IMG/VR virus record: IMGVR_UViG_3300032334_001259
Coordinates: 1 to 64,000 of that record
Length of the DNA stretch: 64,000 nt
Direction: 5' to 3' (one strand)
The notes under the pieces were generated by a model. The model saw nothing but the letters and a program-made list of their open reading frames with translations, ran no database searches and was not told where the DNA came from. Shown here one piece after another: positions 1-64,000 of the stretch. Position numbers and translations under genes: made by a program. The stretch's first letter is position 1. The number at the start of each line of letters is the position of its first letter.

Positions 1-2
1 GG

Positions 3-365
3 GTCATGCATATAAGCATCATATAAAATATGACTTGCTAAAAGATATAATTCCATATATTTTTCACTTGTAATTTTTTCATATGGATAACATATAAATG
101 TAAACTGACAGTCTTCTTTGCTACGTTGATTTACAACTTTACAAGCAGTTTGTGGAAATTTATGGCTTTCTATACGATTACGTATAACCCAACCAACTGC
201 AACTTGTCCTTCATAACCTTCACCATATGCTTCATAAAACAGCGCCTGCACTACGCACTCTGTTGGTGATTCCTGATAAACTTTTGGTTTTGGGAGTGGA
301 TCTTTAGAAAACGCAGGATAACTCACTACGATGAAGGCTACCAAAGATATAAAAAGCCGTTTCAT
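3..365 (-). CDS. SleB/Hydrolase_2-family cell wall hydrolase (3' end truncated by window; not in ORF track)
   Basis: ATG at 365 after SD GAGG. Manual translation MKRLFISLVAFIVVSYPAFS (signal-like)...ECVVQALFYEAYGEGYEGQVAVGWVIRNR...FPQTACKVVNQ...CQFTF, the typical SleB motif set. Confidence 0.85.
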   Translation of the reverse strand, partial: MKRLFISLVAFIVVSYPAFSKDPLPKPKVYQESPTECVVQALFYEAYGEGYEGQVAVGWVIRNRIESHKFPQTACKVVNQRSKEDCQFTFICYPYEKITSEKYMELYLLASHILYDAYMHD

Positions 366-379
366 TACCTCATAAAAGT

Positions 380-669
380 TGCAACTTTTCTGTTTCTAGG
401 TAAGTTGCCAACCCAAGAAATTATGCCGCTAGGCGCATTTCAACAGGTGCATTATCGTTTGCATCTATAACGTTTGTCAAAGTCTCTTCAAAGTCTTTAC
501 TGCACTTGTCGATCCTATTTCAGGCCCATAAAAGATACATCGGAAGGTAGACAGGGAAACTATTACACAAGTTCATCCGTGACTTGAAACCAATGTATCT
601 ATGGTGGACCTGGACGGTACCGCCCCGTCGTCCAACATGCTTATTTTACTCTGCGTCAACAACCGTGAC
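380..669 (-). ncRNA. ssrA: two-piece (circularly permuted) tmRNA, alphaproteobacterial type; outer ends approximate
   Basis: Acceptor piece ends GACGG-GGCGGTA-CCGTC-CAGGTCC-ACCA (CCA at 604-602). A 74-nt intervening segment (601-528) is closed by AGATACAT/ATGTATCT. Coding piece starts GGGCCTGAAATAGGATCGAC at 527, giving a 7-bp acceptor stem with G3:U. Tag ORF 462-421 reads ANDNAPVEMRLAA*. Confidence 0.95.
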
Positions 670-674
670 AAGAA

Positions 675-705
675 TATTTATAGCATCACTTATTGTTATT
701 GTCAA
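675..705 (-). promoter_or_regulatory. tmRNA promoter: sigma70 TTGACA-17-TATAAA whose -10 box is also a T4-type late TATAAATA
   Basis: Minus strand reads TTGACA ataacaataagtgatgc TATAAATA. Confidence 0.75.
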
Positions 706-840
706 GTTTAATTTCTTGTTGCTTACCACAATGTGGACAATACAGTTTTTTAGGCTCCCAATCGTCCATTACGGCGATACTAAACCACATTTTGCAAAAT
801 TCACAGGTAAAATGCCAAATTTTTTCTACGTTGGTTTGCA

Positions 841-1659
841 TTATTTTATTTTTTCCCAATAATCAAAATCACTTATCATATCATGGAATTGTGAACCAAG
901 ATGAAAACAATCTCTTGCATAGTAATCATTCTTTCTGCAAATCGCTGCCGCTTTAAGAATTTTATATTGTTTAGGAACGTAAACATTACAATCTAATTTA
1001 GATACAACATAATGAATAGCATCCCAACTTCTTTCATATGATATTTCTATTTCTTTTTGTGATGCTAAAAAATCAAAATAAAATTCACGCTTTTGTTTTT
1101 GTAATTCCATATCATTTGCAAATTCTTTAATTAATATAGAAATATTATTGTCTTCTAAATCCCACGGACCAAAATTATTATCATTATAATTTTCAGAATG
1201 TAAAAATTCACGTCTTGCTTTGTGTAATGAGTAAATGAAGATGAAAATATTTTTTGGTAAAACTTTACTTGTCCAAGACTTTAATAAACGGTATGCTACT
1301 TCTATACCACCACCACTTTGACCAAAATTATAAAATGAACCACCTAACTTTTGGTTAATTTTATATGCCCACGTATCTTCTATATTAAGACCAACACCAT
1401 CTGTTAAACTACAACCAAAAAACATATTAACATCATTATAGTTTTGTGTATAAAAGTCATCATATGTTCTAAAACCATAATTGTTATACAAATACTTTAT
1501 TTCAGTATTGATCCAATTATTCTTTTTTAATAATGCCTGATTGTTTTTTAGATTATATTCAAATAAGTTTTTACTGTCATTACCTATAAAATTATAAACA
1601 GTATGTGGCTTAAATAGCTTGTAACTATTTGAATAATTTTCAAAGAAATTATCTGTCAT
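841..1659 (-). CDS. SGNH/GDSL-like hydrolase-fold protein
   Basis: FFGCSLTDG block I-like motif, NFGQSGGG block II, C-terminal DxxH (RDCFH). Start moved to MTDNFF (TAATG coupling). Very AT-rich. Confidence 0.55.
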   Translation of the reverse strand: MTDNFFENYSNSYKLFKPHTVYNFIGNDSKNLFEYNLKNNQALLKKNNWINTEIKYLYNNYGFRTYDDFYTQNYNDVNMFFGCSLTDGVGLNIEDTWAYKINQKLGGSFYNFGQSGGGIEVAYRLLKSWTSKVLPKNIFIFIYSLHKARREFLHSENYNDNNFGPWDLEDNNISILIKEFANDMELQKQKREFYFDFLASQKEIEISYERSWDAIHYVVSKLDCNVYVPKQYKILKAAAICRKNDYYARDCFHLGSQFHDMISDFDYWEKIK

Positions 1660-4600
1660 TAGGTTCTTATTGTAGTAGTTTGTCCATCGGGACCAGCACC
1701 ACCCCACGGAGCAATTACGTTACGGTCCATGCCAGTATTAGTAACCTGCAACAATTGGTCATAAACATTGCCTAACTTTTTAAGCAGATTGGCTAAAACT
1801 TTATTACCAAGTAATGTATTACGTAAACCTTCTATATTTTGTGGTGTAAGCTGTGCCAACATTTCTAACATGCCATAAGTCATTTGTTCTGTTGCAAATG
1901 GATTGTTATATTTTGTTGTTCCAATATCACCATAAAGAATCTTGTTTACAATGCTTAAAATTGTAGTAACAAACATATCATTATCAGTAAGAATTAAACC
2001 ACGATTTGTAACTTGAGCAAATTGTTTTTGACTACGATCTAAACCAACAATAAACATTTTGTCACCAAGCACAAGTATATTATTATCAACTGCTTGTTGT
2101 AGTGTAGTTAAGCCAATATCTTCCAATACTTTTGAATTAGTAGTTTCCCATTGTAAATCATAGAACATTTCATCAGCTTGTGCTGGCAACATTTTACTTG
2201 GATCAAATCCTTTGTTTACCAACATTTGATTACGCATGTCTGCATAGATTTCTTGACCAGTTTGTGGAATATATGTATCGGTTAAGAAATCAGGAATATC
2301 TGGTAAATTACCGCTATAAGCATCAAGATAGAAGCCAGCAGGATCACGAAGATACTTGCTATGTGGTAATTTAAATCTTTCAACATTAACACCAAGTGTT
2401 TCAAGTGCAGCGGCATTACGACCTTGACGCATTGAGGCTTTAATAGCATCACCATAAATGTTATCTTGTGCTACACGTTCAAGATAGTCACCCATTTGTC
2501 CATAACCATTTTGCTGACCATAGTAAGGTAACCCATCTGCAAATACATAAGCACTTATTGGATTATTTTGAACTGGTGCAAATATATCAACACCCATTGC
2601 TGTGCAATGATGATTTTCTTTAAGTATTTGTGCACAACTTGCAGCATGTGCGGCTTCACTTGCTTGAATGGCTGATTGAATTGTAGGATTACTACTTGCT
2701 TTTATTACGCTTAATTGTGCTTCTATACTAGTAATTTGTGCATCTACGGCGGCATCAAGAGTAGTATAAATTGTTCCATTGATATTAATAGTATCACTTG
2801 AAGCAGGTGCGCCGCCGCCACCGCCATCGCCATTAACGTGATATTGTCCTGATAAAAGTTTGTTGAGAACAGTGATACGAGAATTTAATTCTACACCATC
2901 AGCGGTTCCCATTAAAATATTATTAGCATCTGTAATAACTGGTAAAGTGTCATTATGAATATAACCAGCAGGTGTTCCTATAAAATCTGCCATAGTAATT
3001 TCACCAATACTACCACCGCCATAACCAAATGTTTGGTAAAGTTTTGAAACGGCTTGTGGATATATTGGTGTGCTCATTTGACTCATATGATTAAGGTCAA
3101 GACCAGCATCAGTTTTGCTTAATGCTGTTCCAATATCATCAAATGTTTTTGCTTTAGTTACACCAAGACTTGTAAAATGCTGACCTAAATCACTAAATGA
3201 TTTACTTGGTCCAGTTGAATATAAATCAGGACACATATAACTCATATCTGTTAATTGTCCAAGATGATCAATTTTTTTACCCAAATTAAATTGGCTACTC
3301 ACAGCACCAACCGCTGTTGGATCATTTATACTGTTTAAAATAGATTGCACTTTTGCATCATATTGTGGATTATCGATACCAGCAATAGGAATATTATTTT
3401 TAACTAACTTCTGTGTAAGACCTGTTGTATTTCCTAAACCTGCATTCAGAATTTGTTTTGCAACACGTGCAGGTTGTTGTAATCGCAACATATTTGTTGT
3501 ATCAAAAGTTCCAAGATTTTGTAAATTACTTGCGGCGGCTGGTAGATTACTTGTGAGTGAACTCATACCATAACTTATAACACCATTATTATTAACAAAG
3601 TTTGCACCCATAGCACCTGGTCCGTAAGCACCAAAACGTAGAGCACTTGCTTCTGCAGCTGCACCTACAATATTATTGCTTATTCCACCAAATGCATTTG
3701 CTAAACCCATAGTTTGAACAAAACTGGCACTTGCACCTGCACTGGCACCAGCAACCATATTCATTCCAACACGTTGAATCATACCATTAAGACCACCGTT
3801 GGCTGCAAATTGTTGAACTGCATTTGGTAAACTTAACGGATTACGTAATACACCATTAAGTGGACCTAAAAATCCACCAATTGCACCACCTAACGCACCA
3901 CCTACTCCACCACTTACTATTTGTGTAATTTCTTTTGGTAATACACCAGTTAAACTTGGTAATATTCCACCGCCAATATTTGATAATCTATCAAACATAC
4001 CACCAGATAGTTGATTTAATGGACCAGTAGCTTGTCCAAGAGCTTGTCCTAATCCACCTCCTAAAAGTCCACCTGCTTGACTTAATGCACCGCCCATAAG
4101 TCCTGTTATTCCTGTAGCTCCTAAAGCACCAGTAGCAACAGATAATGCAGTGTTAATTGCCGCACCTAAACCATTTAAAAAACCAGCACCAGCAATTGCA
4201 CCAAAAATACCCATACCTGCACCAGCACATCCTGCTCCAGTGCCAGGTGCGGCACCTTTTGCATTTTTTGCTAATTCTGCGCTTGGTCCACCTTTTGTTA
4301 CTTTACCATCATAGGTTCCATTTGCAAGTGCGGCTTCATCTGCACGACGACCAGGATTTGCACTTAATGAACCTATTTCATTAGACATTGCAGTGCTATC
4401 ACCAGTTCTTGCTGCACCCACTGCATCACTTAAACATGTACTTCCTGGTCCATAATTGTAAGCTAAACTTGTATAAGCGGCTTGTTGTTCCGCTGTCATA
4501 TTGCTCCAATAAGGTTCGCCAATTCTATTGGCAATGCCAGCTGCATATGTGTCAGTTATAGATGTTTGTAATAAACTTTGAGCACCAGCTTGATCTATGG

Positions 4601-4751
4601 TATCACCAGCACGAACTGGTGTTCCATCTGCATAATAATGATTACCATATCCAACAGCCCAACCATTAACATCCCAATATGCTTTTTGAGCATAACCTTC
4701 ATGTGCAGCAATAAAACTGGCGGTAAGTGATGGGTCTTTTAGTGTACTCAT
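1659..4751 (-). CDS. large virion/baseplate protein with N-terminal GH24 lysozyme-like domain
   Basis: HEGYAQKAYWDVNGWAVGYG (E-x8-D), SLAYNYG and RRADEA lysozyme motifs, followed by a long Gly/Ala-rich region; near the PAAR gene. Confidence 0.7.
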   Translation of the reverse strand: MSTLKDPSLTASFIAAHEGYAQKAYWDVNGWAVGYGNHYYADGTPVRAGDTIDQAGAQSLLQTSITDTYAAGIANRIGEPYWSNMTAEQQAAYTSLAYNYGPGSTCLSDAVGAARTGDSTAMSNEIGSLSANPGRRADEAALANGTYDGKVTKGGPSAELAKNAKGAAPGTGAGCAGAGMGIFGAIAGAGFLNGLGAAINTALSVATGALGATGITGLMGGALSQAGGLLGGGLGQALGQATGPLNQLSGGMFDRLSNIGGGILPSLTGVLPKEITQIVSGGVGGALGGAIGGFLGPLNGVLRNPLSLPNAVQQFAANGGLNGMIQRVGMNMVAGASAGASASFVQTMGLANAFGGISNNIVGAAAEASALRFGAYGPGAMGANFVNNNGVISYGMSSLTSNLPAAASNLQNLGTFDTTNMLRLQQPARVAKQILNAGLGNTTGLTQKLVKNNIPIAGIDNPQYDAKVQSILNSINDPTAVGAVSSQFNLGKKIDHLGQLTDMSYMCPDLYSTGPSKSFSDLGQHFTSLGVTKAKTFDDIGTALSKTDAGLDLNHMSQMSTPIYPQAVSKLYQTFGYGGGSIGEITMADFIGTPAGYIHNDTLPVITDANNILMGTADGVELNSRITVLNKLLSGQYHVNGDGGGGGAPASSDTININGTIYTTLDAAVDAQITSIEAQLSVIKASSNPTIQSAIQASEAAHAASCAQILKENHHCTAMGVDIFAPVQNNPISAYVFADGLPYYGQQNGYGQMGDYLERVAQDNIYGDAIKASMRQGRNAAALETLGVNVERFKLPHSKYLRDPAGFYLDAYSGNLPDIPDFLTDTYIPQTGQEIYADMRNQMLVNKGFDPSKMLPAQADEMFYDLQWETTNSKVLEDIGLTTLQQAVDNNILVLGDKMFIVGLDRSQKQFAQVTNRGLILTDNDMFVTTILSIVNKILYGDIGTTKYNNPFATEQMTYGMLEMLAQLTPQNIEGLRNTLLGNKVLANLLKKLGNVYDQLLQVTNTGMDRNVIAPWGGAGPDGQTTTIRT

Positions 4752-5980
4752 TTTACATTTGTCCTACTAAATGTTGGTGGTGTCCAAGAAACGTTATTAG
4801 GAACATAAACATCTGCAACTGCATTTAACAAACCAGGTATAGCAATTGGTGCACCAGTTGGTACAAGTTTACGTAAACCTTTTGCTTCTTTGCGTAAACT
4901 TAAATCTTGATTTGAAGTTAGGTTCTTTGGATATGATTTAATAGAATCCAGTGGTGTATCTTGATTAAAATATTGTTTAGCAAGATCATGATTATCAGTG
5001 ACTCTTGCTACATTTGCTCCAATTAATGAAGCTGCAACATCAACCATTGTATGTGGAATAGCTTGACTAATTGTAGAATTAAAAAATTGTGTATCATCAC
5101 CTTTAGCAGCAGTTTTAAGTACATCAACATTATACAAAGCATTCTTTACATAGCTTACATCTGTTGCAAAAACCTTTTGATTTACATCAAAATCTTTAAC
5201 AACAGAACCATTGCCACTATAAGCCAATGAGCTACCAAGTGTATAAATGTTTGTATTACTGTTACCAGTTTTTTGATATATTGTTGCTGGTAAATTAACT
5301 AAAATACCAGTTACACTATCACGAATTGGTGGATGATAATTGTTAACTACTGCTACATTTGGAATTAAACCGCTTTGTGCCCAACGGTAAAGTTGACTGT
5401 TTACAGTATACAAACCTGCTACTGTATTTGGTTCATCATACGCCGTGCCTGGTCCAATTCCAAAAAAGTTTGTTGTTGTTTGTGTATTAAAATATCGTAA
5501 ATTGCTTACATTTGCTAAACTATTTGCATTAAGATATAAACTTGTGTTGCTTATAATATATTCAACTCTTCCAAGATAGGTATTAGCATAACTTCCATTT
5601 GCAACATATAATATATCACCATATGTTAATTCTGTTGCAAAATTAGTGCTATTACCTGTAACAACTGTGCTGTTAACATTTGCAGTTATATTTCCAGTTG
5701 TTGCATAAACATAATTTGGAATATTAGCTGTCATTGCACGATAATGAAAGTTTGTTGGATTTGTATTACTACTAATAGCAACATTTGCATTAGCAGTTAA
5801 TGTTATACTTGTATTACTATTAATATTACTAACATACCCAACAAATGTGTTGCTAACATTACCAATAACAGCACCAAGTTGTAATTGTGTTAAGAATGTT
5901 GTTCCATAACCAATTACTGTGGTATTAGTTGTATAAGTTCTTATATTTCCAGTGCCGTTTGCATAATTTGATAATGGCAT
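4748..5980 (-). CDS. Asn/Thr-rich virion structural (tail/baseplate) protein
   Basis: Two copies of a GNI..N.T.V.G..T.F.T.L..G...SNTS..L.AN beta-rich module typical of tail fibre N-termini. Confidence 0.55.
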   Translation of the reverse strand: MPLSNYANGTGNIRTYTTNTTVIGYGTTFLTQLQLGAVIGNVSNTFVGYVSNINSNTSITLTANANVAISSNTNPTNFHYRAMTANIPNYVYATTGNITANVNSTVVTGNSTNFATELTYGDILYVANGSYANTYLGRVEYIISNTSLYLNANSLANVSNLRYFNTQTTTNFFGIGPGTAYDEPNTVAGLYTVNSQLYRWAQSGLIPNVAVVNNYHPPIRDSVTGILVNLPATIYQKTGNSNTNIYTLGSSLAYSGNGSVVKDFDVNQKVFATDVSYVKNALYNVDVLKTAAKGDDTQFFNSTISQAIPHTMVDVAASLIGANVARVTDNHDLAKQYFNQDTPLDSIKSYPKNLTSNQDLSLRKEAKGLRKLVPTGAPIAIPGLLNAVADVYVPNNVSWTPPTFSRTNVK

Positions 5981-6247
5981 TTACATACCTACCAATACAT
6001 CCGATTCATTTGGTATCATGATGTGACCACACGCATCATAACTTCCTAAAAATCCTTGAGGACGACCTTCAATAATTACACTGCGGCTTGCCAATACAAT
6101 TGGGTTTGCTGGATGCAAATAAGGGTGACCTGTTACATAATCACCCATACGACTAGCTGGTCTACCTTGCATAATAACGCTTTGTGCGCCCATAATAGAA
6201 ACACCACCGCCGTTATTATAAGTTCCCATTTTTGCTGGTATTGGCAT
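5981..6247 (-). CDS. PAAR-repeat spike tip protein (gp5.4-like)
   Basis: PAKMG, GRPASRMGD and GRPQGFLGS repeats; His/Cys metal ligands (GH, CGH). Confidence 0.85.
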   Translation of the reverse strand: MPIPAKMGTYNNGGGVSIMGAQSVIMQGRPASRMGDYVTGHPYLHPANPIVLASRSVIIEGRPQGFLGSYDACGHIMIPNESDVLVGM

Positions 6248-6257
6248 TTAAGCTCCT

Positions 6258-6554
6258 TTATACAGAAGTCGCCAATGTCAGTCCTGTTGTTTTTGCAAGA
6301 TACTGTGTGGCGATATCGCTTTCTGTTTTGCCAGAAAGTGCAACTGCTCTCTTATTTAACATTACAGGTTCCGTAGGTGAAACACTAAAGATTGCAGGCG
6401 CTAAACCAAATCCATTTTGAGTAGAGATCATTACCAATGGTTTAAGTAATGAGTAGGTAGTAGCACTTTCATCACTTACACGGCTAATGATTTCTTCGCC
6501 AGTGACAGTCTTAAATGTATAGACAGTATTTTTATCCGTTTTGCTGATTAGCAT
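6258..6554 (-). CDS. conserved phage hypothetical protein (Sm-like fold)
   Basis: FKTVTGEEII motif; ORF coupled to glutaredoxin. Confidence 0.55.
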   Translation of the reverse strand: MLISKTDKNTVYTFKTVTGEEIISRVSDESATTYSLLKPLVMISTQNGFGLAPAIFSVSPTEPVMLNKRAVALSGKTESDIATQYLAKTTGLTLATSV

Positions 6555-6792
6555 GTTTTCTTTCCTGTAATTGTTCGTAAGATACTTTACTTAATCCTGT
6601 ATAACCACCTTCTACTAAAAGTTTACCGTTGTAGTAAATCTGTGGCATTGTTTTGTGACCTTCACCAATAAGAAAATCACGCACACCTTCTTCCATAATA
6701 TCTACTTCTGTAAAATCTTCACCCCAACTTTTAAGTAGCAGCTTTGCACCATCGCAATATGGGCAATGATCTTTTGTATATAATGTAATCAT
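6532..6792 (-). CDS. nrdC: glutaredoxin
   Basis: CPYC active site, TMPQI, GG motif; downstream of nrdAB. Confidence 0.9.
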   Translation of the reverse strand: MITLYTKDHCPYCDGAKLLLKSWGEDFTEVDIMEEGVRDFLIGEGHKTMPQIYYNGKLLVEGGYTGLSKVSYEQLQERKHANQQNG

Positions 6793-7232
6793 TTTGTCTC
6801 CTTGATATTATTTCTTTCGCTCACACGATTACGTAAATCAGTCGTGCTAAATCTATGCTCTCTGCGATTAAAGTAAAGTTCTATGCCACGTTTTTTACAA
6901 ATATCACGACCAGTAAAATCCTTGTCACGATATTCTTCACCAAGTATACGCACATTAATTGGATACATTGCAAGAATATCTTCTAAATCTGCTTCTGTTA
7001 CATATGGAATAACTTCATCTACATAACGAACTGCAGCAAGTTGTGCATGACGTTCTACAACAGTTTGCACTGGTTTGTTTTTAGTAGGACGATCTAATGT
7101 TGGATCAACTTGCAATCCACAGATAAGATAATCACAATGATCTTTTGCCTCACGCAACATTGCTACATGCCCTGCGTGAAGTAAATCAAATGAACTGCAA
7201 CTGAAACCTATCTTTTTTATATTGTTAGTCAT
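6789..7232 (-). CDS. cytidylyltransferase (TagD/glycerol-3-phosphate CT-like)
   Basis: FDLLHAGH (HxGH) motif, YVDEV, RxxxFSTT. Confidence 0.85.
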   Translation of the reverse strand: MTNNIKKIGFSCSSFDLLHAGHVAMLREAKDHCDYLICGLQVDPTLDRPTKNKPVQTVVERHAQLAAVRYVDEVIPYVTEADLEDILAMYPINVRILGEEYRDKDFTGRDICKKRGIELYFNRREHRFSTTDLRNRVSERNNIKETK

Positions 7233-8343
7233 TTTTAATTACTTCTATCTTCCAGTCTTTTGCTTTACCACGATTTGGTATTCTATTATATAGATATGCG
7301 GCGTGAATGGTTGCAAAACTTAAATTTAATTTTTTACATAGTCCTTTAAGATTTCCAACCTGTTGATATACTTCACCCGTTGGGGATGTAAGTTTCCAAT
7401 GGTTGCTAAAATAATGGTTTTCACCAGTCGGCATTATTCTATTTTCTTTAATTTTTTGTATTGTTTCTGGACTATGATGCTTGCCATACATTGGATTATT
7501 GCTGCCAGCAGTGAGTTCTCTAAACTTTGCACGAGTTTCTTCACTGTGCTTTTTAGGTCCATAACCGCCTCGTTCTTTCTGCAATTGTGAACGTTTGGCT
7601 CTTTGGATTTCTGCACCTTCTTTGCCATATATTTGTTCATAAGTTCTTCCCTTATGATTTGGTGGTCTTGCCTCTAAACATATATTTGTTAAAATACCAT
7701 AAGGTTCATATCCCTTACGACCATATCGCAATATTAAATCTTCTTCCATATTGTAAGCAAGTTCTTCATCAATAATATCTTCTGCAATATATTCAATTTG
7801 TGGTTCTAATCCTGCTTTTCTAATAGCATCAATCTTATTTTCTTTATGAATATTATCGTTTCTTGACATATCCCAAAGATGTGTTTGTGCTCTTTTTCCA
7901 GTTCCCTTGCCAATATAAAAAGGCATATTGTTTCTTGGGTCTATGAGAGCATATATATAATACATATTTTCAATCTCCTGATTATATTTATCAAGAGATA
8001 GAGAATATATATTATTTGTGGTATATTTTTGTATATTATTTTTTAATTTGGCAAATACATTTGTATTTCTTTTATCAGCAAATGGAGTAATATCTATCAA
8101 GTTTCCATCAATATCTTGCCATACACTATGTAATATTGCCTGATATCCCCACGCACTTTCTAAAAAGTAATAGCCAAGTATTTTTTTACCACCGTGTCCA
8201 AGAATATAATTTTTTACATTCGCATGGCATATATTTTCTTCACAACTGGCATCGGGTGTGACTGGAATATTTCCCAACCAATCACAGCCAATATTACGGG
8301 CAAAATCAGCAACTTCAGTTGTTGATGGTATAAACCAAATCAA
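7225..8343 (-). CDS. free-standing GIY-YIG homing endonuclease with NUMOD3 repeats, fused to an N-terminal domain of unknown function
   Basis: YYIYALIDPR..PFYIGKG...R; NUMOD3-like KHSEETRAKF and NPMYGKHHSPETIQKI; internal TAAATA + AGGAG + ATG at 7965. Confidence 0.85.
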   Translation of the reverse strand: MIWFIPSTTEVADFARNIGCDWLGNIPVTPDASCEENICHANVKNYILGHGGKKILGYYFLESAWGYQAILHSVWQDIDGNLIDITPFADKRNTNVFAKLKNNIQKYTTNNIYSLSLDKYNQEIENMYYIYALIDPRNNMPFYIGKGTGKRAQTHLWDMSRNDNIHKENKIDAIRKAGLEPQIEYIAEDIIDEELAYNMEEDLILRYGRKGYEPYGILTNICLEARPPNHKGRTYEQIYGKEGAEIQRAKRSQLQKERGGYGPKKHSEETRAKFRELTAGSNNPMYGKHHSPETIQKIKENRIMPTGENHYFSNHWKLTSPTGEVYQQVGNLKGLCKKLNLSFATIHAAYLYNRIPNRGKAKDWKIEVIKND

Positions 8344-9437
8344 AGACTAAATCCATTGAAAGTATTCTTGTCAATGTCTTGTTTAACACCACCAATGACA
8401 TACGAACTCACCTGCACTTGTTGGGGAGCCACCTGCACTTCTGCACCAGCAATCCACTTTTGTGTCCAAGGTAGCGGATTATTCTTTGTAACATATGGCT
8501 GACCAAGACCAACTGCTTGCATACGTTTATTAGCAATAAACTCAACATATTCTGCAAGTAGTTGATAGTTAAGACCAATCATACTACCATCTTTGAACAA
8601 GTATTGTGCCCATGCCTTTTCTTGTTGGACTGCATCATCAAACAACTTGATAGCTTGTTCACGACATTCTACTTCAATCTTTTCATAATCTGGATCATCT
8701 TTTGGAAGAATCTTCAACAGTGACTGTGTGCCAGCAAGATGTAGATTTTCATCACGTGCAATGAATTTGATAATCTTGGCATTGCCTTCCATCTTCTTCA
8801 ATTCAGCAAATGCCCAACTACAAGCGAATGACACATAGAAACGAACACCTTCAAGAATGTTCACACTCATAAGTGCAAGCCATAATGCTTTCTTATGTTC
8901 ATATGAATTTGTTTGATGTCCAAGAGCATGATTATTATTCAAATCAATTAGTTTGTCATAAAGTTCTGTAATATCACCAGCACAATCAACAATCTCTTGA
9001 ATATCCATCATCTCATCAAATACTTTTGATGGGTTAGCATACACATTGCGGATGATATGTGTATAAGAACGAGAGTGAATAGTTTCACTAAATGTCCATG
9101 TTGTAATCCAAGTTTCTAATTCTGGAAGTGAACAAATAGGACCAAATGCTACTGCTGGTGCACGACCTTGCACAGAATCAAGCAGAATCTGGCGTTTAAG
9201 ATTACTTGTAAAGATATGTTGCTCACTTGCTGTCAAATCTTTGAAATCTTTAGCATCACGCAAAATATCTACTTCTTGTGGTAACCAAAAGAATGATAAT
9301 TGTTTTTCGGTAAGTTTTTCAAACTGTTTATACTTTAGTGTATCATATCGTTGGATACTTACACCACCATTTGGGTCTAAAAATGCCAAAGCCTTTGTGT
9401 GATCACTCTTATCATTTGCGTCAAATACTGTACTCAT
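8340..9437 (-). CDS. nrdB: ribonucleotide reductase class Ia beta subunit
   Basis: FFW.PQE, LLDSVQ, ETIHSRSY, EGVRFY and RDENLH di-iron ligands; C-terminal SSY. Confidence 0.97.
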   Translation of the reverse strand: MSTVFDANDKSDHTKALAFLDPNGGVSIQRYDTLKYKQFEKLTEKQLSFFWLPQEVDILRDAKDFKDLTASEQHIFTSNLKRQILLDSVQGRAPAVAFGPICSLPELETWITTWTFSETIHSRSYTHIIRNVYANPSKVFDEMMDIQEIVDCAGDITELYDKLIDLNNNHALGHQTNSYEHKKALWLALMSVNILEGVRFYVSFACSWAFAELKKMEGNAKIIKFIARDENLHLAGTQSLLKILPKDDPDYEKIEVECREQAIKLFDDAVQQEKAWAQYLFKDGSMIGLNYQLLAEYVEFIANKRMQAVGLGQPYVTKNNPLPWTQKWIAGAEVQVAPQQVQVSSYVIGGVKQDIDKNTFNGFSL

Positions 9438-9485
9438 AACAACCTCTTTAAAATAATTATAACAAAATTATGTCAGTTGCACAAA

Positions 9486-11798
9486 TTAAATCGTGCAACT
9501 TTCACAAGCATCTTGGTCATCAAGTAGTTGTAAGTTTTTAACTTCAAAATCTTGTTTTTGTTCAACAAACTTGCTGACATCAACTTCACCTTGACCATCA
9601 TAGGTATTGAAATAATATAGGGTTTTAATACCATATTTGTAGCAAAGTAGCAGATGACCAATCATAACACTCATTGGAATCTTTTCATCTTCGTAGAATG
9701 TTGGATTATATGATGTATTGGTTGAAATACTTTGGTCAATATACTTTTGTAGGATAGCAACAATCTTCAAATAACCCTCTGGTGACTTTTGGTCCCAAAG
9801 CAATTCATACTTGTTCTTAAGTTTACGAAACTCTGGAACAACTTGCTTTAATACGCCATGCTTACTTTGCTTGACACTTATAAGGCTACGTGGTGGTTCA
9901 ATGCCGTTTGTAGCATTAGCAACCTGTGCGCTTGTTTCTGCTGGCATAAGAGCCATAAGAGTTGAATTACGGATACCATGTTCTTTAAGACTTGCACGAA
10001 GTGATTCCCAATCCATTGTAAACACTGGTCCAACAAGTTCATCAACTTCACGCTTATATGTGTCAATAGGTAGAATACCGTTGCCATATTTTGTTTCATT
10101 ACTCTTTGGACATGCACCTTTTTCAATAGCAAGTTGGTTACTTGCTTTGATGAGATAGTAACTCCATGCTTCTGCATATTCATCAACAAGTGGCAATGCT
10201 AATGGATCGCTGTATGATAAGTCATTCTTGGCGAGGAAATATGCAAAGTTAATAATACCAATACCCAATGGGCGACGATTCATTGTTGAAAGCTGTGCCG
10301 CCAAAACAGGATATTTTTGGTAGTCAAGCAATTCATCAAGACCACGAACAGCAAGGTCACACATCTTTTCAAAGTCTTTTGGTTCTTTTACATTTCCCCA
10401 GTTAATAGCACTTAATGTGCAAAGTGAGATTTCACCTTCTTCATCAAAGATATGCTTAAGTGGTTTTGTTGGTAATGCAATTTCAGCACAAAGATTGCTT
10501 TGCTTAACAGGTGCGACACTTTCAATAAATGCACCATGGCTATTGGCATGGTCAACATTCATAAGATAAATGCGACCTGTATTCTTGCGTTCTTCCATAA
10601 ACATACTAAACAAGTCAATAGCTTTATAAGTTTTCTTACGAATCTTACTGTTTTTTTCAGCAGCCTCATAAAGTTGTTTAAACTTGTCTTGGTCTTGGAA
10701 GAAAGCATCGTATAAGCCTGGAACATCACTTGGACTAAAACAAGTGATGTCCCCACCTTGGAGAAGACGCTCATACATTAACTTGTTAAATTGCACACCA
10801 TAATCCATATGGCGAACACGATTATCTTCTGTTCCCTTATTATTTTTAAGAACTAATAAATCTTCTACTTCATAATGCCATAGTGGATAGTAAAGTGTAG
10901 CCGCACCGTTGCGAACACCACCTTGTGAACAGCTACGAACAGCAGTTTGGAAATGCTTATAAAATGGAATTAAACCTGTGTGGCTGGCGTCACCTTTACG
11001 AATTGGAGAACCAATAGCACGGATAGCCCCAGCACCAATCCCAATGCCTGCCTTTTGACTTACATACTTGACAATGGCACTACTTGTTGCATTGATGCTG
11101 TCTAGACTATCGTCAGTTTCAATTAATACACAGCTACTAAACTGACGTTGTGGTGTGCGGACACCAGCCATCACAGGAGTAGGTAAACTAATATCATGCT
11201 TACTAATAGCATCATAATAGTCCCTAACATAACGTAAACGAGTTTCTTTTGGATACTTTGAGAATAGTGTTGCAGCAATAAGTGCATATGCAACTTGTGG
11301 CGTTTCCATAATTTGACCAGTTACACGGTTCTGCACAAGATACTTGCCACGTAGCTGTTCCATTGCAACATAAGCAAGACTGCAATCACGTTCATGGTCA
11401 ACAAACTTATTAATAGTTGCCCATTCTTCTTCGGTATAATCTGTTAATAGTGCAGGATCATAAAATCCACTTGCTATATTCTTTTTAATAATATCAATCA
11501 ATGCCCACGGATGATAGTCACCATATACTTCTTTGCGTAGGTGATAATTTACAAGACGACCTGCGACATATTGGTAATTAGGCGCATCTTCACTGATAAG
11601 ATCAGCAGCAGCCTTAATCATAGTTTCTTGAATTTCACTGGTTTTAATGTTATTATAAAATTGAATCTGACTTCGTAGTTCTAGTTCACTTGCACTTACG
11701 TTGTTGATATTTTCTGTTGCCCAGAATACTACTTTGTGAAGTTTATCAATATTCAATGGTTCTTTACGACCATCACGTTTAGTAACATTAATCGCCAT
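9486..11798 (-). CDS. nrdA: ribonucleotide reductase class Ia alpha subunit with ATP cone
   Basis: VTKRDG ATP cone, FSSC, SNLCAE, SLCTL, TLYY, C-terminal CESC. Confidence 0.98.
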   Translation of the reverse strand: MAINVTKRDGRKEPLNIDKLHKVVFWATENINNVSASELELRSQIQFYNNIKTSEIQETMIKAAADLISEDAPNYQYVAGRLVNYHLRKEVYGDYHPWALIDIIKKNIASGFYDPALLTDYTEEEWATINKFVDHERDCSLAYVAMEQLRGKYLVQNRVTGQIMETPQVAYALIAATLFSKYPKETRLRYVRDYYDAISKHDISLPTPVMAGVRTPQRQFSSCVLIETDDSLDSINATSSAIVKYVSQKAGIGIGAGAIRAIGSPIRKGDASHTGLIPFYKHFQTAVRSCSQGGVRNGAATLYYPLWHYEVEDLLVLKNNKGTEDNRVRHMDYGVQFNKLMYERLLQGGDITCFSPSDVPGLYDAFFQDQDKFKQLYEAAEKNSKIRKKTYKAIDLFSMFMEERKNTGRIYLMNVDHANSHGAFIESVAPVKQSNLCAEIALPTKPLKHIFDEEGEISLCTLSAINWGNVKEPKDFEKMCDLAVRGLDELLDYQKYPVLAAQLSTMNRRPLGIGIINFAYFLAKNDLSYSDPLALPLVDEYAEAWSYYLIKASNQLAIEKGACPKSNETKYGNGILPIDTYKREVDELVGPVFTMDWESLRASLKEHGIRNSTLMALMPAETSAQVANATNGIEPPRSLISVKQSKHGVLKQVVPEFRKLKNKYELLWDQKSPEGYLKIVAILQKYIDQSISTNTSYNPTFYEDEKIPMSVMIGHLLLCYKYGIKTLYYFNTYDGQGEVDVSKFVEQKQDFEVKNLQLLDDQDACESCTI

Positions 11799-11806
11799 TT
11801 GATTTC

Positions 11807-12265
11807 CTATATTTTTAATTGTTTTGCGTTTACAGTATTAATCAGTTCTGCGGTTGGACTGATTGATAGGTTATTTACAACCACTCCATCCTGGTAATTC
11901 AGCGTATATAATCCACCCTCGCACCTGACTAAATTAAGGTATTCATGTTTTTTGCGGTCACGATAAACCTCTATTACCATACTATCCTTTTGTGAATAAG
12001 AAGTAAAGTATAAAGTGTAAAAAATACCCAAAGCACGTGCAGTATCGTCATATAAACCACTGCTTATAAGTGTCCACGGGTCAGGCCAATGACGACAATC
12101 ATCAAATTCAAGATAAGGGTCAGTTAATTTGCAATTCTGCCATGCTGTGGCAACAAGACGCAAGTGATCTTTGTCTATATTGCGCCTAAAATCACGCCAT
12201 TGTAGTATGTTTTCATGGGTTCTTGGCGTAATCCATTTAGAACATATCGAAGTATCTAATAGCAT
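11807..12265 (-). CDS. hypothetical phage protein
   Basis: 152-aa ORF in operon, WPDPW motif; start uncertain. Confidence 0.6.
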   Translation of the reverse strand: MLLDTSICSKWITPRTHENILQWRDFRRNIDKDHLRLVATAWQNCKLTDPYLEFDDCRHWPDPWTLISSGLYDDTARALGIFYTLYFTSYSQKDSMVIEVYRDRKKHEYLNLVRCEGGLYTLNYQDGVVVNNLSISPTAELINTVNAKQLKI

Positions 12266-15200
12266 AGTTGATAAGACCCGTACCTGTTGAATCGGTAGTG
12301 TATGTTACATCAGTGCCATTATAACCAAATGTAACACCAACATCACTACTGAATGTCCTATCATCTTCTATACTATATAAACCACCAGAAGTCAATGTAA
12401 ATTTAGCAAGTCCAGTGCAAACATTACTGCCTCTTGTAATTGTATATTGGAACTCAAATCCAAAGTTTTCACCAAATTCATTTAATCCAGTTACAAGAGC
12501 CGCAGTTGTATTATTTGCTAATGCTAAAGTTCTACCACGTTGGTAATTGATTGTTCCCATACGCAGACCGTAAGAATATACCCATTCAACAGCTTGTTCA
12601 ACTTCACTTACATATGGTATACCAGTGCTTGTGCTTGCCTGTGCTTCTGTTCTATCAAAACTATCACCAATACTTGCACAACCACTAATAGTAGTGTCAA
12701 AATATATGATTACATAAAATGGGTTTGCAACACCAGTGCTTTTGTTACCTACATCACGGTAATAATTACTTAAACTTAAGAAATTAGTGCTGTTTGTCAT
12801 ATAACAACCACTATTATAAATTAAGTCCATTGTGCTGTTGCTTATAGTAAAACCAATAGCACTTGTTCCAACAAAATACAAACCATGATAAAGATTACTG
12901 AATGTGCAACTATCTATTAAACCATTACTTGTATATTGACTACTTGGCAAATAAACACCTGTATGGAATCCATTGAATAAACAATCTATAATATTAACAT
13001 CACTTGCATATGCAAGAGCACGACCCAATAATTTTACACCAGCAGTTGTGCTACCATTTACTGGATCAGTTAATACAGTAACTGTGCTTGTGTTTGGTCC
13101 TTGGAAGCGAATATTGTCTAATGTAACACGTGTTGCACTGTCAATAACAATACCATCATTAAGACTTTGCAGTGTCATATCACTAATTGTAATATCTGTA
13201 GGTAATGCTGCACCATTCAAACCAATTAGATTTTGAATTTGTTGTAGGTCATCAGCGGTATACATTACCCAAGTAGTATATGGATATATGTAAGGATTTG
13301 CTGTTTGTGTAATTTGTGTATTATAAGTTCCTTCACCACGTAATCTTGCACGACTTGGAACATTAATACTACCGCTTACTATATAATTACCTGCTGGAAA
13401 CCATAAAACTTTATGTGCAGCAAGACTTGAAGTTCTGCAATATAGTTCATACATTGCACGGTTAATGGCTTCTGTGTCATCAGTAACACCATCACCTTTT
13501 GCACCAAAATCTTTAACACTTACGAAATCATCAAGTTTTTTCTGTAAAGAACGTTGTGTAATTGTTCCACCATAACTTAAACTTTGTGTAGTCCAAGTTT
13601 GTGCGTCAAGACTTGTACTGATATGACCGTCATCACCAATAGCATAATAGGTGCTACCAATATAACCCATACCACGATTGCTATAAGTTACTGATTGTGT
13701 TTCTTTTCTAAAATAATTGTATTGGCTTGTGCTGTAATAAAAGAAACCATATTGTCCACCGATAACATTAGTTGTGTTATTATCAGCAATATCATATAAA
13801 TCTGGTGCTAATGCACTACTACCAAAATAGATACTTGAATAGGTCCAAGTTACTGCATCTTGTGATTTGAGATATGTTAGACTTGTGTCACCACTTACAT
13901 AAAAATATGTTCCAATATAAGTAGAACCTGTAAAATTAGCAGTTGTAGTGGTTGTTTTTGTAAACCAACTGGTTCCATTTGTACTCGTAGCTATAACACC
14001 ATGATCACCAGTAACAATCCAATAATTTGTTGATGTCCCACCTGGTGGTGTAAATGTATAATATCTTACGCTATTCAAATCGCTCAATGAAACAGTAGCA
14101 CCAGTTGGATCAGTTGCACTATTTGCAATAGCACTACTCCAAGTTGTGCCGTCTGCACTGCTTACACCAACACCACTTGCACCAACTGCAATAGCCTTGA
14201 ATGTGCCACCACCTAAATCGGCAACAGCTACGCTACGCAATTCAACGCTTGTGCCACTACTACGTGCAGTCCAAGTTACGGCATTTGGACTTGTTAGTAT
14301 TGTTCCGTTAGCACCTACAGCTATCCATGTTGTAGTGCTTAATTTTGTAATACCAAGTAGATTTTGTGTAGTTCCACTTGTTTGTGCGGTAAATGTAGTT
14401 CCAGTTGTACTTGTTAAAATTACACCACTATCACCTACTACAACCCAAGTGGTTCCATCAAACCAAACTGCATTAAGACTTGTAGATACACCACTTGTTC
14501 TTGCTGTCCACGTAGCACCTGTTCCACTGGTATAGATTCCACCACTACCAGTTAAAACTGTGAATAAGCCAGCACCATTGTGATAGATATATTTGAAATT
14601 TTCAATAGCACTTGCAACAGTTGTGACACTACTTAAAGTTGTTCCAGTTGTGTTTTTATAAACATCGCCCCAACTTGTAAGTGACCAAACATTTGTTCCA
14701 TCATTTGTAACACTTACCAACCCATCAACAAGACTACGAGTCCAAGTTGAACCATCAGTGCTTACATAAACTTTATTATTTTCACATGTTGCAACAAAAG
14801 AATTGCCAGCAGTATTAGTAATATAACGCAAACCTAAAACATCATAAAAACCAACAGTTGTGACAGTCCAAGTGATAGCATCTGGACTTGTTATGATTGT
14901 TCCATTTGCGCCACCAGCAACAAATATACTGTTACCGTATGCTATGCTATAAAGTGCATCAGTTGTGCCTGTTGTTTGACTACTCCAAGTAACACCATTA
15001 TTACTTGTATAAACTTCACCAAGAGCAGTAACGAGAACAAACTTACTACTTGCATAAACAATTGCGTTGATATTTGTATATGAAACTGCACCGCTTGCTT
15101 GCCATACTGTTCCATTTGAACTATAAAGCACTGTTCCATTAGCACCAACTGCTACGAAATATCCACCACCATATGCAACATCAAGAAGATTTTGTGTAGT

Positions 15201-15569
15201 TCCACTTATAGTGCTATTCCATGTAGAACCATCAGTGCTTGTTAAAATATTTCCATTACTACCAACTACAACATATACTGAACCATTAGACGCAATTGCT
15301 TCATAAACTGCACGTGCATTACCAGTTTGTGGATTATAACCAGCATCACTGTTTTTAAAATCATATAAATTTGCTAAATTAAGGATGTCACTGTATTCAG
15401 TGAGAATTTCTGTATTACCAGTTTGTGGCGCACCATCACTTACAAGACCGTTACCAATAAAAAGGCGGCGTTCATCGACAGCATAACCTATTTCTGCCTT
15501 TGCAAGTTGTGGTAAATTTTCAAAAATTCCGCTACGATGTTGTATTCTTGAGATTTGGACAATGCTCAT
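12237..15569 (-). CDS. tailspike/receptor-binding protein: Mtd-like N-terminus, BNR/Asp-box propeller repeats, pectate-lyase-like beta-helix
   Basis: IQHRSG...LPQLAKAEIGYAVDERRLFIG; many S(T/P)DG.TW repeats; SVKDFGAKGDGVTDDTEAINRA; FPAGNY. Confidence 0.8.
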   Translation of the reverse strand: MSIVQISRIQHRSGIFENLPQLAKAEIGYAVDERRLFIGNGLVSDGAPQTGNTEILTEYSDILNLANLYDFKNSDAGYNPQTGNARAVYEAIASNGSVYVVVGSNGNILTSTDGSTWNSTISGTTQNLLDVAYGGGYFVAVGANGTVLYSSNGTVWQASGAVSYTNINAIVYASSKFVLVTALGEVYTSNNGVTWSSQTTGTTDALYSIAYGNSIFVAGGANGTIITSPDAITWTVTTVGFYDVLGLRYITNTAGNSFVATCENNKVYVSTDGSTWTRSLVDGLVSVTNDGTNVWSLTSWGDVYKNTTGTTLSSVTTVASAIENFKYIYHNGAGLFTVLTGSGGIYTSGTGATWTARTSGVSTSLNAVWFDGTTWVVVGDSGVILTSTTGTTFTAQTSGTTQNLLGITKLSTTTWIAVGANGTILTSPNAVTWTARSSGTSVELRSVAVADLGGGTFKAIAVGASGVGVSSADGTTWSSAIANSATDPTGATVSLSDLNSVRYYTFTPPGGTSTNYWIVTGDHGVIATSTNGTSWFTKTTTTTANFTGSTYIGTYFYVSGDTSLTYLKSQDAVTWTYSSIYFGSSALAPDLYDIADNNTTNVIGGQYGFFYYSTSQYNYFRKETQSVTYSNRGMGYIGSTYYAIGDDGHISTSLDAQTWTTQSLSYGGTITQRSLQKKLDDFVSVKDFGAKGDGVTDDTEAINRAMYELYCRTSSLAAHKVLWFPAGNYIVSGSINVPSRARLRGEGTYNTQITQTANPYIYPYTTWVMYTADDLQQIQNLIGLNGAALPTDITISDMTLQSLNDGIVIDSATRVTLDNIRFQGPNTSTVTVLTDPVNGSTTAGVKLLGRALAYASDVNIIDCLFNGFHTGVYLPSSQYTSNGLIDSCTFSNLYHGLYFVGTSAIGFTISNSTMDLIYNSGCYMTNSTNFLSLSNYYRDVGNKSTGVANPFYVIIYFDTTISGCASIGDSFDRTEAQASTSTGIPYVSEVEQAVEWVYSYGLRMGTINYQRGRTLALANNTTAALVTGLNEFGENFGFEFQYTITRGSNVCTGLAKFTLTSGGLYSIEDDRTFSSDVGVTFGYNGTDVTYTTDSTGTGLINYAIRYFDMF

Positions 15570-15595
15570 TAGTATCTCTCATTTTATAGAGATAT

Positions 15596-16297
15596 TTATG
15601 AGTTCTCCGCATAGAACTGCCAAACTCTATCCCACCAAGTTGCAGTCCACTGATCAAAATCGTCACCAGTAATGATCCAACGTTGTGGTTCACAGTTCTT
15701 ACTACACATTAAGATAACAATTTGTTTGATATCTGTGCCAAATATTTCATTATGAGCAGCAGCATAAGCGGCACCTTGAATAAAATAATCATGAATCCAT
15801 TCAGTTTTTTTAGGTTTATTGGTTTGTTTATAGTCTATAATACTTGGTTTACCATTATAAACACCAACAAGGTCAGTAGTGCCAGCATAAAGCTGTGGAT
15901 AATATAGTGCAGTTTCCATACCCCAAAATTCTTGGAGTTGTCCTTTAAGATATTCATTAATAATAGTATTTGCCATTTTAGCACTTTCTTGATGAACAGC
16001 ATTACTACCTGTTTTTAATTCACCATGTTCCAACCAATTTTCAAGTTGTTTATGCATACTGGTTCCACGTCCAGCAGCTTCTGTGGTAATAGCTTGTGCT
16101 TTTTGGACACCAACACGCTTACGCCATTCATTTAATGCTTGAACTTTTTCTTTTGGCTTTGTTTTGTCAAGAATAGTGGTTACAGAAGGAACAACATCAC
16201 CACTTGGTGTCAGGTATCTACGACCTTGTTCTGTTTCTTTTCGTTTAATTTCAGTGTAATTATATTGTGGATTGTGCTTTACCAGGATATTTGCCAA
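15596..16297 (-). CDS. PD-(D/E)xK exonuclease (Cas4/RecB-like phage exonuclease)
   Basis: PSVTTIL, RGTSMH, YAGTTD, IDYK and QxxAY motifs. Confidence 0.85.
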   Translation of the reverse strand: MANILVKHNPQYNYTEIKRKETEQGRRYLTPSGDVVPSVTTILDKTKPKEKVQALNEWRKRVGVQKAQAITTEAAGRGTSMHKQLENWLEHGELKTGSNAVHQESAKMANTIINEYLKGQLQEFWGMETALYYPQLYAGTTDLVGVYNGKPSIIDYKQTNKPKKTEWIHDYFIQGAAYAAAHNEIFGTDIKQIVILMCSKNCEPQRWIITGDDFDQWTATWWDRVWQFYAENS

Positions 16298-16617
16298 GAG
16301 ATATTTGTCCCATCAGTTGATATACGACTGATAGTATACCCCAATTTAGCAAAGTTGTCAATAACTGATTGCATCTGTCCAGTGGCAAGTGCGTTGGCGG
16401 TGCTTGTCTGCCAAGCTGTATAATATTGTGTAGCCAGTGTCATTGGTGTTCCGACCACAGTATTGCCATTTAGAAATGTATTTGATGTTTTGTTTACTGT
16501 AACTGTTACATTGCCAGCAGAAACGGCAGAAAGAATGTTAAGATTTAACAATGCAATTTCTGTTTCGGTTGCTACGCTCGTTATAGTTTGTGTTCTGGCA
16601 TTTGTTGCTGTAAACAT
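16279..16617 (-). CDS. hypothetical (probable virion) protein
   Basis: ORF preceded by TAAATA and SD GGAA. Confidence 0.6.
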   Translation of the reverse strand: MFTATNARTQTITSVATETEIALLNLNILSAVSAGNVTVTVNKTSNTFLNGNTVVGTPMTLATQYYTAWQTSTANALATGQMQSVIDNFAKLGYTISRISTDGTNISWQISW

Positions 16618-16636
16618 ATTATTTTTCCACTAATAT

Positions 16637-17569
16637 TTAGGATACACTTTTGCTTTTTGTTTTGCCACCTGCTTGTCTTTTACGTCTGCCAGCACAATGT
16701 GCTTTCTGGCTAAAACCTTTTGGATGACTGCAATTAATACTTTTCTTATATTTTTTAGTCCATGTTTCAATTATTTTCTGCATGGATTTTTTAACTTTAT
16801 ACTTTTTACCATCAACAATGAAGTAATCTAAACCTTTTTCACGTGCAGTTCTCAAAGCACCACTAAAGGCATTACCTTCACTTAAACTTAAATCATTATC
16901 AACTGCTTGTAGATGTGCGTCATTTAGTTTGTCAAGATCACCTTCATTACGAAGCAACTTAAATGTAAGGTTTTCAACACCAAATTCGCCTTCACGTTCT
17001 AATCCACTTTGGCGAAGTTTTTTAATACGTTCTTTTAAACGTTTAATAGTAGCACGGTCACCGCTTTCTACCGCTTGGTCTATTTCAGCATGTAGATGTT
17101 CAAATTTGTCTTGAATGTTTGTTGTATCTGGATTAGCTACAATTGTTTTAGGAAACTTAATCCAGTTATTATTATAAATGCTGTAAATTCCATTAGATAT
17201 ATGCTTTTCATCACTGCGTTGAACATATACTTCTACGGCATGTCCATAAATGCTTATATCATGTTGGTCGTTAAATGCACCTTTTTTAGCCATAAACAAT
17301 TGATCAAGGTCTTCTTCACATGGACCATTTACGTCTGCAACAAGATGTAAATCTATATCACTGTCTGCATTATAATTATAACTTGCATTACTACCACTTA
17401 TTGTAATATCAGTTAATTGTAAATTGGGAATGTTTATAAAATCAACAAATGCTTTGGCAATCTTAAACAATGCAAGACGGACTTCTGGTTTAAGGCGATT
17501 GTTTTCCCATAAATCAAGATTCAACTTGTCATGAAATTTTGTAAGTTGTTCTAAGTCACCAATGCGCAT
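16637..17569 (-). CDS. Pol-beta superfamily nucleotidyltransferase with C-terminal micro-domains
   Basis: GS...DIDL signature (ISGSNASYNYNADSDIDLH), third acid in VEVYV; TAAATA 4 nt before ATG. Confidence 0.75.
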   Translation of the reverse strand: MRIGDLEQLTKFHDKLNLDLWENNRLKPEVRLALFKIAKAFVDFINIPNLQLTDITISGSNASYNYNADSDIDLHLVADVNGPCEEDLDQLFMAKKGAFNDQHDISIYGHAVEVYVQRSDEKHISNGIYSIYNNNWIKFPKTIVANPDTTNIQDKFEHLHAEIDQAVESGDRATIKRLKERIKKLRQSGLEREGEFGVENLTFKLLRNEGDLDKLNDAHLQAVDNDLSLSEGNAFSGALRTAREKGLDYFIVDGKKYKVKKSMQKIIETWTKKYKKSINCSHPKGFSQKAHCAGRRKRQAGGKTKSKSVS

Positions 17570-17581
17570 GTGGTATTTAGA

Positions 17582-18004
17582 TTAAAAACGTGAGGCACGT
17601 GCAGCCATTTTATCAACCGTTGCACGTTCTGGACTACGACCATTACCTATTGGAGCACCACCTTGTTCTGGTTCTGGTTCTAGTGGAGGTGGAGGCACAG
17701 CTAAATCAGGTTGTTGTGCTGCCGCATCCATTTCTGGTTCAGGTTCTGGTTCTTCTGTTTTTCCAATGGTGATATAATCTTCATTAGAATCACCAATCAA
17801 TTCATCAAGTGCTGGAAATTGTTTTTTCAAACCTTCTAATGCTTCCCAGTTAAAACTATAACCAGCATTATTCATAAGATTTGTAATGTTGCGCATTGGA
17901 ATTTTTGTGCCAGGTTCTGTCTTATTTTGCAAATACTGCAAAATTGTCATCAAGGTTCCTACTTGACTACGAACAAAATCTGGTGCAACTTCCAAGAGTT
18001 TCAT
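17582..18004 (-). CDS. hypothetical (probable head-associated) protein
   Basis: MKLLEV start; acidic Pro-rich C-terminus. Confidence 0.6.
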   Translation of the reverse strand: MKLLEVAPDFVRSQVGTLMTILQYLQNKTEPGTKIPMRNITNLMNNAGYSFNWEALEGLKKQFPALDELIGDSNEDYITIGKTEEPEPEPEMDAAAQQPDLAVPPPPLEPEPEQGGAPIGNGRSPERATVDKMAARASRF

Positions 18005-18006
18005 TA

Positions 18007-18927
18007 TTAAACTCTCTTACCACGACCCAATTCAGCAGTTCCGCCAGCGGCACTATCAGCAGTGTCCAAATCGCCACCATCACGTGGAGGCATTGGTGCT
18101 GCATCAATATCACTTGCTGGTTCAGCAGTAGGAGCAGGTGCTCCACCTAAATCACCAACTGGTGCGGCACCCATTGGTTGTGCGCCATAAACACCACGTG
18201 CTGCATTATCAAGTGTGTCACGTGCGGTGTTTGCACTATCAAGCAATCCTTGTAGAACTTGCTTGGTTGAATCATTAAATGAATTAGCTTGTTCCATGCC
18301 AATTTCATCCTTCATTGCACTTACAAGTGCTGGAAGTTGTTCGTTTTGCATAGTGCTGATCTTTTCAACAATATCTTGGACTGTATCAGCAAGGTCACGT
18401 GCAGCCATAGTAACACGAGCCTGTTCAATTTCACCTTCTGTTAATGCTGGTGGCAGAACAATACTTTCGTTCTTTGCCATCTTTGTAGCAGTGGCATACA
18501 TAACTTCCTTACCACGCTTACCATAACGCTTTTCAAAATCACCACCACGCTTTTTAAGTGACTTAACAAAGTGTTCTTTCTTCTTTGTTTCGCCTGGTGT
18601 CAACTCACGTTCGTTGAGTTGGGTTGTGCAATATTCATTAATTGCGATCATCTTTTCTGCGAGTGCTTTGCGACCTGCTGCCATTTCATTCTTCCATGTT
18701 TCAAGGACTTTAGTTACCATAACAGCTTCCATATATTTTGGATTACGTTCTGCATGATGCACTTGTGAACTTTTACGAATTGTGTTAATTGTGCTTTGAA
18801 CAGTTGAAAGCATTTGGTTAACACTGCCTTCTGTTAAACTGTCAAGATTAAGTTGCCACTTGTAAACTTTCTCTAATTGCTTATTAAGTTCTACGGCAGA
18901 AAAATTATTAAATTCTTTAACAAACAT
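18007..18927 (-). CDS. putative prohead core/scaffold-like protein
   Basis: MFVKEF start, helical coiled segments bounded by xxE sites, TAAATA upstream. Confidence 0.5.
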   Translation of the reverse strand: MFVKEFNNFSAVELNKQLEKVYKWQLNLDSLTEGSVNQMLSTVQSTINTIRKSSQVHHAERNPKYMEAVMVTKVLETWKNEMAAGRKALAEKMIAINEYCTTQLNERELTPGETKKKEHFVKSLKKRGGDFEKRYGKRGKEVMYATATKMAKNESIVLPPALTEGEIEQARVTMAARDLADTVQDIVEKISTMQNEQLPALVSAMKDEIGMEQANSFNDSTKQVLQGLLDSANTARDTLDNAARGVYGAQPMGAAPVGDLGGAPAPTAEPASDIDAAPMPPRDGGDLDTADSAAGGTAELGRGKRV

Positions 18928-18950
18928 TGTAATGTCCTTGTTTAAGTTAT

Positions 18951-19385
18951 TTATTGCAAAGACAGACTTTTTTCTAATTCTCTCAACTGTTGTTCTAACA
19001 AATCAAGGTTAGTTTCTACATTTTCTAATCTATCATCCAAGATTGGATTATATTTTGTTTTTAGTCTACGTTTAAAACGTTCTTTGTCATCCAATAGCAT
19101 GTCCATTTGGTGGTCATACGCTACCATTTTATGTGAATCGGTATATCGTTTTTTGCAAACTAATGCTGCAAATAGTATAGCAATACGGCGTTGTTTGAAA
19201 GTAGAAATTGTAGCTTTGCCCCTTTCAACATTCCAGACACCATTGCTATTCTTGATTTTAATATCATTAACCACAAAAGTATTACCTACCGATTTTACAA
19301 TGATATTTCCACGTTTAGACATATCATTATAAGAATCAGTGATAAACTTTGCTATTTTGTTGAATTGCTGTTTTTCGCTGTTCAT
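18951..19385 (-). CDS. hypothetical protein
   Basis: 144-aa ORF with its own sigma70 promoter 6 nt upstream. Confidence 0.65.
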   Translation of the reverse strand: MNSEKQQFNKIAKFITDSYNDMSKRGNIIVKSVGNTFVVNDIKIKNSNGVWNVERGKATISTFKQRRIAILFAALVCKKRYTDSHKMVAYDHQMDMLLDDKERFKRRLKTKYNPILDDRLENVETNLDLLEQQLRELEKSLSLQ

Positions 19386-19391
19386 ACAAGT

Positions 19392-19420
19392 ATTTTATCA
19401 AACAGCGATGTAATTGTCAA
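19392..19420 (-). promoter_or_regulatory. sigma70 promoter TTGACA-17-TAAAAT (leaderless)
   Basis: -10 box ends 6 nt before ATG 19385. Confidence 0.7.
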
Positions 19421-19708
19421 TTATAAGTGCGGATTTTTCGCAATATAAAGTATCAACCCTAATAGGGCTGTTAGTAGTGAGCCAATAATGCCAATTCCCA
19501 AGCCAACGAGTTTTTTATAAGCCATAGTTTCTTTCTCGATCAACATATTTTTGATCTCGCTGACTATGGATTCAACTTTAAGAAGTCTTGTTTCCATAGT
19601 ATTCATTTTTTCATCCATTCTTTCATAACGCTCTGCACAAAGATCAACGTGTGCTTCTAAACTTTCACGCTCATTTTCATAAACTTTAGTAACCACTTTT
19701 AGCTCCAA
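19421..19708 (-). CDS. coiled-coil protein with C-terminal transmembrane helix (holin/XhlA-like)
   Basis: Coiled coil followed by LVGLGIGIIGSLLTALLGLILYI; TATAAATA upstream. Confidence 0.55.
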   Translation of the reverse strand: MELKVVTKVYENERESLEAHVDLCAERYERMDEKMNTMETRLLKVESIVSEIKNMLIEKETMAYKKLVGLGIGIIGSLLTALLGLILYIAKNPHL

Positions 19709-19735
19709 ATGCAGTGCAAAGTATTTATAATATGG

Positions 19736-20083
19736 TTAAATCATTAAAAAGTGGGTGTTTTTATGTTCACTGTCTATCAAGGCACACTTTATGTCAAAAT
19801 TAATTGTTTCATTAAGTCCAGATATAATCGGTAAATGTTGCACTATTTTTTCAAGTTCAGCGATGTTTATATTTTCAGTTGCATTAAAATCAAATATCCA
19901 TACATTATGGAATCCGTTATAGGTTTTTCCAAAGTCCAACCCATTTAAATCTCTATGAATTTTTTTAGGAAAATTTTGTATTTCAAAATTGCAATACAGA
20001 CTTATAGATTGCATAAGTGAAATCCAATTTTTATTTGGATTTGTTTCAGTTCCTAAATCTATAAGTGTTAAACAACGTATCAT
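19736..20083 (-). CDS. hypothetical protein
   Basis: 115-aa ORF in series. Confidence 0.6.
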   Translation of the reverse strand: MIRCLTLIDLGTETNPNKNWISLMQSISLYCNFEIQNFPKKIHRDLNGLDFGKTYNGFHNVWIFDFNATENINIAELEKIVQHLPIISGLNETINFDIKCALIDSEHKNTHFLMI

Positions 20084-20100
20084 AAGAGTATATAGACAAT

Positions 20101-20129
20101 AAAAAAGGGCGGTAAAAATACCGCCCTTG
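20101..20129 (-). terminator. Rho-independent terminator
   Basis: AAGGGCGGT-attttt-ACCGCCCTT followed by a T-run, downstream of 20152..20586. Confidence 0.85.
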
Positions 20130-20151
20130 ATTCTACTATATTCACATACTA

Positions 20152-20586
20152 TTATATATATGAAAGTTTGAAACCCTTGTTCACGAAAAGTGAAGTAGTT
20201 GCGTTAGTGCTGTTGTTACCATAGTAACCACTACCGTTACCACCGTTACGAACAATTGCCTGAACTGCTGATGCAATACCAGCGTCAGTTGATGCAATAC
20301 CTGCTGCACCTTCAAGAAGAAGACTGATGTTACCACCACTACCTGTTTCAATTTGGTATGCAAGAACTGTAATGTTTGCTGAAAGTGTCTTCAAGATACC
20401 TTCAACACCAAGGTTTACACCAAGTTCGCTTGTAAGATCGGTTGCTGCACCACCAGAACCTGCAATATAACCTGCAAGAGCTACTGGTTGCTTACCAATG
20501 AAACTTGCACCTGCTGCTGTGCTGATAAAGCCCTTGCCGTCACCGACAAGACCAACGTTACCATTTACACGATAAAAATCTGCCAT
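20152..20586 (-). CDS. small, probably abundant virion structural protein
   Basis: TATAAATA + SD GGAG, own terminator, Gly/Ala-rich. Confidence 0.6.
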   Translation of the reverse strand: MADFYRVNGNVGLVGDGKGFISTAAGASFIGKQPVALAGYIAGSGGAATDLTSELGVNLGVEGILKTLSANITVLAYQIETGSGGNISLLLEGAAGIASTDAGIASAVQAIVRNGGNGSGYYGNNSTNATTSLFVNKGFKLSYI

Positions 20587-20659
20587 TTTAATACTCCAAA
20601 ATATGCGTTTATTAATACGCTACATGTATTTATAATTGTTGGAAAAAGTTGCTTGTTTA

Positions 20660-21484
20660 TTAGTAATAATCTTTAAGAATACGAATAATAATTTCTGGTC
20701 TACTATTTAATTTTTTAGTAAATTCAAACCAAAAAGCTGTATCATCAACCGCTGTTAATCCTAATTCACGTGCAAGTAAGTTTGCTGCCCTTGCATCTAT
20801 AGGTGCTACCTTTGTTGGAAATTCTGGAATATAATCATCTGTTTTGTAAACTTGATTAAGAACAGTATAAATTTGATTTTTTGTATCATTTGAACTTATT
20901 TTATTAAGTAAATTTTTCCAGAAAGATTCATCTGTAACAGTAGTTTTTATTATAGTTTCAATATCTCTTGAAACTGCAGGATCAATTGGTGCAACACGTC
21001 TTCCAACTGAACCGCTTGATGGTCCTTGATATCTTGCCCATAATGTTGGGTTTGTGAATCTTGCATTACGATTAGCATACCAGCTTGTAGTAGCTTGGTT
21101 TGATAATGCTATAATTGGCAATGGATTTTTAAATATTACTTCCCCTGTAGTATCATTAAATTCTGCTTCACTCGCCCTTAATGTAAATTTTGAAATAAAA
21201 TTTGACTTATCTTTTGGAACAAAGTTACCAGCACCCTTTGATAAAAGATAATCTACTACTGAATTGGTTAGATCGTTTCGCAGTTTATCTTCATCTGTTG
21301 TTTTTCTATCATATTCAGCTACATTATTTTTTTGTAGAAATTTAAGTTCATCATTAAAATCTTTTATAGCAGTTTTAATTACTTTCTCAAAAAATTCTCT
21401 ACTTTTTTCAAATTCTGGGTCACCAGATTTTGGTGGTGGATCACTTGGATTTGTAAGTTCAAAGATAAATTCACTTGCTCTCAT
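20660..21484 (-). CDS. putative internal head protein with CTS-like N-terminus
   Basis: Starts MRASEFIFE; internal duplication VAPIDP/VAPIDA...DD/E..FW. Confidence 0.55.
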   Translation of the reverse strand: MRASEFIFELTNPSDPPPKSGDPEFEKSREFFEKVIKTAIKDFNDELKFLQKNNVAEYDRKTTDEDKLRNDLTNSVVDYLLSKGAGNFVPKDKSNFISKFTLRASEAEFNDTTGEVIFKNPLPIIALSNQATTSWYANRNARFTNPTLWARYQGPSSGSVGRRVAPIDPAVSRDIETIIKTTVTDESFWKNLLNKISSNDTKNQIYTVLNQVYKTDDYIPEFPTKVAPIDARAANLLARELGLTAVDDTAFWFEFTKKLNSRPEIIIRILKDYY

Positions 21485-21719
21485 TTATTCTTCTCAATCC
21501 ACGTAAAAATTTGGCTGGTTCTTGGGTGCGTATGCTATTCAACAATCTACGTTCAAGTTCTTCTGCCTCTGGAGTATCATATGTTTCACGTAGTTGATTA
21601 ATTAAATTAATAGCACTATTAATGATATGATTGGCACGACTTTCAAGGACGTGTCCACTATCTTTGCCTATTGACATATGGCTTAATTCATCAAGAATAC
21701 TGCGAGATTGTTTACGCAA
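21471..21719 (-). CDS. conserved phage hypothetical protein
   Basis: TTG start after SD GGAG and TAAATA. Confidence 0.65.
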   Translation of the reverse strand: MRKQSRSILDELSHMSIGKDSGHVLESRANHIINSAINLINQLRETYDTPEAEELERRLLNSIRTQEPAKFLRGLRRINESK

Positions 21720-21749
21720 ATTACTTACTCCAAAATTATTTAGGGTATT

Positions 21750-22763
21750 TTAAACAGTTTCTAATTTACCACAGACTTGATCACATTGGATTAATCTACC
21801 GTTTTCATAGCTATCTTTTGTCCATGCACTTTCAACGGTATTAAACCATTTTATGCACGTTTCTAAGTCATATTCATGTAAACTATTATTTTTTACTAAT
21901 GGTTTAATTTGACGATTAATAAATCCATTAAATCCTTGCTTATAAGTTAAAGGATTAAACCCCATATAACAACATGGATAAACTAATCCATTTGCAGCAA
22001 TATAAATTGAATTATGGTTTTTTGTGAAACAATCATGGTATAGACCTACAATATATGGTTTATAAGAGTAAGTTTTGTTTGGATCTTGCTGAAAGCGAAT
22101 TATATCTTCAATATTTGTAAATCCATCATGTTTACCCATAACATGAACTAATTTACCACTGCGATCAAATACTGGACCAGTATTGCGACCATGATCTATT
22201 AAACAAAATTCTTTAAATCCTAATTTTTTAGAAAGTTTTTCTGCTTCTTCAATTTGGTGTAAATTATGCTCAAAACGTATCATCTTCCAAATAGCAACAC
22301 CGCCAGCATCTATGTATGTCTTTGCATTTTGAAGTATTTTATTAAAATTTGTATCTTGACGATACAGTGCGTGAGTATCTTCTAATCCATCTAAACAAAA
22401 TTGAATTTCAGTATTTGAAAATTTACCAAGATCGTGCCAAAAATCTGCATTTCTTGCGCTGCCATTTGTACTTATATCTATTATTAATTTTGAATAACAC
22501 GATTTAAAATAATCTAATATTTGTATAGATTCTAAATTAGCAGTAAAATCACCAAAGTTTCCATTAACTAGTATGCCCCGTTGAAGTTGGTTAATAAATT
22601 GTGACGAGAATGATTTTTTAATTAAATCAAGTGATAAATTTGTTTCTTCATAACCACTATTATATGGATAACCAAATAAGTTTCTTGGACAAAGAGGACA
22701 TCTTGCATTACATAGTGAACTAAATTCCATATGTAAATGTTTAATATTTTGATAAGTTATCAT
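21750..22763 (-). CDS. radical SAM protein with SPASM/twitch-like C-terminus
   Basis: CNARCPLC, STNGS, DG...YR, GLVYPCC; start set at MITYQN. Confidence 0.85.
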   Translation of the reverse strand: MITYQNIKHLHMEFSSLCNARCPLCPRNLFGYPYNSGYEETNLSLDLIKKSFSSQFINQLQRGILVNGNFGDFTANLESIQILDYFKSCYSKLIIDISTNGSARNADFWHDLGKFSNTEIQFCLDGLEDTHALYRQDTNFNKILQNAKTYIDAGGVAIWKMIRFEHNLHQIEEAEKLSKKLGFKEFCLIDHGRNTGPVFDRSGKLVHVMGKHDGFTNIEDIIRFQQDPNKTYSYKPYIVGLYHDCFTKNHNSIYIAANGLVYPCCYMGFNPLTYKQGFNGFINRQIKPLVKNNSLHEYDLETCIKWFNTVESAWTKDSYENGRLIQCDQVCGKLETV

Positions 22764-22767
22764 GTTT

Positions 22768-23565
22768 TTAACAATTTTTAAGTTTTTTAATAGCATTTCC
22801 AACTGTGGTATAAAAATCTTTATTATACAAAAATTCAGTTTTAGATATTTGGCTTAATTTATTATTTGCTTTTTCAATAATTTCATCTCTATACAATAAA
22901 AAATTTTCATTAGATATTGATTTGGGATTTATAATTTCTAAATTTTTAGGAGCAAAAAGCAAGTGTAATCTTTTTTTTCTTGATGCATTAAATGCACTAT
23001 GCAACACACCCGTATTTAATTTATATAATTTTTTAGTATCATTCATCACATAAGCAGCATTACCTTCTATAAAAAAACAATCTGGAATAGTGGTAATAAT
23101 TGGTAAATGATAGGCTACAAAACTTGAATCAATATGAAAATCATACATTGTATGAGGAAACATAGTAGCACATTTGATCATACGAAAATCTATTTTAGTA
23201 ATTGCTTGAATTTCTTCTAATGTTTCTTTTATATATTGAAATTTAGTATCATCTAATATGGAAATAAAACTATCAGTATTTTTTTCATAATCAATATATT
23301 GGGTTTCATTAAAATTTTCTAAACGCTGAACTAATTCTACGACTGTCATCAATTCATCATGAATTACATCATCCAAGTCTCTTACTGGACCTTCTAATTG
23401 TTTTTTTAAAGATAAAGCAGTATCGTGTGTTTTTAAATTTATTTTTTTAGTAGATGTATATTTTTTAACTTCTTCAAGTAGTACAACAATTTGATTATGG
23501 AATTTTGTCCAATTTATATCAGAGTCTTTTAAATCAATAAAATTAGGTAATTCTGGAATGGTCAT
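22768..23565 (-). CDS. AspH-like 2OG-Fe(II) oxygenase domain protein
   Basis: HID...HLPI...LNTGVLHSAFN...RLHL pattern. Confidence 0.65.
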   Translation of the reverse strand: MTIPELPNFIDLKDSDINWTKFHNQIVVLLEEVKKYTSTKKINLKTHDTALSLKKQLEGPVRDLDDVIHDELMTVVELVQRLENFNETQYIDYEKNTDSFISILDDTKFQYIKETLEEIQAITKIDFRMIKCATMFPHTMYDFHIDSSFVAYHLPIITTIPDCFFIEGNAAYVMNDTKKLYKLNTGVLHSAFNASRKKRLHLLFAPKNLEIINPKSISNENFLLYRDEIIEKANNKLSQISKTEFLYNKDFYTTVGNAIKKLKNC

Positions 23566-23639
23566 TGTTTTTTATTTAAGATATTTTTTAAATGATAAAT
23601 TATTATATTATTGGCACATTTAGGCATAAAGGGCAATCA

Positions 23640-25340
23640 ATGAAACTACCAGAAAACGCACAGGCACAATGCGAACAATTACTAAAACAATTTAGACGAC
23701 AAATACCAGATGATGCGGCGTATAGTGACCGACTTGTTGAAGAAATAGAAATCATACTGGGTCTACGCTTTACAGAATACTTCTTACAAATCCGTGAAAT
23801 ATTAGATATGACTAATGACTTACCACACATGACACGTGGTAGTGCAGGCAGTAGTCTTGTTTGTTGGGCATTAGGTATTACAGATGTTGATCCTATAAAA
23901 TGGGATATACCACTTTCACGATTTTTAAATCCGCACCGTGATGATTTACCAGACATTGATATAGACTATCCACATTGGGCACAAACTACAGTTATGGAAC
24001 GTATATTCAAACGTTGGCCTGGTAAAAGTGCAAGAATTAGTAACTATGTTACATTTAAAGAAAAAAGTGCCAAGCGTGAAGCAGCAAGACGACTTGGTGC
24101 AAAAGGAAAATTACCTCGTAACTTCAAATACGATGATCTTGACATTGACATAGGGGAAGCTATTCGTATTGAAAAGAAGTTGCTTGGTAAGAAACGAGCC
24201 ATCAGCAAACACTGTGGTGGCATACTTGTGTTCAAGCATAATCTACCTAAAAGTCTTATAAATGCTGATAATCAAATACTATTAGACAAACATGAAGTAG
24301 AAGACCTTGAACACTTAAAAGTTGATATACTTGCTAATCGTGGATTAAGTCAACTTTATGAAATAGAACCAAATATGGGTTTAGAAGATTATCCTGATTA
24401 TGATGAAGCAACTGTAAAACTTCTTTGTAATGGTGATGTGCTAGGCGTAACACAAGGTGAATCACCAGCAATGCGGCGATTGTTTCGTGCAATACAGCCA
24501 AAGTCACGTAGTGATTGCGTATTTGCTACTGCGCTTATACGTCCTGTTGCAACTACTGGTCGCCAAAAAGCCAGTTTCTTTCACGATTGGACAGAACAGC
24601 GTTTAGAAGAAAGTATTGTTTATGAAGATGATGCTATCAAAAAGATAAGCAAACTTATTGGTTGTGATATCTATGAAGCAGATATGTATCGCCGTGCATT
24701 TGCAAAAAAGAATGAAGAAAAAGTGTATGAGTTTATGCACCGTATGGGAACACACCCAAACAAGACAGAAATTGTAGATGAACTTTATCAACTTGGAAAC
24801 TTTGGACTATGCCGTGCACATGCTGTAAATCTTGGGCGATTGATTTGGGCATTAGCATATCAAAAAGCACATAACCCAAAACCATTTTGGGCAGCATATC
24901 TTAAACACTGTGAAGGCAGTTATCGTCGTTGGGTCTATAAATGTGAAGCCAAACGTGCTGGTTGGGATTTACGTGATCTAGGTTATAATTATAGTTTGTT
25001 AAATGACCCTATATATGAATATAGAAAATATGGATGGTGGGGTGATGCCGATTTTTTACAAGGTTTTTATTGTGCTAATCAATATCTTGACCGTTTTGAA
25101 TTTGCTGGTCTTGTTGCCAATGGTCGTGTATTTAAGGGAGAAGGCGGGAAATACATTACCTTTCTTACACTCGGAATTGACAACGGAAAATATATTGACT
25201 TATTGGTCAAGGGACCAGTAGCATATCATGATTATGATGTTGTATGCGGCGTAGGTAAAGTTAAAACAAGTAATGGCAGTCAGTATATTGAATGTCAAAA
25301 TGTGCGGACATTTAAGCTAGAAAAATTTATTTCTGCTTAA
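23640..25340 (+). CDS. dnaE: compact DNA polymerase III alpha (DnaE) homologue lacking the PHP domain
   Basis: RGSAGSSLV, RFLNP.R..LPDIDID, KHCGG, LKVDIL, Q.ES..M, ALIRP, RAHA, C-terminal OB-like segment; start at MKLPEN. Confidence 0.9.
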   Translation: MKLPENAQAQCEQLLKQFRRQIPDDAAYSDRLVEEIEIILGLRFTEYFLQIREILDMTNDLPHMTRGSAGSSLVCWALGITDVDPIKWDIPLSRFLNPHRDDLPDIDIDYPHWAQTTVMERIFKRWPGKSARISNYVTFKEKSAKREAARRLGAKGKLPRNFKYDDLDIDIGEAIRIEKKLLGKKRAISKHCGGILVFKHNLPKSLINADNQILLDKHEVEDLEHLKVDILANRGLSQLYEIEPNMGLEDYPDYDEATVKLLCNGDVLGVTQGESPAMRRLFRAIQPKSRSDCVFATALIRPVATTGRQKASFFHDWTEQRLEESIVYEDDAIKKISKLIGCDIYEADMYRRAFAKKNEEKVYEFMHRMGTHPNKTEIVDELYQLGNFGLCRAHAVNLGRLIWALAYQKAHNPKPFWAAYLKHCEGSYRRWVYKCEAKRAGWDLRDLGYNYSLLNDPIYEYRKYGWWGDADFLQGFYCANQYLDRFEFAGLVANGRVFKGEGGKYITFLTLGIDNGKYIDLLVKGPVAYHDYDVVCGVGKVKTSNGSQYIECQNVRTFKLEKFISA

Positions 25341-26730
25341 GATTGTTTAACATTTGTCGTAGCGCACTGCTGTTTACATCAGCCTGTATTTTACCAGGTT
25401 GATCTTCTACCACTGCTTCTGTTGATGGCTTAACATTACTGCCACCCTTGATGCTTGCAAAGATACTACTGCTTTGTTTCTTAAATTGTTGATAATCTGG
25501 ATCTTCTGCCAAATCACGAATACGCAAACTATCAATATCAAATTCAAGTTCAATCTTCTGTCCAACACCACTACTACTACGAGTCTTCATAAGTTGTAGT
25601 TGATACTTGCCATGTTCACGCATACTACGACTTGTAAAGATACCAAACAAATTATCCGCAGTGTTAATCTTACTGATACCACCACTGATATGACTGTGGT
25701 CAAATTCAACTTCTTCTACCGATGCACGGTTTAACTGTGAAGCAGTTACAAGAAGTATGTCTAATTCTTTTGCAAAGTTACGAATTTCTTCACTGACATA
25801 CTTGTCTTTAACGAACAGATCGCTTGGACTTACTTTTGCACTTACTGGCATAAGAAGATCAAGGTAATCAATCATAACAAAGTCTACACGACGACCTGTG
25901 CGGATTTGAAGTTCTTTAATATAAGCACGAACGTCATTGATATTGCTTTGTGCTGGCATATATTTGATTTGTAATCTGCCACTTTTCTTACCAAGCATCT
26001 TAACTTTAACTTCAATATCTTCAATACTCTTAAAGATATCTCGTGACGGTGTATTGGTAAGCATACCATCAATACGCATGGCAGTAAGTTCTTCACTTAA
26101 TTCAAGTGTAATGTATACGCCATTAAGACCAGCCAATATCCAATTACATGCAATATTCTGCATGAACAATGATTTACCACTACCAGAACCACCAGCAAAG
26201 ATATTCAACTCACCACGGTTAAATCCACCAAATAACTTCTTATCAAGTGTAGTCCAACCACTACTTGTTTGACCATTATTGTCTTTAATTTTATTCAATC
26301 GTGCAATAGGATCAAGGAAATAATCAGTTCCAAGGTCTTTGGTTAAACTTATTTGTACTGCATCTTTAATAATTTTTTCAACAGGATCAAAGTCACCCTT
26401 CTCAAGCATATCTGCGGCTTTAAGAATTGCACGTTCAAGTTCTTTTTGTTTAGTAAAACCTTCAAATTCTTCCAAGAACCAACTTGTATGGTCGTCGGTC
26501 ATACCAGGTATTGGTTGGAAAGTATTGCTGGTGGCAGCATTAATTTGTTCTACTAATGGCATAATAGTATGCTTGTCACAATGTTCTTTAATGAACCTTG
26601 CAGCACTTTGTAAACTACGGTCAAAGTTGTTTGGATTGAAAATGTTTTGGACACGCACATAGCTTTGTGGATCACTTAACATCATTTCAATGAATAGTTT
26701 TTGAACTTGGGTATCATAAGATTTAGACAT
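25327..26730 (-). CDS. replicative DnaB-family helicase (T4 gp41-like)
   Basis: GGSGSGKS Walker A, ITLELSE, IDYLDL, TASQLNR, MKTR. Confidence 0.93.
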   Translation of the reverse strand: MSKSYDTQVQKLFIEMMLSDPQSYVRVQNIFNPNNFDRSLQSAARFIKEHCDKHTIMPLVEQINAATSNTFQPIPGMTDDHTSWFLEEFEGFTKQKELERAILKAADMLEKGDFDPVEKIIKDAVQISLTKDLGTDYFLDPIARLNKIKDNNGQTSSGWTTLDKKLFGGFNRGELNIFAGGSGSGKSLFMQNIACNWILAGLNGVYITLELSEELTAMRIDGMLTNTPSRDIFKSIEDIEVKVKMLGKKSGRLQIKYMPAQSNINDVRAYIKELQIRTGRRVDFVMIDYLDLLMPVSAKVSPSDLFVKDKYVSEEIRNFAKELDILLVTASQLNRASVEEVEFDHSHISGGISKINTADNLFGIFTSRSMREHGKYQLQLMKTRSSSGVGQKIELEFDIDSLRIRDLAEDPDYQQFKKQSSSIFASIKGGSNVKPSTEAVVEDQPGKIQADVNSSALRQMLNNLKQK

Positions 26731-26811
26731 AACACTATTGTATCATAAAAACTTTAAATTTTCTATTAGTTTTTTATTTAAACCGCACAATAGTAGTAGG
26801 TAAATATTACG

Positions 26812-27987
26812 ATGATTACATCTGTTGAAGGCGCAGTTTCGTATAATAATAAATTATCTTTTTTGATTGATTGGGAAATTACCTTAAAATGTAATTTGGA
26901 CTGTGGATATTGTGACAAAGGTATTTACGGTGGACATGAAAACAGTATTCCTCATCCAAATTTAGAAAAATGTTTAAAAACTTTAGATTTTTTATATGAA
27001 TATGTTGACATTTATATGCAAGCAAAGAAAAATTTACAAAGTGCCGTTTTGAATGTATATGGTGGAGAAAGTTTATATCATCCTGACATTGTTACAATTT
27101 TAAAACAAAGCAAAGAAAAACATCAAAAATATAATTGGAATTTGACAATTACTACAACTACAAATTTAATTTTAAGTCAAAAAATATTAAATCAGATATT
27201 AAATTATATAGATGAATTTACGTGTAGCTTTCATTCTGAAAACACAGACAAACAATTAGAAATTTTTAAAGAAAATTTGTTATTTTTAAAAAGCAATAAT
27301 AAAAATTTTAAAGTTGTAATTCTAATGAATCCTAAAAAATGGGAATATTGTTTAGATATGATTTCTTTTTGTCAAGAAAACAATATGAGATTTTTAATAA
27401 GACAGCTTGATCAACCATTAGCCAAAGCTCCCGATAATTATAATTCAGAACTTAAAAAAAAAGAAACTTGGTATTATAATGTTTATCTTGATCGTCCAGA
27501 AAATCATGAACCCAAATACACATATTCTCAAGAACAAATATCTTGGTTTGAAGAGGAATATAATGGTAGAAATAAAAACACTGTAACTTCTATTGACAAA
27601 AATAATAATTTAAATGAACAAGGTAGATGCTGCTGTGGTGGTCGTTTATTATCTACAAATCAAAATTATAAAAATAAAGTAAGTTTTGTTAATAACAATT
27701 TTTTTGATTGGTATTGCTCAGTAAATTATTTTTTTGTTTTTGTGAAACAAGTTACAGAAGAAATATTTGTTAATAAAGATTGTATGATGAATTTTTCTGG
27801 AAATATCGGTCCTATTGGTAATTTAAAAAATTATAATGAACTTTTAAATTTTACAAAAACAAATTTAGAAAATAAAACATTACCTGTAATAAAATGTGCC
27901 AAACAACTTTGCAGATGTGGTTTATGTGCACCAAAAGCAAAAGATAAAGAAATATACTTAAAAATTATGAACAAATATATAAATTAA
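26812..27987 (+). CDS. radical SAM protein
   Basis: CNLDCGYC, YGGE, TTN, SFH, C-terminal Cys cluster; very AT-rich. Confidence 0.85.
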   Translation: MITSVEGAVSYNNKLSFLIDWEITLKCNLDCGYCDKGIYGGHENSIPHPNLEKCLKTLDFLYEYVDIYMQAKKNLQSAVLNVYGGESLYHPDIVTILKQSKEKHQKYNWNLTITTTTNLILSQKILNQILNYIDEFTCSFHSENTDKQLEIFKENLLFLKSNNKNFKVVILMNPKKWEYCLDMISFCQENNMRFLIRQLDQPLAKAPDNYNSELKKKETWYYNVYLDRPENHEPKYTYSQEQISWFEEEYNGRNKNTVTSIDKNNNLNEQGRCCCGGRLLSTNQNYKNKVSFVNNNFFDWYCSVNYFFVFVKQVTEEIFVNKDCMMNFSGNIGPIGNLKNYNELLNFTKTNLENKTLPVIKCAKQLCRCGLCAPKAKDKEIYLKIMNKYIN

Positions 27988-28982
27988 AACCATCTTTTTG
28001 TTTGTAATTTTATTTTTAAGCTAGATTGTTCAACACTACTTAAAATGCTTTTCATAGTAAATGTATGTCCATACTTGGCTACCGCATCTGCAGTATCTTT
28101 AATACCACTTTCCCAATCAGGAAATGCCACACTCCAACCATATCTTAGGGCAGCATCAACCATTGCGTGACCAGCTTTATCACGATCAGGGACAACAATA
28201 ATATCACGGTCAAGCGTTTCAATAACATCAGCTTGTATATCATTAATTTCATTACTACAAATTGCAAGTGCACCAATGGCAACTGCATCAAGTAATCCTT
28301 CAACTACAATACAGAACTTTGCGTTCTTGTGTTGTTTATCATATCCCCATATCATGTTGCTTGGATAGTTTGAAAAGTATTTGATCTTTTTCTTACCATC
28401 TTCAAATAACCGTCCACTGAAACCCATGGGCTTATTGTTCCAAGTAAATGGAACTAACACACGGTTACGCAATGCCGCATCATTAGTCCAATAAAACTCA
28501 TGCAACTTATCGCCAAAACCACGAGTATCAAGATAATTGATAGCATTTTCAAGACTGTTATAATCTGCTTCATTGATATATCCATCATTTAACCAATTTG
28601 TAATTGGACGACCAGGACAAGGATCACGTGGTTCATAGGTAGGTAACTCACGTGGTTCAACTACAACTGGCTTGGTGGTCTCTTGGCTGATAGCAAATAA
28701 TGCAAGACGACCTATAAGGTCTTCACCCATACCAAGCCAGTTCATCCAACGCCGCATTTTATAACTTAAACGACGACCAGGTTGCCAACTACAAGTGTAA
28801 TGACAATTAAAACAATGATAATTGATACCGCCTTCTGGTGTTTGATGAACGCCACCACGACCACGAGTATCGGCTTCATGTCCTAAATGCTGACAGCATG
28901 GTGCGTTAAAGCTAATCCATCCACTTGGAGTAGCTTTCTTTTTCCATGGCAAGTGTGCCAGTAGTTGGTTGGTAATTTCCAT
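27984..28982 (-). CDS. DNA primase (T4 gp61-like)
   Basis: Zn-ribbon (PCC, HCFNC), TOPRIM VEGLLDA and PDRD, KD. Confidence 0.9.
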   Translation of the reverse strand: MEITNQLLAHLPWKKKATPSGWISFNAPCCQHLGHEADTRGRGGVHQTPEGGINYHCFNCHYTCSWQPGRRLSYKMRRWMNWLGMGEDLIGRLALFAISQETTKPVVVEPRELPTYEPRDPCPGRPITNWLNDGYINEADYNSLENAINYLDTRGFGDKLHEFYWTNDAALRNRVLVPFTWNNKPMGFSGRLFEDGKKKIKYFSNYPSNMIWGYDKQHKNAKFCIVVEGLLDAVAIGALAICSNEINDIQADVIETLDRDIIVVPDRDKAGHAMVDAALRYGWSVAFPDWESGIKDTADAVAKYGHTFTMKSILSSVEQSSLKIKLQTKRWF

Positions 28983-28988
28983 TACATT

Positions 28989-29017
28989 AATATAACAGAT
29001 TTATGGTAATCTGTCAA
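28989..29017 (-). promoter_or_regulatory. sigma70 promoter TTGACA-17-TATATT (leaderless) for primase
   Basis: -10 box ends 6 nt before ATG 28982. Confidence 0.7.
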
Positions 29018-29802
29018 GGACGATAATAAATGTAATTCATCTGACCGCTAATTTGGCTTACTTTAAATCTTACAGCACGATATTTGCCTTGGAAATTAAA
29101 GTAATTTGTGCCACTGACATTAGCACAGTTAGCATAACTTATTGTAGTAAAGCTGTTAGCATCAACCACACTCTTTGCGTCCAAACTTGCTTGTAACTGG
29201 ATATTGCCAGTAAAAGCATTTGCATTATATTGTACGGTCTGATAAACAGCACTACCACGAACATAATTTGCTGTCAAGAAGCTACTGCTATAAGCAACAT
29301 TTACATAGTTTGTATCGCCGTCATTACTATAGGTAAAATTGTTAGCAAGATAGCTTGAAGTAAACTGTGGATAAACACCATCGTTTATTCTAGCTTGACC
29401 CTGTGCCTGATAGTTGTCATCGCTGTAAACAATTTCTTGTTCACCACTACCATTTGTAGCAACAATGCTGTAATTATATAAACCAGCGTTTATATTATCA
29501 AGTAAACTGCCTTCAATAAGACAAGTTGCTACACCATCACGTGTATAAACAAGGTCAAGATTGCGTGAAAATACTAATTCTTTTGTAGTGCTATCAATTA
29601 AATTAAATAAAACTGTGCTTTGTAAAAGGCTCGCAGGTTTTTGGTCATTATTTTTAATAACGAACTTAAATCTATTATCTACACCTTTATAGATTTGTAA
29701 TGGTTTGGCGTAAAACAACTGATTCTCCCTGTGTAATGCAAGGTCGCTGTTCTTTACAACAGTTATAATTTGTGGATATAAATAACCTGAAATTTGCTGC
29801 AA
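29014..29802 (-). CDS. hypothetical, probable virion/baseplate protein
   Basis: TTG start, TAAATA upstream, beta-rich, IYKGVDN motif. Confidence 0.6.
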   Translation of the reverse strand: MQQISGYLYPQIITVVKNSDLALHRENQLFYAKPLQIYKGVDNRFKFVIKNNDQKPASLLQSTVLFNLIDSTTKELVFSRNLDLVYTRDGVATCLIEGSLLDNINAGLYNYSIVATNGSGEQEIVYSDDNYQAQGQARINDGVYPQFTSSYLANNFTYSNDGDTNYVNVAYSSSFLTANYVRGSAVYQTVQYNANAFTGNIQLQASLDAKSVVDANSFTTISYANCANVSGTNYFNFQGKYRAVRFKVSQISGQMNYIYYRP

Positions 29803-29828
29803 CTAATGGACCCTTTTTAATATTTATT

Positions 29829-30203
29829 ATGAGTTTTTCACTGGAACAAATGCTTGAACAATATCCCTTCTTAAGTTACATAAAATATCCCACTGCGGAC
29901 TTTATTGGAATTATACAAAATTTTGATGGCGACATTGTTTCCATGTATGCCTTTAATAAATTAAAAACCGAAGAAGATAAACGTGGTTTTTTAGAAGCAG
30001 CAGAAATATGGTGGTGGGAAAGTAATCGGTTGATACCAATCAATATTTTTTTAAAGCATGGTTGGGACAAATATCGTTATAGTACAGTAACACTTACAAC
30101 AAAAGATATAAGAGAGCAGTGTGGTCACATAGTAAGCATTGCAAAACTTGCAGAACGTAGAACAAAACGCAGAGTTGTTCAGTTAGTTAAACGACTCGGT
30201 TAA
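29829..30203 (+). CDS. conserved phage hypothetical protein
   Basis: YPFLS, WWWESNRLIPINIFL; start set at MSFSLE. Confidence 0.65.
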   Translation: MSFSLEQMLEQYPFLSYIKYPTADFIGIIQNFDGDIVSMYAFNKLKTEEDKRGFLEAAEIWWWESNRLIPINIFLKHGWDKYRYSTVTLTTKDIREQCGHIVSIAKLAERRTKRRVVQLVKRLG

Positions 30204-30743
30204 CAAATTCATATGAACCATAACTAATTGTGCATAGCCATAAGCATGCGCTTTCTTAAAATAATAACCTTCATTTGGTTTAATCCAAATCTCATCAGCT
30301 ATTTCTCGCCATCGTTTTCCGATAAGGTGTCGTTTGGATGGACGAATGATTGCCAATACCATAGCCAACATATCCATTGAAGTAGGATGATGTTGTTGTA
30401 AGACATCAAAATGATTTGATAAATGAATAAGTTTGGCAACAAAATCCCTTTCTTTTAATAGTTCCCACTGTGGTTCACGTTTACAGAGTTCGTCAAGATG
30501 CTCGTTACTGCAAACTGAATTATAAACGTGAACATTTAGTAGGTCTAACTTCATATAACCTAATTCTTCTGCCGCATCATAATCAACATTGCTTAAACCA
30601 GTAAGTGGGTTTTGGGGTATGGGATTGACATAGACTCCAGTGTTGTGCTTGACAACGTTACCGTCACGGCGTATAGACGCAGGCACGTGCTTGATAAGTT
30701 TCAAGATATCCTCACGGCTTCCGAAATCTATGTCAATATCCAT
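30183..30743 (-). CDS. mini-DnaE: stand-alone palm/fingers fragment of a C-family polymerase
   Basis: MDIDIDF, KHNTGVYV, GYMKLDLL, LAIIRP and FKKAHAYGYA are colinear with DnaE motifs. Confidence 0.8.
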   Translation of the reverse strand: MDIDIDFGSREDILKLIKHVPASIRRDGNVVKHNTGVYVNPIPQNPLTGLSNVDYDAAEELGYMKLDLLNVHVYNSVCSNEHLDELCKREPQWELLKERDFVAKLIHLSNHFDVLQQHHPTSMDMLAMVLAIIRPSKRHLIGKRWREIADEIWIKPNEGYYFKKAHAYGYAQLVMVHMNLLTESFN

Positions 30744-30995
30744 TTATGCCCATCTCATTAAAAATAAACTACGTTCTTCATCATTAATAAACCCTAACAT
30801 CGTACCGTATTGTGACCACTTTGTCAAGGAAAAATTGCACCATGCCTTAATATCTTCTTCATTCTTTACCCAGAATGATGGATCAGCGATAATAAGAAAA
30901 CTTTTGTTTATTATCAAATCAAGCGCATAGACATTATCAGATAAGTCACGAATATCTTTCAATGATGCGGTACCAACTACAAATCGTGCCGCCAT
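30744..30995 (-). CDS. hypothetical protein
   Basis: 83-aa ORF, coupled to neighbours. Confidence 0.6.
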   Translation of the reverse strand: MAARFVVGTASLKDIRDLSDNVYALDLIINKSFLIIADPSFWVKNEEDIKAWCNFSLTKWSQYGTMLGFINDEERSLFLMRWA

Positions 30996-31729
30996 TAGCA
31001 GCCTGCTTTTTCTAATATCTGCCTTGCAAGTTCTGCTTCTGCAGCGTGTATTTTTAATTTACGTTCCCAAAATGGTGGGTCAATCCATGGCAAAGCAAGA
31101 GTAACTTGTTCTTCGTTTAATTCACCAAGTTTTTCCATGCCAGCATCACAGCAATAAATTACCCAAGGACTAATGCGACCATGCACGATATGATTTATTA
31201 AACGACTGGTACTAATCTTCTTAAAATAATCACTAAACTCTATGGTGCCATCTTTGGTTTCTTCTGCCCAACGTTGCATTGTTTCAATACTACGTTCCAT
31301 TGCTTCATCATATTTTTCTGTTCTGACATATTCCCAAAGATATGATTCATAAATTTTATCACGTGTCCAACTATCAAGTTTGTATTTGCTTGTAAGCACG
31401 TAATCTATAAATTTATTAACATTAATTGCATCAATGGCATGGCAATGACGACCAAACTTTACAAAACCTTGATACAATGAACTGCTACAAAAATCCTCAT
31501 ATGTTTTAAGTTTAGCACTGCCTTGGGTTAATTCATAAAACCGCATCCAAGCAATATAACCAATACGCACACCCTTTTCATTCTTTTGGTTTTCACGTCT
31601 TTTTGGTTCACATTGGTGAACAACAAGACTGCTCTCACGAGTGAAAGCAAGTCCACAATGCTTGCAGACATGCTCACCAGGTTTTACCTCTTTAGCGGCT
31701 TCACGGGCAATCTTACGTAATTCGTTCAT
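30995..31729 (-). CDS. zinc-finger-containing conserved phage protein
   Basis: CKHC...H.C zinc-finger-like motif. Confidence 0.6.
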   Translation of the reverse strand: MNELRKIAREAAKEVKPGEHVCKHCGLAFTRESSLVVHQCEPKRRENQKNEKGVRIGYIAWMRFYELTQGSAKLKTYEDFCSSSLYQGFVKFGRHCHAIDAINVNKFIDYVLTSKYKLDSWTRDKIYESYLWEYVRTEKYDEAMERSIETMQRWAEETKDGTIEFSDYFKKISTSRLINHIVHGRISPWVIYCCDAGMEKLGELNEEQVTLALPWIDPPFWERKLKIHAAEAELARQILEKAGC

Positions 31730-32252
31730 TTAATAATGATTTAGCTTCTTCTGTAATATAATACTTAAATCTGCTGTTGTCAAATCCTAATATCACATCT
31801 TTATGTAGTGGCAATTCATGAACATTGTATGGTTCTGTGTGAATAATTTCATTATAATATTGTGGAAAATTACCAAAATACACTTTTGGTTTTGCAATAT
31901 GTGTTATAGATTCATTAATAAATTTATGATGCAAGTGACCATACTCGCCAAGGTGATTGTGTGTTAATACAAAATCATGTTGACTGCAATGATACTGTAA
32001 AAATTTTTGCGCATCTTCACCATCAAAACCTAATTCATTATTTTTTACAAATTTCCAATCATCAGTAAAACCACCAAATTGTGTTTCAATTCCATATTTG
32101 TTCCAGAAATTTTTCATTTCAATAGCACGTGGATCATTAGAATTGTATGTAAGATAAACAATCTTCCAATTAAAATGCTGATACTTTCTTATAAATCCCC
32201 AAGCAAATATTACACAATCATCAGGGTGAGCAACTAAACAAACTGCTTTCAT
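31713..32252 (-). CDS. PIG-L/LmbE-family N-deacetylase-like protein
   Basis: VAHPDD and THN..GEYGH.HH motifs. Confidence 0.8.
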   Translation of the reverse strand: MKAVCLVAHPDDCVIFAWGFIRKYQHFNWKIVYLTYNSNDPRAIEMKNFWNKYGIETQFGGFTDDWKFVKNNELGFDGEDAQKFLQYHCSQHDFVLTHNHLGEYGHLHHKFINESITHIAKPKVYFGNFPQYYNEIIHTEPYNVHELPLHKDVILGFDNSRFKYYITEEAKSLLNERIT

Positions 32253-33088
32253 ATACGGTCCTTTACAAACTCATCCCATGCATTACGTTGGGCAGTATCA
32301 AGAAGTTTATAAGCACGAGGATGCACACTTGCAGTGAGTGCTTTGTAATCATTTTGCAATTTAACAAACCAGTTATAAAATGTATCTACTTCCCAATCCG
32401 CAAGATTGTAAATACCAATTTTTTGTTTGCCACTATAAAGATCATCAAATAAGTTATTCTTGCTTATCCAAGCACTGTAACATAAAAATTCAGTTATACC
32501 ATGTGTGTCAGGATTTGCTTTGCTTGGAAACTGACAATTACTTTCAAACCATTCTATAAAGTTTGGTTCACTCATAACCATATCACGCATGGCGTGTGTA
32601 TAAGCAAGAAAAGGAACACCAGCAGGACTGATCCACTTAAAATCTGTAATGCTATATTTTTGTTTTAGAAACTCTAAACCAGACTGCCAATGTGGACTAT
32701 TGCAGTCCCAACTTTCACAATGTGCACGATTGTATTGGTCAAATATTTCTTCTATATCAAGTGGACGAATAAACCATGTCTTGGCATCAAGTATCATGCA
32801 CCAATTACTTTCGGCATGTGCAGTGCCAAGTATCTTGCATACTTGTTGTGTATACCAACCTGACAGATGAGGTGATGGATAATAACCAAACTCGTTGCGG
32901 TGAAATATACGGACTTTATAGCCAAGTTCACCATACCAACTGATATCTATATCATCATGAGTTAGCGTTTCATCATTTAATATAACATATATATTTTGTA
33001 TTTCATCATCAAAGTAATAAGACATACTGTATGCTTGATGTTCAAGCAAATGCAATTCATCACGATAAACGACAGTTAGCAAGTCCAT
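32249..33088 (-). CDS. GT-A-like putative glycosyltransferase (DUF6492-like)
   Basis: GWYTQQVCK, LDAK, TEF..Y. Confidence 0.55.
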   Translation of the reverse strand: MDLLTVVYRDELHLLEHQAYSMSYYFDDEIQNIYVILNDETLTHDDIDISWYGELGYKVRIFHRNEFGYYPSPHLSGWYTQQVCKILGTAHAESNWCMILDAKTWFIRPLDIEEIFDQYNRAHCESWDCNSPHWQSGLEFLKQKYSITDFKWISPAGVPFLAYTHAMRDMVMSEPNFIEWFESNCQFPSKANPDTHGITEFLCYSAWISKNNLFDDLYSGKQKIGIYNLADWEVDTFYNWFVKLQNDYKALTASVHPRAYKLLDTAQRNAWDEFVKDRI

Positions 33089-33090
33089 TG

Positions 33091-33306
33091 TTACTTTGTT
33101 ATCTCATGTAGCGTTCGTGCTTGCTTTAATAAATCAATAACAGTTGGGTCTTTGCTTTGAAATACTGGTCTCCATTCTTGCCACCAATTAAATAATTCAA
33201 CCATTTCAAGTGTAAAATTACAATGTAATTGCTGACCACCAAAAGTATCACTGGTTGTTAACGATGCTATCCTGTATTCATTAGTTGTAGCACTTTTAAT
33301 AGTCAT
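33091..33306 (-). CDS. hypothetical protein
   Basis: 71-aa coupled ORF. Confidence 0.55.
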   Translation of the reverse strand: MTIKSATTNEYRIASLTTSDTFGGQQLHCNFTLEMVELFNWWQEWRPVFQSKDPTVIDLLKQARTLHEITK

Positions 33307-33767
33307 TTCAACGCCTCTTTAATTTCTTTGTCGCTGTATCCACGTTCAACTAACATTGCTTTATATTGCTCATCAGTAATTTTATCAGCAAGAAGTTCTG
33401 CTTCATAACTTTTAATATGCGGATATAATTCTAACATCTTTTTTGCACGTTTGTTCTTGGCAGTCTTACCGCTATATGCCATCCACTCATGACGATGCTT
33501 GCCCATGTTGGGGCTTACTGTGGTCAGTAAAAGCCATTGTAGTTTAGGATGCTTGTTGATATCAAAGAAACGTTTGTTTACACGCTCGTTCATTGCTTGC
33601 AAATAATATTGCTGCAATTCTGGAATACCGTTGACTACACTGCCCCAACGCAACATAAGATATGTAGAGAACTTCTTGCGTTCTTCATCGTTAAGTTCAT
33701 CGTAGAACTCACGATTACGCAAATCAAGTTGAGCCATCTCATAGCCAATGTCAAGTTTGTTCATCAA
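33303..33767 (-). CDS. clamp loader small subunit (gp62-like)
   Basis: FYDEL..EERKKFS.Y...R, HPKLQW; size and context match. Confidence 0.55.
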   Translation of the reverse strand: MMNKLDIGYEMAQLDLRNREFYDELNDEERKKFSTYLMLRWGSVVNGIPELQQYYLQAMNERVNKRFFDINKHPKLQWLLLTTVSPNMGKHRHEWMAYSGKTAKNKRAKKMLELYPHIKSYEAELLADKITDEQYKAMLVERGYSDKEIKEALK

Positions 33768-34389
33768 ATACTTCTTTTTCTGCTTCCAATGCTATTGCAG
33801 CTATCTTTCTTATCACAATACCATTATCTTTTGCAATTAATAAATGTGTTAAATCCTTATATGAATTAATATCTTTGCTATTAATTAAAACGATATCAAT
33901 TCCTTTTTGAATAATTTTTTTGTATATTTTTTCGTCGTACTCTTGTGTAATTGCCTTACCATTTGAAAATATGTTATATTCAAGATCACGTGGTTTCATA
34001 TACATAAAAAGTTGATGTAATGAATGTCCATCATACACAATATACCACGTTCTGGCATTGGAATCCCATTTTGCACCTAACTTTTTTACCCTATCTTTAT
34101 GTTCAAATGGCACATCAAGAATTATTTTATAGTTTTCTTTCATATAGCTATAACTTAAAGTTAATTCATGATATACACATTCAATATAAATGTCATATTT
34201 TTTAATATAAAAATCACATATAATATTTTGATTAGGATATTTTACTTCATATTCATATGGAAGACCACTTGGTAGCAAAAATTTATTAACAAAATCAGCC
34301 TCAAATTTACTGCGATATTTTTTACCGTCATTTGCATACGTAGGAATACCAAAGATAGGTTTTCTTATTTTTGTTTCAAGATTAACCAA
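33751..34389 (-). CDS. PD-(D/E)xK endonuclease with inserted DUF5710-like domain
   Basis: YRSKFE...YEYE...CDFYI...IYIE; VPFEHKDRVKKLGAKWD...W. Confidence 0.6.
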   Translation of the reverse strand: MVNLETKIRKPIFGIPTYANDGKKYRSKFEADFVNKFLLPSGLPYEYEVKYPNQNIICDFYIKKYDIYIECVYHELTLSYSYMKENYKIILDVPFEHKDRVKKLGAKWDSNARTWYIVYDGHSLHQLFMYMKPRDLEYNIFSNGKAITQEYDEKIYKKIIQKGIDIVLINSKDINSYKDLTHLLIAKDNGIVIRKIAAIALEAEKEVFDEQT

Positions 34390-34615
34390 GGATTATTCCT
34401 CTCCATTCACCTTTTTCAGTTGGCTGAAATATTGCAGAAATACTGTCATCATGCTTGAATTCTTTTATTTCTACACTTGCATAATACAGTGAGCGCAACT
34501 GATCTGCCACATCTTTCAACGTTGGATTAGTCTCGGTGGCTTTAAGAATATCCATCCACTCAATATATTCTTCTGTATAATACCGTTTTGGGGGTGGTGC
34601 GTTTCCAATGCTCAT
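34382..34615 (-). CDS. hypothetical protein
   Basis: 77-aa ORF with a leaderless sigma70 promoter. Confidence 0.6.
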   Translation of the reverse strand: MSIGNAPPPKRYYTEEYIEWMDILKATETNPTLKDVADQLRSLYYASVEIKEFKHDDSISAIFQPTEKGEWRGIILG

Positions 34616-34621
34616 AATATT

Positions 34622-34650
34622 ATCTTATCATACATTATTGGTTTTGTCAA
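34622..34650 (-). promoter_or_regulatory. sigma70 promoter TTGACA-17-TAAGAT (leaderless)
   Basis: -10 box ends 6 nt before ATG 34615; TG extension. Confidence 0.7.
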
Positions 34651-35369
34651 TAGTCACGATATCCATATTTTGTAAGGTCAATATCATATCCAAAACAATT
34701 TACAATGTCTGGTAGCCAAGTTTTTTCCAATGCTTCTTCATACAAAACAGAATTGAAATTTGGTTGTATTTTATATAATTCATCATATTTTTTGTTTATA
34801 AAAATGTCTTCATAACTTAAATTTTTAAAAACTGTAGAATAATCTTTGTTTACATCATCATAAACGTGAAAATCTAATTTTTCACAATTTTCTAAATCAT
34901 AAATCAAAGATTGATAGCGATTGTAATCATTTATTTCTAAATTTTTCTCTAAACAATAAAAATCTGCATGGTATTCAATTTTAGATGATAAAAAATTATC
35001 TTTTGTTTTAGACATAAGATAACTTCCTAATTTTTTTTTGAAAAAAAGTGGTCTACTCGTATAGGCTTTTACAAATCCTTCAATGGAAGCAGTACGATAG
35101 TATTTTTTTTCTATTGATATTTTTATAATTTTGCAATTATATTTTTCTAGTAATTCTTTTTCAATTCCGTATAATCTATGACCTGGTATAATAAAAAATT
35201 CTTTTTCAAGTTTTTTTTCTACATTATATCCTTCCCAATTTTTTAAATTTATTTTATGTTTTTTAGATCTAGCATGACCACCATCTGTAATTAATTTTTT
35301 AAAATTTAAAAAATTACATAAAAAATCACCCTTGCATCCACCTCTGTAATCTAAAAGATATTTTGTCAT
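34647..35369 (-). CDS. hypothetical AT-rich protein (possible sulfotransferase-like P-loop)
   Basis: YRGGCKGDFL N-terminal motif, LSYEDI. Confidence 0.4.
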   Translation of the reverse strand: MTKYLLDYRGGCKGDFLCNFLNFKKLITDGGHARSKKHKINLKNWEGYNVEKKLEKEFFIIPGHRLYGIEKELLEKYNCKIIKISIEKKYYRTASIEGFVKAYTSRPLFFKKKLGSYLMSKTKDNFLSSKIEYHADFYCLEKNLEINDYNRYQSLIYDLENCEKLDFHVYDDVNKDYSTVFKNLSYEDIFINKKYDELYKIQPNFNSVLYEEALEKTWLPDIVNCFGYDIDLTKYGYRDY

Positions 35370-35866
35370 ACGATATTTTGGATATCAATGGTTTCACTTG
35401 CACGGCTAATTTCTTTAACAAAGTATGCACAGATTGGCTTTGGACCATCACTAATTGGAATACAAAGTAGCTGACCATTTTTTAGTTTAGGAAAATACCA
35501 ACGCACATCTTGATATACATCTTCAATTTCTATTGGTAAAAAGTCAGCACGGAATGAACTTAGCGGATTAAATGTAAATGCTTCAAATCCACGGTCATTT
35601 AATTTTGTAAGTGGTAGTGCTTCTAAATCACCTATCTCTGCTTCACCAATAAGTATACGCCAATTATATGGCATCATTATACGATGTTGTCCTATTTTAA
35701 GAACCAATGCTGGATCATTAAAACTTTCTAAAAATACCAGTGGTAAGAAATAATAATCTGCTTCTGGTGGGTTACTGTTATCTAAAACGCAAAATCGTAA
35801 ATCATCAACTTGTTCTGGTAAATTATTCATTTCAAATACGGTATTGTCAACTGTTAATATTCTCAC
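35366..35866 (-). CDS. conserved phage hypothetical protein
   Basis: PLVFLESF and WYFPKLK; downstream of uvsW. Confidence 0.65.
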   Translation of the reverse strand: MRILTVDNTVFEMNNLPEQVDDLRFCVLDNSNPPEADYYFLPLVFLESFNDPALVLKIGQHRIMMPYNWRILIGEAEIGDLEALPLTKLNDRGFEAFTFNPLSSFRADFLPIEIEDVYQDVRWYFPKLKNGQLLCIPISDGPKPICAYFVKEISRASETIDIQNIV

Positions 35867-36633
35867 TGTCTTTCCTTAACAAAATTATAATATAGTTCAG
35901 CAATGGCAACCTGACCATCAGGATGCGTATGATAACCAGGGTCTACCCCTGTAAGTGGATGGCTATTACAAAAAGCACCCAATGCAAATGTAGTAGGTGC
36001 AAAATACTTTTGTAAAAATGGTTGTGGGAAATCTGCCGCCCAACCTTTACCATGAATATATGTATTCCAACCATTAAACAAAAAGGGTATGTTTAAGTAA
36101 TCTAATTTCCATAAACCACTATATAATACCCAATTATCTACTTGACGTTTCCAATGTGCATCATAAAGAAATGCAGCATAACCTTCCATTGCCATGCGTG
36201 TATGCTTGTCTACTTTTGTAATACGATAATTGTGGTCATAGTTTTCTATAACACTAAACATTGTTTCAGCAATCATGCGATAAGGATGTGCGTCACCATA
36301 ATTAAAATTCTTTAATCCATCTTCCCAAAGATAACCATTACGATTATCATGGTGTGCACTGTGGTTTGGACTACCATCTTCTATCTTGATAAATTTCTCA
36401 ACTGGAAACTCTAAACGGTCTTCTGTTGTGCTTGCGACGAATACCCAATCTGCTTTTTCTTTTATTGCTTCATCTATTTGTAATCGTATTACATTATTAC
36501 CAATACCTTGTCGTGCATATGTTATTAATTCTGCACCAAGTTTGTTAGCAAGTATTTCACTCCAATGTGTTCCTTTGTATTCAGGCAAATTACTAACAGC
36601 ACTGAAACTACAACCACACACTGCTATCTTCAT
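35863..36633 (-). CDS. SGNH/GDSL-like protein
   Basis: IAVCGCSFS, ARQGIGN, YHTHPDG. Confidence 0.55.
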   Translation of the reverse strand: MKIAVCGCSFSAVSNLPEYKGTHWSEILANKLGAELITYARQGIGNNVIRLQIDEAIKEKADWVFVASTTEDRLEFPVEKFIKIEDGSPNHSAHHDNRNGYLWEDGLKNFNYGDAHPYRMIAETMFSVIENYDHNYRITKVDKHTRMAMEGYAAFLYDAHWKRQVDNWVLYSGLWKLDYLNIPFLFNGWNTYIHGKGWAADFPQPFLQKYFAPTTFALGAFCNSHPLTGVDPGYHTHPDGQVAIAELYYNFVKERQ

Positions 36634-38072
36634 TTGTAAACACTCTTTTCTTGAGTGAATGGATATTTTGCATCTTTATAAAATTGTTTACGTTTTGTAA
36701 GATGACGTTTTGCAAAATTACAATCTGCGGTTACATCCCAGATTTGAACAAAGTCTTTGTCTTCTGCTTTACGGATTCCACGTCCGATACTTTGGATGAC
36801 ACGAACAAAACTTTTACCAGGTTCAATAAGCACAAGATTGAAAATGCGAGGGATATTAATACCAACGGCTGCAACGCCGTAAGTAGCCACGATAATCTTG
36901 TCACTAACATCCGCAACTTCATCATAGTGTTCCTTTCTGTCCGTGACTTTCATATCGCCATGAACAAATACACTATTAGGTAATCGTGTTACTAATTCAT
37001 CACCACATTCACGACGATCAACCAACACAAGTGTATTACCAGTTTTGATAATTTCATTTATCATACTTGCAAGATGGTCCAATCTTTCGCTATTAGTAGT
37101 AAGATATTTAAGTTCAGCTTGATAGTTTTTGAACTGTGCATGTTCAACTGTTTGCACAATATTAACATGACAAGCACTTAATACACCACGTTCTTGTAAT
37201 TCAGCCGCACTTAATTGATTAAGCACTTGACCAAATGATACAAGCAGTGCAGCACGTTCAAACTGTTCTTTGGGAACTGTTCCTGTTAGACCCCAACGGA
37301 TAGGAACATCAGCAAAGTGATCTGTCAATAATGCTTTAAGAACTTCTGCTTTTGCTTGATGCACTTCATCAACGATGATAGCAACAACGTTTAGCATCGC
37401 TGTCCACTCATCACCGTCTTTATTTTTCTTTAATAAATTGTTTAGGCTTTGCCATGTGCAGATAGTATGTGTGCGACCAAGTTCTTTGCGGTCACCAAAA
37501 TATACACCAACATCTAATCCAAGATTTATATAATCTGCTTCTGTTTGTGTAACAAGACTTTTGTTAGGAACAATAATGATTGTGCGACCATACTTTTCAA
37601 CACTATACGATAGTGCTGCGGTCATGATTGTCTTACCAGCACCAGTGGCTACTTCTTGTATGCCTTGTGGATTTTGTAAAAACTCGTTGACAATTTCAAC
37701 TTGATAATCACGTAGAACTATTGGCTTACCTTCTTGTGGATGTCCTTTTGGCCAGTTCTTGTTGCTAAATGTATTTTCATTTATAGCATCAAACTCAAGT
37801 TGCTCACGTGATGCACGATGATCTTCAATTTCAAAATCCCAATTTCTATCTTGCAACCATTCTATAATTTCTGGTAGAAGATTAATATAAGTTGAACCAC
37901 CAAGTTGAAAGTAAGCAACCTTTCCATCCCATCTACCAAGTTTAACGCTTGGTAAATGACGAGCATAAGGAACTTCATACTTAAACTTTGCCACAAGTCT
38001 GCGACGAGTATCAACGTCAAGACCTTCTAATTTGCAGTTGACTTCATCACGAATGATAATTTTACATAACAT
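36630..38072 (-). CDS. uvsW: SF2 DNA helicase (UvsW-like)
   Basis: LRDYQ, ATGAGKT, VDEVH, GLTGT, QSIGRGIR. Confidence 0.9.
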   Translation of the reverse strand: MLCKIIIRDEVNCKLEGLDVDTRRRLVAKFKYEVPYARHLPSVKLGRWDGKVAYFQLGGSTYINLLPEIIEWLQDRNWDFEIEDHRASREQLEFDAINENTFSNKNWPKGHPQEGKPIVLRDYQVEIVNEFLQNPQGIQEVATGAGKTIMTAALSYSVEKYGRTIIIVPNKSLVTQTEADYINLGLDVGVYFGDRKELGRTHTICTWQSLNNLLKKNKDGDEWTAMLNVVAIIVDEVHQAKAEVLKALLTDHFADVPIRWGLTGTVPKEQFERAALLVSFGQVLNQLSAAELQERGVLSACHVNIVQTVEHAQFKNYQAELKYLTTNSERLDHLASMINEIIKTGNTLVLVDRRECGDELVTRLPNSVFVHGDMKVTDRKEHYDEVADVSDKIIVATYGVAAVGINIPRIFNLVLIEPGKSFVRVIQSIGRGIRKAEDKDFVQIWDVTADCNFAKRHLTKRKQFYKDAKYPFTQEKSVYK

Positions 38073-38079
38073 TAATGTT

Positions 38080-38108
38080 AATATAGTATATTAGAAAATA
38101 TATTTCAA
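38080..38108 (-). promoter_or_regulatory. sigma70 promoter TTGAAA-17-TATATT (leaderless) for uvsW
   Basis: -10 box ends 7 nt before ATG 38072. Confidence 0.65.
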
Positions 38109-38109
38109 T

Positions 38110-38136
38110 AAAAAAGCAGCGATAAACGCTGCTTTA
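38110..38136 (-). terminator. Rho-independent terminator
   Basis: AAAGCAGCG-tttat-CGCTGCTTT followed by a T-run. Confidence 0.8.
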
Positions 38137-38313
38137 TTTTTTAGATTTTACTTCTACAATTTTTTGGATAGTTACTTTAGCACCACCAAATCCATATTGC
38201 AAATCGATCAGGCGTTTTGCACTCGCCTGATCGTTTGCATTTACTGTTAGTGAGAATTGCAGTGTGGGTGTTTGTGGTCTTGTGACAACACCCTTTATAT
38301 CATACTGCTTCAC
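38134..38313 (-). CDS. small hypothetical protein (59 aa, not in ORF track)
   Basis: GTG overlapping the upstream TGA; MKQYDIKGVVTRPQ...VEVKSKK*, ends at the terminator. Confidence 0.6.
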   Translation of the reverse strand: MKQYDIKGVVTRPQTPTLQFSLTVNANDQASAKRLIDLQYGFGGAKVTIQKIVEVKSKK

Positions 38314-39329
38314 TTACCACCACTCCTCATTACGGTAATCTCTGCAACACGCTGCCAACGAGAACCAACACTCTTACGAAGGTCTGCCAACTTGAGTGCG
38401 GTGCGTAGTGACATTTCACGGAACCGCTTGGCATTATCCTTCATAAACTGCAGGATTTCGTCCTGTTGCTCATCGGTAAAATCATAATCACGGAACAATT
38501 CACCGCTGTTTGCAATTTGCCGAATACGAAGATATTTATCGTGTTCAGTGTCAAGCGTCAAGTCAATGTAATGGCAACGTGATTGCAATGCTTCAAGATG
38601 ATCTTGCAATTTTTTAGAACGGATGTTCTCAAACTTCAAGTTAGTAATGAAGATAACACCACCCTTGAAGTCAAACTTGTTTGGAATACCTTGCTTGTTC
38701 AAAAGTGAACTGTCAGCGTTCCAGTGAATTGTGCGGCGTTTACCGCTATCAAGTGCAGCCTTAAGAATGTTAAGTGCCAATTCATCCATCAACACGCTAT
38801 CGCAATCGTCAAATACAAGAACACTACCACTTTCACTGAACTCATACAGTTTGGCATACAGACCAAGTGCAGTCATTGCACCCTTGACAACTTGATACTT
38901 GACACGGCCAGCAACTTCATCAAGAACACTAACTTGGTCAAGACGCTTGTGAACGCCATACGACTTGCCAACGCCAGGCGGTCCAACAACGATCATTGCA
39001 CGAACGTCACCTTCCTTGACAGCAGTAGTCATGTCTTCAAGGATGCTGAAACGTTCAGCAATACGTTCAATAATCTGCTCGTCAGTTTCTTTGACTTTAG
39101 GTTGAACTGCAGTTTCTGTCATCTTTGGTGCTTCCTGATCTGTATATTCAATCATATGTTCGCCATCAAGCTGAATACGGCAACGCTTGCGGTTAAATGG
39201 AATTGAGCCATCCACTGAAATATAACCACTACGACCAACCTTGGTAAATGGGGTCAGGAGCGGAAATACGGTGTTTTCAACAGGCATACCGTTAAAAGTG
39301 CCAGACTTAACGAGGACTGAATTAGACAT
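38310..39329 (-). CDS. AAA+ ATPase, phage-conserved
   Basis: GPPGVGKS Walker A, VLVFDDCD Walker B, FITN sensor, SR finger. Confidence 0.85.
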   Translation of the reverse strand: MSNSVLVKSGTFNGMPVENTVFPLLTPFTKVGRSGYISVDGSIPFNRKRCRIQLDGEHMIEYTDQEAPKMTETAVQPKVKETDEQIIERIAERFSILEDMTTAVKEGDVRAMIVVGPPGVGKSYGVHKRLDQVSVLDEVAGRVKYQVVKGAMTALGLYAKLYEFSESGSVLVFDDCDSVLMDELALNILKAALDSGKRRTIHWNADSSLLNKQGIPNKFDFKGGVIFITNLKFENIRSKKLQDHLEALQSRCHYIDLTLDTEHDKYLRIRQIANSGELFRDYDFTDEQQDEILQFMKDNAKRFREMSLRTALKLADLRKSVGSRWQRVAEITVMRSGGK

Positions 39330-39360
39330 CTGTTTTCTCCATCAACAGGTTATATTGTGA

Positions 39361-39388
39361 TAATATCATAAAATTAAGGGTTGTCAAG
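39361..39388 (-). promoter_or_regulatory. early sigma70 promoter
   Basis: TTGACA acccttaattttaTGa TATTAT upstream of SD GGAG. Confidence 0.65.
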
Positions 39389-39395
39389 CACTTTT

Positions 39396-39722
39396 TTACT
39401 GTGCACCCGTCCAACGGATACGGTCAAAAGTGCCGTCAATTACGTTACCACGGGCAAAATTCTTGGCTGGTGCTCTCCAAGATGCGGCTTTAAGGATATC
39501 ACCCATACGAAACTTGCCAACATTACCCTTGGCAATAAAGCAGTGGACGCTGTTACGTGATACAATCTTGATAAATTTGCTACCTTCTTCAATGCGGAAA
39601 CTATCATTATATTCTTGGATCATAGCCGCTACATGCGGTAAATTGGCTTGGTGACCGCACCACGACAGATAATCAGCCTTGGCTTTTTCAATCAATTTGG
39701 TGATGCCAGTTTCAAAGTCCAT
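39396..39722 (-). CDS. small early phage protein
   Basis: GDILKAASWRAPAKNFARGNV motif; SD GGAG before MDFETG; own TTGACA promoter. Confidence 0.7.
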   Translation of the reverse strand: MDFETGITKLIEKAKADYLSWCGHQANLPHVAAMIQEYNDSFRIEEGSKFIKIVSRNSVHCFIAKGNVGKFRMGDILKAASWRAPAKNFARGNVIDGTFDRIRWTGAQ

Positions 39723-39777
39723 TGCAGTTCTCCGTTGCAATCTCTATATTACCAATATAACACAGATTTAGAGGCTG

Positions 39778-39969
39778 TCAAGCATTATTTTGACAAAAAA
39801 GTGCGTCATCCATCTGCTCATAAGCCATTGAAATTTCATCATAATTTGGCTCTGGCTGTGGGTCATTTTGATGGATACGGGTCCATTCTTCCCACAAAAA
39901 TTGTTGAATTTCAGTGGAATTGGTGTCAATTTCGGTGTCAAAATTTTGACATTTTTCAAAGCGAATCAT
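39778..39969 (-). CDS. small early hypothetical protein
   Basis: SD GGGAG and TTGACA...TATTAT promoter upstream. Confidence 0.55.
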   Translation of the reverse strand: MIRFEKCQNFDTEIDTNSTEIQQFLWEEWTRIHQNDPQPEPNYDEISMAYEQMDDALFCQNNA

Positions 39970-40059
39970 AGGTAACTCCCTTGTTTACATTTTCATAATA
40001 TCATACAATTTAAGTATGTCAAGATATTTTTTTATAAATATTAACGTCTGGAGAAATTC

Positions 40060-40371
40060 ATGAAAATTATAAAAAAAAGAATTTTGGTTTTAAGTGATCC
40101 TAATACTGATATAGATGGTGATCACCCATCTATGAGATTTGATGAACAAAGATATATAGATGATGGTATAATAGAATCAATTATTGAAACCAAAAGTGAT
40201 GATAATTTAACATTTACAAAAGAAATACACTTCAATAGTTTTGAAAATTTTGCAAGATATAATGCAGACAGGTTATCATCAGTTGACTATGAATTAGAAT
40301 TAGCTAAAGCTAAGTATTTGGCTCAACATAATATGTCTTTAACTGAAATTTATATGATTTTAGTTGATTAA
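40060..40371 (+). CDS. hypothetical protein
   Basis: TATAAATA and SD GGAG upstream. Confidence 0.6.
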   Translation: MKIIKKRILVLSDPNTDIDGDHPSMRFDEQRYIDDGIIESIIETKSDDNLTFTKEIHFNSFENFARYNADRLSSVDYELELAKAKYLAQHNMSLTEIYMILVD

Positions 40372-41081
40372 TTTTCGTAATTACTTCTAGGATAACGTTC
40401 ACGATAGTGACGTTCACCTGGTTGCAAACTACGAGCCAACTCTACATAATCTGGTCCCTTACTATGCAACCAAGCCTCATGGTCAAAACGCCAATGAGGA
40501 TTGGTTGGGTGGCGTGTAAACTGTGTGAAGTTATGATTTAATCTATCTTCTGGATGTGCAATAGGTTCTAACTTGGCAATATAATCGCTTTTTGCCCACC
40601 AGAAATTGCCAGCAAAATGTGGCCACGGAACTGTATTATAATTTGTTCCTACTACTTCTGCACCTTCACGAAGTGCTTCAACATTATCACGCCATTTTTC
40701 AATCGTTGCCCAATTCATAAAATCACGCCAATCACCAACGTTTGGATCACCATAACGTAACAAACCTTTAAGATGAATATAACAAATGTAAAATGGTTCT
40801 GTTGCTTCACGTGCTTGTTGTAACATATACATCAGCGTTGGCCATTCATGATAAGCAGCATCTTTGTTGACACTTGCAAGTTTAAGTTTTCCTGCCGTAT
40901 CATTAATATTTTTTGTTGACAGCCAATTAGTAAAGGTCCAAGGTTGACCATTCATACAAATATGGATTTCATTGGCTGCATCCCATAGTCCTGACTTTTC
41001 AATTAAGTCCCACTGTTGGTCCATTACTTGGTTCCAACCGCCTAGTTCATTTACGTGCCAGAAAATCTTGATCGGTGTCAT
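40368..41081 (-). CDS. putative glycosyltransferase-like protein
   Basis: YIHLKG, WRDFM, FAGNFWWA..YI, RFDHEAW pattern. Confidence 0.45.
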   Translation of the reverse strand: MTPIKIFWHVNELGGWNQVMDQQWDLIEKSGLWDAANEIHICMNGQPWTFTNWLSTKNINDTAGKLKLASVNKDAAYHEWPTLMYMLQQAREATEPFYICYIHLKGLLRYGDPNVGDWRDFMNWATIEKWRDNVEALREGAEVVGTNYNTVPWPHFAGNFWWAKSDYIAKLEPIAHPEDRLNHNFTQFTRHPTNPHWRFDHEAWLHSKGPDYVELARSLQPGERHYRERYPRSNYEN

Positions 41082-41100
41082 GTTATTACCTTGTTGATGT

Positions 41101-41174
41101 TGGTGGAGAATATCAGAGTCGAACTGATGAATCCGCCTTGCAAAGGCGGCGGTTTTCCACTAGCCTAATTCCCC
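41101..41174 (-). tRNA. tRNA-Ala(UGC), CCA encoded
   Basis: GGGGAAT/ATTCTCC stem with G3:U70; anticodon arm CCGCC-TTTGCAA-GGCGG; T arm ATCAG-TTCGACT-CTGAT; TTGACA promoter at 41213. Confidence 0.95.
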
Positions 41175-41214
41175 ACAGGATAATAATATATATTCATATA
41201 TTATACTTGTCAAT

Positions 41215-41264
41215 AAAAAACCTCTGCGTGGCCCATGTTAGTTACACCAGAGGCAGAGGTTTTT
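41215..41264. terminator. inverted repeat / terminator-like hairpin with a large structured loop
   Basis: AAAAACCTCTGC...GCAGAGGTTTTT. Confidence 0.55.
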
Positions 41265-41410
41265 AAAGTAGCCATCATCGGATGATGAGACCAACCCAAC
41301 GAGTTGAATTGGGGGGTTAAGCTAGTTAAAAGATCAATAAAAAACGTATTCCGTTAGTTGGACACACTCTCACAGGAGTGGTTATAGAATAAATTTATAA
41401 ACTGATAATA

Positions 41411-41602
41411 TTATTTAACACTTTTTATTACGTCAATCAATAAACTTTTAAATTCTTCTTTTGCAGGTAAGAAAACCTCTTCACGAATTTGATTGCGATG
41501 TCTATAATTACTATACTTTTCTTCTTCCCACATATCATCCTGTGCATCAATCATCTTTTCCATAGCAATTAACATTTTTTCTAATAATTCGTCTGTTGTC
41601 AT
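41411..41602 (-). CDS. hypothetical protein
   Basis: 63 aa, SD GAGG. Confidence 0.6.
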   Translation of the reverse strand: MTTDELLEKMLIAMEKMIDAQDDMWEEEKYSNYRHRNQIREEVFLPAKEEFKSLLIDVIKSVK

Positions 41603-41609
41603 TTTATCC

Positions 41610-42341
41610 TCATAATGATAAGAAACTTTGTGAACGGTCTATCCATTCTAATACTAAATCTTTTTCGTCAAAATTATCAATACCATTTAGTTTAGCATCT
41701 AAACAATAGGGAAGTCTATTTGTTTCTTTTAATTCATATAAACTATTATACATACGTGGTTCATCATCTGTTTTATATACAGCAGCACGTAACCAACCAT
41801 TTTGTTTATCCAATTGAAAATGTGCATCACGACAATCAAAACCAGCACTTGCTAATTGAACAATAAGACTGCTCATAGTGTAAACATGATACATACCGCT
41901 TGTCATATTAACATTAATTGTATTGTGTTGAATATGTTCACTTATGGAAAGTGAATATGGAATTTCAACTATTAATAATCCATCTTTTCGTAACAATTTA
42001 TGCCAATGAAATAGTGTTCCAACTGGGTCCATTGCATGATGTAATACATTGTGACACCATATAAGGTCTTGTGGTGATAGTTCAACTGTTGCAAAATCTT
42101 CAAATATCCATTTCATACCTTGTACTGTTTGTAAGTTGTATGGTGGTGCTATTTCCACAGCAGTTACATTAAAATTATACTTGCGTCCTTCTGGACTTGT
42201 TAGTGATGCCCACCATACAGCATCATAACCCATACCAGCACCCATTACACAAATATTATCTAATCCCATAAGATAATCTTCTAAAATAGACAAATAATTT
42301 AATGTTACAAGACTATGGGCATGGCTTTCTTGAGGTGTCAT
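41610..42341 (-). CDS. class I SAM-dependent methyltransferase-like protein
   Basis: VMGAGMGYD motif I, DLIWCHNVLHH, LLRKDGLL. Confidence 0.7.
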   Translation of the reverse strand: MTPQESHAHSLVTLNYLSILEDYLMGLDNICVMGAGMGYDAVWWASLTSPEGRKYNFNVTAVEIAPPYNLQTVQGMKWIFEDFATVELSPQDLIWCHNVLHHAMDPVGTLFHWHKLLRKDGLLIVEIPYSLSISEHIQHNTINVNMTSGMYHVYTMSSLIVQLASAGFDCRDAHFQLDKQNGWLRAAVYKTDDEPRMYNSLYELKETNRLPYCLDAKLNGIDNFDEKDLVLEWIDRSQSFLSL

Positions 42342-42393
42342 AAGGTGTCCGTTAAATATTGCTATAGATTATATAGTAGGATATTATTCGGTT

Positions 42394-43191
42394 ATGAAAA
42401 TTTTAATCACAGGAAGCAACGGGTTTATTGGCAGTTATTTGTGCAAATATTATACCGAATATGGTCATCAAGTTATACAATTACATCGTGGTGTTTGTGA
42501 TTTAGAAGATGCTGAAAGTGTTAAAAATTTCTTTACTGCAAATCCATGTAACGCAGTAATTCATACTGCATTATGGGGTCGTGAATTAGTTCGCAGTGAT
42601 AATCCAGAAGTATATGAACGAAACTGGAAAATTTGGCAAAATCTATTAAGTAATCGTGATAAGTTTCAACAATTTATTAATCTTGGAACTGGCTTGGAGT
42701 ATGATAGTGGACGAGACATCAAATATGCTGATGAAGATGATGCCTTATATGTGGAGCCTACTGCTCCTTATGATCGTGTTAAAAACGATATATCTCGTGC
42801 TATTCATAATCTACCATCTTTTTATACACTTCTTTTATTCGGAGTAGCACATTATACAGAAGGTAATCGTTTCTTTAATCGTTTGCTGAATGAACCAACA
42901 TTTACAATCAATGAAGATCGTGAATATGATTATTTTAATTTAGAAGATTTACCAACCGTAATAGATTTAATTTTAGATAATAAAATGCAACATAAAGCAA
43001 TAAACTGTGTTTATGAGCAGAAATATAAATTAAGTCAACTTGCAAAATTATTCTGTGATATTAAAATGCTTGATTATAAAAAAGTGCAAGTATTAGACAC
43101 TAGTAATAAAAATTATACTGGAAGCAATGACAGATTAAAAAGTTATAATCTGCCACTACTTGGTTTAGAATTAGCCATGCTTCGGTTTTAA
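42394..43191 (+). CDS. NAD-dependent epimerase/reductase (extended SDR)
   Basis: ITGSNGFIG, YxxxK (YDRVK). Confidence 0.8.
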   Translation: MKILITGSNGFIGSYLCKYYTEYGHQVIQLHRGVCDLEDAESVKNFFTANPCNAVIHTALWGRELVRSDNPEVYERNWKIWQNLLSNRDKFQQFINLGTGLEYDSGRDIKYADEDDALYVEPTAPYDRVKNDISRAIHNLPSFYTLLLFGVAHYTEGNRFFNRLLNEPTFTINEDREYDYFNLEDLPTVIDLILDNKMQHKAINCVYEQKYKLSQLAKLFCDIKMLDYKKVQVLDTSNKNYTGSNDRLKSYNLPLLGLELAMLRF

Positions 43192-44178
43192 TTTACCGTT
43201 TTCATCAAACAAGATTTCAGCAAAACGTTTCTTGCATGATTCACCATTCCATGCTTGTTGCATTTTAGCAACCTGTTCAACACCAATTTCAATTGCTTGC
43301 TTAAAACTTGTTTGTGGATATTGTGGAATATACTGTTGAATGTGACGGAAAGCATGGTCACCACTGCATAACATTGGTCTACCAACCATAAGTGCTTGGT
43401 CAGTTGCACTACTGATACCAGTTGTATTACGAGCATAGAAAAATACGTTAAGTGTATTCTGTGACAACCATTCTAATAATTCTTGATCACTAAAATAATT
43501 TTCAGTAAGTTGTATTTCAATGCCAGGTTTTGCAATAGGTAAACACTGTGTAGCAACTTCCATACGAGCATAACCGCCAACATCACCATAGTAACTACCA
43601 GGTGCATAGTTCATACGAATGATTGCACGATCAAATTCTTCATTAACTGCACGAACAAGATTACCCAGATTTCTACCGTGACCAGCTAAACCATAAGTTC
43701 CAATAACTGGTATTTCTTTTTCTACATATGGCTGAACTTTTGCTGTGCCAAGTGGACGTGGGAAAGCATAGAAACGCTTGTCATGAAAATCAGCGGTTGG
43801 GTCTACCCAAAAATAAGCATCAAAATCATCAATGTTTACACCTTCTAAACCAGCATATGGATTGTTTGGAAATCCTTCAAAATGAAAGCAGAACTTCATA
43901 CCTGGCAAGTTCTTACAAATCATTTCACTACGCACACCGCTTTGGTCACGCATAGTGGAAATATGATAGTTAAAGAAATATGCATCATATGGTTCTTTCT
44001 CTTTACCACGATGAATAACTTTGCCATTATTAAGTGCGGATATATCTAAATCATTTGTTTCAAAATAATCCATAGTATAATTTGCACCGTCTTTAAGAAC
44101 ATTATGCAACATTCTACCAATAGTGCTCATACTACAAGCACCACGATCTTTGTTTATAAGTGCAAATTTATAGGTCAT
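43171..44178 (-). CDS. GT-B-like putative glycosyltransferase, paralog 1
   Basis: PVIG..G...EFD.AIIR...W.SQNT.N.FFY...DQA...RP shared with 44175 and 46118. Confidence 0.55.
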   Translation of the reverse strand: MTYKFALINKDRGACSMSTIGRMLHNVLKDGANYTMDYFETNDLDISALNNGKVIHRGKEKEPYDAYFFNYHISTMRDQSGVRSEMICKNLPGMKFCFHFEGFPNNPYAGLEGVNIDDFDAYFWVDPTADFHDKRFYAFPRPLGTAKVQPYVEKEIPVIGTYGLAGHGRNLGNLVRAVNEEFDRAIIRMNYAPGSYYGDVGGYARMEVATQCLPIAKPGIEIQLTENYFSDQELLEWLSQNTLNVFFYARNTTGISSATDQALMVGRPMLCSGDHAFRHIQQYIPQYPQTSFKQAIEIGVEQVAKMQQAWNGESCKKRFAEILFDENGKLKPKHG

Positions 44179-45155
44179 AACCCAATCCTTTTGAATATTT
44201 TAGTAAAGTCTTCATGTATCTGTTCTGGTGTAAATCTTTTGTAAACTGGTTCCCATGATTTAGTTCCGTTTGCTATAATTTGTTTCAATGATGAATTTTC
44301 AACAATAATAGTTGGTTCTAAATTCCAATAACTCTTAAACTGATGGCTTTTAGTAATTGCAATAGGGCGACGAGCAGCAATGGCATAATCAATACTACCA
44401 CTCATGCCAGCACCATCAAGATAATCATAGAAGTAACAATTGACTGTATTTTGTGCAAGCCAATTTACAATACCTTGCTCATCTAACCAATCATTGCTTA
44501 CTTCTACTTTAATACCAGGTTTGGTGATAATAGAATTTACTTGTGCAAGAATTTGTGGACCATATGTATTTTTTGGTTGTGTAAAGAAACCATCTGGCAT
44601 GTGCAGTCGTATAATAGCTTCATCGAATTCATGTTGAACTTGTGCTGCTATTCTATGAACGCCCTTCCATGGTGCTGGAAATCCTTGCCACCCAATTACA
44701 GGAATACCTTGTTCAACATATTCTACTGTTGGTGTTTTTGCAGGTAAATGATTTACAACAAATACACCTTCATTATGTGGAACGCTTTCATCGTATGTCA
44801 TCATATATTGCCATATAGGATGCGTATATGGATTCCATTGTTCAGCAAATTGTTTGGCTTGATCATAAACAATACAAATACACTTAATATCTGGATATAA
44901 TCCACGTAGACTCATTTTTTCAATCCACGGATTTACACCTTTATGAAAATTAAAAATAACTAAATTTGGTTTGTAATCTAATATCTTTTTGCTACACTCA
45001 TCAATACTGTCAGTATAAATTGTCTCAATTTTATAAAGTGGATGTGTATCTAAAATATTTGCTAATAGCGAACCAGTTAAACTAACACCACATCTACCAC
45101 GATCATTTTCATCAGTAATTGGTGTAGTAACATATAATATCTTTGCGTTATTCAT
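44175..45155 (-). CDS. GT-B-like putative glycosyltransferase, paralog 2
   Basis: Same C-terminal motif set. Confidence 0.55.
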   Translation of the reverse strand: MNNAKILYVTTPITDENDRGRCGVSLTGSLLANILDTHPLYKIETIYTDSIDECSKKILDYKPNLVIFNFHKGVNPWIEKMSLRGLYPDIKCICIVYDQAKQFAEQWNPYTHPIWQYMMTYDESVPHNEGVFVVNHLPAKTPTVEYVEQGIPVIGWQGFPAPWKGVHRIAAQVQHEFDEAIIRLHMPDGFFTQPKNTYGPQILAQVNSIITKPGIKVEVSNDWLDEQGIVNWLAQNTVNCYFYDYLDGAGMSGSIDYAIAARRPIAITKSHQFKSYWNLEPTIIVENSSLKQIIANGTKSWEPVYKRFTPEQIHEDFTKIFKRIGL

Positions 45156-46116
45156 TTGCTTTTTTTACCTGTTCTGCAATCCAGTGATATGTTTTGCTTA
45201 AGCCACCGTATAAATCTTGGGTAGGAACCCAACCAAGTTTTTCACGAATTAAATCATTATTGCTATTACGACCACGAACACCCTGTGGTCCTTCAATATG
45301 TTTAATTGTTATTGTTTTATCAGCAATACCACTTACGGTTAATACAAGATCGTTGATACTAATAAGATAATCACTACCAATGTTGATTGGACCTTCAAAG
45401 TCACTATCCATTAAACGCATAATGCCTTCTACACAATCATCAATATGTAGAAAACTACGAGTTTGTTTACCATCACCCCATACTTCAATCTCGCCGCCTT
45501 CTTCTGCCTCTGCAATTTTGCGGCAAATAGCAGCTGGTGCTTTCTCTTTGCCACCTTGCCAAGTGCCGTATTCACCAAATATATTATGAAAACGTGCTAT
45601 ACGATTACGCATACCATGTTGACGATTGTAGGCAAGATAAAGACGTTCACTAAACAATTTTTCCCAACCATATTCGCTATCTGGATGAGCAGGATAAGCA
45701 GTATGTTCACGGCAATCTGGATTTTCTGGGTCTAATTGGTTAAATTCGTTGTAAATACAAGCACTACTACTAAAAAATACTTGTTCTACGCCATGACGAT
45801 GTGCGGCTTCAACAACATTTAGATTAATTTTAGCACTGTTAGTCATAACTTCTGCATCATTAATACCAGCATTGATATAACCAGCACCACCCATGTCAGC
45901 AGCAAGCTGAAATACACGGTCAACTTTACGACCAATGATAAAATTAACGACGTTTGGATTGCGACAATCACTGATGTAGAACTCATCACATGCACTTGAT
46001 GCAAATTCTGGTTGTTTTAAATCAACACCACGAACCCAATATCCATCAGTCTTTAAACGTTTGGCAACATGACTACCAATAAATCCACCTGCACCTACTA
46101 CAACTGCCGTTTTCAT
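45148..46116 (-). CDS. GDP-mannose 3,5-epimerase-like SDR
   Basis: GAGGFIG, LAADMGG.G.I, SSACIY, YGWEK, GGKEKAPAA.CRK, GVRGRNS. Confidence 0.85.
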   Translation of the reverse strand: MKTAVVVGAGGFIGSHVAKRLKTDGYWVRGVDLKQPEFASSACDEFYISDCRNPNVVNFIIGRKVDRVFQLAADMGGAGYINAGINDAEVMTNSAKINLNVVEAAHRHGVEQVFFSSSACIYNEFNQLDPENPDCREHTAYPAHPDSEYGWEKLFSERLYLAYNRQHGMRNRIARFHNIFGEYGTWQGGKEKAPAAICRKIAEAEEGGEIEVWGDGKQTRSFLHIDDCVEGIMRLMDSDFEGPINIGSDYLISINDLVLTVSGIADKTITIKHIEGPQGVRGRNSNNDLIREKLGWVPTQDLYGGLSKTYHWIAEQVKKANE

Positions 46117-46117
46117 T

Positions 46118-47095
46118 TTATTCCTCACCGTCAAATATAATTTCTGTTAATCTTTGGATACAACGTTCTTTGCTCCAATCTTCTTGTAATTTTCTCACAT
46201 AATCAACACCATTCTCAATTGTTTCACGTAAACTCATTTCTGGATATGGTTTTTGGTATTGTAAAACATGACGGAATGTAGGGTTGTTACTTACAGCAAT
46301 AGGACGACCACTTGCAATTGCTTGGTCAGGTGCAGCCGCAATGCCTAAAATATGACGTTGATAGAAGAAAGCATTTACGGTATTACGACTGCACCAATCT
46401 ATAAGTTCATCGTTGCTGTAGAAATTATGTGTTATTTGTAATTCAACATTGTCACGTGCTGCGGCACGACATTGTTGAAGAACTTGATTTAATAGTGATT
46501 TGTTTTGGTCACTATATGCTGCTTGTGGAAGATTAATACGCACTATAGATTTTTCAAATTCTTCACTTGCTGCCTTGACAATAAGGTCAAATCCTTTATC
46601 TACTGTTACATAACCATAACAACCAATGACGGGAACTTCTGGGACATATTTGTAACCTGGTAGAATTTTAGGTAATACACGTGGATAATGATGAAACCGT
46701 GGATTTCCAAAATTTTTAGTTGGATCTAATACAATATAACCATTAAAACTATCTGGAACATTGTCTACAACTGGATTAGCATCATCACGTATTTCTTCAA
46801 CAACCATGCAATAATGTAAACTTGGAATTTTGTAAAACTGTGTACAGTCAATACGTTCCATTTCACGCATTGTATAAGGATGGTAATTCCATATAATTAT
46901 ATCGTATTGTGGTGGTTGTTGACCATCAATAAGTTTGATTATTCCATTATTCAAGGCATTGCGATCAAGAAAGTTTGCTTCTACATAATCCATATGCCAT
47001 TGGTCAGAGTCTTCATTGATTTCGTAAAAAGTTAAACCTTTTTCATAAATGGAACAATTTGCTTCACGTGTGTTAACGAATAAAAATCTATACAT
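46118..47095 (-). CDS. GT-B-like putative glycosyltransferase, paralog 3
   Basis: Same C-terminal motif set. Confidence 0.55.
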   Translation of the reverse strand: MYRFLFVNTREANCSIYEKGLTFYEINEDSDQWHMDYVEANFLDRNALNNGIIKLIDGQQPPQYDIIIWNYHPYTMREMERIDCTQFYKIPSLHYCMVVEEIRDDANPVVDNVPDSFNGYIVLDPTKNFGNPRFHHYPRVLPKILPGYKYVPEVPVIGCYGYVTVDKGFDLIVKAASEEFEKSIVRINLPQAAYSDQNKSLLNQVLQQCRAAARDNVELQITHNFYSNDELIDWCSRNTVNAFFYQRHILGIAAAPDQAIASGRPIAVSNNPTFRHVLQYQKPYPEMSLRETIENGVDYVRKLQEDWSKERCIQRLTEIIFDGEE

Positions 47096-47098
47096 ATT

Positions 47099-48028
47099 TT
47101 ATTTTTCTATATGGTAACCGCTTGTTTGTTTATTGTTCTTGATATCATCAATTGCACGTTCAATAATACGAACAGCAGGACTTGCAAATGTTGTATTACT
47201 AAAGCGGAAATCTGCGGCAATGTCAAGACCATATGGCAACAAATCTTCTGGCTTATGACTAAAGTTTACAAATACTTTATTCTTATCAAGCAAGTTTTGT
47301 TTAGTATTGGCATAAGTGAATGGTCCACTATTCTTACCAACTATAAGATTTACTTTTGTTGAAAGAAGAGAAATATCACAAAGATCACATGAAGTTGTAA
47401 ACAAATCACTTGTGAAAATGACATTTTGACATTTTGTTTCAAATCTTTCAGTAGCAACAATTGTATCATCTTTGTGATTGTCAGCAACATATTCAATAAT
47501 ACTTTTCATATTATCCATGCTGCTTTGCTTACTTGCTACTTCACTGTTACAGAAAAGATAAACATTTCCTACCAATTCTTTTTGCATTTGTGCAGTAGGT
47601 TCATGATAATGACTATAATTAATTTCTGGAACATAATCCCAAACATCTTCACTTAATTGCAAATCAATGCCAAAGTTTTGACGAATATTGCCATACATTT
47701 CACGGTAAATGCGATGGTGACTAATATAACTTGGGTGAGTGTTTGGCCAAAGACCCATGTAACTACCTACCCAAGTGTTGATTAGTATAGTATCATCATC
47801 ATTTGCAAATCGTTTCCACTGGTCAACACTTGTTAGCACACTTTCGCAATCTTCACTATCAAGTGTTTCTACAAGATCAATAATTGCACGTGGGTTTTTG
47901 CGGTGTGCATAATGAAATGTATAATCTGGTAGTTGGCGTTTAATGTCAGCGACCACTCCTCGTGTAGAGAAGAGGTCGCCATAATGCCAGTGATTATAGA
48001 ATATAATATTACCCATGTTATTATCCAA
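47099..48028 (-). CDS. hypothetical protein, possible GT-B (GT9-like) transferase
   Basis: HYGDL near the N-terminus, VGKNSGP; inside the sugar operon. Confidence 0.4.
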   Translation of the reverse strand: MDNNMGNIIFYNHWHYGDLFSTRGVVADIKRQLPDYTFHYAHRKNPRAIIDLVETLDSEDCESVLTSVDQWKRFANDDDTILINTWVGSYMGLWPNTHPSYISHHRIYREMYGNIRQNFGIDLQLSEDVWDYVPEINYSHYHEPTAQMQKELVGNVYLFCNSEVASKQSSMDNMKSIIEYVADNHKDDTIVATERFETKCQNVIFTSDLFTTSCDLCDISLLSTKVNLIVGKNSGPFTYANTKQNLLDKNKVFVNFSHKPEDLLPYGLDIAADFRFSNTTFASPAVRIIERAIDDIKNNKQTSGYHIEK

Positions 48029-49244
48029 TAACTTGGAATGTTGGGCAAGGAACTACTAACTTACCGCCCTTGGCGATAAAGTCCTGTTCACGCTTGACGA
48101 ACTCATCAATAAAGTGCCAAGGAAGAACAAGCAAGTAATCTGGATTTGCTGCTCTCATTTCTTCTTCACTGCAAATTGGAATATTAGTTCCAACTGTTAA
48201 CAAACCAAACTTATATGGACTACGTTCAGCAATAGCAGTTACAAGGTCAGGGGTGATACCAAACAATTGCAACAGTGTGTTACCCTTTGTTGATGCACCA
48301 TAACCATAAACCTTCTTACCTTCTGCCTTTGCTTGATGTAAGAAATCAAGAACTTGCTTTTTAAGTGACCAGATATTTTCACCAAATTCTTTCCAAAGGT
48401 CTTCATCAGTGATATTCCACCAAGCATTTTCATATTGTATGGTAGCGGCAATACGCATTTCACAAACGTCACGAATCTGGCGTGTAGCAAATGTCTTTTC
48501 ATCAGCAGTATCTTTTTGGAATGTTACACGGAATGAACCACCGTTAGCGTCATTAAGTGTGCAATCACGAAGAACGAATCCTTCACTTTCAAACAACTTC
48601 TTGATGCTGTTCAAATCGTAATAATACACGTGTTCATGGCAAATGTTATCAAATGCCAACTGCTTCAACATAAGTGGTGTATAACTCATTTGTAGAACAA
48701 ATACACCATCATCTGTGAGAATATCATGTGCATCACGAATAAATGGACGTGGGTTATCAAGGTCATAGAACATTGCAATGCAAGTAATAACCTTTGCCTT
48801 TGCATCTGGTCCAAGACCAAGGCGGTTCCAAGCATCCTTTGTAAAGAAGTCTTGAATTACTTTTGCATGTTTGGTGCTTTCTGCCAAGAAACTATCATCA
48901 GCAGGATCAATACCAACCTTTGTCATGTAATCAGGAACTTGACGAAGCAATGTGCCATCATTACATGCAATATCAAGCCAGATATCACCACTTTGTGTCT
49001 TGGTGCGGCTTGTAATTTCTGCAACAACATCACCAAGAAGTTTAGTCATGGTTGCATTGGTTCCACTGCGATACCAATATTGTCCATACATCTTGTCCAA
49101 TGGTGCAACACCATCAAGACGGACTGCACCAATAGTTTGGTCAAGATAAAGATCAAGCGACCAAGGTTTTGTTTCACGCATTTCTGCGCCTGGCTTCATA
49201 AAATCACTTACGTAGTGATCACCTAATTCTAAAATCTTTTTCAT
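48021..49244 (-). CDS. NDP-hexose 3-C-methyltransferase (TcaB9/NovU-like)
   Basis: YWYRSG, DIACNDGTLL, FDNICHEH, NGGS, YGASTKGNTLL, PDYLLVLPWHF. Confidence 0.88.
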   Translation of the reverse strand: MKKILELGDHYVSDFMKPGAEMRETKPWSLDLYLDQTIGAVRLDGVAPLDKMYGQYWYRSGTNATMTKLLGDVVAEITSRTKTQSGDIWLDIACNDGTLLRQVPDYMTKVGIDPADDSFLAESTKHAKVIQDFFTKDAWNRLGLGPDAKAKVITCIAMFYDLDNPRPFIRDAHDILTDDGVFVLQMSYTPLMLKQLAFDNICHEHVYYYDLNSIKKLFESEGFVLRDCTLNDANGGSFRVTFQKDTADEKTFATRQIRDVCEMRIAATIQYENAWWNITDEDLWKEFGENIWSLKKQVLDFLHQAKAEGKKVYGYGASTKGNTLLQLFGITPDLVTAIAERSPYKFGLLTVGTNIPICSEEEMRAANPDYLLVLPWHFIDEFVKREQDFIAKGGKLVVPCPTFQVIG

Positions 49245-49663
49245 TTTAATCCCTCGTTGATATATGATTTTGTTTCTACAATATCGCTATTGTATAGTTT
49301 GTTGATATCTAATTTGTATTGGCAACGGTCTTTGTTACCTTGGTGGACATCAGTGACTAACTTGATAAATTCACTGTCATATGGTTTCAAATCGGAACCA
49401 TATGTTCTTACAACGTCTTCATGTCGCCAAATCATATGATTTACTGCTTTAAGATTCTTGACAATATCATCAACTGGCTCACTTGGCTGTTCAAGATCAT
49501 TAATAATCTTCATAAGTTCTGCCAATTCTTTGTTGACATATTCAATCTTAATGCGATTAGTTTCGTTATCTACCTTACCATATTCTTCTAACTTAATGTT
49601 AAGAATAGTAATCTTATCCCACAAATCGCCAATGCTAATTGGTGCAAATACTAACTGTCCCAT
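49241..49663 (-). CDS. DUF6165-like protein
   Basis: PISIGDLWDKITILNIK...W..ED...R...K..IN...ETKSY. Confidence 0.7.
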   Translation of the reverse strand: MGQLVFAPISIGDLWDKITILNIKLEEYGKVDNETNRIKIEYVNKELAELMKIINDLEQPSEPVDDIVKNLKAVNHMIWRHEDVVRTYGSDLKPYDSEFIKLVTDVHQGNKDRCQYKLDINKLYNSDIVETKSYINEGLK

Positions 49664-49665
49664 GA

Positions 49666-50685
49666 TTAACCCCTCGAAGCCAATTTGTGATCTGTTTCAC
49701 ACATATCGTTTACAAGGTCTTGTAGGGTAAATTCTGGTTGCCAACCAAGAACTTCACGAACCTTTGTTGCATCACCTTGGATGTTTACAACATCAACTGG
49801 ACGATAGAACTCTGGGTTAACCTTAATCATAACTTGTCCAGTTGCCTTGTTACGTGCAACTTCGTCAACGCCTTCACCTTCCCATACAAGTTCAATGTTG
49901 AAATAATTTGCTGTAAGATTACAAAAATCACGGATGCTGCTTTGAATACCAGTAGCAACTACATAATCATCTGGCTTGTCGTGTTGCAACATCATCCACA
50001 TACCACGAACATAATCCTTGGCATGACCCCAATCACGAAGACTGTTCATATTACCAAGTTCAAGAACCTTCTGCTTACCTAATACCATGTTAGCAAATGC
50101 TTTTGTAATCTTACGAGTTACAAAGAGTTCACCACGGCGTGGACTTTCATGGTTGAATAGAAGACCATTACAACCAAAAATCTTATAACTTTCACGATAG
50201 TTTACAGTAATCCAATAAGCATATAGTTTAGCAGCACTATATGGTGAGCCAGGATAGAATGGTGTATCTTCTTTTTGTGGATTATACTTTTGAATACCAA
50301 ACATTTCACTGGTTGATGCTTGATAGAACTTAACATCATCAATCATCTTGAGACTACGGATACTATCAAGGATACGCAATGGTCCAAGAGCATTTGTATC
50401 ACCAGTAAGTTCTGGCATTTCAAAACTTACCTTAACATGGCTTTGTGCCGCAAGGTTATAAATTTCTGTTGGACGAACATTGTCAATAAGGTTACGGATG
50501 CTATTTGCATCACTTAAGTCACCATTATGAAACTTGACTCGATCCTTTACATCTTGAATATTTGGGTGGTCAAAGTTTGCGCTACGGCGAATAAGACCAT
50601 GGACTTCGTAGCCCTTGTCAAGTAGCAATTCTGCCAAATAGCTACCATCTTGACCTGCGATGCCCGTAATAAGTGCTCTTTTCAT
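49666..50685 (-). CDS. gmd: GDP-mannose 4,6-dehydratase
   Basis: ITGIAGQDGSYL, NLAAQSHV, QASTSE, SPYSAAK, FNHESPRRGE.FVTRK, RDWGHA. Confidence 0.95.
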   Translation of the reverse strand: MKRALITGIAGQDGSYLAELLLDKGYEVHGLIRRSANFDHPNIQDVKDRVKFHNGDLSDANSIRNLIDNVRPTEIYNLAAQSHVKVSFEMPELTGDTNALGPLRILDSIRSLKMIDDVKFYQASTSEMFGIQKYNPQKEDTPFYPGSPYSAAKLYAYWITVNYRESYKIFGCNGLLFNHESPRRGELFVTRKITKAFANMVLGKQKVLELGNMNSLRDWGHAKDYVRGMWMMLQHDKPDDYVVATGIQSSIRDFCNLTANYFNIELVWEGEGVDEVARNKATGQVMIKVNPEFYRPVDVVNIQGDATKVREVLGWQPEFTLQDLVNDMCETDHKLASRG

Positions 50686-50736
50686 TGATAATTCCTTTGA
50701 TATTGTATATATTGTTGATAATATACGGACATAAAT

Positions 50737-51198
50737 TTATGCTACCGTAAAATCTTCCATTCCTGCTGTCTTAAGTCGGACCATGTGACCCAACATAAAA
50801 TTCTTACTTTCCAGTGCTTTCATTACACCTAACCAACGGTTACGTAACAGTGCAACCTCGTTAATAATGGTTTCATAATCAATAACTTCTTCTTCGCCAT
50901 CTACATATTTTTCAGCATCACGACTTGTTAATGCACGAGCATAATGTTCCAGATATTTTTGGAAATGCTTTCTACGAATTTTACGTAATTGGATATTAAG
51001 AAAGTTAAGCACTGCTTCTATTTCTTGTAGTTGATTAAAACGATATGCTGTTATACCAGGTAGTGCACTCATATTTTTTTCTACAATACCATTAATATTA
51101 ATATCACGTTGTGCTAAATTAAATTCAGCTTCGTAATATGCAATAAAGTCTGGTATTAATCCTATGTTTTGACTTACCTTGGTATACCAATTGCTCAT
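50737..51198 (-). CDS. uvsY: recombination mediator UvsY-like
   Basis: Helical protein, EKYVDG, C-terminal L..AGME; next to uvsX. Confidence 0.75.
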   Translation of the reverse strand: MSNWYTKVSQNIGLIPDFIAYYEAEFNLAQRDININGIVEKNMSALPGITAYRFNQLQEIEAVLNFLNIQLRKIRRKHFQKYLEHYARALTSRDAEKYVDGEEEVIDYETIINEVALLRNRWLGVMKALESKNFMLGHMVRLKTAGMEDFTVA

Positions 51199-51416
51199 TC
51201 ATCAAAATCTTCGTCAGATTCCTCTATTTCAATATGTTCTGAAATTGCATTTTCCATAATTCTATCAACAGAAAGTGCATTTAGATCACTATCGCTTATA
51301 CCTAAATCAACCAATTCATTAATAACGTGGTCTGCTGCCATTTGGCGATCTTTTGCTGGAATATATTCCTTGATAGTTTGCCAAAATTGGACAAGTAAAT
51401 CACTTGTATCACTCAT
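51195..51416 (-). CDS. hypothetical acidic protein
   Basis: Start set at MSDTSD, overlapping the uvsX end. Confidence 0.6.
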   Translation of the reverse strand: MSDTSDLLVQFWQTIKEYIPAKDRQMAADHVINELVDLGISDSDLNALSVDRIMENAISEHIEIEESDEDFDE

Positions 51417-52455
51417 CAGTAGTTTCCTCTTTATTTTTTGGAGTATGCTTACTATACTCACTCATAATTATATCAAGTTGTTCATTAGTAAAGTTCTTCC
51501 TAAACTCCTTGATAATTTCTCCTGTCACAGGACTTGTATAAGCAAGGCGATTGCCATCTTTAACTAAAATTCCTTCATCTTCAAACATTTCAATAAGACC
51601 ACTATATGGACTCATACCAGTTTCGTATGGAATTTTAACCTGTACAGATTCAAATGGTTTGGCATAACGTGTTTTCATAATTTTACATGCGGCACGAATA
51701 CCATTAACTTCACTTGTCTTATTGCCATCTTCATCTTCTTTTAGTTTCAATTTACGCATTGCCACAACAATAGATGATGCATAGATAAAACCTTGACCAC
51801 CACTGATCTTATCATCTGGGTCAAACATATCTTGCGAAGCATATGTATGGTTAGTTGCGACCATACCAATATTATAACTACCAAACATGTTTACACAATT
51901 ACGAACAAGTGCGGTCAACGCCTTTGGTTTACGACCCATATCACCCTTTAAATCACCTGCTTCAAACTGATTAATATCAGTTGGAGTAAGCAACATACCA
52001 AGTGAGTCAAGAACAAATAGAACTTTTGGACGAGATTCTTCTGGCATTGCCTTGTAATGGTCCATAAAATTTGTAATAGTTTTGGCAACATCATCAATCA
52101 TTGCCATATTAAGTTTAAGAAGATGATCTTCGTCTGTCCTAACACCAAGTGCCTTGAGCCAATCCTCATCGAGTGCATTTTCTGTATCAATAAGAATTAC
52201 ATAAATTCCTTGATCTTGTGCATTTTTAACAACGTTTCCGCTGCAAATATAACTTTTACCTGCACCACTTTCACCAGCAAATACAGTTACTTTACCAAGT
52301 GGAATACCTTTATTAAAATCACCACTAATACGATAATTTAATGTGTAATTGCCTGTTGAAACCCAATCAGTTGGATCATTGTAACCAACACTCATGCCTG
52401 GAATTGCTTTAGTCAGGTCTTTTCTAAATTTTGAAATGTCAAATGGTTTAGCCAT
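51409..52455 (-). CDS. uvsX: RecA-like recombinase UvsX
   Basis: GESGAGKS, IDTE.A, VLDSLG, TNHTY, GGQG, KTR; start set at MAKPFD. Confidence 0.93.
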   Translation of the reverse strand: MAKPFDISKFRKDLTKAIPGMSVGYNDPTDWVSTGNYTLNYRISGDFNKGIPLGKVTVFAGESGAGKSYICSGNVVKNAQDQGIYVILIDTENALDEDWLKALGVRTDEDHLLKLNMAMIDDVAKTITNFMDHYKAMPEESRPKVLFVLDSLGMLLTPTDINQFEAGDLKGDMGRKPKALTALVRNCVNMFGSYNIGMVATNHTYASQDMFDPDDKISGGQGFIYASSIVVAMRKLKLKEDEDGNKTSEVNGIRAACKIMKTRYAKPFESVQVKIPYETGMSPYSGLIEMFEDEGILVKDGNRLAYTSPVTGEIIKEFRKNFTNEQLDIIMSEYSKHTPKNKEETTDE

Positions 52456-52486
52456 AATTATGCCTTTGTTGAAAAAATAATATAAT

Positions 52487-52521
52487 ATGTGGGCAGACTT
52501 GTCAATAAATCCGCCCACATT
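52487..52521 (-). terminator. hairpin after gp32 whose loop carries the TTGACA of the uvsX promoter
   Basis: ATGTGGGCGGATT-ta-TTGAC-AAGTCTGCCCACAT followed by an AT-rich tail. Confidence 0.6.
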
Positions 52522-52529
52522 TATTGTAA

Positions 52530-53531
52530 TTATTCTGCTGTTTTACGATTGCGAATCATGCTCAAGATTTCAGCTGCACGAGCATTGCTATCACCTTTTG
52601 GTGCAGTGCTTACAGGAGTAGATGCTACTTGAGATTCTTCATCCCAAGGTGCTGTATCTTCCTTAACACTTGCTACCTGTGGACGAGCAGTTGGTGCATT
52701 ACGAGTTACTGTAGTGGAATCTTCTGCATCAGCAGCATCACCACGCAAGCCAGCAGGCTTGTAATACTGTCCCCAACGTGCTTCATCATAAGTGGCACCA
52801 TCAACGCTTGCCTCAAACATTTCTTTAATAATCTTGAGTTCTGCGTCACCAGGTTTCTTTGGAAGGAAACTCTTCAAATCATAAAGACCAAATGCATCAA
52901 TTGCTGCATTTTCTGCTTGAGTCAAAGCACTTTCCTTACGTGCCCACTTGCTGGTAGCATAATCTGCATACTGACCCTTGCTCGTTTTAGTGATACTGAA
53001 ATCCAAACCACGTTCAAAATCTGTTGGGATTTCTTCAATATCAGGGTCTTTCAATGCAGCAATGATCAACGGATATATGCTGGGGCTAATAACGAACCGA
53101 CGAATTGGATTTTCGGGTACGCTGTCTTCTGCAAGTGGATTGTCACGGACAAATCCTTGGAAGATATAAGAACGCTTCTTCCAATACTTACGACCCATTT
53201 CTTCAAGACTCTTGTCCTTGAACCAAGTACGAACTTCTGTAAGAATTGGGCATGTTTCATTATACATTTCCACACAAGGAACCTGAACAATAACTGGTTT
53301 ACTGTTCATCTGACCCTTAACTCCGCTAAATGGGAGACGAATCATTGCACGTTCAACCCAGAAAAAATCATTCTTTGTGTCGCCATCAGGCAAGAACCTG
53401 ACACGTGCCGTTGCATTTTCTGGAATGTCCCAATGTGGATAGATTGCGTTATCACGACCGCCGCCGCTATTACCGCTACTGCGGTTTTCTTGTTGTGCAA
53501 GTTTTGCACGGATTTCTGCCAATGAAGCCAT
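52530..53531 (-). CDS. single-stranded DNA-binding protein (gp32-like)
   Basis: RFLPD, CP, YWKKRSY, G.DF..K...YADY..S; acidic tail; TATAAATA upstream. Confidence 0.9.
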   Translation of the reverse strand: MASLAEIRAKLAQQENRSSGNSGGGRDNAIYPHWDIPENATARVRFLPDGDTKNDFFWVERAMIRLPFSGVKGQMNSKPVIVQVPCVEMYNETCPILTEVRTWFKDKSLEEMGRKYWKKRSYIFQGFVRDNPLAEDSVPENPIRRFVISPSIYPLIIAALKDPDIEEIPTDFERGLDFSITKTSKGQYADYATSKWARKESALTQAENAAIDAFGLYDLKSFLPKKPGDAELKIIKEMFEASVDGATYDEARWGQYYKPAGLRGDAADAEDSTTVTRNAPTARPQVASVKEDTAPWDEESQVASTPVSTAPKGDSNARAAEILSMIRNRKTAE

Positions 53532-53678
53532 AGTTTTTCCCTTTCTGTTTGCCTAAATTGTGCCTTATACACTTGTTACCAAGTGCATAATGTATTTATA
53601 CACTGTAGCAAGAGTAATAGCAATATATTTTCGGCTCATAATAAGAAAATATATTAAATTTTATTTGGAGTCAATAAA

Positions 53679-53900
53679 TTATTTTACAGCGGCATAAACA
53701 ATTACTTGTGTGCCATTTATAATTGGACCAGTTAATGTAATTTGATAATTGCCTTCTGGCGTAGGTCCAATGTCAACAGCATGATTAGGAAAGTTTGGAA
53801 TTACTTCACTTATAACTTTCCAACTCATGCTGCCGCTATCTACATATCGCTGTTGATCTGCCCAATTTTGTAACCAAGCAAGATCATACGTATCAGCCAT
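53679..53900 (-). CDS. hypothetical protein
   Basis: 73-aa coupled ORF. Confidence 0.55.
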   Translation of the reverse strand: MADTYDLAWLQNWADQQRYVDSGSMSWKVISEVIPNFPNHAVDIGPTPEGNYQITLTGPIINGTQVIVYAAVK

Positions 53901-54123
53901 TATGGACTGTAGCCTTTATTTTTTCTAATGTTAGTATAGCATCATAAAGATGTTCTATGATATTGCCCGCAAATCCGCCAGTGTTTACACCCTGTTGCAT
54001 AAGATTTTTTGCCTCTGCACGAAGTTCACCAAGGAGATTAATCACATCATCTATGCTTGCATTACTTGTCAATCTTGTTGTTTCTTGTAATCCAGCAAGT
54101 CTTTTAATATCTTCTACACTCAT
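53893..54123 (-). CDS. small putative internal head protein
   Basis: ATGA-coupled start MSVEDIKRLAGLQE. Confidence 0.6.
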   Translation of the reverse strand: MSVEDIKRLAGLQETTRLTSNASIDDVINLLGELRAEAKNLMQQGVNTGGFAGNIIEHLYDAILTLEKIKATVHNG

Positions 54124-57100
54124 TTTATAACAATTCCTGCTACTGCTTGCATCCAACGAAGATCAGCTTTTACGCTTTCTTCTGTCTTTTCTTTCTTGTC
54201 CTTTACTGCCTTCTTGAATGGTTCTTTTTTGTCACCATCTTTGTCAACATCAAGGAAATCTGGCTTTGCTTTTGCTTCGTCAACCTTTGCTTCGTCAGTA
54301 TATTCAACATCATTATGCTTCATATAATCACGTGCTGTGTCAAGATAGTCAAGTGCCTTTGTAATCTTTGCTTGAACCCATTCAGGAAGATTTTCATCAT
54401 CTTGTAGGATTGCTTCAAGTTCTTTTGCCGCATCTGCCGCACCAGCAAGGTCATTCTTTGCCATACGGCCTTCTTGATCATATTCTGCCTTATCATCATC
54501 ACTTGGCTCACCATCTTGTGGAATGTTGTCATCTTCTTCTTGTGCGTAGATATAGTTTTCCATCAAAGGCAAACCCGCCAATTTACGCATTTCCATTACT
54601 TCTTTACTCATTTTGGTTTCCTTTGTTTCTTTCATATCACGTTCTGGATAATAATGTCCACCAGCATCATATGCACCGTGTGGATTGGTTGAACCGTCAG
54701 CATCATACCAGTCTTCTTTATCATCATAGCGTTTGTCATCGGCGTCTGAATCTTCATGTTCTGGTTTGTCTGCTGAACCACCTTCTTTTACTTGATAAGT
54801 TTTGCCATCTACTTCAAACTCTTTCTTACCAGCAGCTTTAGCAGCAGCTAATGCACCACTGAACTCATTGCCTTCATTTGGTTCTTCATTTACGTGTTCA
54901 CTGCTTTCCATAGCTTTTTTAATCCAAGCACGTGCTTCATCTTCTGTTTTAGCATGAAAGACATCACGACTTGGATTACGCTTTAGAACAATTTCGTAAC
55001 CACCTTTAGCATCTGGTTTAATCATATATGGAACTGGCTTTGAATCAGTCATACTTGCGGCACCAGCACCAAGACCAGCGGCAAGTGCACCAGCTGCTAT
55101 TGTTTTACCAATGCCTTCATCAGTTTCTTCTTCTTTCATGTACTTGTCTTTAATCTTGCCAAGTTCTTCTTGACTTGCACCTTCACGACCTGCTTTTGCA
55201 AGCGCAGCCATACCATCTTTGCCATATTTCTTTTTACCAGTGTAATATTGAAGTCCACTTTCTTCAACTTCATCTTCTTCAATACTTTCTGGATTGTATG
55301 CTGGTCCCTTAATGTTAGGCATTAATTCTTTATCAGAACTATGTTGTGCGCCTTTGACAAAACGATCCACTTGATTTGCGATTGCATCTTTTTTATGATC
55401 TAAATCCCAGTACATTCTATATAAATTAGCCATTCGTTGAGCATCATGCGGATTCTTTTCTTTAAGCCGTGCATAAATTTGATTAGCATCAGCATCTTCT
55501 TTGCCAGTCCACCAATAATCCAAACTTCCATCTTTTTGTTGATCATATTGATAACCAAAATTTTTCTGAACTATATCTAATATTTTTTTATGTATTGCAT
55601 CACGACTTGTTTGTATATTGGCAATTTTTTCACGAGCAACTTTTGCTGATTTATACAAAAGTTGTGGTGAAAGTTCATCAATTTGTTCTTCACTGACAGC
55701 ATCTTCACGCATACCAAGTGTTTGCATAACTTGGTTTACCATAGCACTTACATCACTGGTGCCAATTTCTTGTGCACCAACATGATCTTGCGCTACACTA
55801 TGAATAGCATCTAATACTTTATCAAGACCATGCGCACGAAGCATCTTGTTTGCGGCACCACTGCTCATAAGACGATGACTGATTGCATCAGTGATATCTT
55901 CTACACTGGCTTCTTCACCAATACTCATGATTTCTTCTGCAAATGCTTCACTTTCAGTCTTCTTACCCTTAATCTTTTCTGGCTTACGTGTTGTATCTTG
56001 ACGATATTCACGTTCCAACTTTGGATTTTGCTTAATAAGATTAAGTTCTTTAAGATACTTTTGTGCAAGAAGAATAGCTAATTTCTTGTCACTTGTATAT
56101 TCTTTGTCATCAGCTTTCTGTCCAAATGCTTCACCTTCACTGCTCATAAGGTCACCCATAAGTGCTGCAAAGTTTGCAACATCATCGCTATCAGGTGCTA
56201 CAAGACGGTTAGCAATATCACCAAGAATAGCAACCGCCATTGCCTTGCTATCTGTATAGTTACGGCTTGTCATCAACTTGTCAAGACCAGCATCTGCTTT
56301 CAAAAGTAATTTAAATTTTGGATTAAGAATCTTGTTCTTAACACTATCACTGACTTCATCAAGTTTGTTAAGTGTATTTTCACGAAGTTTTTTATAAGCA
56401 CCAGCAGCACTTGCAAGATAATTGTCAAGGTTTTCATTGTAAGTTTGTTGTGTGAACCATGCCTTTACTTCTGTAACATCATCAACTTGTTCACCCAAAA
56501 ACTCTGCAAGTGATTGTAAACTCTCATCAAATCTACGGCTATTATTGCTCAAACGATTAAGATGACGCTTAAGATTTTCTTTTACAGTTTGTGCGGCACG
56601 AATAACATTGCTTGCTTCTGCTGCTTCAAATGTGCGGCTACGTGTAGCACTTGCAAAGCGTCCCAGATTACGCATTTCATTTACTGCACGACTAATAATT
56701 TGTCCATTAGAATCATAAGGATTGCCACCACGTGATACGTGATTTGCCATTGCCTTTGCACCACTTACACTTTTAAATGGAAGTAGAAATTTCTCACCAC
56801 TTTCATTTACAAGGAAGATACGATCAACTTTTAACAAACGATTGTTTGGATTTTCCAACATGCGTTCATTATGAACAACATGAATACGAACATTGTTAAG
56901 GCTACCTTCACTCACCTTGCCTTTGCGTTGCCATAATACACGGCTTTCTTCTAATGATTCTTTCATTTTCTTTTTCTCTGGGTTGGTTTTAGCTAAAAAT
57001 TCATAATCTCTGCGACTTAATACATCTTTGCTTATGTCACGAACGTCAAAATTTAACATATGTGACTTTGCATAACGACGAAGTTCACGTAAGAAACGAT

Positions 57101-57362
57101 ACCAATAATCTTTGTCTTCTGGTAACATACGTTCAGTGATAGCATTATCAAAGAACACTTTCATGCTGTTACCATCAATAAGACTGCATGTAACTTCACC
57201 ATAATCACGTTCGCTTTGCTTATCAACATAACGGAAATTAAAAAAGCGTGAGGCTTCTGGATCAATGGTTGTTACACCATTTTCATCACCAAGTCTGATT
57301 TTTGGGAATCTATTTCTTAATTTAAAAAATAGATCGTTACTTGCATTACTTAAATCGGCCAT
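54120..57362 (-). CDS. large modular head-associated protein (conserved-looking N-half plus a string of Glu-delimited micro-domains)
   Basis: Directly downstream of terminase, TAAATA 5 nt before ATG, charged modules separated by xxE sites. Confidence 0.6.
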   Translation of the reverse strand: MADLSNASNDLFFKLRNRFPKIRLGDENGVTTIDPEASRFFNFRYVDKQSERDYGEVTCSLIDGNSMKVFFDNAITERMLPEDKDYWYRFLRELRRYAKSHMLNFDVRDISKDVLSRRDYEFLAKTNPEKKKMKESLEESRVLWQRKGKVSEGSLNNVRIHVVHNERMLENPNNRLLKVDRIFLVNESGEKFLLPFKSVSGAKAMANHVSRGGNPYDSNGQIISRAVNEMRNLGRFASATRSRTFEAAEASNVIRAAQTVKENLKRHLNRLSNNSRRFDESLQSLAEFLGEQVDDVTEVKAWFTQQTYNENLDNYLASAAGAYKKLRENTLNKLDEVSDSVKNKILNPKFKLLLKADAGLDKLMTSRNYTDSKAMAVAILGDIANRLVAPDSDDVANFAALMGDLMSSEGEAFGQKADDKEYTSDKKLAILLAQKYLKELNLIKQNPKLEREYRQDTTRKPEKIKGKKTESEAFAEEIMSIGEEASVEDITDAISHRLMSSGAANKMLRAHGLDKVLDAIHSVAQDHVGAQEIGTSDVSAMVNQVMQTLGMREDAVSEEQIDELSPQLLYKSAKVAREKIANIQTSRDAIHKKILDIVQKNFGYQYDQQKDGSLDYWWTGKEDADANQIYARLKEKNPHDAQRMANLYRMYWDLDHKKDAIANQVDRFVKGAQHSSDKELMPNIKGPAYNPESIEEDEVEESGLQYYTGKKKYGKDGMAALAKAGREGASQEELGKIKDKYMKEEETDEGIGKTIAAGALAAGLGAGAASMTDSKPVPYMIKPDAKGGYEIVLKRNPSRDVFHAKTEDEARAWIKKAMESSEHVNEEPNEGNEFSGALAAAKAAGKKEFEVDGKTYQVKEGGSADKPEHEDSDADDKRYDDKEDWYDADGSTNPHGAYDAGGHYYPERDMKETKETKMSKEVMEMRKLAGLPLMENYIYAQEEDDNIPQDGEPSDDDKAEYDQEGRMAKNDLAGAADAAKELEAILQDDENLPEWVQAKITKALDYLDTARDYMKHNDVEYTDEAKVDEAKAKPDFLDVDKDGDKKEPFKKAVKDKKEKTEESVKADLRWMQAVAGIVIK

Positions 57363-57378
57363 GTAATTATTTATCGCA

Positions 57379-58941
57379 CTATAACATAATAAAAGGCATT
57401 GGTGGAATGATATCTGCTGAATCCATGCTCAATCCATCACTGATTCTGGCATCATACATACGTAGATGTAATATCATTCTAACCGCTAATAATGTAGCCA
57501 TAACAAGGTCATCTGTTTCACCAATCTTTGCTTGATAGCTTACACCATGCGCAACGAATGTTTTTAATTCACTGACCAAAATCTTACTACAAATTTTAAT
57601 TTTATTTGTTTCTACCCACAACTTAAACTTACTACATGCGGCAATTTTGCTCTTTGGTGTAGTATTAAATCCTTTACGGTATCTACGTCCACCGCCACCA
57701 GCAGGTTCACTTAAGAAACTACCTGGTATATTTTCTTCACCAAAGTCAGCAACTGCATTAAGTGCAGCTTCGCCAATAGTATTATTTTCTATACTATAAT
57801 AGATGTTGCCAGGATCATTTGTAATTTCTTTAATATATTTGCAGATTTCTGCCATAATAGCAACTTGCTTTTGTATAATAGTTAAGTTATGTTGCCATTC
57901 AGCTACTTGACGCATGCTTGTTGCATCAAAAACTTGAATAGCGGCAGGATCACCACCTGTACCAAGACTTGGATCAAGTGCTATAATATAAACATGGTCA
58001 CGTTGTGGCTTTTCATACCAACGAACTTGACCTTGTTTTTCTATCGGTTCTACACCTTTTAAATCTGTCAAAATACTAGGAGCAATAAGAGTTTCGTCAT
58101 AAATGACAAATTCGCAATTATGTTCACGGCGGAAGCGATCTACACCAACACTTGCCATTTCACGTTCTGCCCAATCTTTACCACGTTCTGGATGACGATC
58201 CCAAGTAGCAAGATATGGACTAAATCCGTTACGACCAATAGGTGTTTCATTGCCAAAGCTATCAAATTTCTTATTTGCTTCTTTCCAAATATCAGCAAAT
58301 TGATCTTCATCACTGTTCGGTGTTGATGTAATAATTGCTTTACCACCAGTTGATAGGGTAGGACTAATAGATGTCCAAAATTCATGAGCAATAGTAGGAC
58401 GAACGAACGCCAACTCGTCACAGTATAGAAGTGAGATAGACATACCACGACCAGTAGTTTCTGTGGTGGTAGCACTTACAATGCGGCTACCATTGTCAAA
58501 TCCAAGACTACCTTTGTTATAATCAATAACGCCAGCACGTATATGGTCTGGGCAGTTTTCATAAGCATAACGAATACGCTGCATAATTTCTTGTGCGCCA
58601 ACATATTTGTTACTTGCAACCAGAATCGTGCTATCTGGAATAAACATTGCATACCAAAGTAAATAACCTGCCGCAATGGTAGTTTTACCCATCTGGCGAC
58701 CTAACATATTGATACTAAAGCGATTTTCGTGATAGTTTTTAAGTAATTCTTCCTGATAATCAAAAGGAACAAACTTTAATCTACCATGTGTAGGATGCTG
58801 AATGTAAAAGAAATTCTTAATAAAATATTCAGGTCCAGTTACGGGATCTGCACACAAACTAAACTCTATAAGTTCTTTCTGTGTTAGTTGCATACGTATA
58901 TGCGGTTTACGTATAAGGTTATTTTCTGGTTGTTTTGCCAT
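57379..58941 (-). CDS. terminase large subunit (gp17-like)
   Basis: YQ Q-motif, RQMGKTT Walker A, LLYCDE Walker B, TSTPN, ALDPSLG, DDLVMA. Confidence 0.95.
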   Translation of the reverse strand: MAKQPENNLIRKPHIRMQLTQKELIEFSLCADPVTGPEYFIKNFFYIQHPTHGRLKFVPFDYQEELLKNYHENRFSINMLGRQMGKTTIAAGYLLWYAMFIPDSTILVASNKYVGAQEIMQRIRYAYENCPDHIRAGVIDYNKGSLGFDNGSRIVSATTTETTGRGMSISLLYCDELAFVRPTIAHEFWTSISPTLSTGGKAIITSTPNSDEDQFADIWKEANKKFDSFGNETPIGRNGFSPYLATWDRHPERGKDWAEREMASVGVDRFRREHNCEFVIYDETLIAPSILTDLKGVEPIEKQGQVRWYEKPQRDHVYIIALDPSLGTGGDPAAIQVFDATSMRQVAEWQHNLTIIQKQVAIMAEICKYIKEITNDPGNIYYSIENNTIGEAALNAVADFGEENIPGSFLSEPAGGGGRRYRKGFNTTPKSKIAACSKFKLWVETNKIKICSKILVSELKTFVAHGVSYQAKIGETDDLVMATLLAVRMILHLRMYDARISDGLSMDSADIIPPMPFIML

Positions 58942-59015
58942 GACAAATATTTATTGACTGATAATCAATGTATGATAATATGCAATTGTCATATTTTACG
59001 GGTTAAATAAGTTAT

Positions 59016-59522
59016 ATGGATACTCTAATATTAAATGCAAATTATCAACCACTATCTTGGCTTCCGTTAAGTGTAATTCCATGGCAACAAAGTGTGAAAT
59101 TACACTTTATGGAAAGAATTAAGATTTTGGAATATTATGATGACTGGGAAGTTCATAGTCCAAGTGTGACTATGAAGGTACCTGCTTTGGCTATTACAAA
59201 AGATTATCATAGTTTTAACAAAGGTATCCGTTTTAGCCGTCAAAATCTTTATATTCGTGATCTATTCCAATGTCAATATTGTGCTGAAACATTTGATTAT
59301 CATGAATTAAACATTGACCATGTAGTTCCATTAAGCAAAGGTGGTAAAACTAATTGGGAAAACTGTGTGACGAGTTGTATTCCATGCAATAGTCGGAAGG
59401 CTAATCGTATGCGTAAACCAATTCGTGAACCATTTAAACCTGATTATTGGACGTTGAGTGCTAGACGTAAACAATACACGTATGATTTAAAACACCCAAG
59501 TTGGCGTGATTATATTAATTAA
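59016..59522 (+). CDS. HNH endonuclease
   Basis: RD.FQCQYC, IDHVVP.SKGG..NWEN....C..CN..K. Confidence 0.9.
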   Translation: MDTLILNANYQPLSWLPLSVIPWQQSVKLHFMERIKILEYYDDWEVHSPSVTMKVPALAITKDYHSFNKGIRFSRQNLYIRDLFQCQYCAETFDYHELNIDHVVPLSKGGKTNWENCVTSCIPCNSRKANRMRKPIREPFKPDYWTLSARRKQYTYDLKHPSWRDYIN

Positions 59523-60019
59523 GCAAAAGCAGTTTTTAATTTTTGTAAGAAACTTTGCTTTCTTGGTTGTGTAACTTGCTTTGGTTCTGGTTTAGGTTCA
59601 GGTGTTGGTTCTTGTTTTACAACATCAGGTTTTCCAAGTCCTGCACCTGCTGCCCAAAATGCTTTTGCATCTTTGCTTTGTGCTGGACTTGGTGCTACAT
59701 CATTACCTAATTCACGAACAAAATTATACATAGCACTGGCAATACCCCGTCTTTGGTGACTAGTTCTTACATTTACAAATGAAACTTCTAAATTTTCACC
59801 TTTTGGAATAAATCTTCCAAAACCTACAGCATCTATACTATTTGCTAATTCAGGATCGTCTTTATCAGTAACATATACTATAATACCAGGAGACTTGGCA
59901 TCATCTTTTGTTTGTGCAAATAAAAAATATTTTCCACCCATAATTGGTTTATGCCATTTTTTATTTGGTTCTAAACTATTAGGGTTTAACTTTTCTGGTA
60001 AAAATTCACTTGCTCGCAT
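59519..60019 (-). CDS. GNAT-like acetyltransferase with CTS-like N-terminus
   Basis: MRASEFLPE start; V...HQRRGIASAMY acetyl-CoA motif A; AKAFW. Confidence 0.65.
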   Translation of the reverse strand: MRASEFLPEKLNPNSLEPNKKWHKPIMGGKYFLFAQTKDDAKSPGIIVYVTDKDDPELANSIDAVGFGRFIPKGENLEVSFVNVRTSHQRRGIASAMYNFVRELGNDVAPSPAQSKDAKAFWAAGAGLGKPDVVKQEPTPEPKPEPKQVTQPRKQSFLQKLKTAFA

Positions 60020-60398
60020 TTTTTCTTTTACCACTATTTGCGTTTACAGGACTTTTTTGATTTACATCTGGATGTTCATGTGTATTGTCATATCTGTGTG
60101 ATTTTACTGCAGCATGACCAGTTGCTTTACTTGCACCTTGCATTGCTAACATATCACCATCACTATAAGGTGCAATAATTAATTTATCACCAAGTGCAGT
60201 TTGGTCATCATAAGCATCTGGTTGTGGTTCGGGACTACGAGCCATAAGAATACCATAACGATACATTCTGTAAAAATTTTGGCTGGCATCTGGAATTATG
60301 AAAGCACCAGGAACTTCACGTGCTTCATAATCTTTGTGGTCAGCTGCAAAGTCTTTTTCATAATCTTCTTGTTCAGTTATAAATTCTTTTGCTCTCAT
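60006..60398 (-). CDS. putative internal head protein, paralog family A
   Basis: MRAKEFITE; YRMYR; NQKSPV..NSG. Confidence 0.6.
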   Translation of the reverse strand: MRAKEFITEQEDYEKDFAADHKDYEAREVPGAFIIPDASQNFYRMYRYGILMARSPEPQPDAYDDQTALGDKLIIAPYSDGDMLAMQGASKATGHAAVKSHRYDNTHEHPDVNQKSPVNANSGKRKNASK

Positions 60399-61488
60399 TA
60401 TATCTATTTACCAAAAGTTCAGTGCATTGTTGTTTAACAAAATCGTCAAAAGGAAAATTCATAAGGTGGTTGAAATTATGTTCTACTATTGGTTTTACTT
60501 TTTCTAAAACAAATTCTTGTGGTAAATTTAATAACTGTTCTACGCATTTCCATGCTTTTTCATATCTTTGTTCATTATTCTCAATTAAATCATATGATTC
60601 ATCTATAATGTCGCAAAATGTTTTAAATCCTACCTCTTGTAATGAACGTAAAAAGTATTGCCCACTGAATATAATAAAAAGTCGCTTTCCCAAAATTGGT
60701 TTAGCAGTTTTCTCTGTTGGAAAACTTACACCATTTTTGTAACCAGTTTCTGTTACTATTGTATAAGCAGATTTATTGTATACTCCAAAAGGAATTACAT
60801 GAGCAATCCATACAGGTTTATCATAATAAGTTATAGGATTACTACTCATTAGCTTTGAATAACTATTTTTATTTTCAATATACTGACTATAATCTACGTC
60901 ATCATCTCTATACCAGGATTCACTTGTAATATCGTTTAGGTAGCTTGTTATAATTCTATCTTGTAAATTATTCTCGGTAATTTTTTTATAAACAAAATCT
61001 CTATGAAATCGCTGTGATCCTAGCAGTGCATCAAATGTAAAAGGTTTAGGGGATAATGGATTTAGTTCATCTAACTTAAATTTTAAATCTTTATAGATTC
61101 TAACACATTGTTCTAACCAACTTAAATTAGTAAAAGACTTAAGTTTAAATACTTCATGATTTATTATTCCACCCGTTACAGCAAATATTTTTGGATTTCT
61201 TAAAACTTCGGAATATATATTTTTATCACCACAAGTATTAAAATTGTAATCGTGTAATTCTTCATTCCAAATCAGTAATAAATCACAATTATTTGACAAA
61301 TCAGTGTATTCAATGATTCTTTCTTTTATATTACGATCTATATTACTATAAAAAATACTTTCACGTTTTATTAGTATTCTAAATGATTTTGAATTTACAA
61401 ATCTATCCCAATCATAACATTGTTCATAATCAAAGGTAAAAATTTTTTGAAAAAAATCTAAACCATAAACAATAACATCCAAAGTCAT
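60373..61488 (-). CDS. GT10/fucosyltransferase-like putative glycosyltransferase
   Basis: IVTET...PTEKTAKPI...GFKTF..IIDESYD...R; AT-rich. Confidence 0.5.
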   Translation of the reverse strand: MTLDVIVYGLDFFQKIFTFDYEQCYDWDRFVNSKSFRILIKRESIFYSNIDRNIKERIIEYTDLSNNCDLLLIWNEELHDYNFNTCGDKNIYSEVLRNPKIFAVTGGIINHEVFKLKSFTNLSWLEQCVRIYKDLKFKLDELNPLSPKPFTFDALLGSQRFHRDFVYKKITENNLQDRIITSYLNDITSESWYRDDDVDYSQYIENKNSYSKLMSSNPITYYDKPVWIAHVIPFGVYNKSAYTIVTETGYKNGVSFPTEKTAKPILGKRLFIIFSGQYFLRSLQEVGFKTFCDIIDESYDLIENNEQRYEKAWKCVEQLLNLPQEFVLEKVKPIVEHNFNHLMNFPFDDFVKQQCTELLVNRYNESKRIYN

Positions 61489-61661
61489 TTTTTCTTTGGG
61501 GGTTTTTCATGAGTTAAAAATGGTCTTGCAAACCATAATTTAAACCAATCTTCTGTACCTGGTTTTATTTTTTCACGTTTTTCACGATTATGCAAGTGAG
61601 TTCCATGCTTACTTGTAGCATATCCAAGACTTTTATCATCACCAAATTCTTGATATCTCAT
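61485..61661 (-). CDS. small protein with CTS-like start (58 aa, not in ORF track)
   Basis: ATGA coupling at both ends; MRYQEFGDD...IKPGTEDWFKLWFARP. Confidence 0.65.
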   Translation of the reverse strand: MRYQEFGDDKSLGYATSKHGTHLHNREKREKIKPGTEDWFKLWFARPFLTHEKPPKKK

Positions 61662-62017
61662 TTTCTTTTAGATTTGCCACTATTAAAAGGCACTGGACTT
61701 GTTTTATTAATTTGAGGCATTTCGCTGCTATCTTTTGTCGTGAGTTCTTTACTTGTATATCCCATATTTTTACCAGCCTTAATAGCAATCTCTTCATCTG
61801 CTGGTGTATAACTTATTGTAACCATATTTGGTCCTGTTGGACCATCTTTAGGCATATCATTATCGGGACAACCTGCCATTGCTACTAACATTCTATACAT
61901 ATCGTATGGATTACCGTTACTTAATTGAGGCCAAACACGTGCACCTGGTATACCAAATATTGCATTTTTAGGTAATTTACTATGACCAAGAGATTCTATT
62001 ATTTCTTTAAATCTCAT
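61658..62017 (-). CDS. putative internal head protein, paralog family A
   Basis: MRFKEIIE; YDMYR; NKTSPV..NSG. Confidence 0.6.
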   Translation of the reverse strand: MRFKEIIESLGHSKLPKNAIFGIPGARVWPQLSNGNPYDMYRMLVAMAGCPDNDMPKDGPTGPNMVTISYTPADEEIAIKAGKNMGYTSKELTTKDSSEMPQINKTSPVPFNSGKSKRK

Positions 62018-62367
62018 TTCTTTCTCCTTGCTCCACTATTATGTGGAACAGGACTTACTTTATTATTAGAGTCAGGTTCACGACCTTTTTCTTTTGTAAT
62101 CCACTTTGATTTATGTCCAAGACCTTTTATAGCATTATTAAGCATATCCATTTCTTCTGGACAATAAGCAGCAGCAAGTGGCTGATCACGGAAATGTTCA
62201 TGCTCGTGTGGTGCTTTGTGATGTGGATGTGCGGCAACTACTGTCATAAAACGATAATAATCATAACCTGAATCCATATCAGGATATACTAAACTTGGTG
62301 GCATTGTGCTTATATGCTCACCATTGGTTTTTGATTTTGCTTCTATAACAAATTCTGCGGCTCTCAT
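62014..62367 (-). CDS. putative internal head protein, paralog family A
   Basis: MRAAEFVIE; YDYYR; NKVSPV..NSG. Confidence 0.6.
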   Translation of the reverse strand: MRAAEFVIEAKSKTNGEHISTMPPSLVYPDMDSGYDYYRFMTVVAAHPHHKAPHEHEHFRDQPLAAAYCPEEMDMLNNAIKGLGHKSKWITKEKGREPDSNNKVSPVPHNSGARRKK

Positions 62368-62386
62368 AAAGATATTTATGAGAAAA

Positions 62387-62977
62387 TTACTTCTTTACAG
62401 GAAGTATCCAATATTTTGCAGTTTCGCTATCTCTGCTGCAATCTACACCTTCAAGAAACAATTTGCTACGCTTTGAATCTGTTCTCTTAAATGAGCATTC
62501 AAATGTTACACGTGCTTCTGTTGCACTTGGATTAATTGCAGTAACTGTAACTTCACTTTCTGGAAGTTGGTCTGTTTCTACAAGACTTGCAACTGCATGA
62601 CGTAGTTTGTAACCTTGTTCAACCATTGTTTCATTAATTTTATTTGCTTTAGCAATATTACGAACAAAATCTTGTGTAATACCAGCAGCTTCCATTGGTG
62701 GTTGATGTAGGAATGATTTTTGAACTTTCTCTCCATCACGTTCAAATGTAAGAACAAACTCTGCCATTTGTTGTGAAACACCTTCACTTAACAAATGATT
62801 ACGGTCAAGCATGTTCCATGCTGCATTATCAAGGTATAATTTAATACTATTATCAGTATGTTCAACAACACTTGCTTGGACACTACGTAAACTATCAATT
62901 TCAATGTTTACAATATCACCAGTTACTGGTGCATTATTTGCTCTTTCTACTGATTTTAAGTAATCACGAAAATTCAT
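62387..62977 (-). CDS. hypothetical (probable head) protein
   Basis: MNFRDYL start; xxE sites (LLSE, INE, LVE). Confidence 0.55.
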   Translation of the reverse strand: MNFRDYLKSVERANNAPVTGDIVNIEIDSLRSVQASVVEHTDNSIKLYLDNAAWNMLDRNHLLSEGVSQQMAEFVLTFERDGEKVQKSFLHQPPMEAAGITQDFVRNIAKANKINETMVEQGYKLRHAVASLVETDQLPESEVTVTAINPSATEARVTFECSFKRTDSKRSKLFLEGVDCSRDSETAKYWILPVKK

Positions 62978-62986
62978 AATAATTCC

Positions 62987-63613
62987 TTAATCAAAATCTA
63001 CTGCAACGTGTGTTGGATTATCACCACCTGCAACCTTTGGATAAGTTCCTTTAGGTCTTGCTAAATCTGTTCCACTTGGAACTGCTGCACGTGTTGGCTT
63101 TACAATTTCATGTGGACTATTTGTATAAGGACGATTTGTAGAATCATCCATAGTAATACTTGTTTCATCACCCATTGGTGGTTCAGCACTAACTGTTGCA
63201 ACGGGAGCGGCAATAGGTGCGGCAATTGTAGCTATTGCTGGTGTATTATCAGCAACCATAGACATGCTTGTTTCTGCATTAATCATACCAGCAAGTTTAA
63301 GAATTTGACCAAGAACAGCATCTTCGCCACTTAAGTCAATCTTAACAGCTTCGGAAACTGGAATACCGTTTAGCTTTGAAACACTACTTATAGCACGACT
63401 TACTTCTTCTGGACTACGATTACTGATTTCACCCAACTTTGCTAAAACATCAAACATTTGTGCGCTATTTGCTGCACGTGATGCGGCAAGACCTTCTCTT
63501 ACTGCACCAGTGTGTGGTGTTAGTTTATTTGCATTATCAATAGCACGACCAATATCTTCGGGGCTACGGTGTGAGATTTGTTCAAGTCTCTTTAATACGT
63601 CAATCATTTCCAT
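62987..63613 (-). CDS. hypothetical (probable head) protein with internal duplication
   Basis: Two copies of M.DVL..L..IS.RSPE...RAI; ILKLAG motif. Confidence 0.6.
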   Translation of the reverse strand: MEMIDVLKRLEQISHRSPEDIGRAIDNANKLTPHTGAVREGLAASRAANSAQMFDVLAKLGEISNRSPEEVSRAISSVSKLNGIPVSEAVKIDLSGEDAVLGQILKLAGMINAETSMSMVADNTPAIATIAAPIAAPVATVSAEPPMGDETSITMDDSTNRPYTNSPHEIVKPTRAAVPSGTDLARPKGTYPKVAGGDNPTHVAVDFD

Positions 63614-63615
63614 AA

Positions 63616-63999
63616 TTATGCTCTCCCCGTTCTTGGGCGTTCTGGTAATTTATTTTTTGTTGTTCCAACTGGACTCTTGTCACCCATTGGAAGGTCATTT
63701 GTTGTTTTGCCTACTTCTGGCTTTACTGCGAACTGATGTTCAATAGTCTTAACTTTTAGTGCATTTGCAAGGTCAGCAAGCAATTGTGGTGCTTTTTGTG
63801 TAGGAAGTGGTGTATCAAGAATTGCACGACCTTCTGCTTCTGGAGCAATAGGTGCGGCAAGAACTTCTTGATTTGGTGTTACAACCATAATACGGCTTAA
63901 TGAAATACCAGTTGCCTCATGAATTGCTGCTTGCATTTCTAATGGACTTATTGGATAATTTACAACCATATCAATGATATAAAGATCGGTTGCCTTTAA
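63616..63999 (-). CDS. hypothetical protein (5' end truncated by window)
   Basis: Frame is open to the window end upstream of the MVVNYP Met. Confidence 0.6.
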   Translation of the reverse strand, partial: LKATDLYIIDMVVNYPISPLEMQAAIHEATGISLSRIMVVTPNQEVLAAPIAPEAEGRAILDTPLPTQKAPQLLADLANALKVKTIEHQFAVKPEVGKTTNDLPMGDKSPVGTTKNKLPERPRTGRA

Positions 64000-64000
64000 G

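What the first reader, a model, noticed from the sequence alone, without database searches (positions are those of the whole stretch)
30183..30743. 186-aa mini-DnaE retaining all three catalytic aspartates
Seen: DIDID (equivalent to the E. coli alpha D401/D403 motif), KHNTGV, KLDLL (K553/D555 motif), AIIRP and FKKAHA are in DnaE order. The protein starts at the catalytic motif, so PHP, the upstream RGS nucleotide-binding motif, most of the thumb and fingers, and the OB fold are missing. It is intact, translationally coupled and sits among replication genes. Known: DnaE is normally about 1000-1200 aa. Inference: this is either one half of a split, drastically reduced C-family polymerase with an RGS-bearing partner elsewhere in the genome, or a palm repurposed as a non-replicative nucleotidyltransferase.
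Basis: partly seen in the sequence, partly recalled or inferred. Interest (0 to 1): 0.75.

Follow-up and report, generated by a model that had tools for sequence, protein, structure and literature searches.

The report
Half of a split mini DNA polymerase
This 186-residue gene in an uncultured 338-kb jumbo phage encodes the metal-binding half of a tiny two-piece relative of the bacterial replicative DNA polymerase; its nucleotide-binding partner lies about 227 kb away, and the arrangement was described by comparative genomics in 2021 but never tested at the bench.

Summary
An intact 186-aa ORF at 30183..30743 (-) starts at the DxDxD motif and carries the DnaE motifs in DnaE order.

- The RGS-bearing partner is a 171-aa ORF elsewhere in the same genome (G000:C1:257441-257956, -). 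It ends just before the position of the catalytic Asp pair.
- Both halves co-occur, always at separate loci, in PA5oct, 121Q, Atu_ph07, Phosso and about 96 phage records.
- Three natural fused forms (375-376 aa) exist in metagenomes.
- A complex prediction scores 0.91 against 0.01 for the best control.
- The catalytic residues are almost invariant in 264 homologues, and dN/dS is about 0.13.

It lacks the PHP domain, the thumb, about half of the fingers, the clamp-binding domain and the OB domain.

The split was published by Iyer et al. 2021 (PMC7824862) for 'group 2.2' jumbo phages, which also carry PolB, as this genome does. The finding is therefore already known; its biochemistry is untested.

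One thing is unusual here: the same window also holds an unsplit, PHP-less 582-aa DnaE (23592..25340, +), which six sampled complete relatives lack.

The parts
30183..30743 (-). C-terminal (Mg2+-binding palm plus reduced fingers) subunit of a split minimal PolIII-alpha-like polymerase, 186 aa, phrog_11778
   Evidence: ORF and motifs. PHROG match E=1e-60. Fold matches to C-family polymerases only. Invariant D2/D4/K65/D67/R134/H166. dN/dS about 0.13.
30744..30995 (-). Upstream 83-aa ORF of unknown function. Its TAA stop directly abuts the ATG of the C-half, in the same frame.
   Evidence: No Pfam or PHROG hit. It has no RGS motif, so it is not the missing half.
29772..30203 (+). Convergent 143-aa ORF (phrog_11637, unknown function) overlapping the 3' end of the C-half gene by 21 nt. 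A convergent ORF overlapping the C-half gene's 3' end by 4-17 nt is annotated at the same position in PA5oct, 121Q, Atu_ph07 and Phosso.
   Evidence: Annotated neighbours.
29014..29802 (-). Virion structural protein homologue (262 aa), a conserved neighbour
   Evidence: phrog_14467 E=3e-10. Same position in relatives.
27984..28982 (-). DNA primase (332 aa), a conserved neighbour
   Evidence: phrog_47 E=8e-25. Synteny.
25327..26730 (-). DnaB-like replicative helicase (467 aa)
   Evidence: phrog_19 E=9e-67; PF03796.
23592..25340 (+). Separate, unsplit, PHP-less DnaE-like polymerase (582 aa) with RGS, DIDID, KVDIL and IRP motifs on one chain. It is not part of the split enzyme but is a second C-family polymerase in the same genome.
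   Evidence: PF07733 E=1e-40 plus PF17657 E=9e-15, with no PHP match. phrog_405 E=1.5e-63.

Best explanation
The ORF encodes the C-terminal subunit of a two-piece, minimal C-family (PolIII alpha / DnaE-like) nucleotidyl-transferase.

What each piece supplies:
- This subunit carries the three catalytic aspartates (D2, D4, D67), the K-x-D strand, the KH..G strand and a shortened fingers module (R134-P135, K164, H166).
- The other half of the palm, with the GRGS triphosphate-binding loop, is a separate 171-aa protein encoded about 227 kb away in the same 338-kb phage genome (G000:C1:257441-257956, -).

How they are proposed to work:
- The two chains are proposed to assemble non-covalently into one Pol-beta-like palm. 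There is no intein. The break falls in the loop that in E. coli links the RGS helix to the DxD strand.
- Inferred, not shown: the heterodimer is a templated, low-processivity DNA polymerase. It has no thumb, clamp-binding domain, OB fold or PHP domain.
- It would work beside the phage's T4-type family-B replicase. The most likely roles are short-patch synthesis at the fork (for example primer extension next to the primase-helicase) or repair.

Shown: the homology, the partner, their co-occurrence, the natural fusions, and purifying selection. The heterodimer itself is only predicted.
Inferred: catalysis, substrate and biological role.
For: - Partner: the genome holds a 171-aa ORF matching PF07733 positions 42-94 right up to its last residue. 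It belongs to phrog_11127 at E=3e-38.
- Partner family: it has at least 7963 members of about 160-187 aa. All aligned members end at the EF[MLI][RK] tail, and GVGRGSSVASFVLY is invariant.
- Co-occurrence: the C-half is in 96 phage records and the N-half in about the same set of genera, always at separate loci. Six of six complete relatives checked, plus the own genome, have both.
- Natural fusions: P0288, P0391 and P0392 (375-376 aa, 78-81% identical to each other) join an N-half and a C-half through a short linker of about 11 residues.
- Complex prediction: ipSAE 0.91, against 0.01 for the best of 3 controls. That mark was reached by 58 of 80 solved complexes and 2 of 110 mismatched pairs. 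The interface includes C-half residues 1-8 and N-half residues 132-145 and 168-171.
- Selection: D2 and D4 are present in 262 of 264 homologues, K65 and D67 in 264 of 264, and R134 in 262 of 264, down to 32% identity. Median dN/dS is 0.13 over 123 pairs.
- Context: the genome also has a family-B polymerase. The order C-half / convergent ORF / structural protein / primase is conserved, with the DnaB-type helicase seen directly after the primase in PA5oct and 121Q.
- Literature: Iyer et al. 2021 describe exactly this split in group 2.2 jumbo phages.
Against: - No biochemical or genetic test of any member was found.
- The complex score is a model's confidence. It can be helped by memory of intact DnaE structures.
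- Without a thumb and with truncated fingers, duplex binding may be too weak for templated synthesis.
- Sequence-only comparison of the C-half with DnaE is weak.
- No transcription evidence was obtained. The candidate RNA runs are probably DNA and hold relatives only.
- This genome already has PolB and an unsplit DnaE, so a third replicative activity is not obviously needed.
Confidence: 0.8

Rival explanations
1. The two halves do assemble, but the enzyme is not a templated DNA polymerase. It would be a non-replicative nucleotidyl-transferase built on the C-family palm, for example a terminal transferase, a tailing enzyme or a small-nucleotide synthase.
Confidence: 0.13
2. The 186-aa protein works alone, without the 171-aa protein, as a stand-alone metal-binding module or a regulator.
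For: The genes are far apart and no co-regulation has been shown. The model of the C-half alone folds with mean pLDDT 85.6.
Against: Alone it lacks the GRGS triphosphate-binding loop and about half of the palm. The partner co-occurs in every complete genome checked and is fused to it in three natural proteins. In the complex model the first eight residues, including the DxDxD motif, lie in the interface.
Confidence: 0.04
3. It is a decaying fragment of a once full-length dnaE, or the halves are joined covalently by an intein, by read-through or by recoding.
For: The upstream ORF is in the same frame, separated by a single TAA. Cyanobacterial DnaE is known to be split and re-joined by a split intein (established knowledge).
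Against: Median dN/dS is 0.13 and the catalytic residues are near-invariant across 264 homologues. Thousands of homologues have the same length. The N-half ends at a conserved EF[MLI][RK] tail and the C-half starts 1-11 residues before DxDxD, which leaves no room for intein halves. The upstream 83-aa ORF has no DnaE similarity, and in relatives the upstream gene is out of frame or overlapping.
Confidence: 0.03

Closest known systems
Split minimal DNA polymerase III alpha of 'group 2.2' jumbo phages (Iyer, Anantharaman, Krishnan, Burroughs, Aravind 2021, Viruses 13:63, PMC7824862); PHROG families phrog_11778 (C-half) and phrog_11127 (N-half)
   Same: Same two families, with full-length HMM matches at E=1e-60 and 3e-38. 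Same split point, and the genes are likewise at distant loci. PolB is present in the same genome. The C-half has the same neighbours as in PA5oct, 121Q, Atu_ph07 and Phosso.
   Different: It is only 38-49% identical to the cultured-phage proteins. This lineage additionally carries an unsplit 582-aa DnaE, whereas the paper says such phages contain no other PolIII domains.
Bacterial C-family replicases: DnaE (E. coli, Taq, M. tuberculosis DnaE1) and PolC
   Different: About 357 residues in two chains, against 1000-1450 in one. There is no PHP domain, no thumb (about 79 residues missing between D403 and H511), no 89-residue fingers insert, nothing beyond about E. coli residue 780, no clamp-binding or OB domain, and no tau-binding region. 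Pfam PF07733 does not detect the C-half.
Intein-split DnaE of cyanobacteria (dnaE-n / dnaE-c joined by protein trans-splicing; established knowledge, cf. PMC2677866 found)
   Same: A C-family polymerase encoded by two distant genes.
   Different: There is no intein sequence at either junction here. The split site is different, lying before the DxD motif in the palm. Reassembly must be non-covalent.
Unsplit PHP-less phage DnaE-like polymerases (phrog_405), including the 582-aa protein at 23592..25340 in this window
   Same: Phage-encoded C-family polymerases lacking PHP, with the same catalytic motifs.
   Different: They are single chains that keep the thumb and full fingers (PF17657). Their similarity to the split halves is only marginal: BLASTP E=8e-4 and 0.012. 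They are a separate lineage, and LR756508.1 has the unsplit form without a C-half.

Membership tests
Split minimal PolIII alpha of jumbo phages (phrog_11778 / phrog_11127; Iyer et al. 2021) | Full-length match of the C-half to the family profile | tested here: met
   phrog_11778 E=1e-60, residues 1-183 on profile positions 7-193 of 197.
Split minimal PolIII alpha of jumbo phages (phrog_11778 / phrog_11127; Iyer et al. 2021) | A separate gene for the N-terminal NTP-binding half at a distant locus of the same genome | tested here: met
   A 171-aa ORF at G000:C1:257441-257956 (-). phrog_11127 E=3e-38; PF07733 positions 42-94.
Split minimal PolIII alpha of jumbo phages (phrog_11778 / phrog_11127; Iyer et al. 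2021) | Accompanied by a family-B DNA polymerase in a jumbo phage genome | tested here: met
   PF00136 match in an 887-aa frame at about 222.8-224.1 kb of the 338,435-bp record.
Split minimal PolIII alpha of jumbo phages (phrog_11778 / phrog_11127; Iyer et al. 2021) | No other PolIII alpha domains in the genome (as stated in the paper) | tested here: not met
   An unsplit 582-aa DnaE with palm and fingers lies at window 23592..25340. This is an addition in this lineage and does not conflict with membership of the two halves.
C-family DNA polymerase catalytic core (DnaE / PolC) | Pol-beta-like palm with three catalytic Asp (E. coli D401, D403, D555) | tested here: met
   D2, D4 and D67 by motif order, by fold alignment to E. 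coli 403-780 and by near-invariance.
C-family DNA polymerase catalytic core (DnaE / PolC) | GRGS triphosphate-binding loop on the same polypeptide | tested here: not met
   Absent from the 186-aa protein. It is present in the 171-aa partner as R140-G141-S142.
C-family DNA polymerase catalytic core (DnaE / PolC) | Match to Pfam PF07733 above the gathering score | tested here: not met
   No Pfam hit for the C-half at E up to 10. The N-half passes at 34.2 bits against a cut-off of 23.9.
C-family DNA polymerase catalytic core (DnaE / PolC) | PHP domain, thumb, full fingers, clamp-binding and OB domains | tested here: not met
   The protein spans only the equivalent of E. coli 401-780, with about 79 and about 89 residues deleted. 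Neither half gives a PF02811 or PF17657 hit.
C-family DNA polymerase catalytic core (DnaE / PolC) | Template-directed DNA polymerase activity | not testable with these tools
Intein-split DnaE (protein trans-splicing) | N-intein after the N-extein and C-intein before the C-extein | tested here: not met
   The N-half stops at the conserved EF[MLI][RK] tail. The C-half begins 1-11 residues before DxDxD. There is no extra sequence at either junction.

The most novel reading that the evidence does not exclude
The heterodimer might be a dedicated primer-extension or hand-off polymerase rather than a redundant replicase. It would be physically tied to the primase-helicase whose genes it neighbours, analogous to B. 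subtilis DnaE working ahead of PolC.

This lineage would then run three polymerases with divided labour: PolB, an unsplit PHP-less DnaE, and the split mini enzyme.

Alternatively, the pair is a surviving model of the ancestral minimal PolIII module, as Iyer et al. speculate. As a roughly 40-kDa two-chain core it would be the smallest C-family polymerase.
Probability: 0.15. Interest if true: 0.6.

Novelty: already known. Interest (0 to 1): 0.3.

Why it matters
If the two small proteins really rebuild an active C-family polymerase, they define its minimal catalytic core: a palm plus a stub of fingers, about 357 residues, with no thumb.

That would be useful for understanding how PolIII alpha works and evolved, and as a compact enzyme scaffold.

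It would also show that many jumbo phages, thousands of metagenomic relatives included, run a bacterial-type and an archaeo-eukaryotic-type polymerase side by side.

The idea itself is published. What remains open is entirely experimental. This window adds a lineage that also carries an unsplit DnaE, plus natural fused forms that could be expressed as a single chain.

Tried and rejected
- Sequence-only links from the C-half to DnaE were weak or absent. Pfam gave nothing. phmmer and a profile search against PDB found no DnaE. hhalign against the 582-aa DnaE gave 31% probability and aligned to a secondary DLDID rather than the catalytic one. Structure comparison was needed.
- An alignment made to model the fused form (A4) put the N-halves onto the C-part and was discarded. 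A5 was used instead. Its only flaw is a misplaced 15-residue tail of the N-halves.
It was repeated without them.
- Transcription evidence failed. The four candidate 'RNA' runs are probably DNA and hold only 90-95% similar relatives in short contigs.
- An intein or read-through explanation was considered and rejected.
- Whether the fused forms are ancestral or secondary was left open, because no reliable outgroup roots the family.
- The literature searches found no experimental work on either half.

Full report
OBSERVATION

The window is the first 64 kb of a 338,435-bp virus record with direct terminal repeats. At 30183..30743 on the minus strand there is an intact 186-codon ORF.
- It begins M-D-I-D-I-D-F.
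- Its ATG (30741-30743) directly abuts the TAA stop (30744-30746) of an upstream 83-aa ORF, so no longer N-terminus is possible.
- A convergent 143-aa ORF overlaps its 3' end by 21 nt.

I read E. coli K-12 dnaE from NC_000913.3 and located the motifs in both proteins.

| C-half | E. coli DnaE |
|---|---|
| D2/D4/D6 | D401/D403/D405 |
| K32-H33..G36 | K510-H511..G514 |
| K65/D67 | K553/D555 |
| R134-P135 | R639-P640 |
| K164/H166 | K758/H760 |

The order is the DnaE order. The spacings show two deletions: about 79 residues between D403 and H511 (the thumb), and about 89 residues between R639 and K758 (part of the fingers).

IS IT REALLY DnaE-LIKE?

Sequence-only methods are nearly blind to it.
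- Pfam gives no hit, and PDB searches with the sequence or a profile give none.
- A weak PHROG hit links residues 146-180 to the long phage DnaE family phrog_405.
- hhalign against the window's own 582-aa DnaE is marginal.

The family is solid, however.
- phrog_11778 ('DNA polymerase') matches at E=1e-60 over the full length.
- There are 3295 homologues of about 186-200 aa.
- An exhaustive scan finds 415 cluster representatives.

The structure settles the question.
- An AlphaFold2 model (mean pLDDT 85.6) has only C-family polymerases as strong PDB matches. Foldseek's top 17 are all C-family.
- The model aligns to E. coli residues 403-780, Taq 462-837 and PolC 972-1295.

THE PARTNER

A PF07733 search of the whole genome found two further DnaE-like genes.

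The first is a 171-aa ORF at G000:C1:257441-257956 (-), about 227 kb from the finding (L002:1513-2028).
- It matches PF07733 positions 42-94 right up to its last residue.
- It belongs to phrog_11127 at E=3e-38.
- Its family has at least 7963 members of about 160-187 aa. All aligned members end at a conserved EF[MLI][RK] tail, with GVGRGSSVASFVLY invariant.
- R140-G141-S142 correspond to E. coli R362-G363-S364.

So the N-half stops, and the C-half starts, in the loop that in E. coli links the RGS helix to the DxD strand.

There is no room for intein halves. Across 71 viral contigs the C-half starts 1-11 residues before DxDxD.

DO THE HALVES BELONG TOGETHER?

(i) Co-occurrence.
- tblastn finds the C-half in 96 phage records, and the N-half in essentially the same genera and numbers.
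- The loci are always separate: PA5oct 143,956 vs 187,627; 121Q 13,327 vs 44,374; Atu_ph07 58,322 vs 240,853; Phosso 321,343 vs 97,450.
- Atu_ph07, Phosso, PA5oct, 121Q and two complete IMG/VR genomes of 352 and 374 kb each have the N-half as their only PF07733 match.

(ii) Natural fusions.
- The exhaustive scan turned up a 375-aa protein, P0288. It has an N-half, a linker of about 11 residues and a C-half in one frame.
- A follow-up search found two more, P0391 and P0392, at 78-81% identity from other samples.

(iii) Complex prediction.
- The score is 0.91 in three runs against 0.01 for the best of three controls.
- That mark was reached by 58 of 80 solved complexes and 2 of 110 mismatched pairs.
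- The interface includes C-half residues 1-8 and N-half residues 132-145 and 168-171.
- This supports binding but does not show it, and memory of intact DnaE structures may help the score.

(iv) Fold of the fused form.
- It scores 21.0 on M. tuberculosis DnaE1, 20.3 on PolC and about 15 on E. coli alpha.
- The best non-C-family fold, a minimal nucleotidyl-transferase, scores 4.3.

SELECTION

In 264 distinct homologues (32-92% identical to the window's protein), conservation is as follows.

| Residue | Conserved in |
|---|---|
| D2 | 262 |
| D4 | 262 |
| K65 | 264 |
| D67 | 264 |
| R134 | 262 |
| H166 | 256 |

Nei-Gojobori dN/dS among 22 close relatives of equal length has a median of 0.13, range 0.09-0.25, over 123 pairs with dS 0.05-1.5. 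This is a gene under purifying selection, not a decaying fragment.

CONTEXT

- Within 7 kb lie a DNA primase (27984..28982), a DnaB-like helicase (25327..26730), a virion structural protein homologue and a radical-SAM gene.
- The order C-half / convergent small ORF / structural protein / primase recurs in PA5oct, 121Q, Atu_ph07 and Phosso; in PA5oct and 121Q a DnaB-type helicase follows the primase directly.
- The genome also encodes a family-B polymerase in an 887-aa frame.

WHAT IS KNOWN

Iyer et al. 2021 (Viruses 13:63, PMC7824862) described this for their 'group 2.2' jumbo phages, which infect gamma- and alpha-proteobacteria and include Atu_ph07.
[quoted passage not shown] - It accompanies the family-B polymerase and possibly cooperates with it in synthesising one strand or in repair.

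RefSeq and several GenBank records already call both halves 'DNA polymerase' or 'DNA polymerase III alpha'. I found no experimental study of either half. The finding is therefore a correct rediscovery of a published, computationally defined system.

MECHANISM, WITH ITS STATUS

Supported by the analyses here (all computational):
- homology to the C-family core;
- the trans-encoded RGS partner;
- co-occurrence;
- natural fusion;
- purifying selection on the catalytic residues;
- absence of inteins.

Predicted:
- a non-covalent heterodimer that rebuilds one palm.

Inferred:
- that it polymerises DNA on a template;
- that the lack of a thumb, clamp-binding domain, OB fold and PHP domain makes it distributive and non-proofreading;
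- that it serves short-patch synthesis near the primase-helicase, or repair, beside PolB.

The main rival is that the rebuilt palm does non-templated transfer. Nothing here excludes it. The conserved fingers residues and the best superposition on a DNA- and dNTP-bound complex argue against it.

WHAT IS UNUSUAL HERE

The window also carries an unsplit, PHP-less 582-aa DnaE (23592..25340, +), with PF07733 at 1e-40 and the fingers domain PF17657.
- Relatives with the split enzyme lack it: four cultured phages and two complete IMG/VR genomes.
- A near copy of this genome has it. So does a 183-kb relative, which has a 572-aa version about 5 kb from its C-half gene.
- The best match in cultured or deposited phages is an uncultured 484-kb phage, LR756508.1 (37% identity). 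That phage has no C-half.
- This lineage thus combines PolB, a split mini PolIII alpha and an unsplit DnaE. That departs from the statement in Iyer et al. that such phages hold no other PolIII domains.

WHAT LED NOWHERE

- The candidate RNA runs are probably DNA and contain only relatives.
- One alignment (A4) was misaligned and dropped.
- The direction of the split or fusion could not be decided without an outgroup.

VERDICT

- The system is already known from comparative genomics but is biochemically untested.
- Interest is modest.

Noticed in passing
window 23592..25340 (+): An unsplit, PHP-less 582-aa DnaE-like polymerase (palm, thumb and fingers on one chain). It sits beside the DnaB gene in the same genome as the split mini enzyme and PolB. 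It is absent from PA5oct, 121Q, Atu_ph07, Phosso and two complete IMG/VR relatives. It is present in a 183-kb relative and, without a detected split-enzyme half, in LR756508.1.
   Followed up: partly
L007:1066-2193 (+) and proteins P0288, P0391, P0392: Three natural single-chain fusions (375-376 aa) of the N-half and the C-half, joined by a short linker of about 11 residues. They come from short metagenomic contigs. The nearest relatives of their C-part are stand-alone proteins of about 207 aa. Whether the fusion is ancestral or secondary is open.
   Followed up: partly
window 29772..30203 (+): A convergent ORF of unknown function (phrog_11637) overlaps the 3' end of the C-half gene by 21 nt. 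A convergent ORF overlapping the C-half gene's 3' end by 4-17 nt is annotated at the same position in PA5oct, 121Q, Atu_ph07 and Phosso.
   Followed up: partly
window 30744..30995 (-): An 83-aa ORF with no family match lies in the same frame as the C-half, separated from it only by one TAA. In relatives the upstream gene is out of frame or overlapping, so this looks coincidental.
   Followed up: partly
window 21750..22802 (-) and 26812..27987 (+): Two ORFs with Cys-rich motifs lie among the replication genes. The second matches Pfam Radical_SAM and sits between primase and DnaB, where PA5oct and 121Q have nothing. The first was judged radical-SAM-like from its CxxxCxxC motif only.
   Followed up: no
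window 31713..32252 (-) and 32249..33088 (-): A PIG-L/LmbE-type deacetylase homologue (PF02585) and a DUF6492 protein lie just upstream in the same gene string. Their role is unknown.
   Followed up: no
L002 (G000:C1:255929-259099): From their sequences alone, the neighbours of the N-half gene include a GroES-like 129-aa ORF and a MazG-like 87-aa ORF. Neither was searched.
   Followed up: no

What the first reader, a model, noticed from the sequence alone, without database searches (positions are those of the whole stretch)
42394..50685. GDP-sugar cluster predicting a branched 3-C-methyl 6-deoxyhexose plus several novel transferases
Seen: gmd, DUF6165-like, 3-C-methyltransferase (lacking the usual N-terminal CxxC), a GT-like ORF, a GDP-mannose 3,5-epimerase-like gene and three GT-B-like paralogs in one operon, with a convergent SDR. 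Known: Gmd yields GDP-4-keto-6-deoxymannose, the type of substrate used by C3-methyltransferases and reductases (virenose/evalose-type sugars). GME yields GDP-L-galactose/L-gulose. Inference: the phage builds a rare glycan for virion glycosylation, DNA hypermodification or host-surface conversion.
Basis: partly seen in the sequence, partly recalled or inferred. Interest (0 to 1): 0.62.

Follow-up and report, generated by a model that had tools for sequence, protein, structure and literature searches.

The report
Phage gene set for branched sugar
A 338-kb freshwater jumbo phage carries a tight operon that most likely turns host GDP-mannose into a rare 3-C-methyl-6-deoxy sugar (plus L-galactose-type sugars) and attaches them with four soluble glycosyltransferases to a target that the sequence does not reveal; this extends the known phage sugar clusters, and its core recurs in dozens of uncultured phages.

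Summary
On the minus strand, 43171-50685, lie eight tightly packed genes:
- a true GDP-mannose 4,6-dehydratase
- a DUF6165-like protein
- a TylC3/TcaB9-type sugar C-methyltransferase with no zinc-binding cysteines
- a GT9-like GT-B transferase
- a GDP-mannose 3,5-epimerase with its catalytic residues intact
- three paralogous GT4-like GT-B transferases

A convergent RmlD-like SDR follows, and just outside the coordinates a conserved methyltransferase.

In 45 of 79 related viral loci, gmd, DUF6165, the Zn-less C-MT and the GT9-like gene are collinear. The extra transferases, epimerase and SDR vary. In distant phages an aminotransferase replaces the C-MT.

The GT4-like family, the C-MT subfamily and DUF4254/6165 also form a cassette in many bacteria and archaea, inside Wzm/Wzt polysaccharide loci. 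The GT9-like family looks virus-restricted.

The phage has no lipid-carrier priming enzyme or exporter. It also lacks any hydroxymethylase, TET or C5-methylase needed for known DNA glycosylation.

The sugar pathway is well supported by homology and synteny. The acceptor is unresolved: virion protein about 0.4, host envelope glycan about 0.35, DNA 0.05 or less.

This is a new variant of a known kind, of moderate interest.

The parts
49666..50685 (-). [quoted passage not shown]
   Evidence: TIGR01472 scores 484.7 bits against a cut-off of 415; PF16363 6e-137.
49241..49663 (-). DUF6165/DUF4254-like small helical protein (140 aa), function unknown
   Evidence: PF19662 scores 26.6 bits against a cut-off of 27. 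Atlas clusters are DUF6165/DUF4254 and mostly viral. Across 22 homologues it has 8 invariant positions, 6 of them polar (K17, W79, E82, R113, N121, K132). It is present in 55 of 77 viral orf309 loci and 67 of 79 cellular cassette loci.
48021..49244 (-). Sugar C-methyltransferase of the TylC3/TcaB9 family without the N-terminal zinc domain (407 aa)
   Evidence: Methyltransf_14 2.2e-45 and Methyltransf_23, with no Methyltransf_13. PDB 4rv9 6e-42, TcaB9 8e-36. All 54 viral orthologues lack CxxC pairs. It is 39% identical (2e-93) to the Zn-bearing C-MT of the bacterial cassette.
47099..48016 (-). GT9-like GT-B glycosyltransferase (305 aa from the ATG at 48016; the ORF opens at a TTG at 48028)
   Evidence: No Pfam, NCBIfam or PHROG hit. 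Model pLDDT 92.6. VIA-align: 3tov Z 15.3, WaaF 14.6, WaaC 13.9, TibC 12.8. 158 relatives in viral contigs. None found in species genomes. Atlas clusters are 98-100% viral.
46118..47095 (-). GT4-like GT-B paralog 1 (325 aa)
   Evidence: BLASTP 1.8e-75 to 43171-44178; aligned in A1.
45148..46116 (-). GDP-mannose 3,5-epimerase homologue (322 aa from the ATG at 46116; the ORF opens at a TTG at 46134)
   Evidence: PDB 2c59 1.4e-99 over residues 11-326. The residues aligned to Cys145, Tyr174, Lys178 and Lys217 are conserved. The start was checked.
44175..45155 (-). GT4-like GT-B paralog 2 (326 aa), the most divergent
   Evidence: BLASTP 6e-25 and 7e-20 to the other two paralogs.
43171..44178 (-). 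GT4-like GT-B paralog 3 (335 aa), last gene of the operon
   Evidence: Model pLDDT 90.1. Foldseek: SenB 1.3e-9, then OtsA, VldE, SdgB. 171 relatives in bacterial and archaeal genomes.
42394..43191 (+). Convergent short SDR (265 aa), candidate 4-ketoreductase
   Evidence: PF01370 9.4e-19; RmlD_sub_bind 41 bits against a cut-off of 27. GSNGFIG and YDRVK motifs are visible in the translation. Present in 13 of 24 full-length related loci.
41610..42341 (-). Class I SAM methyltransferase (243 aa), divergent from the SDR; candidate sugar O-methyltransferase
   Evidence: Methyltransf_23 34.9 bits. Conserved next to the SDR at 59-80% identity in related loci. No solved relative.

Best explanation
This is a phage-borne, fully cytoplasmic glycan-building cassette.

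Proposed pathway:
1. Gmd converts host GDP-D-mannose to GDP-4-keto-6-deoxy-D-mannose. The phage has no sugar nucleotidyltransferase of its own.
2. The zinc-less TylC3/TcaB9-type enzyme methylates C-3 with SAM. The phage also encodes a SAM synthetase elsewhere.
3. The convergent RmlD-like SDR reduces C-4. The product is a GDP-6-deoxy-3-C-methylhexose of the evalose/virenose type.
4. The GME homologue supplies GDP-L-galactose/L-gulose from GDP-mannose, or 5-epimerises the branched sugar.
5. The virus-restricted GT9-like transferase, the only transferase in the conserved core, places the first sugar on the acceptor.
6. The one to three GT4-like paralogs extend the chain. Their family extends Wzm/Wzt-type polysaccharides in cells.
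7. The neighbouring methyltransferase may O-methylate the glycan.

Shown here: gene identities, folds, catalytic motifs, conserved synteny and the variable periphery.
Inferred: the substrates, the order of steps, the stereochemistry and above all the acceptor.

My leaning for the acceptor is a virion protein (about 0.4) over a host lipid-linked envelope glycan (about 0.35).
For: Gene identities:
- gmd scores above the equivalog cut-off.
- The C-MT aligns end to end with solved sugar 3-C-methyltransferases, including the HEH stretch that aligns to TcaB9's DEH.
- GME scores 1.4e-99 with its catalytic residues aligned.
- The SDR has the RmlD substrate-binding domain.
- GT-B folds were modelled at pLDDT 90-93.

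Synteny in viruses:
- gmd, DUF, C-MT and the GT9-like gene are collinear within 4.5 kb in 45 of 79 viral loci. gmd co-occurs with the GT9-like gene in 63.
- In distant phages a DegT aminotransferase takes the C-MT slot, still next to gmd, DUF and the GT9-like gene. The slot therefore holds an enzyme that works on the 4-keto product of Gmd.

Synteny in cells:
- 66 of 79 loci found through the GT4-like protein alone carry this C-MT subfamily within 3 kb. Most also carry DUF4254, an SDR and often a 44-57% identical gmd-like gene.

Cytoplasmic and not self-exporting:
- No cluster protein has a transmembrane segment.
- The genome has no Bac_transf and no NTP_transferase.
- The genome's only large polytopic membrane proteins are SSF and TctA transporters.

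Leaning towards a phage-specific acceptor:
- The GT9-like family has no relative in 185,579 species genomes by motif scan.
- Its Atlas clusters are 98-100% viral.
- Its best BFVD match is a giant-virus protein with TM 0.82.

Other support:
- A SAM synthetase lies at G000:319962-321053.
- A GDP route with gmd plus a TylCIII-like C-MT has been proposed for virenose in Coxiella (PMC3539893).
Against: - No activity was measured. Every solved relative of the C-MT acts on dTDP-sugars, so use of a GDP-sugar is inferred from synteny only.
- The Zn domain present in all solved relatives is missing, and its role in catalysis is not known to me.
- The SDR is present in only 13 of 24 full-length related loci, so another reductase must serve elsewhere, or the 4-keto sugar is handled differently.
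- GME is present in only 10 of 24, and its place in the pathway is a guess.
- The cellular relatives of the GT4-like proteins work in lipid-linked Wzm/Wzt pathways. GT9 enzymes are classically LPS-core transferases. Both facts favour the rival, host-envelope reading.
- No acceptor protein was identified.
- The motif scan behind 'virus-restricted' is insensitive to divergent relatives.
Confidence: 0.6

Rival explanations
1. Host-envelope remodelling. The soluble phage enzymes feed a new GDP-sugar into the host's own lipid-linked pathway, either the LPS core or a Wzm/Wzt-type O-polysaccharide. The GT9-like enzyme and the GT4-like enzymes cap or rebuild the surface glycan of the infected cell. 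This would block superinfection, or stop progeny being lost on debris, during the long latent period of a jumbo phage.
For: - The GT4-like family, the C-MT subfamily and DUF4254 form a cassette inside cellular loci rich in GT2, ABC_tran, ABC2_membrane and Wzt_C.
- The closest solved folds of the core transferase include the LPS heptosyltransferases WaaF and WaaC.
- The number of extension transferases varies from 0 to 3 among close relatives, as in serotype-like diversification.
- Cyanophage sugar clusters have been interpreted this way (PMC12801897).
- The same genome carries other envelope genes, a CsgG and a curlin-repeat protein.
- Lack of transmembrane segments is normal for peripheral LPS transferases.
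Against: - The phage brings no priming transferase, flippase, Wzm/Wzt or ligase, so it would depend wholly on a compatible host pathway.
- The GT9-like family was not found in any cellular genome, and a relative sits in a giant virus of eukaryotes, which have no LPS.
- The host is unknown.
Confidence: 0.3
2. DNA hypermodification. The transferases glycosylate modified bases in phage DNA, as in T-even phages and the 5mYOX/ThyS-associated systems.
For: - The cluster lies among replication and recombination genes: a RecA/UvsX-like gene at 51409-52518, a gp32-like gene at 52530-53531 and a helicase at 36630-38072. It does so in distant phages too.
- Phage DNA glycosyltransferases include GT-B enzymes, and their glycans can be diverse (10.1101/2023.12.21.572611).
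Against: - The genome has no Tet_JBP and no C5 DNA methylase.
- Its only thymidylate-synthase homologue passes the equivalog cut-off for true ThyA (335.2 against 327) and sits next to a DHFR.
- T4 beta-GT does not appear among the top 50 fold matches of either model.
- All four transferases are acidic, pI 5.1-6.2.
- Known DNA glycosylation uses mostly UDP-sugars (PMC13326640).
Confidence: 0.05
3. The methyltransferase does not make a C-branched sugar. Having lost the zinc domain, it might methylate another position or another molecule. The cluster would then yield ordinary GDP-6-deoxyhexoses (D-rhamnose or 6-deoxytalose type) plus L-galactose, with methyl groups added later.
For: - The defining N-terminal zinc domain is absent in all 54 viral orthologues.
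- No NCBIfam equivalog matches.
- All solved relatives use dTDP-sugars.
Against: - It aligns over the full length with 3-C-methyltransferases, including the Methyltransf_14 domain that is specific to sugar C-methyltransferases.
- It is 39% identical to the Zn-bearing enzyme of the cellular cassette.
- Its slot between gmd and the transferase is strictly conserved.
Confidence: 0.1

Closest known systems
Proposed GDP route to virenose (6-deoxy-3-C-methylgulose) in Coxiella burnetii: Gmd CBU_0689, TylCIII-like CBU_0691, GMER CBU_0688 (PMC3539893)
   Same: It has the same logic: GDP-mannose, then Gmd, then a TylCIII-type C-3 methyltransferase, then an SDR reductase/epimerase. The enzymes sit in one locus with transferases.
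   Different: - The Coxiella route is itself only predicted.
- The phage enzyme lacks the zinc domain.
- The phage uses a short RmlD-like SDR and a GME homologue rather than a GMER.
- The phage has no O-antigen export genes.
- The context is a lytic-type jumbo phage.
Solved sugar 3-C-methyltransferases: the D-mycarose 3-C-methyltransferase 4rv9, TcaB9, and the 5t64 enzyme
   Same: Full-length alignment (6e-42 to 3e-34), a SAM-binding Rossmann domain, the C-terminal Methyltransf_14 domain and the aligned E-H pair.
   Different: - It has no N-terminal four-cysteine zinc site.
- It is genetically coupled to gmd rather than to dTDP-glucose 4,6-dehydratase.
Sugar and glycosyltransferase clusters of large aquatic myoviruses (cyanophages P-SSM2, S-SCSM1, S-SCSM2R; metagenome-assembled Synechococcus phage DSL-LC02)
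   Same: - These are large clusters of nucleotide-sugar enzymes and many transferases in lytic aquatic myoviruses, with an unknown target.
- DSL-LC02 has gmd, a 34% identical C-MT, fcl and then several transferases.
- GME-like genes at 55-59% identity occur in 39 cyanophage and marine-virus records.
   Different: - None of the 50,697 phage records holds the GT9-like gene, apart from three uncultured huge phages.
- The DUF6165 and Zn-less C-MT core was not discussed in any paper my searches found.
ABC-transporter-dependent (Wzm/Wzt) glycan assembly from a GDP-6-deoxyhexose, such as the Pseudomonas aeruginosa common polysaccharide antigen with gmd, rmd and three GT4 rhamnosyltransferases (from my own knowledge, not tested here)
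   Same: - gmd plus a 4-reductase plus three soluble GT4-like paralogs plus methyltransferases.
- The cellular relatives of the phage cassette sit next to ABC_tran, ABC2_membrane and Wzt_C genes.
   Different: - The phage has no Wzm/Wzt and no priming enzyme.
- No sequence similarity to named rhamnosyltransferase families was detected.
Virus-encoded virion glycosylation: chlorovirus and mimivirus glycan machineries (PMC9614988) and mycobacteriophage capsid and tail-tube O-glycosylation (Freeman et al. 2023, as cited in PMC12619734)
   Same: The virus encodes its own cytoplasmic nucleotide-sugar enzymes (PBCV-1 has gmd) and soluble transferases, independent of lipid carriers.
   Different: - No virion data exist for this phage.
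- The giant-virus glycan review contains no mention of C-methyl sugars, L-galactose or GT9.

Membership tests
GDP-mannose 4,6-dehydratase (TIGR01472) | Score above the curated equivalog cut-off over the full length | tested here: met
   484.7 bits against 415, residues 2-334.
GDP-mannose 3,5-epimerase | Close full-length similarity to solved GME, well separated from other SDR sugar enzymes | tested here: met
   336.8 bits to 2c59 against 93 bits for the next family, UDP-glucuronate decarboxylase.
GDP-mannose 3,5-epimerase | Catalytic Cys145 and Lys217 (epimerisation acid/base) and Tyr174/Lys178 of the SDR triad. The residue roles come from my own knowledge of the Arabidopsis enzyme. | tested here: met
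   In the alignment, SSACIY, YGxEK and EKAPAA are all conserved in the query.
GDP-mannose 3,5-epimerase | Converts GDP-D-mannose to GDP-L-galactose/L-gulose | not testable with these tools
   This needs an enzyme assay.
NDP-sugar 3-C-methyltransferase (TylC3/TcaB9 type) | SAM-binding domain plus the C-terminal Methyltransf_14 domain | tested here: met
   PF13489 2.9e-15 and PF08484 2.2e-45.
NDP-sugar 3-C-methyltransferase (TylC3/TcaB9 type) | N-terminal four-cysteine zinc-binding domain (Methyltransf_13) | tested here: not met
   - No PF08421 hit.
- The alignment starts at TcaB9 residue 24, and the second Cys pair is replaced.
- There are no cysteines in the N-terminus of any of 54 orthologues.
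- A second C-MT in the same genome does have the domain.
NDP-sugar 3-C-methyltransferase (TylC3/TcaB9 type) | Active-site Glu-His pair next to the sugar C-3. The role is from my own knowledge of TcaB9. | tested here: met
   The query's CHEHV aligns with TcaB9's YDEHF and the 4rv9 enzyme's YHEHL.
NDP-sugar 3-C-methyltransferase (TylC3/TcaB9 type) | Methylates C-3 of an NDP-4-keto-6-deoxyhexose | not testable with these tools
   Only synteny with gmd supports it.
Glycosyltransferase family 9 (47099-48016) | Sequence membership (PF01075 above its cut-off) | tested here: not met
   No Pfam or NCBIfam hit at E of 0.01 or better. One Atlas neighbour cluster carries PF01075.
Glycosyltransferase family 9 (47099-48016) | GT-B fold closest to heptosyltransferases | tested here: met
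   3tov Z 15.3, 1psw 14.6, 2h1f 13.9 and 4rap 12.8, against about 10-11 for other GT-B enzymes.
Glycosyltransferase family 4 / retaining GT-B (three paralogs) | Sequence membership (Glycos_transf_1 and related models) | tested here: not met
   No Pfam hit for any paralog.
Glycosyltransferase family 4 / retaining GT-B (three paralogs) | GT-B fold | tested here: met
   The top 50 listed Foldseek matches are GT-B enzymes. The best are SenB, OtsA, VldE, SdgB and TreT.
DUF6165 (PF19662) | Score above the gathering cut-off | tested here: inconclusive
   26.6 bits against 27. The orthologue in L096 is on record as PF19662. Atlas neighbours are DUF6165/DUF4254.
Phage DNA glycosylation systems (T-even type, 5mYOX- or ThyS-associated) | An enzyme that makes the hydroxymethyl or hydroxy pyrimidine acceptor (hydroxymethylase, or C5-MT plus TET/JBP) | tested here: not met
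   - PF12851 and PF00145 are absent from the complete 338-kb genome.
- The single ThyA homologue passes the true thymidylate synthase equivalog and is paired with DHFR.
Self-contained surface polysaccharide locus (Wzm/Wzt or Wzx/Wzy) | Priming phosphoglycosyltransferase and an export or polymerase membrane protein | tested here: not met
   - No Bac_transf.
- No transmembrane segments in the cluster.
- The polytopic proteins elsewhere in the genome are SSF and TctA transporters.
- PF00953 (WecA type) was not searched.

The most novel reading that the evidence does not exclude
A virus-restricted module of DUF6165 plus a GT9-like transferase primes phage virion proteins with a C-branched 6-deoxy sugar. 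The sugar is made by a zinc-less, GDP-specific clade of C-3 methyltransferases. DUF6165/DUF4254 would be a previously unrecognised enzyme or specificity factor of 4-keto-6-deoxyhexose pathways, shared by phages, bacteria and archaea. As far as my searches show, this would be the first branched-chain sugar reported on a virus particle, and it would define a widespread, swappable phage glyco-cassette in which the C-methyltransferase and an aminotransferase are interchangeable.
Probability: 0.2. Interest if true: 0.75.

Novelty: new variant of a known kind. Interest (0 to 1): 0.55.

Why it matters
Large aquatic phages often carry sugar and glycosyltransferase clusters whose purpose nobody has shown.

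This locus offers a compact, conserved core of four genes: gmd, DUF6165, a Zn-less C-methyltransferase and a GT9-like transferase. It recurs in dozens of uncultured freshwater phages, and its chemistry can be tested directly with four recombinant proteins.

If the pathway is right:
- It would add a GDP-dependent, zinc-free clade to the sugar C-methyltransferases, enzymes of interest for glyco-diversification of natural products.
- It would give a first functional handle on DUF6165/DUF4254.
- It would link a phage module to an unannotated cassette in Wzm/Wzt polysaccharide loci of many bacterial and archaeal phyla.

Finding the acceptor would show whether such phages glycosylate their own particles or re-dress the surface of the host.

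Tried and rejected
- **Near-identity DNA search** of 42000-51000 against 50,697 phage records gave no match.
- **PHROGs, NCBIfam and Pfam** gave nothing for the four transferases.
- **Complex prediction** of the GT9-like protein with DUF6165 scored 0.00 in both runs. The tool's verdict is 'no answer', so it counts neither for nor against binding.
- **Promoter and terminator scans** over 41000-52000 were at chance level: 57 promoter-like sites against 50.5 ± 7.1 expected, and 2 terminator-like sites against 5.5 expected. The T4 late-promoter word TATAAATA is not enriched.
- **Sequencing runs:** 20 listed runs from 12 studies hold at least part of the stretch, nearly all labelled freshwater, lake or pond. 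No RNA run was on record, so expression could not be examined and read laying was not used.
- **PDB profile search with the DUF6165 alignment** gave only coiled-coil noise. There is no solved relative for the 243-aa methyltransferase.
- **SDR comparison:** the phage SDR and the SDR of the cellular cassette show no specific similarity, so they are not orthologues.
- **OmpA-like gene:** one lies next to the cluster in a relative (L096), but it has no counterpart in this genome.
- **Literature:** no paper discusses DUF6165/DUF4254 function, and none describes a phage C-methyl sugar pathway.
- **Not used:** the large representative protein search and the third word search, because family scans, folds and locus scans answered the questions.

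Full report
**Setting.** The window is the first 64 kb of a 338,435-bp virus record with direct terminal repeats, rated complete. Its large terminase is 54% identical to that of Pseudomonas phage PA5oct and about 50% to those of Sinorhizobium phage Phosso and Agrobacterium phage Atu_ph07. It is therefore a jumbo myovirus of that broad group. Near-identical sequence occurs, in part, in runs from 12 studies, nearly all labelled freshwater, lake or pond. No RNA run is on record. The host is unknown.

**The observation.** Eight ORFs on the minus strand run from 50685 down to 43171. They overlap or are separated by 1-4 nt. In transcription order they are:
- **gmd.** TIGR01472 scores 484.7 bits against an equivalog cut-off of 415.
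- **A 140-aa DUF6165-like protein.** It scores 26.6 bits against 27. Atlas neighbours are DUF6165/DUF4254.
- **A 407-aa sugar C-methyltransferase.** It has Methyltransf_23 and Methyltransf_14 but no Methyltransf_13. It aligns from residue 3 to residue 24 of TcaB9 and from residue 13 to residue 34 of the D-mycarose 3-C-methyltransferase 4rv9, at 8e-36 and 6e-42. The second cysteine pair of the zinc site is replaced, and the E-H pair is kept.
- **A 305-aa protein with no family hit.**
- **A 325-aa protein.**
- **A GME homologue.** It scores 1.4e-99 to Arabidopsis GME, far above any other SDR family. The residues aligned to Cys145, Tyr174, Lys178 and Lys217 are conserved.
- **Two more proteins, of 326 and 335 aa.**

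The 325-, 326- and 335-aa proteins are paralogs (1.8e-75, 7e-20 and 6e-25). A 265-aa SDR with an RmlD substrate-binding domain, GxxGxxG and YxxxK converges on the operon. Divergent from the SDR lies a 243-aa class I methyltransferase. Only the position of the epimerase, which lies between the paralogs, and the extra methyltransferase need correcting.

**The unknown proteins are glycosyltransferases.**
- A model of the 335-aa paralog, built from 22 homologues, has pLDDT 90.1. The top 50 listed Foldseek matches are GT-B glycosyltransferases, with SenB, OtsA, VldE and SdgB best.
- A model of the 305-aa protein, built from 32 homologues, has pLDDT 92.6. It matches GT9 enzymes best: 3tov Z 15.3, WaaF 14.6, WaaC 13.9 and the protein heptosyltransferase TibC 12.8. 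Other GT-B families score about 10-11.
- The 305-aa protein has an invariant G13-D14 near the N-terminus and a VGKNSGPF motif. From memory, these recall the catalytic-Asp loop and the DSG nucleotide-sugar motif of GT9. That is a lead, not a test.
- Neither model lists T4 beta-glucosyltransferase among its best 50 matches.

**Conservation in viruses.** The GT9-like protein has 158 relatives in IMG/VR contigs, and 79 loci were fetched.
- gmd (at least 50% identical) accompanies the GT9-like gene in 63 of the 77 loci that hold it over at least half its length.
- The C-MT accompanies it in 54 and DUF6165 in 55. All four occur together in 47, and they are collinear within 4.5 kb in 45.
- All 54 viral C-MT orthologues (57-100% identical) lack the zinc cysteines. 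This is a stable clade, not a truncation artefact.
- Downstream the cluster varies. Among 24 loci with at least 7 kb of downstream sequence, the GT4-like paralogs number 0, 1, 2 or 3 in 7, 7, 7 and 3 loci. GME is present in 10, the SDR in 13 and the methyltransferase in 13.
- In more distant phages the C-MT slot is filled by a DegT-family aminotransferase, sometimes with an fcl-like SDR. It is still followed by a DUF4254/6165 protein and the GT9-like gene, and in one case by a GT10 fucosyltransferase.
- The conserved logic is therefore: gmd, then an enzyme that modifies the 4-keto product, then DUF, then the GT9-like transferase.
- In close relatives the cluster sits at the same place, next to the RecA-like gene. 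In a T4-like contig it sits near gp32 and gp59.
- Among 50,697 GenBank phage records, only three uncultured huge phages hold the GT9-like gene.
- The metagenome-assembled Synechococcus phage DSL-LC02 has an analogous cluster of gmd, a 34% identical C-MT, fcl and several transferases.
- GME-like genes at 55-59% identity are common in cyanomyoviruses, where they are annotated only as generic epimerases.

**A cellular counterpart.** The GT4-like family has no Pfam model, yet it has 171 relatives in one-per-species prokaryote genomes. They span Chitinophagaceae, Pyrinomonadaceae, Abditibacteriota, Oscillatoriales, Planctomycetota, Ignavibacteriota, Anaeromyxobacter and Methanomicrobiales.
- In the 79 best loci, which were chosen by the transferase alone, a sugar C-MT lies within 3 kb in 66.
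- That C-MT is closer to the window's enzyme (36-44% identity) than to the phage's second, Zn-type C-MT (25-30%).
- A DUF4254/6165 protein is present in 67 of the 79 loci and an SDR in 70. A 44-57% identical gmd-like gene occurs in roughly half.
- The Ferruginibacter example reads DUF4254, C-MT (with the Zn domain), GT, Methyltransf_21, SDR. Its C-MT is 39% identical to the phage enzyme over the full length.
- In several cellular loci the transferase is part of an ORF of 1100-1600 residues.
- Among 93 flanking ORFs from 15 loci, the commonest families are GT2 (12), ABC_tran (6), ABC2_membrane (3), Wzt_C (3) and YfhO (3). This is the signature of ABC-transporter-dependent polysaccharide assembly.
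- By contrast, a motif scan of the same genomes found no relative of the GT9-like protein, and its Atlas clusters are 98-100% viral. Its best match among predicted viral structures is a giant-virus (Solumvirus) protein with TM 0.82.

**What the genome lacks.**
- There is no sugar nucleotidyltransferase, so GDP-mannose must come from the host.
- There is no Bac_transf priming enzyme.
- No cluster protein has a transmembrane segment. The genome's large polytopic proteins are SSF and TctA transporters.
- There is no Tet/JBP dioxygenase and no C5 DNA methylase.
- The single thymidylate-synthase homologue passes the true-ThyA equivalog (335.2 against 327) and is adjacent to a DHFR.
- All four transferases are acidic, with pI 5.1-6.2.
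- The known routes to glycosylated DNA need a hydroxymethylase or a C5-MT/5mYOX pair (10.1101/2023.12.21.572611; PMC13326640). The DNA reading is therefore unlikely.

**Most likely mechanism.**
1. Gmd makes GDP-4-keto-6-deoxy-D-mannose.
2. The Zn-less C-MT methylates C-3 with SAM. The phage also encodes MetK.
3. The RmlD-like SDR reduces C-4. The product is a GDP-6-deoxy-3-C-methylhexose.
4. The stereochemistry, evalose-like or virenose-like, cannot be read from sequence.
5. GME either supplies GDP-L-galactose/L-gulose or acts on the branched sugar. In the second case only C-5 could be epimerised, because C-3 would be quaternary. That would give an L-gulo, virenose-type sugar. This is inference.
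6. The GT9-like enzyme is the only transferase of the conserved core, so it should place the first sugar.
7. The GT4-like paralogs extend the chain, and the methyltransferase may O-methylate it.

A comparable GDP route has been proposed, but not proven, for virenose in Coxiella (PMC3539893).

**The acceptor is not settled.**
- For a virion protein: the priming transferase family appears restricted to viruses, including a virus of eukaryotes. The machinery is soluble and independent of lipid carriers. There is precedent in giant viruses and mycobacteriophages (PMC9614988; PMC12619734 citing Freeman et al. 2023).
- For the host envelope: the extension transferases come from Wzm/Wzt polysaccharide loci. 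GT9 enzymes are classically LPS-core enzymes. The periphery varies as serotype-determining loci do. Cyanophage clusters are usually interpreted this way (PMC12801897). This phage also carries CsgG and a curlin-repeat gene.
- My estimates are about 0.4 for a virion protein, 0.35 for a host envelope glycan, 0.05 or less for DNA, and the rest for something else.

**Novelty.** Sugar clusters in large aquatic phages are known, and so are viral gmd genes.

The following were not found in the papers I searched:
- a C-branched sugar pathway in a virus
- the zinc-less, gmd-coupled C-methyltransferase clade
- the DUF6165 plus GT9-like core, apparently virus-restricted
- the link to an unannotated cellular cassette

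I rate it a new variant of a known kind, of moderate interest, and directly testable in vitro.

**Limits.**
- No enzyme, glycan or expression data exist.
- The motif-based genome scan can miss divergent relatives.
- The complex prediction gave no answer.

Noticed in passing
G000:295845-297059 (+), outside the window; L086:3845-5059: A second sugar C-methyltransferase in the same phage, this one with the canonical zinc domain (Methyltransf_13, 23 and 14). It is only 27% identical to the window's enzyme. Its neighbours are unknown proteins of 298, 237 and 450 aa.
   Followed up: partly
G000:311665-313186 (-), outside the window; L087:665-2186: A CsgG curli-secretion channel homologue (PF03783, 4.6e-45) next to a curlin-repeat protein. 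Curli-type export genes are unusual in a phage.
   Followed up: no
G000:304065-307900 (-), outside the window; L086:12065-16043: A 703-aa CHASE2 sensor fused to an adenylate/guanylate cyclase domain, followed by a 625-aa HATPase_c_3 protein.
   Followed up: no
G000:308323-309324 (-), 314383-315417 (+) and 319962-321053 (-), outside the window: A canonical GT4 transferase beside a metallophosphoesterase; an SDR resembling a dTDP-glucose 4,6-dehydratase (242 bits, below the cut-off); and a SAM synthetase. These could form a second sugar locus, and the synthetase could supply SAM for the methyltransferases.
   Followed up: partly
G000:206746-210091 (-), outside the window; L088:2746-6091: A DegT/PseC-like sugar aminotransferase and a 290-aa SDR sit directly beside a canonical thymidylate synthase and a DHFR. 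This is a third sugar-related spot in the genome.
   Followed up: partly
Loci L097-L175 (bacterial and archaeal genomes): A conserved, apparently unannotated cellular cassette of DUF4254, C-methyltransferase, a GT-B with no Pfam model, (Methyltransf_21), an SDR and a 378-aa unknown protein. It spans many phyla, often with the transferase inside proteins of 1100-1600 aa, and sits in Wzm/Wzt-type loci.
   Followed up: partly
Cyanophage records S-SSM7 (GU071098 200680-201663), P-TIM68, Bellamy and 36 others: Genes 55-59% identical to the window's GME homologue are annotated only as 'UDP-glucose 4-epimerase' or 'nucleotide-sugar epimerase'. They are probably GDP-mannose 3,5-epimerases.
   Followed up: no
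window 54120-57362 (-): A 1080-aa, highly charged and acidic protein with no Pfam hit lies between the gp32-like gene and the large terminase, in the stretch with the strongest negative GC and AT skew in the window.
   Followed up: no
window 50737-51198 (-) and 40368-41081 (-): Two conserved flanking genes of unknown function: a 153-aa protein upstream of gmd, 74% identical in a 248-kb relative, and a 237-aa protein whose orthologue is on record as DUF8361.
   Followed up: no
LR756501.1 321331-322545 and 302196-302945 (735-kb uncultured phage): One of the largest known phage genomes carries a 54% identical C-methyltransferase and, 19 kb away, a 31% identical GT9-like gene.
   Followed up: no

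What the first reader, a model, noticed from the sequence alone, without database searches (positions are those of the whole stretch)
54120..55950. Glu-delimited micro-domain polyprotein downstream of the terminase
Seen: the C-terminal half of the 1080-aa protein is a string of 25-60 aa blocks, each bounded by an xxE-type site (QIDE, EVEE, ETDE, VNEE, QVKE, LMEN, KVDE, TEE). Examples are SGLQYYTGKKKYGKDGMAALAKAGREG, GNEFSGALAAAKAAGKKEFEVDGKTY, YDQEGRMAK...LPEWVQAKITKA.DYL and KPDFLDVDKDGDKKEP. Similar Glu-bounded inserts occur in 18007..18927 (ERELTPGE...YATATKMAKNE) and at the NTase tail. Known: T4-type prohead proteases cut after Glu. Inference: these are polyproteins that release a cocktail of small peptides in the head, and the cassettes are gained or lost independently.
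Basis: partly seen in the sequence, partly recalled or inferred. Interest (0 to 1): 0.72.

Follow-up and report, generated by a model that had tools for sequence, protein, structure and literature searches.

The report
Shuffled mini-domain tail on jumbo-phage virion protein
The C-terminal 600 residues of a 1080-residue jumbo-phage protein are a real, rapidly reshuffled string of small independent domains joined by Glu-rich linkers and ending in the scaffold protein's own tail motif; cutting into head peptides by the phage's T4-type protease is plausible but unproven.

Summary
ORF 54120..57362 (-) follows the large terminase. It has a conserved N-terminal domain (aa 1-483) and a tail of about eleven 15-130 aa modules.

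Shown:
- 117 homologues carry 48 module architectures, with permutations, duplications and losses.
- A 94%-identical relative differs by one clean 414-nt cassette.
- Modules b6 and b9 occur in thousands of other phage proteins. b9 also occurs as free-standing 76-89 aa proteins.
- AlphaFold gives beads on a string.
- The genome encodes a T4-type head module, including a Peptidase_S77 prohead protease.
- An [ILMV]-G-E site is nearly invariant exactly where conservation stops.
- [LIVM]-x-E sites are 3.7 times denser at module borders than inside modules.
- Nearly all tails end in a motif (..RLAGL..) otherwise found at the scaffold protein's C-terminus.

Inferred: the tail enters the prohead core and is cut after Glu.

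Caveats:
- There are no proteomic data.
- The linkers are Glu-rich anyway.
- GAAGA(A) codons also serve as recombination microhomology.
- The same modules sit on enzymes that lack the targeting motif.

Verdict: module shuffling is well supported. The polyprotein reading is partly supported (about 0.4).

The parts
54120..57362 (-). Whole gene, 1080 aa: conserved N-domain plus mosaic tail
   Evidence: ORF list. 302 homologues, nearly all aligned only over the first 45-54% of the query.
55914..57362 (-). N-domain, aa 1-483, conserved in all homologues. The PA5oct relative gp278 (no tail) is a virion protein detected by mass spectrometry. Fold not recognised.
   Evidence: Fold searches without a significant match. 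Relatives in BFVD are jumbo or uncultured phage proteins.
55914..55922 (-). I-G-E (aa 481-483): nearly invariant [ILMV]-G-E at the exact point where family conservation ends. Best candidate maturation site.
   Evidence: about 96 of 101 rows. G482 and E483 are at least 90% conserved in alignment A5.
55686..55910 (-). Module b1 (aa 485-559), helical; present in 23 of 117 homologues
55278..55691 (-). Cassette b2 (aa 558-695), a helical hairpin pair. It is a single in-frame 414-nt insertion relative to a 94.4%-identical gene, flanked by GAAGA microhomology. Found elsewhere only in one 100%-identical contig.
55125..55259 (-). Module b3 (aa 702-746; SGLQYYTGKKKYGKDGMAALAKAG...), basic, two helices
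55035..55106 (-). Module b4 (aa 753-776), a Gly/Ala-rich hydrophobic stretch; in most homologues that have it, b5 follows directly
54906..55034 (-). Module b5 (aa 777-819), three strands plus a helix, pLDDT about 80
54783..54875 (-). Module b6 (aa 830-860; EGNEFSGAL..FEVDGKTYxVKE), a helix plus beta hairpin. At least 349 copies in IMG/VR; 55 of the best 80 lie in unrelated proteins.
54639..54779 (-). Module b7 (aa 862-908), acidic and rich in His/Asp/Tyr, predicted disordered
54555..54629 (-). Module b8 (aa 912-936; ..EVMEMRKLAGLPLME), an internal copy of the scaffold-type C-terminal motif
54318..54488 (-). Module b9 (aa 959-1015; EYDQEG..NLPEWVQAKITKA.DYL), a helical hairpin. 6373 protein clusters in 1.84 billion representatives. 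Also occurs as stand-alone 76-89 aa proteins and in T4-like cyanophages.
54186..54278 (-). Module b10 (aa 1029-1059; KPDFLDVDKDGDKKEP), a DxDxDG loop with only faint EF-hand/dockerin likeness; duplicated in some homologues
54123..54167 (-). Module b11 (aa 1066-1080; DLRWMQAVAGIVIK), the C-terminal LAG-type motif present at the end of at least 101 of 120 homologue tails
53893..54123 (-). Small gene (76 aa from the ATG at 54123, which overlaps the stop of the big gene as ATGA). It begins MSVEDIKRLAGL. The synteny and the N-terminal motif are conserved in related loci.
57379..58941 (-). Large terminase subunit immediately upstream
16790..16882 (-). Second copy of module b6, in the tail of the nucleotidyltransferase-like ORF 16637..17569. 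That ORF has no LAG motif.

Best explanation
SHOWN
- The gene encodes a conserved 483-aa domain. Its PA5oct relative is a virion component.
- This domain is fused to a mosaic array of small, autonomously folding phage mini-domains. They are joined by disordered, Glu-rich linkers.
- The array is reshuffled quickly by in-frame gain, loss, duplication and permutation of cassettes. At least one event used GAAGA microhomology in the Glu codons.
- The modules belong to a large, unannotated repertoire shared by aquatic jumbo phages and T4-like cyanophages.
- The one feature kept in almost every tail is a terminal amphipathic motif (hydrophobic-x-x-hydrophobic-x-[RK]-L-A-G-[LI]). The same motif ends the scaffold protein of this whole phage group.

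INFERRED
- The scaffold-like motif recruits the protein into the prohead core.
- The phage's gp21-type protease (Peptidase_S77) then cuts after Glu at hydrophobic-x-E sites.
- The first cut would be at the invariant I-G-E483. Further cuts would fall in the linkers.
- This would free the N-domain and about 8-12 fragments of 30-80 aa. Some are basic (b3, b10) and some very acidic (b7, b9).
- The fragments would either stay with the DNA as internal peptides or leave the head as scaffold fragments do.
For: Modularity:
- Conservation drops at aa 483.
- 48 architectures, with permuted order.
- At least 5-17 changes per module on the N-domain tree.
- One clean 414-nt indel between genes 94.4% identical.
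- b6: at least 349 loci in IMG/VR; of the best 80, 55 lie outside the family, including cytidylyltransferase-like, DUF3008 and LysM proteins.
- b9: 6373 clusters, protein lengths 76-2323 aa. Stand-alone proteins exist.
- Beads-on-a-string model.

Protease context:
- The genome holds a T4-order head module: portal, a 74-aa protein, an acidic 285-aa protein, an S77 protease, the scaffold and the major capsid protein.
- The capsid protein keeps a conserved Y-L-x-E|[SN]-A at the expected maturation site in 68 relatives.
- T4 gp21 cuts after L/I-X-E and chops gp22, gp67 and gp68 into many fragments (PMC9026906).

Sites:
- [ILMV]-G-E is nearly invariant at the domain/tail border.
- [LIVM]xE density is 0.055 per residue at borders against 0.015 inside modules. 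[LIVM]xD and [SAG]xE are flat.
- Observed/expected is 1.87 at borders against 0.83 in module interiors.
- Genome-wide, [LIVM]xE density ranks the scaffold 1st of 287, the protease 4th, the acidic core protein 11th and this protein 29th, at twice the median.

Targeting motif:
- Strict RLAGL-type hits in the genome occur only in the scaffold C-terminus, module b8 and the small gene just downstream.
- The scaffold end N-[IV]-x-[ED]-[MI]-[KR]-R-L-A-G-L is invariant in 68 relatives. It is also present in PA5oct, Atu_ph07 and 121Q.
- The motif is in 111 of 120 tails, in no N-domain, and in 2.3% of shuffled tails.
Against: - There is no mass-spectrometric or other direct evidence of cleavage or of head location.
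- The N-domain fold is unrecognised. The PA5oct data say 'virion', not 'head' (PMC7318152).
- In the query alone the sites are not enriched in linkers beyond the Glu enrichment.
- The conserved N-domain also has observed/expected of 1.58.
- Homologous sequences are not independent counts.
- The V-x-E that ends b6 is conserved in every host protein, so it may be structural.
- The same modules sit on enzymes in this genome that lack the LAG motif.
- Known gp21-type substrates carry N-terminal propeptides or targeting sequences. This protein has none (PMC10052503, PMC9026906).
- The complex prediction of capsid protein with b8 gave no answer.
Confidence: 0.4

Rival explanations
1. Uncleaved flexible array. 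The protein stays whole in the virion, or is ejected whole like a polyvalent protein. The tail is a tether of small binding domains (basic, acidic, Ca-loop-like). The Glu-rich linkers are only entropic spacers. Their GAAGAA codons also favour in-frame recombination.
For: - Glu enrichment alone explains the linker signal in the query.
- The indel is flanked by GAAGA microhomology.
- Junction DNA is similar between linkers (families D4 and D8).
- The modules occur on enzymes not expected to be cut.
- A BFVD structural neighbour is annotated as carrying a large polyvalent protein-associated domain.
- Polyvalent proteins can be packaged unprocessed (PMC5512222).
Against: - It does not explain the invariant hydrophobic-G-E exactly at the border.
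- It does not explain the contrast between E and D at P1.
- It does not explain the shared scaffold-type motif.
- It does not explain why [LIVM]xE density singles out the head-core proteins together with this one.
Confidence: 0.33
2. Processed, but not cargo. The tail acts as an assembly-only, scaffold-like extension. It is cut off at I-G-E483, degraded and expelled like gp22 fragments. The 'peptide cocktail' then has no function after assembly.
For: - The tail ends like the scaffold.
- In T4, core-protein fragments mostly leave the head (PMC9026906).
- PA5oct's homologue does without any tail.
Against: - The modules are more conserved than the N-domain. b6 has 79% mean column identity across homologues whose N-domains are 45-50% identical.
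- The modules also exist as stand-alone genes.
- Both points argue that the modules have functions of their own.
Confidence: 0.17
3. Selfish or neutral in-frame cassettes. The modules spread as hitch-hiking DNA and are merely tolerated in a permissive disordered tail, with no role for the host protein.
For: - Promiscuous distribution.
- Orphan cassette b2.
- Frequent gain and loss.
Against: - There are no DNA-level repeats or end signatures beyond 5-6 nt.
- Copies within one genome are only 55-58% identical at the protein level.
- Module sequences are under strong purifying selection.
- The terminal motif is retained.
Confidence: 0.07

Closest known systems
T4 prohead core proteins and internal proteins (gp22, gp67, gp68, IPI-III, Alt), cut by gp21
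   Same: - The phage encodes a gp21-family (Peptidase_S77) protease in a T4-order head module.
- Candidate sites fit L/I(V)-x-E.
- Multi-site cutting into small acidic and basic fragments would parallel gp22, gp67 and gp68 and the internal peptides.
   Different: - No sequence homology to any of them.
- The gene sits next to the terminase, not in the head module.
- The conserved part is N-terminal and the proposed cleaved part is C-terminal.
- There is no N-terminal capsid-targeting sequence. The candidate targeting motif is C-terminal and copies the scaffold's end.
- The fragments are recognisable, widely shared folded modules.
phiKZ / 201phi2-1 / SPN3US ejection and inner-body proteins, cut by gp175 / gp245
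   Same: Jumbo-phage head proteins with redundant Glu-specific sites, and families of modular head proteins.
   Different: - The motif there is A/S/G-x-E. [SAG]xE is not enriched here.
- All mapped SPN3US propeptides are N-terminal (PMC10052503).
- It is a different phage lineage. This phage groups with PA5oct, Rak2 and Atu_ph07 by scaffold, portal and capsid protein.
Polyvalent proteins of phages and conjugative elements (Iyer et al. 2017, PMC5512222)
   Same: - Many domains in one polypeptide, with variable architectures.
- Predicted packaging into the capsid and delivery, with possible processing.
- One BFVD structural neighbour is annotated with a large polyvalent protein-associated domain.
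   Different: - None of the enzymatic or LPD Pfam domains is detected.
- The modules are 15-130 aa mini-domains rather than enzymes.
- There is no built-in peptidase.
Viral polyproteins (picornavirus or retrovirus type)
   Same: The concept of one translation product cut in trans into several functional units.
   Different: Not known for tailed-phage cargo. Here the units are shuffled between close relatives, and cleavage is unproven.

Membership tests
Substrates of T4-type prohead protease (gp21 family) | The phage encodes a Peptidase_S77 prohead protease | tested here: met
   PF03420 match, E 1.9e-26, at genome 146086..146511 (-), between the acidic core protein and the scaffold
Substrates of T4-type prohead protease (gp21 family) | Accessible L/I-x-E sites at the processed positions | tested here: inconclusive
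   - [ILMV]-G-E is nearly invariant at aa 481-483.
- Border enrichment is 3.7-fold at family level.
- It does not exceed the Glu richness in the query alone.
Substrates of T4-type prohead protease (gp21 family) | The protein is present in proheads and is found cleaved in virions | not testable with these tools
   Only indirect evidence: the PA5oct homologue of the N-domain is flagged ESI-MS/MS in the record
T4 internal proteins (IP/Alt type) | An N-terminal capsid-targeting sequence of about 10 aa ending in L/I-x-E | tested here: not met
   The N-terminus is part of the conserved folded domain and has no [LIVM]xE in the first 20 residues
phiKZ/SPN3US-type processed head proteins | A/S/G-x-E cleavage motif and an N-terminal propeptide | tested here: not met
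   [SAG]xE density is 0.029 at borders against 0.032 inside modules. The conserved domain is N-terminal.
Polyvalent proteins (Iyer 2017) | 2-15 domains in one polypeptide with variable architectures | tested here: met
   11 modules plus the N-domain; 48 architectures
Polyvalent proteins (Iyer 2017) | Contains the characteristic enzymatic or LPD domains (MPTase, ART, ParB, LPD1-n and others) | tested here: not met
   No Pfam family at E up to 0.01 on the whole protein, and none meaningful at E up to 1 on the parts. There is only a structural neighbour with an LPD annotation.
Scaffold-type C-terminal motif bearers (this phage group) | An amphipathic ..[ED]-[IM]-[KR]-[RK]-L-A-G-[LI].. motif at or near the C-terminus | tested here: met
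   - b8 and b11 in the query.
- 111 of 120 homologue tails.
- Scaffold ends in 68 relatives and in PA5oct, Atu_ph07 and 121Q.
- The function of the motif has not been tested.

The most novel reading that the evidence does not exclude
The tail is a combinatorial cargo system. A scaffold-mimicking C-terminal tag loads a polyprotein into the prohead. The maturation protease then cuts it at hydrophobic-x-E linkers into a strain-specific cocktail of mini-proteins. These are packaged with the DNA and injected, and each is an independent effector or DNA-organising peptide. The Glu-codon linkers would serve both as cleavage sites and as recombination joints, so cargo sets could be reshuffled between co-infecting jumbo phages. 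The same 'tag plus linker' grammar would mark other packaged proteins in aquatic jumbo phages. The LAG motif is in 24 of 55 unrelated module-bearing proteins against 14 of 335 background ORFs.
Probability: 0.2. Interest if true: 0.85.

Novelty: new variant of a known kind. Interest (0 to 1): 0.62.

Why it matters
If the processing model is right, this is a new way for a tailed phage to build and diversify its packaged protein cargo. One gene would carry interchangeable mini-proteins, a packaging tag borrowed from the scaffold, and linkers that double as protease sites and recombination joints.

Even without cleavage, three results stand:
- A large, unannotated repertoire of phage mini-domains. 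b9 has more than 6000 clusters at 50% identity. b6 has hundreds of loci and no match in 50,697 cultured-phage records.
- A conserved C-terminal scaffold motif for the PA5oct/Rak2/Atu_ph07 jumbo-phage group.
- A clean natural example of cassette exchange inside a coding region.

These give concrete targets for domain annotation, for capsid-targeting tags in phage engineering, and for searching viral metaproteomes.

Tried and rejected
- Portal hypothesis for the N-domain: rejected. A separate T4-type portal is encoded at genome 147795..149582.
- Pfam and PHROGs on the whole protein and on parts: nothing useful beyond a weak 'virion structural protein' PHROG and a PHROG of unknown function for b9.
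- Fold searches of the full model and of the N-domain alone (Foldseek PDB, VIA wide): no significant match. The hits to b2 are generic helical hairpins.
- Complex prediction of the capsid protein with b8: 'no answer', so it is not used as evidence.
- DNA repeats inside the tail: only short similarities of 12-35 nt between linker codons, and no transposon-like ends.
- phiKZ-type S/A/G-x-E motif: not enriched.
- Origin of cassette b2: found only in one 100%-identical contig.
It was rebuilt without that row.
Full report
**Where it is**

The window is the first 64 kb of a 338,435-bp virus record with direct terminal repeats. ORF 54120..57362 (-) encodes 1080 aa. It follows the large terminase (57379..58941, Terminase_6N/6C) by 17 nt. 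Two small genes, a gp32-like SSB and a UvsX-like recombinase lie downstream. Pseudomonas jumbo phage PA5oct has the same order: TerL, structural proteins, then UvsX. Its gp278 (496 aa) is 29% identical over aa 11-254 of the query and is flagged ESI-MS/MS as a virion structural protein. The finding's coordinates correspond to aa 471-1080, and every quoted peptide is there.

A search of 5.8 billion proteins gave 302 homologues of 600-1339 aa. Nearly all align only over the first 45-54% of the query. BLAST coverage is complete up to aa 483 and then collapses.

HMMs seeded from the query tail and iterated on the homologues define eleven modules, b1 to b11. These occur in 48 different architectures. 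The differences include:
- presence or absence of modules;
- permutations (b9-b6 against b6...b9; b4-b5-b3 against b3-b4-b5; b7-b6);
- duplications (b10 twice);
- 21 homologues with none of these modules.

On a tree of 117 N-domains, each module needs at least 5-17 changes and the architectures at least 70.

The gene of P0002 is 94.4% identical in DNA to the window's gene. It differs by a single in-frame 414-nt indel (aa 558-695, module b2) flanked by GAAGA microhomology. I found b2 nowhere else except in one 100%-identical contig.

AlphaFold2 on the family alignment predicts folded beads:
- b1, b2, b3 and b9 are helical;
- b5 is three strands plus a helix;
- b6 is a helix plus a hairpin.

Eight of the nine stretches in the tail with pLDDT below 50 lie between modules; the ninth (605-624) is inside b2.

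**The modules live elsewhere**

In the same genome:
- b6 also recurs in genome ORF 232144..232881.
- b9 recurs in the adjacent ORF 232881..233753.

Module b6 in IMG/VR:
- It has at least 349 loci.
- Of the best 80, only 25 are in this protein family.
- The other 55 include cytidylyltransferase-like, DUF3008-containing and LysM-containing proteins.
- The ten of those contigs that I checked are 11-96% complete at 46-356 kb, most of them 11-26% complete at 46-100 kb, so they too are jumbo phages.

Module b9 against 1.84 billion cluster representatives:
- A b9 profile found 6373 proteins at E up to 0.001 and 2218 at E up to 1e-10.
- They are 76-2323 aa long, with the module at any position.
- None of the top 147 has the N-domain.
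- Several are essentially the module alone, at 76-89 aa.
- Atlas neighbours are 100% viral and have no Pfam family.

Among cultured phages, b9 is seen only in T4-like cyanomyoviruses and in Flavobacterium 'immuto' myophages, always as hypothetical proteins. b6 is seen in none. Pfam recognises none of the modules. b10 has only a faint EF-hand/dockerin-like DxDxDG loop.

**Protease context**

The genome carries a T4-ordered head module at 143-150 kb:
- a gp20-type portal (E 4e-108);
- a 74-aa protein;
- a 285-aa very acidic protein;
- a Peptidase_S77 prohead protease (E 1.9e-26);
- a coiled-coil scaffold;
- a gp23-type major capsid protein.

No HK97-type protease was found. The capsid protein keeps [KR]-Y-L-x-E|[SN]-A at the expected maturation point in 68 relatives and in PA5oct. 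This matches the L/I-X-E rule of T4 gp21. That protease also chops gp22, gp67 and gp68 into many fragments (PMC9026906).

**Are the borders cleavage sites?**

Evidence for:
- The last conserved residues of the N-domain are [ILMV]-G-E in about 96 of 101 aligned homologues, including those with entirely different tails. G482 and E483 are at least 90% conserved.
- In 51 non-redundant homologues, [LIVM]xE density is 0.055 per residue within 6 residues of module edges, against 0.015 inside modules.
- [LIVM]xD is flat (0.018 against 0.018), and the phiKZ-type [SAG]xE is not enriched.
- Against composition, observed/expected is 1.87 at borders and 0.83 in interiors.
- A recurrent junction, E-D-A-V-[STN]-E-E, precedes different modules.
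- Across 287 non-overlapping ORFs of the genome, [LIVM]xE density ranks the scaffold first, the protease 4th, the acidic core protein 11th, the b6-bearing ORF 232144..232881 7th and this protein 29th. The value for this protein is 2.87 per 100 aa, against a median of 1.42.

Evidence against, or weakening:
- The counts come from related sequences.
- The N-domain itself has observed/expected of 1.58.
- In the query alone, 10 of 14 tail sites fall in low-pLDDT linkers (p 0.04). Glu itself is enriched there, and hydrophobic P3 adds nothing significant (Fisher p 0.75).
- The V-x-E that ends b6 is conserved in 61 of 72 copies whatever the host protein, so it may be structural.
- Glu codons at junctions also provide recombination microhomology.

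A strict search for [RK]-L-A-G-[LI]-type motifs in all genome ORFs hits only three related places:
- module b8 of this protein;
- the extreme C-terminus of the scaffold;
- the N-terminus of the small gene whose ATG overlaps this gene's stop codon.

The scaffold end N-[IV]-x-[ED]-[MI]-[KR]-R-L-A-G-L is invariant in 68 relatives. It also occurs in PA5oct, Atu_ph07 and, as L-S-G-I, in 121Q.

A relaxed form of the motif is present in 111 of 120 homologue tails, and within 12 residues of the C-terminus in at least 101. It is in no N-domain and in 2.3% of shuffled tails. Even tails that share no other module with the query end this way. The downstream small gene keeps the motif in related loci. The motif is also enriched in unrelated module-bearing proteins: 24 of 55 against 14 of 335 background ORFs.

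I infer, but could not test, that this is the contact by which the scaffold and these proteins join the prohead. A complex prediction with the capsid protein gave no answer.

**Mechanism proposed**

Shown: the modular anatomy, the shuffling, the protease and head-module context, the conserved border site and the shared terminal motif.

Inferred:
1. The tail is carried into the prohead core by its scaffold-like motif.
2. The gp21-type protease cuts at I-G-E483 and in the linkers.
3. The predicted fragments are listed. They include basic b3 (pI 9.5) and b10-b11 (pI 9.3), and acidic b7 (pI 4.3) and b9 (pI about 4.1-4.6).
4. The fragments either remain with the DNA or leave like scaffold debris.

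Differences from known cases:
- T4 targeting sequences and all mapped SPN3US propeptides are N-terminal (PMC9026906, PMC10052503). Here the conserved domain is N-terminal and the variable, possibly processed part is C-terminal.
- The 'polyvalent protein' idea (PMC5512222) fits the multi-domain, capsid-delivered concept. One BFVD structural neighbour carries such an annotation. None of that family's defining domains is detectable.

**What failed or was rejected**

- The N-domain is not the portal. Its fold matches nothing solved.

**Verdict**

The evolutionary half of the interpretation (independent cassettes) is well supported. The biochemical half (a head polyprotein cut after Glu) is plausible, at about 0.4. 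It is supported by several independent but indirect signals and is directly testable. I file the finding as a new variant of known kinds: gp21-type head-core substrates and polyvalent proteins. It has two features that appear undescribed, the shuffled mini-domain repertoire and the scaffold-type terminal motif.

Noticed in passing
window 330-694 (-): ARAGORN calls a phage-encoded tmRNA with tag peptide ANDNAPVEMRLAA. The tag's ending ..VEMRLAA loosely resembles the scaffold/b8 motif ..EM[KR]RLAGL. This may be coincidence.
   Followed up: no
window 41101-41174 (-): tRNA-Ala (TGC), the only tRNA in the window.
   Followed up: no
window 53893-54123 (-): A 76-aa gene whose ATG overlaps the big gene's stop codon (ATGA). 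It begins MSVEDIKRLAGL. The motif and the position are conserved in related loci. It may be a separately encoded partner carrying the same tag.
   Followed up: partly
genome 232144-233753 (-), outside the window: Two adjacent genes carry b6 (245 aa) and b9 (290 aa). The first ranks 7th of 287 in [LIVM]xE density. It ends in a Cys-containing ..WPSAYASGALVKCR.. segment.
   Followed up: partly
window 16637-17569 (-): A nucleotidyltransferase-like protein whose tail holds b6, followed by a Cys/His-rich basic segment (..SINCSHPKGFSQKAHCAG..). Pfam gives only a weak match to a phage repressor family.
   Followed up: partly
window 18007-18927 (-): The segment NERELTPxE..FEKRYGKRG.EVMYATATKMAKNE is strongly conserved in 36 relatives. 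By eye it resembles a segment of the b9-bearing cyanophage S-WAM2 protein (..SIAYATAWKHK..), but no alignment was made. It may be another mini-domain.
   Followed up: partly
L194 838-1347 and 6280-7446 (a relative whose copy of this gene is 94.4% identical in DNA): The close relative has an HNH endonuclease gene upstream of TerL. It also has a 388-aa gene on the opposite strand between the small genes and the SSB; the window has no room for that gene, since its SSB follows the small genes directly. Whether the window has the HNH gene was not checked.
   Followed up: no
window 22001-24000, 26001-28000, 34001-36000: Low-GC stretches (0.28-0.29, against about 0.36 elsewhere), possibly recently acquired islands.
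   Followed up: no
window 49666-50685 (-): A 339-aa ORF that reads like an NAD-dependent sugar-nucleotide dehydratase (GDP-mannose 4,6-dehydratase type). This is judged from the sequence only and was not tested with a family search.
   Followed up: no
P0192 (2323 aa): A very long protein with eight partial b9-like stretches plus Big_1/invasin-type Ig domains. This suggests that b9-like helices also occur in surface-type architectures.
   Followed up: no
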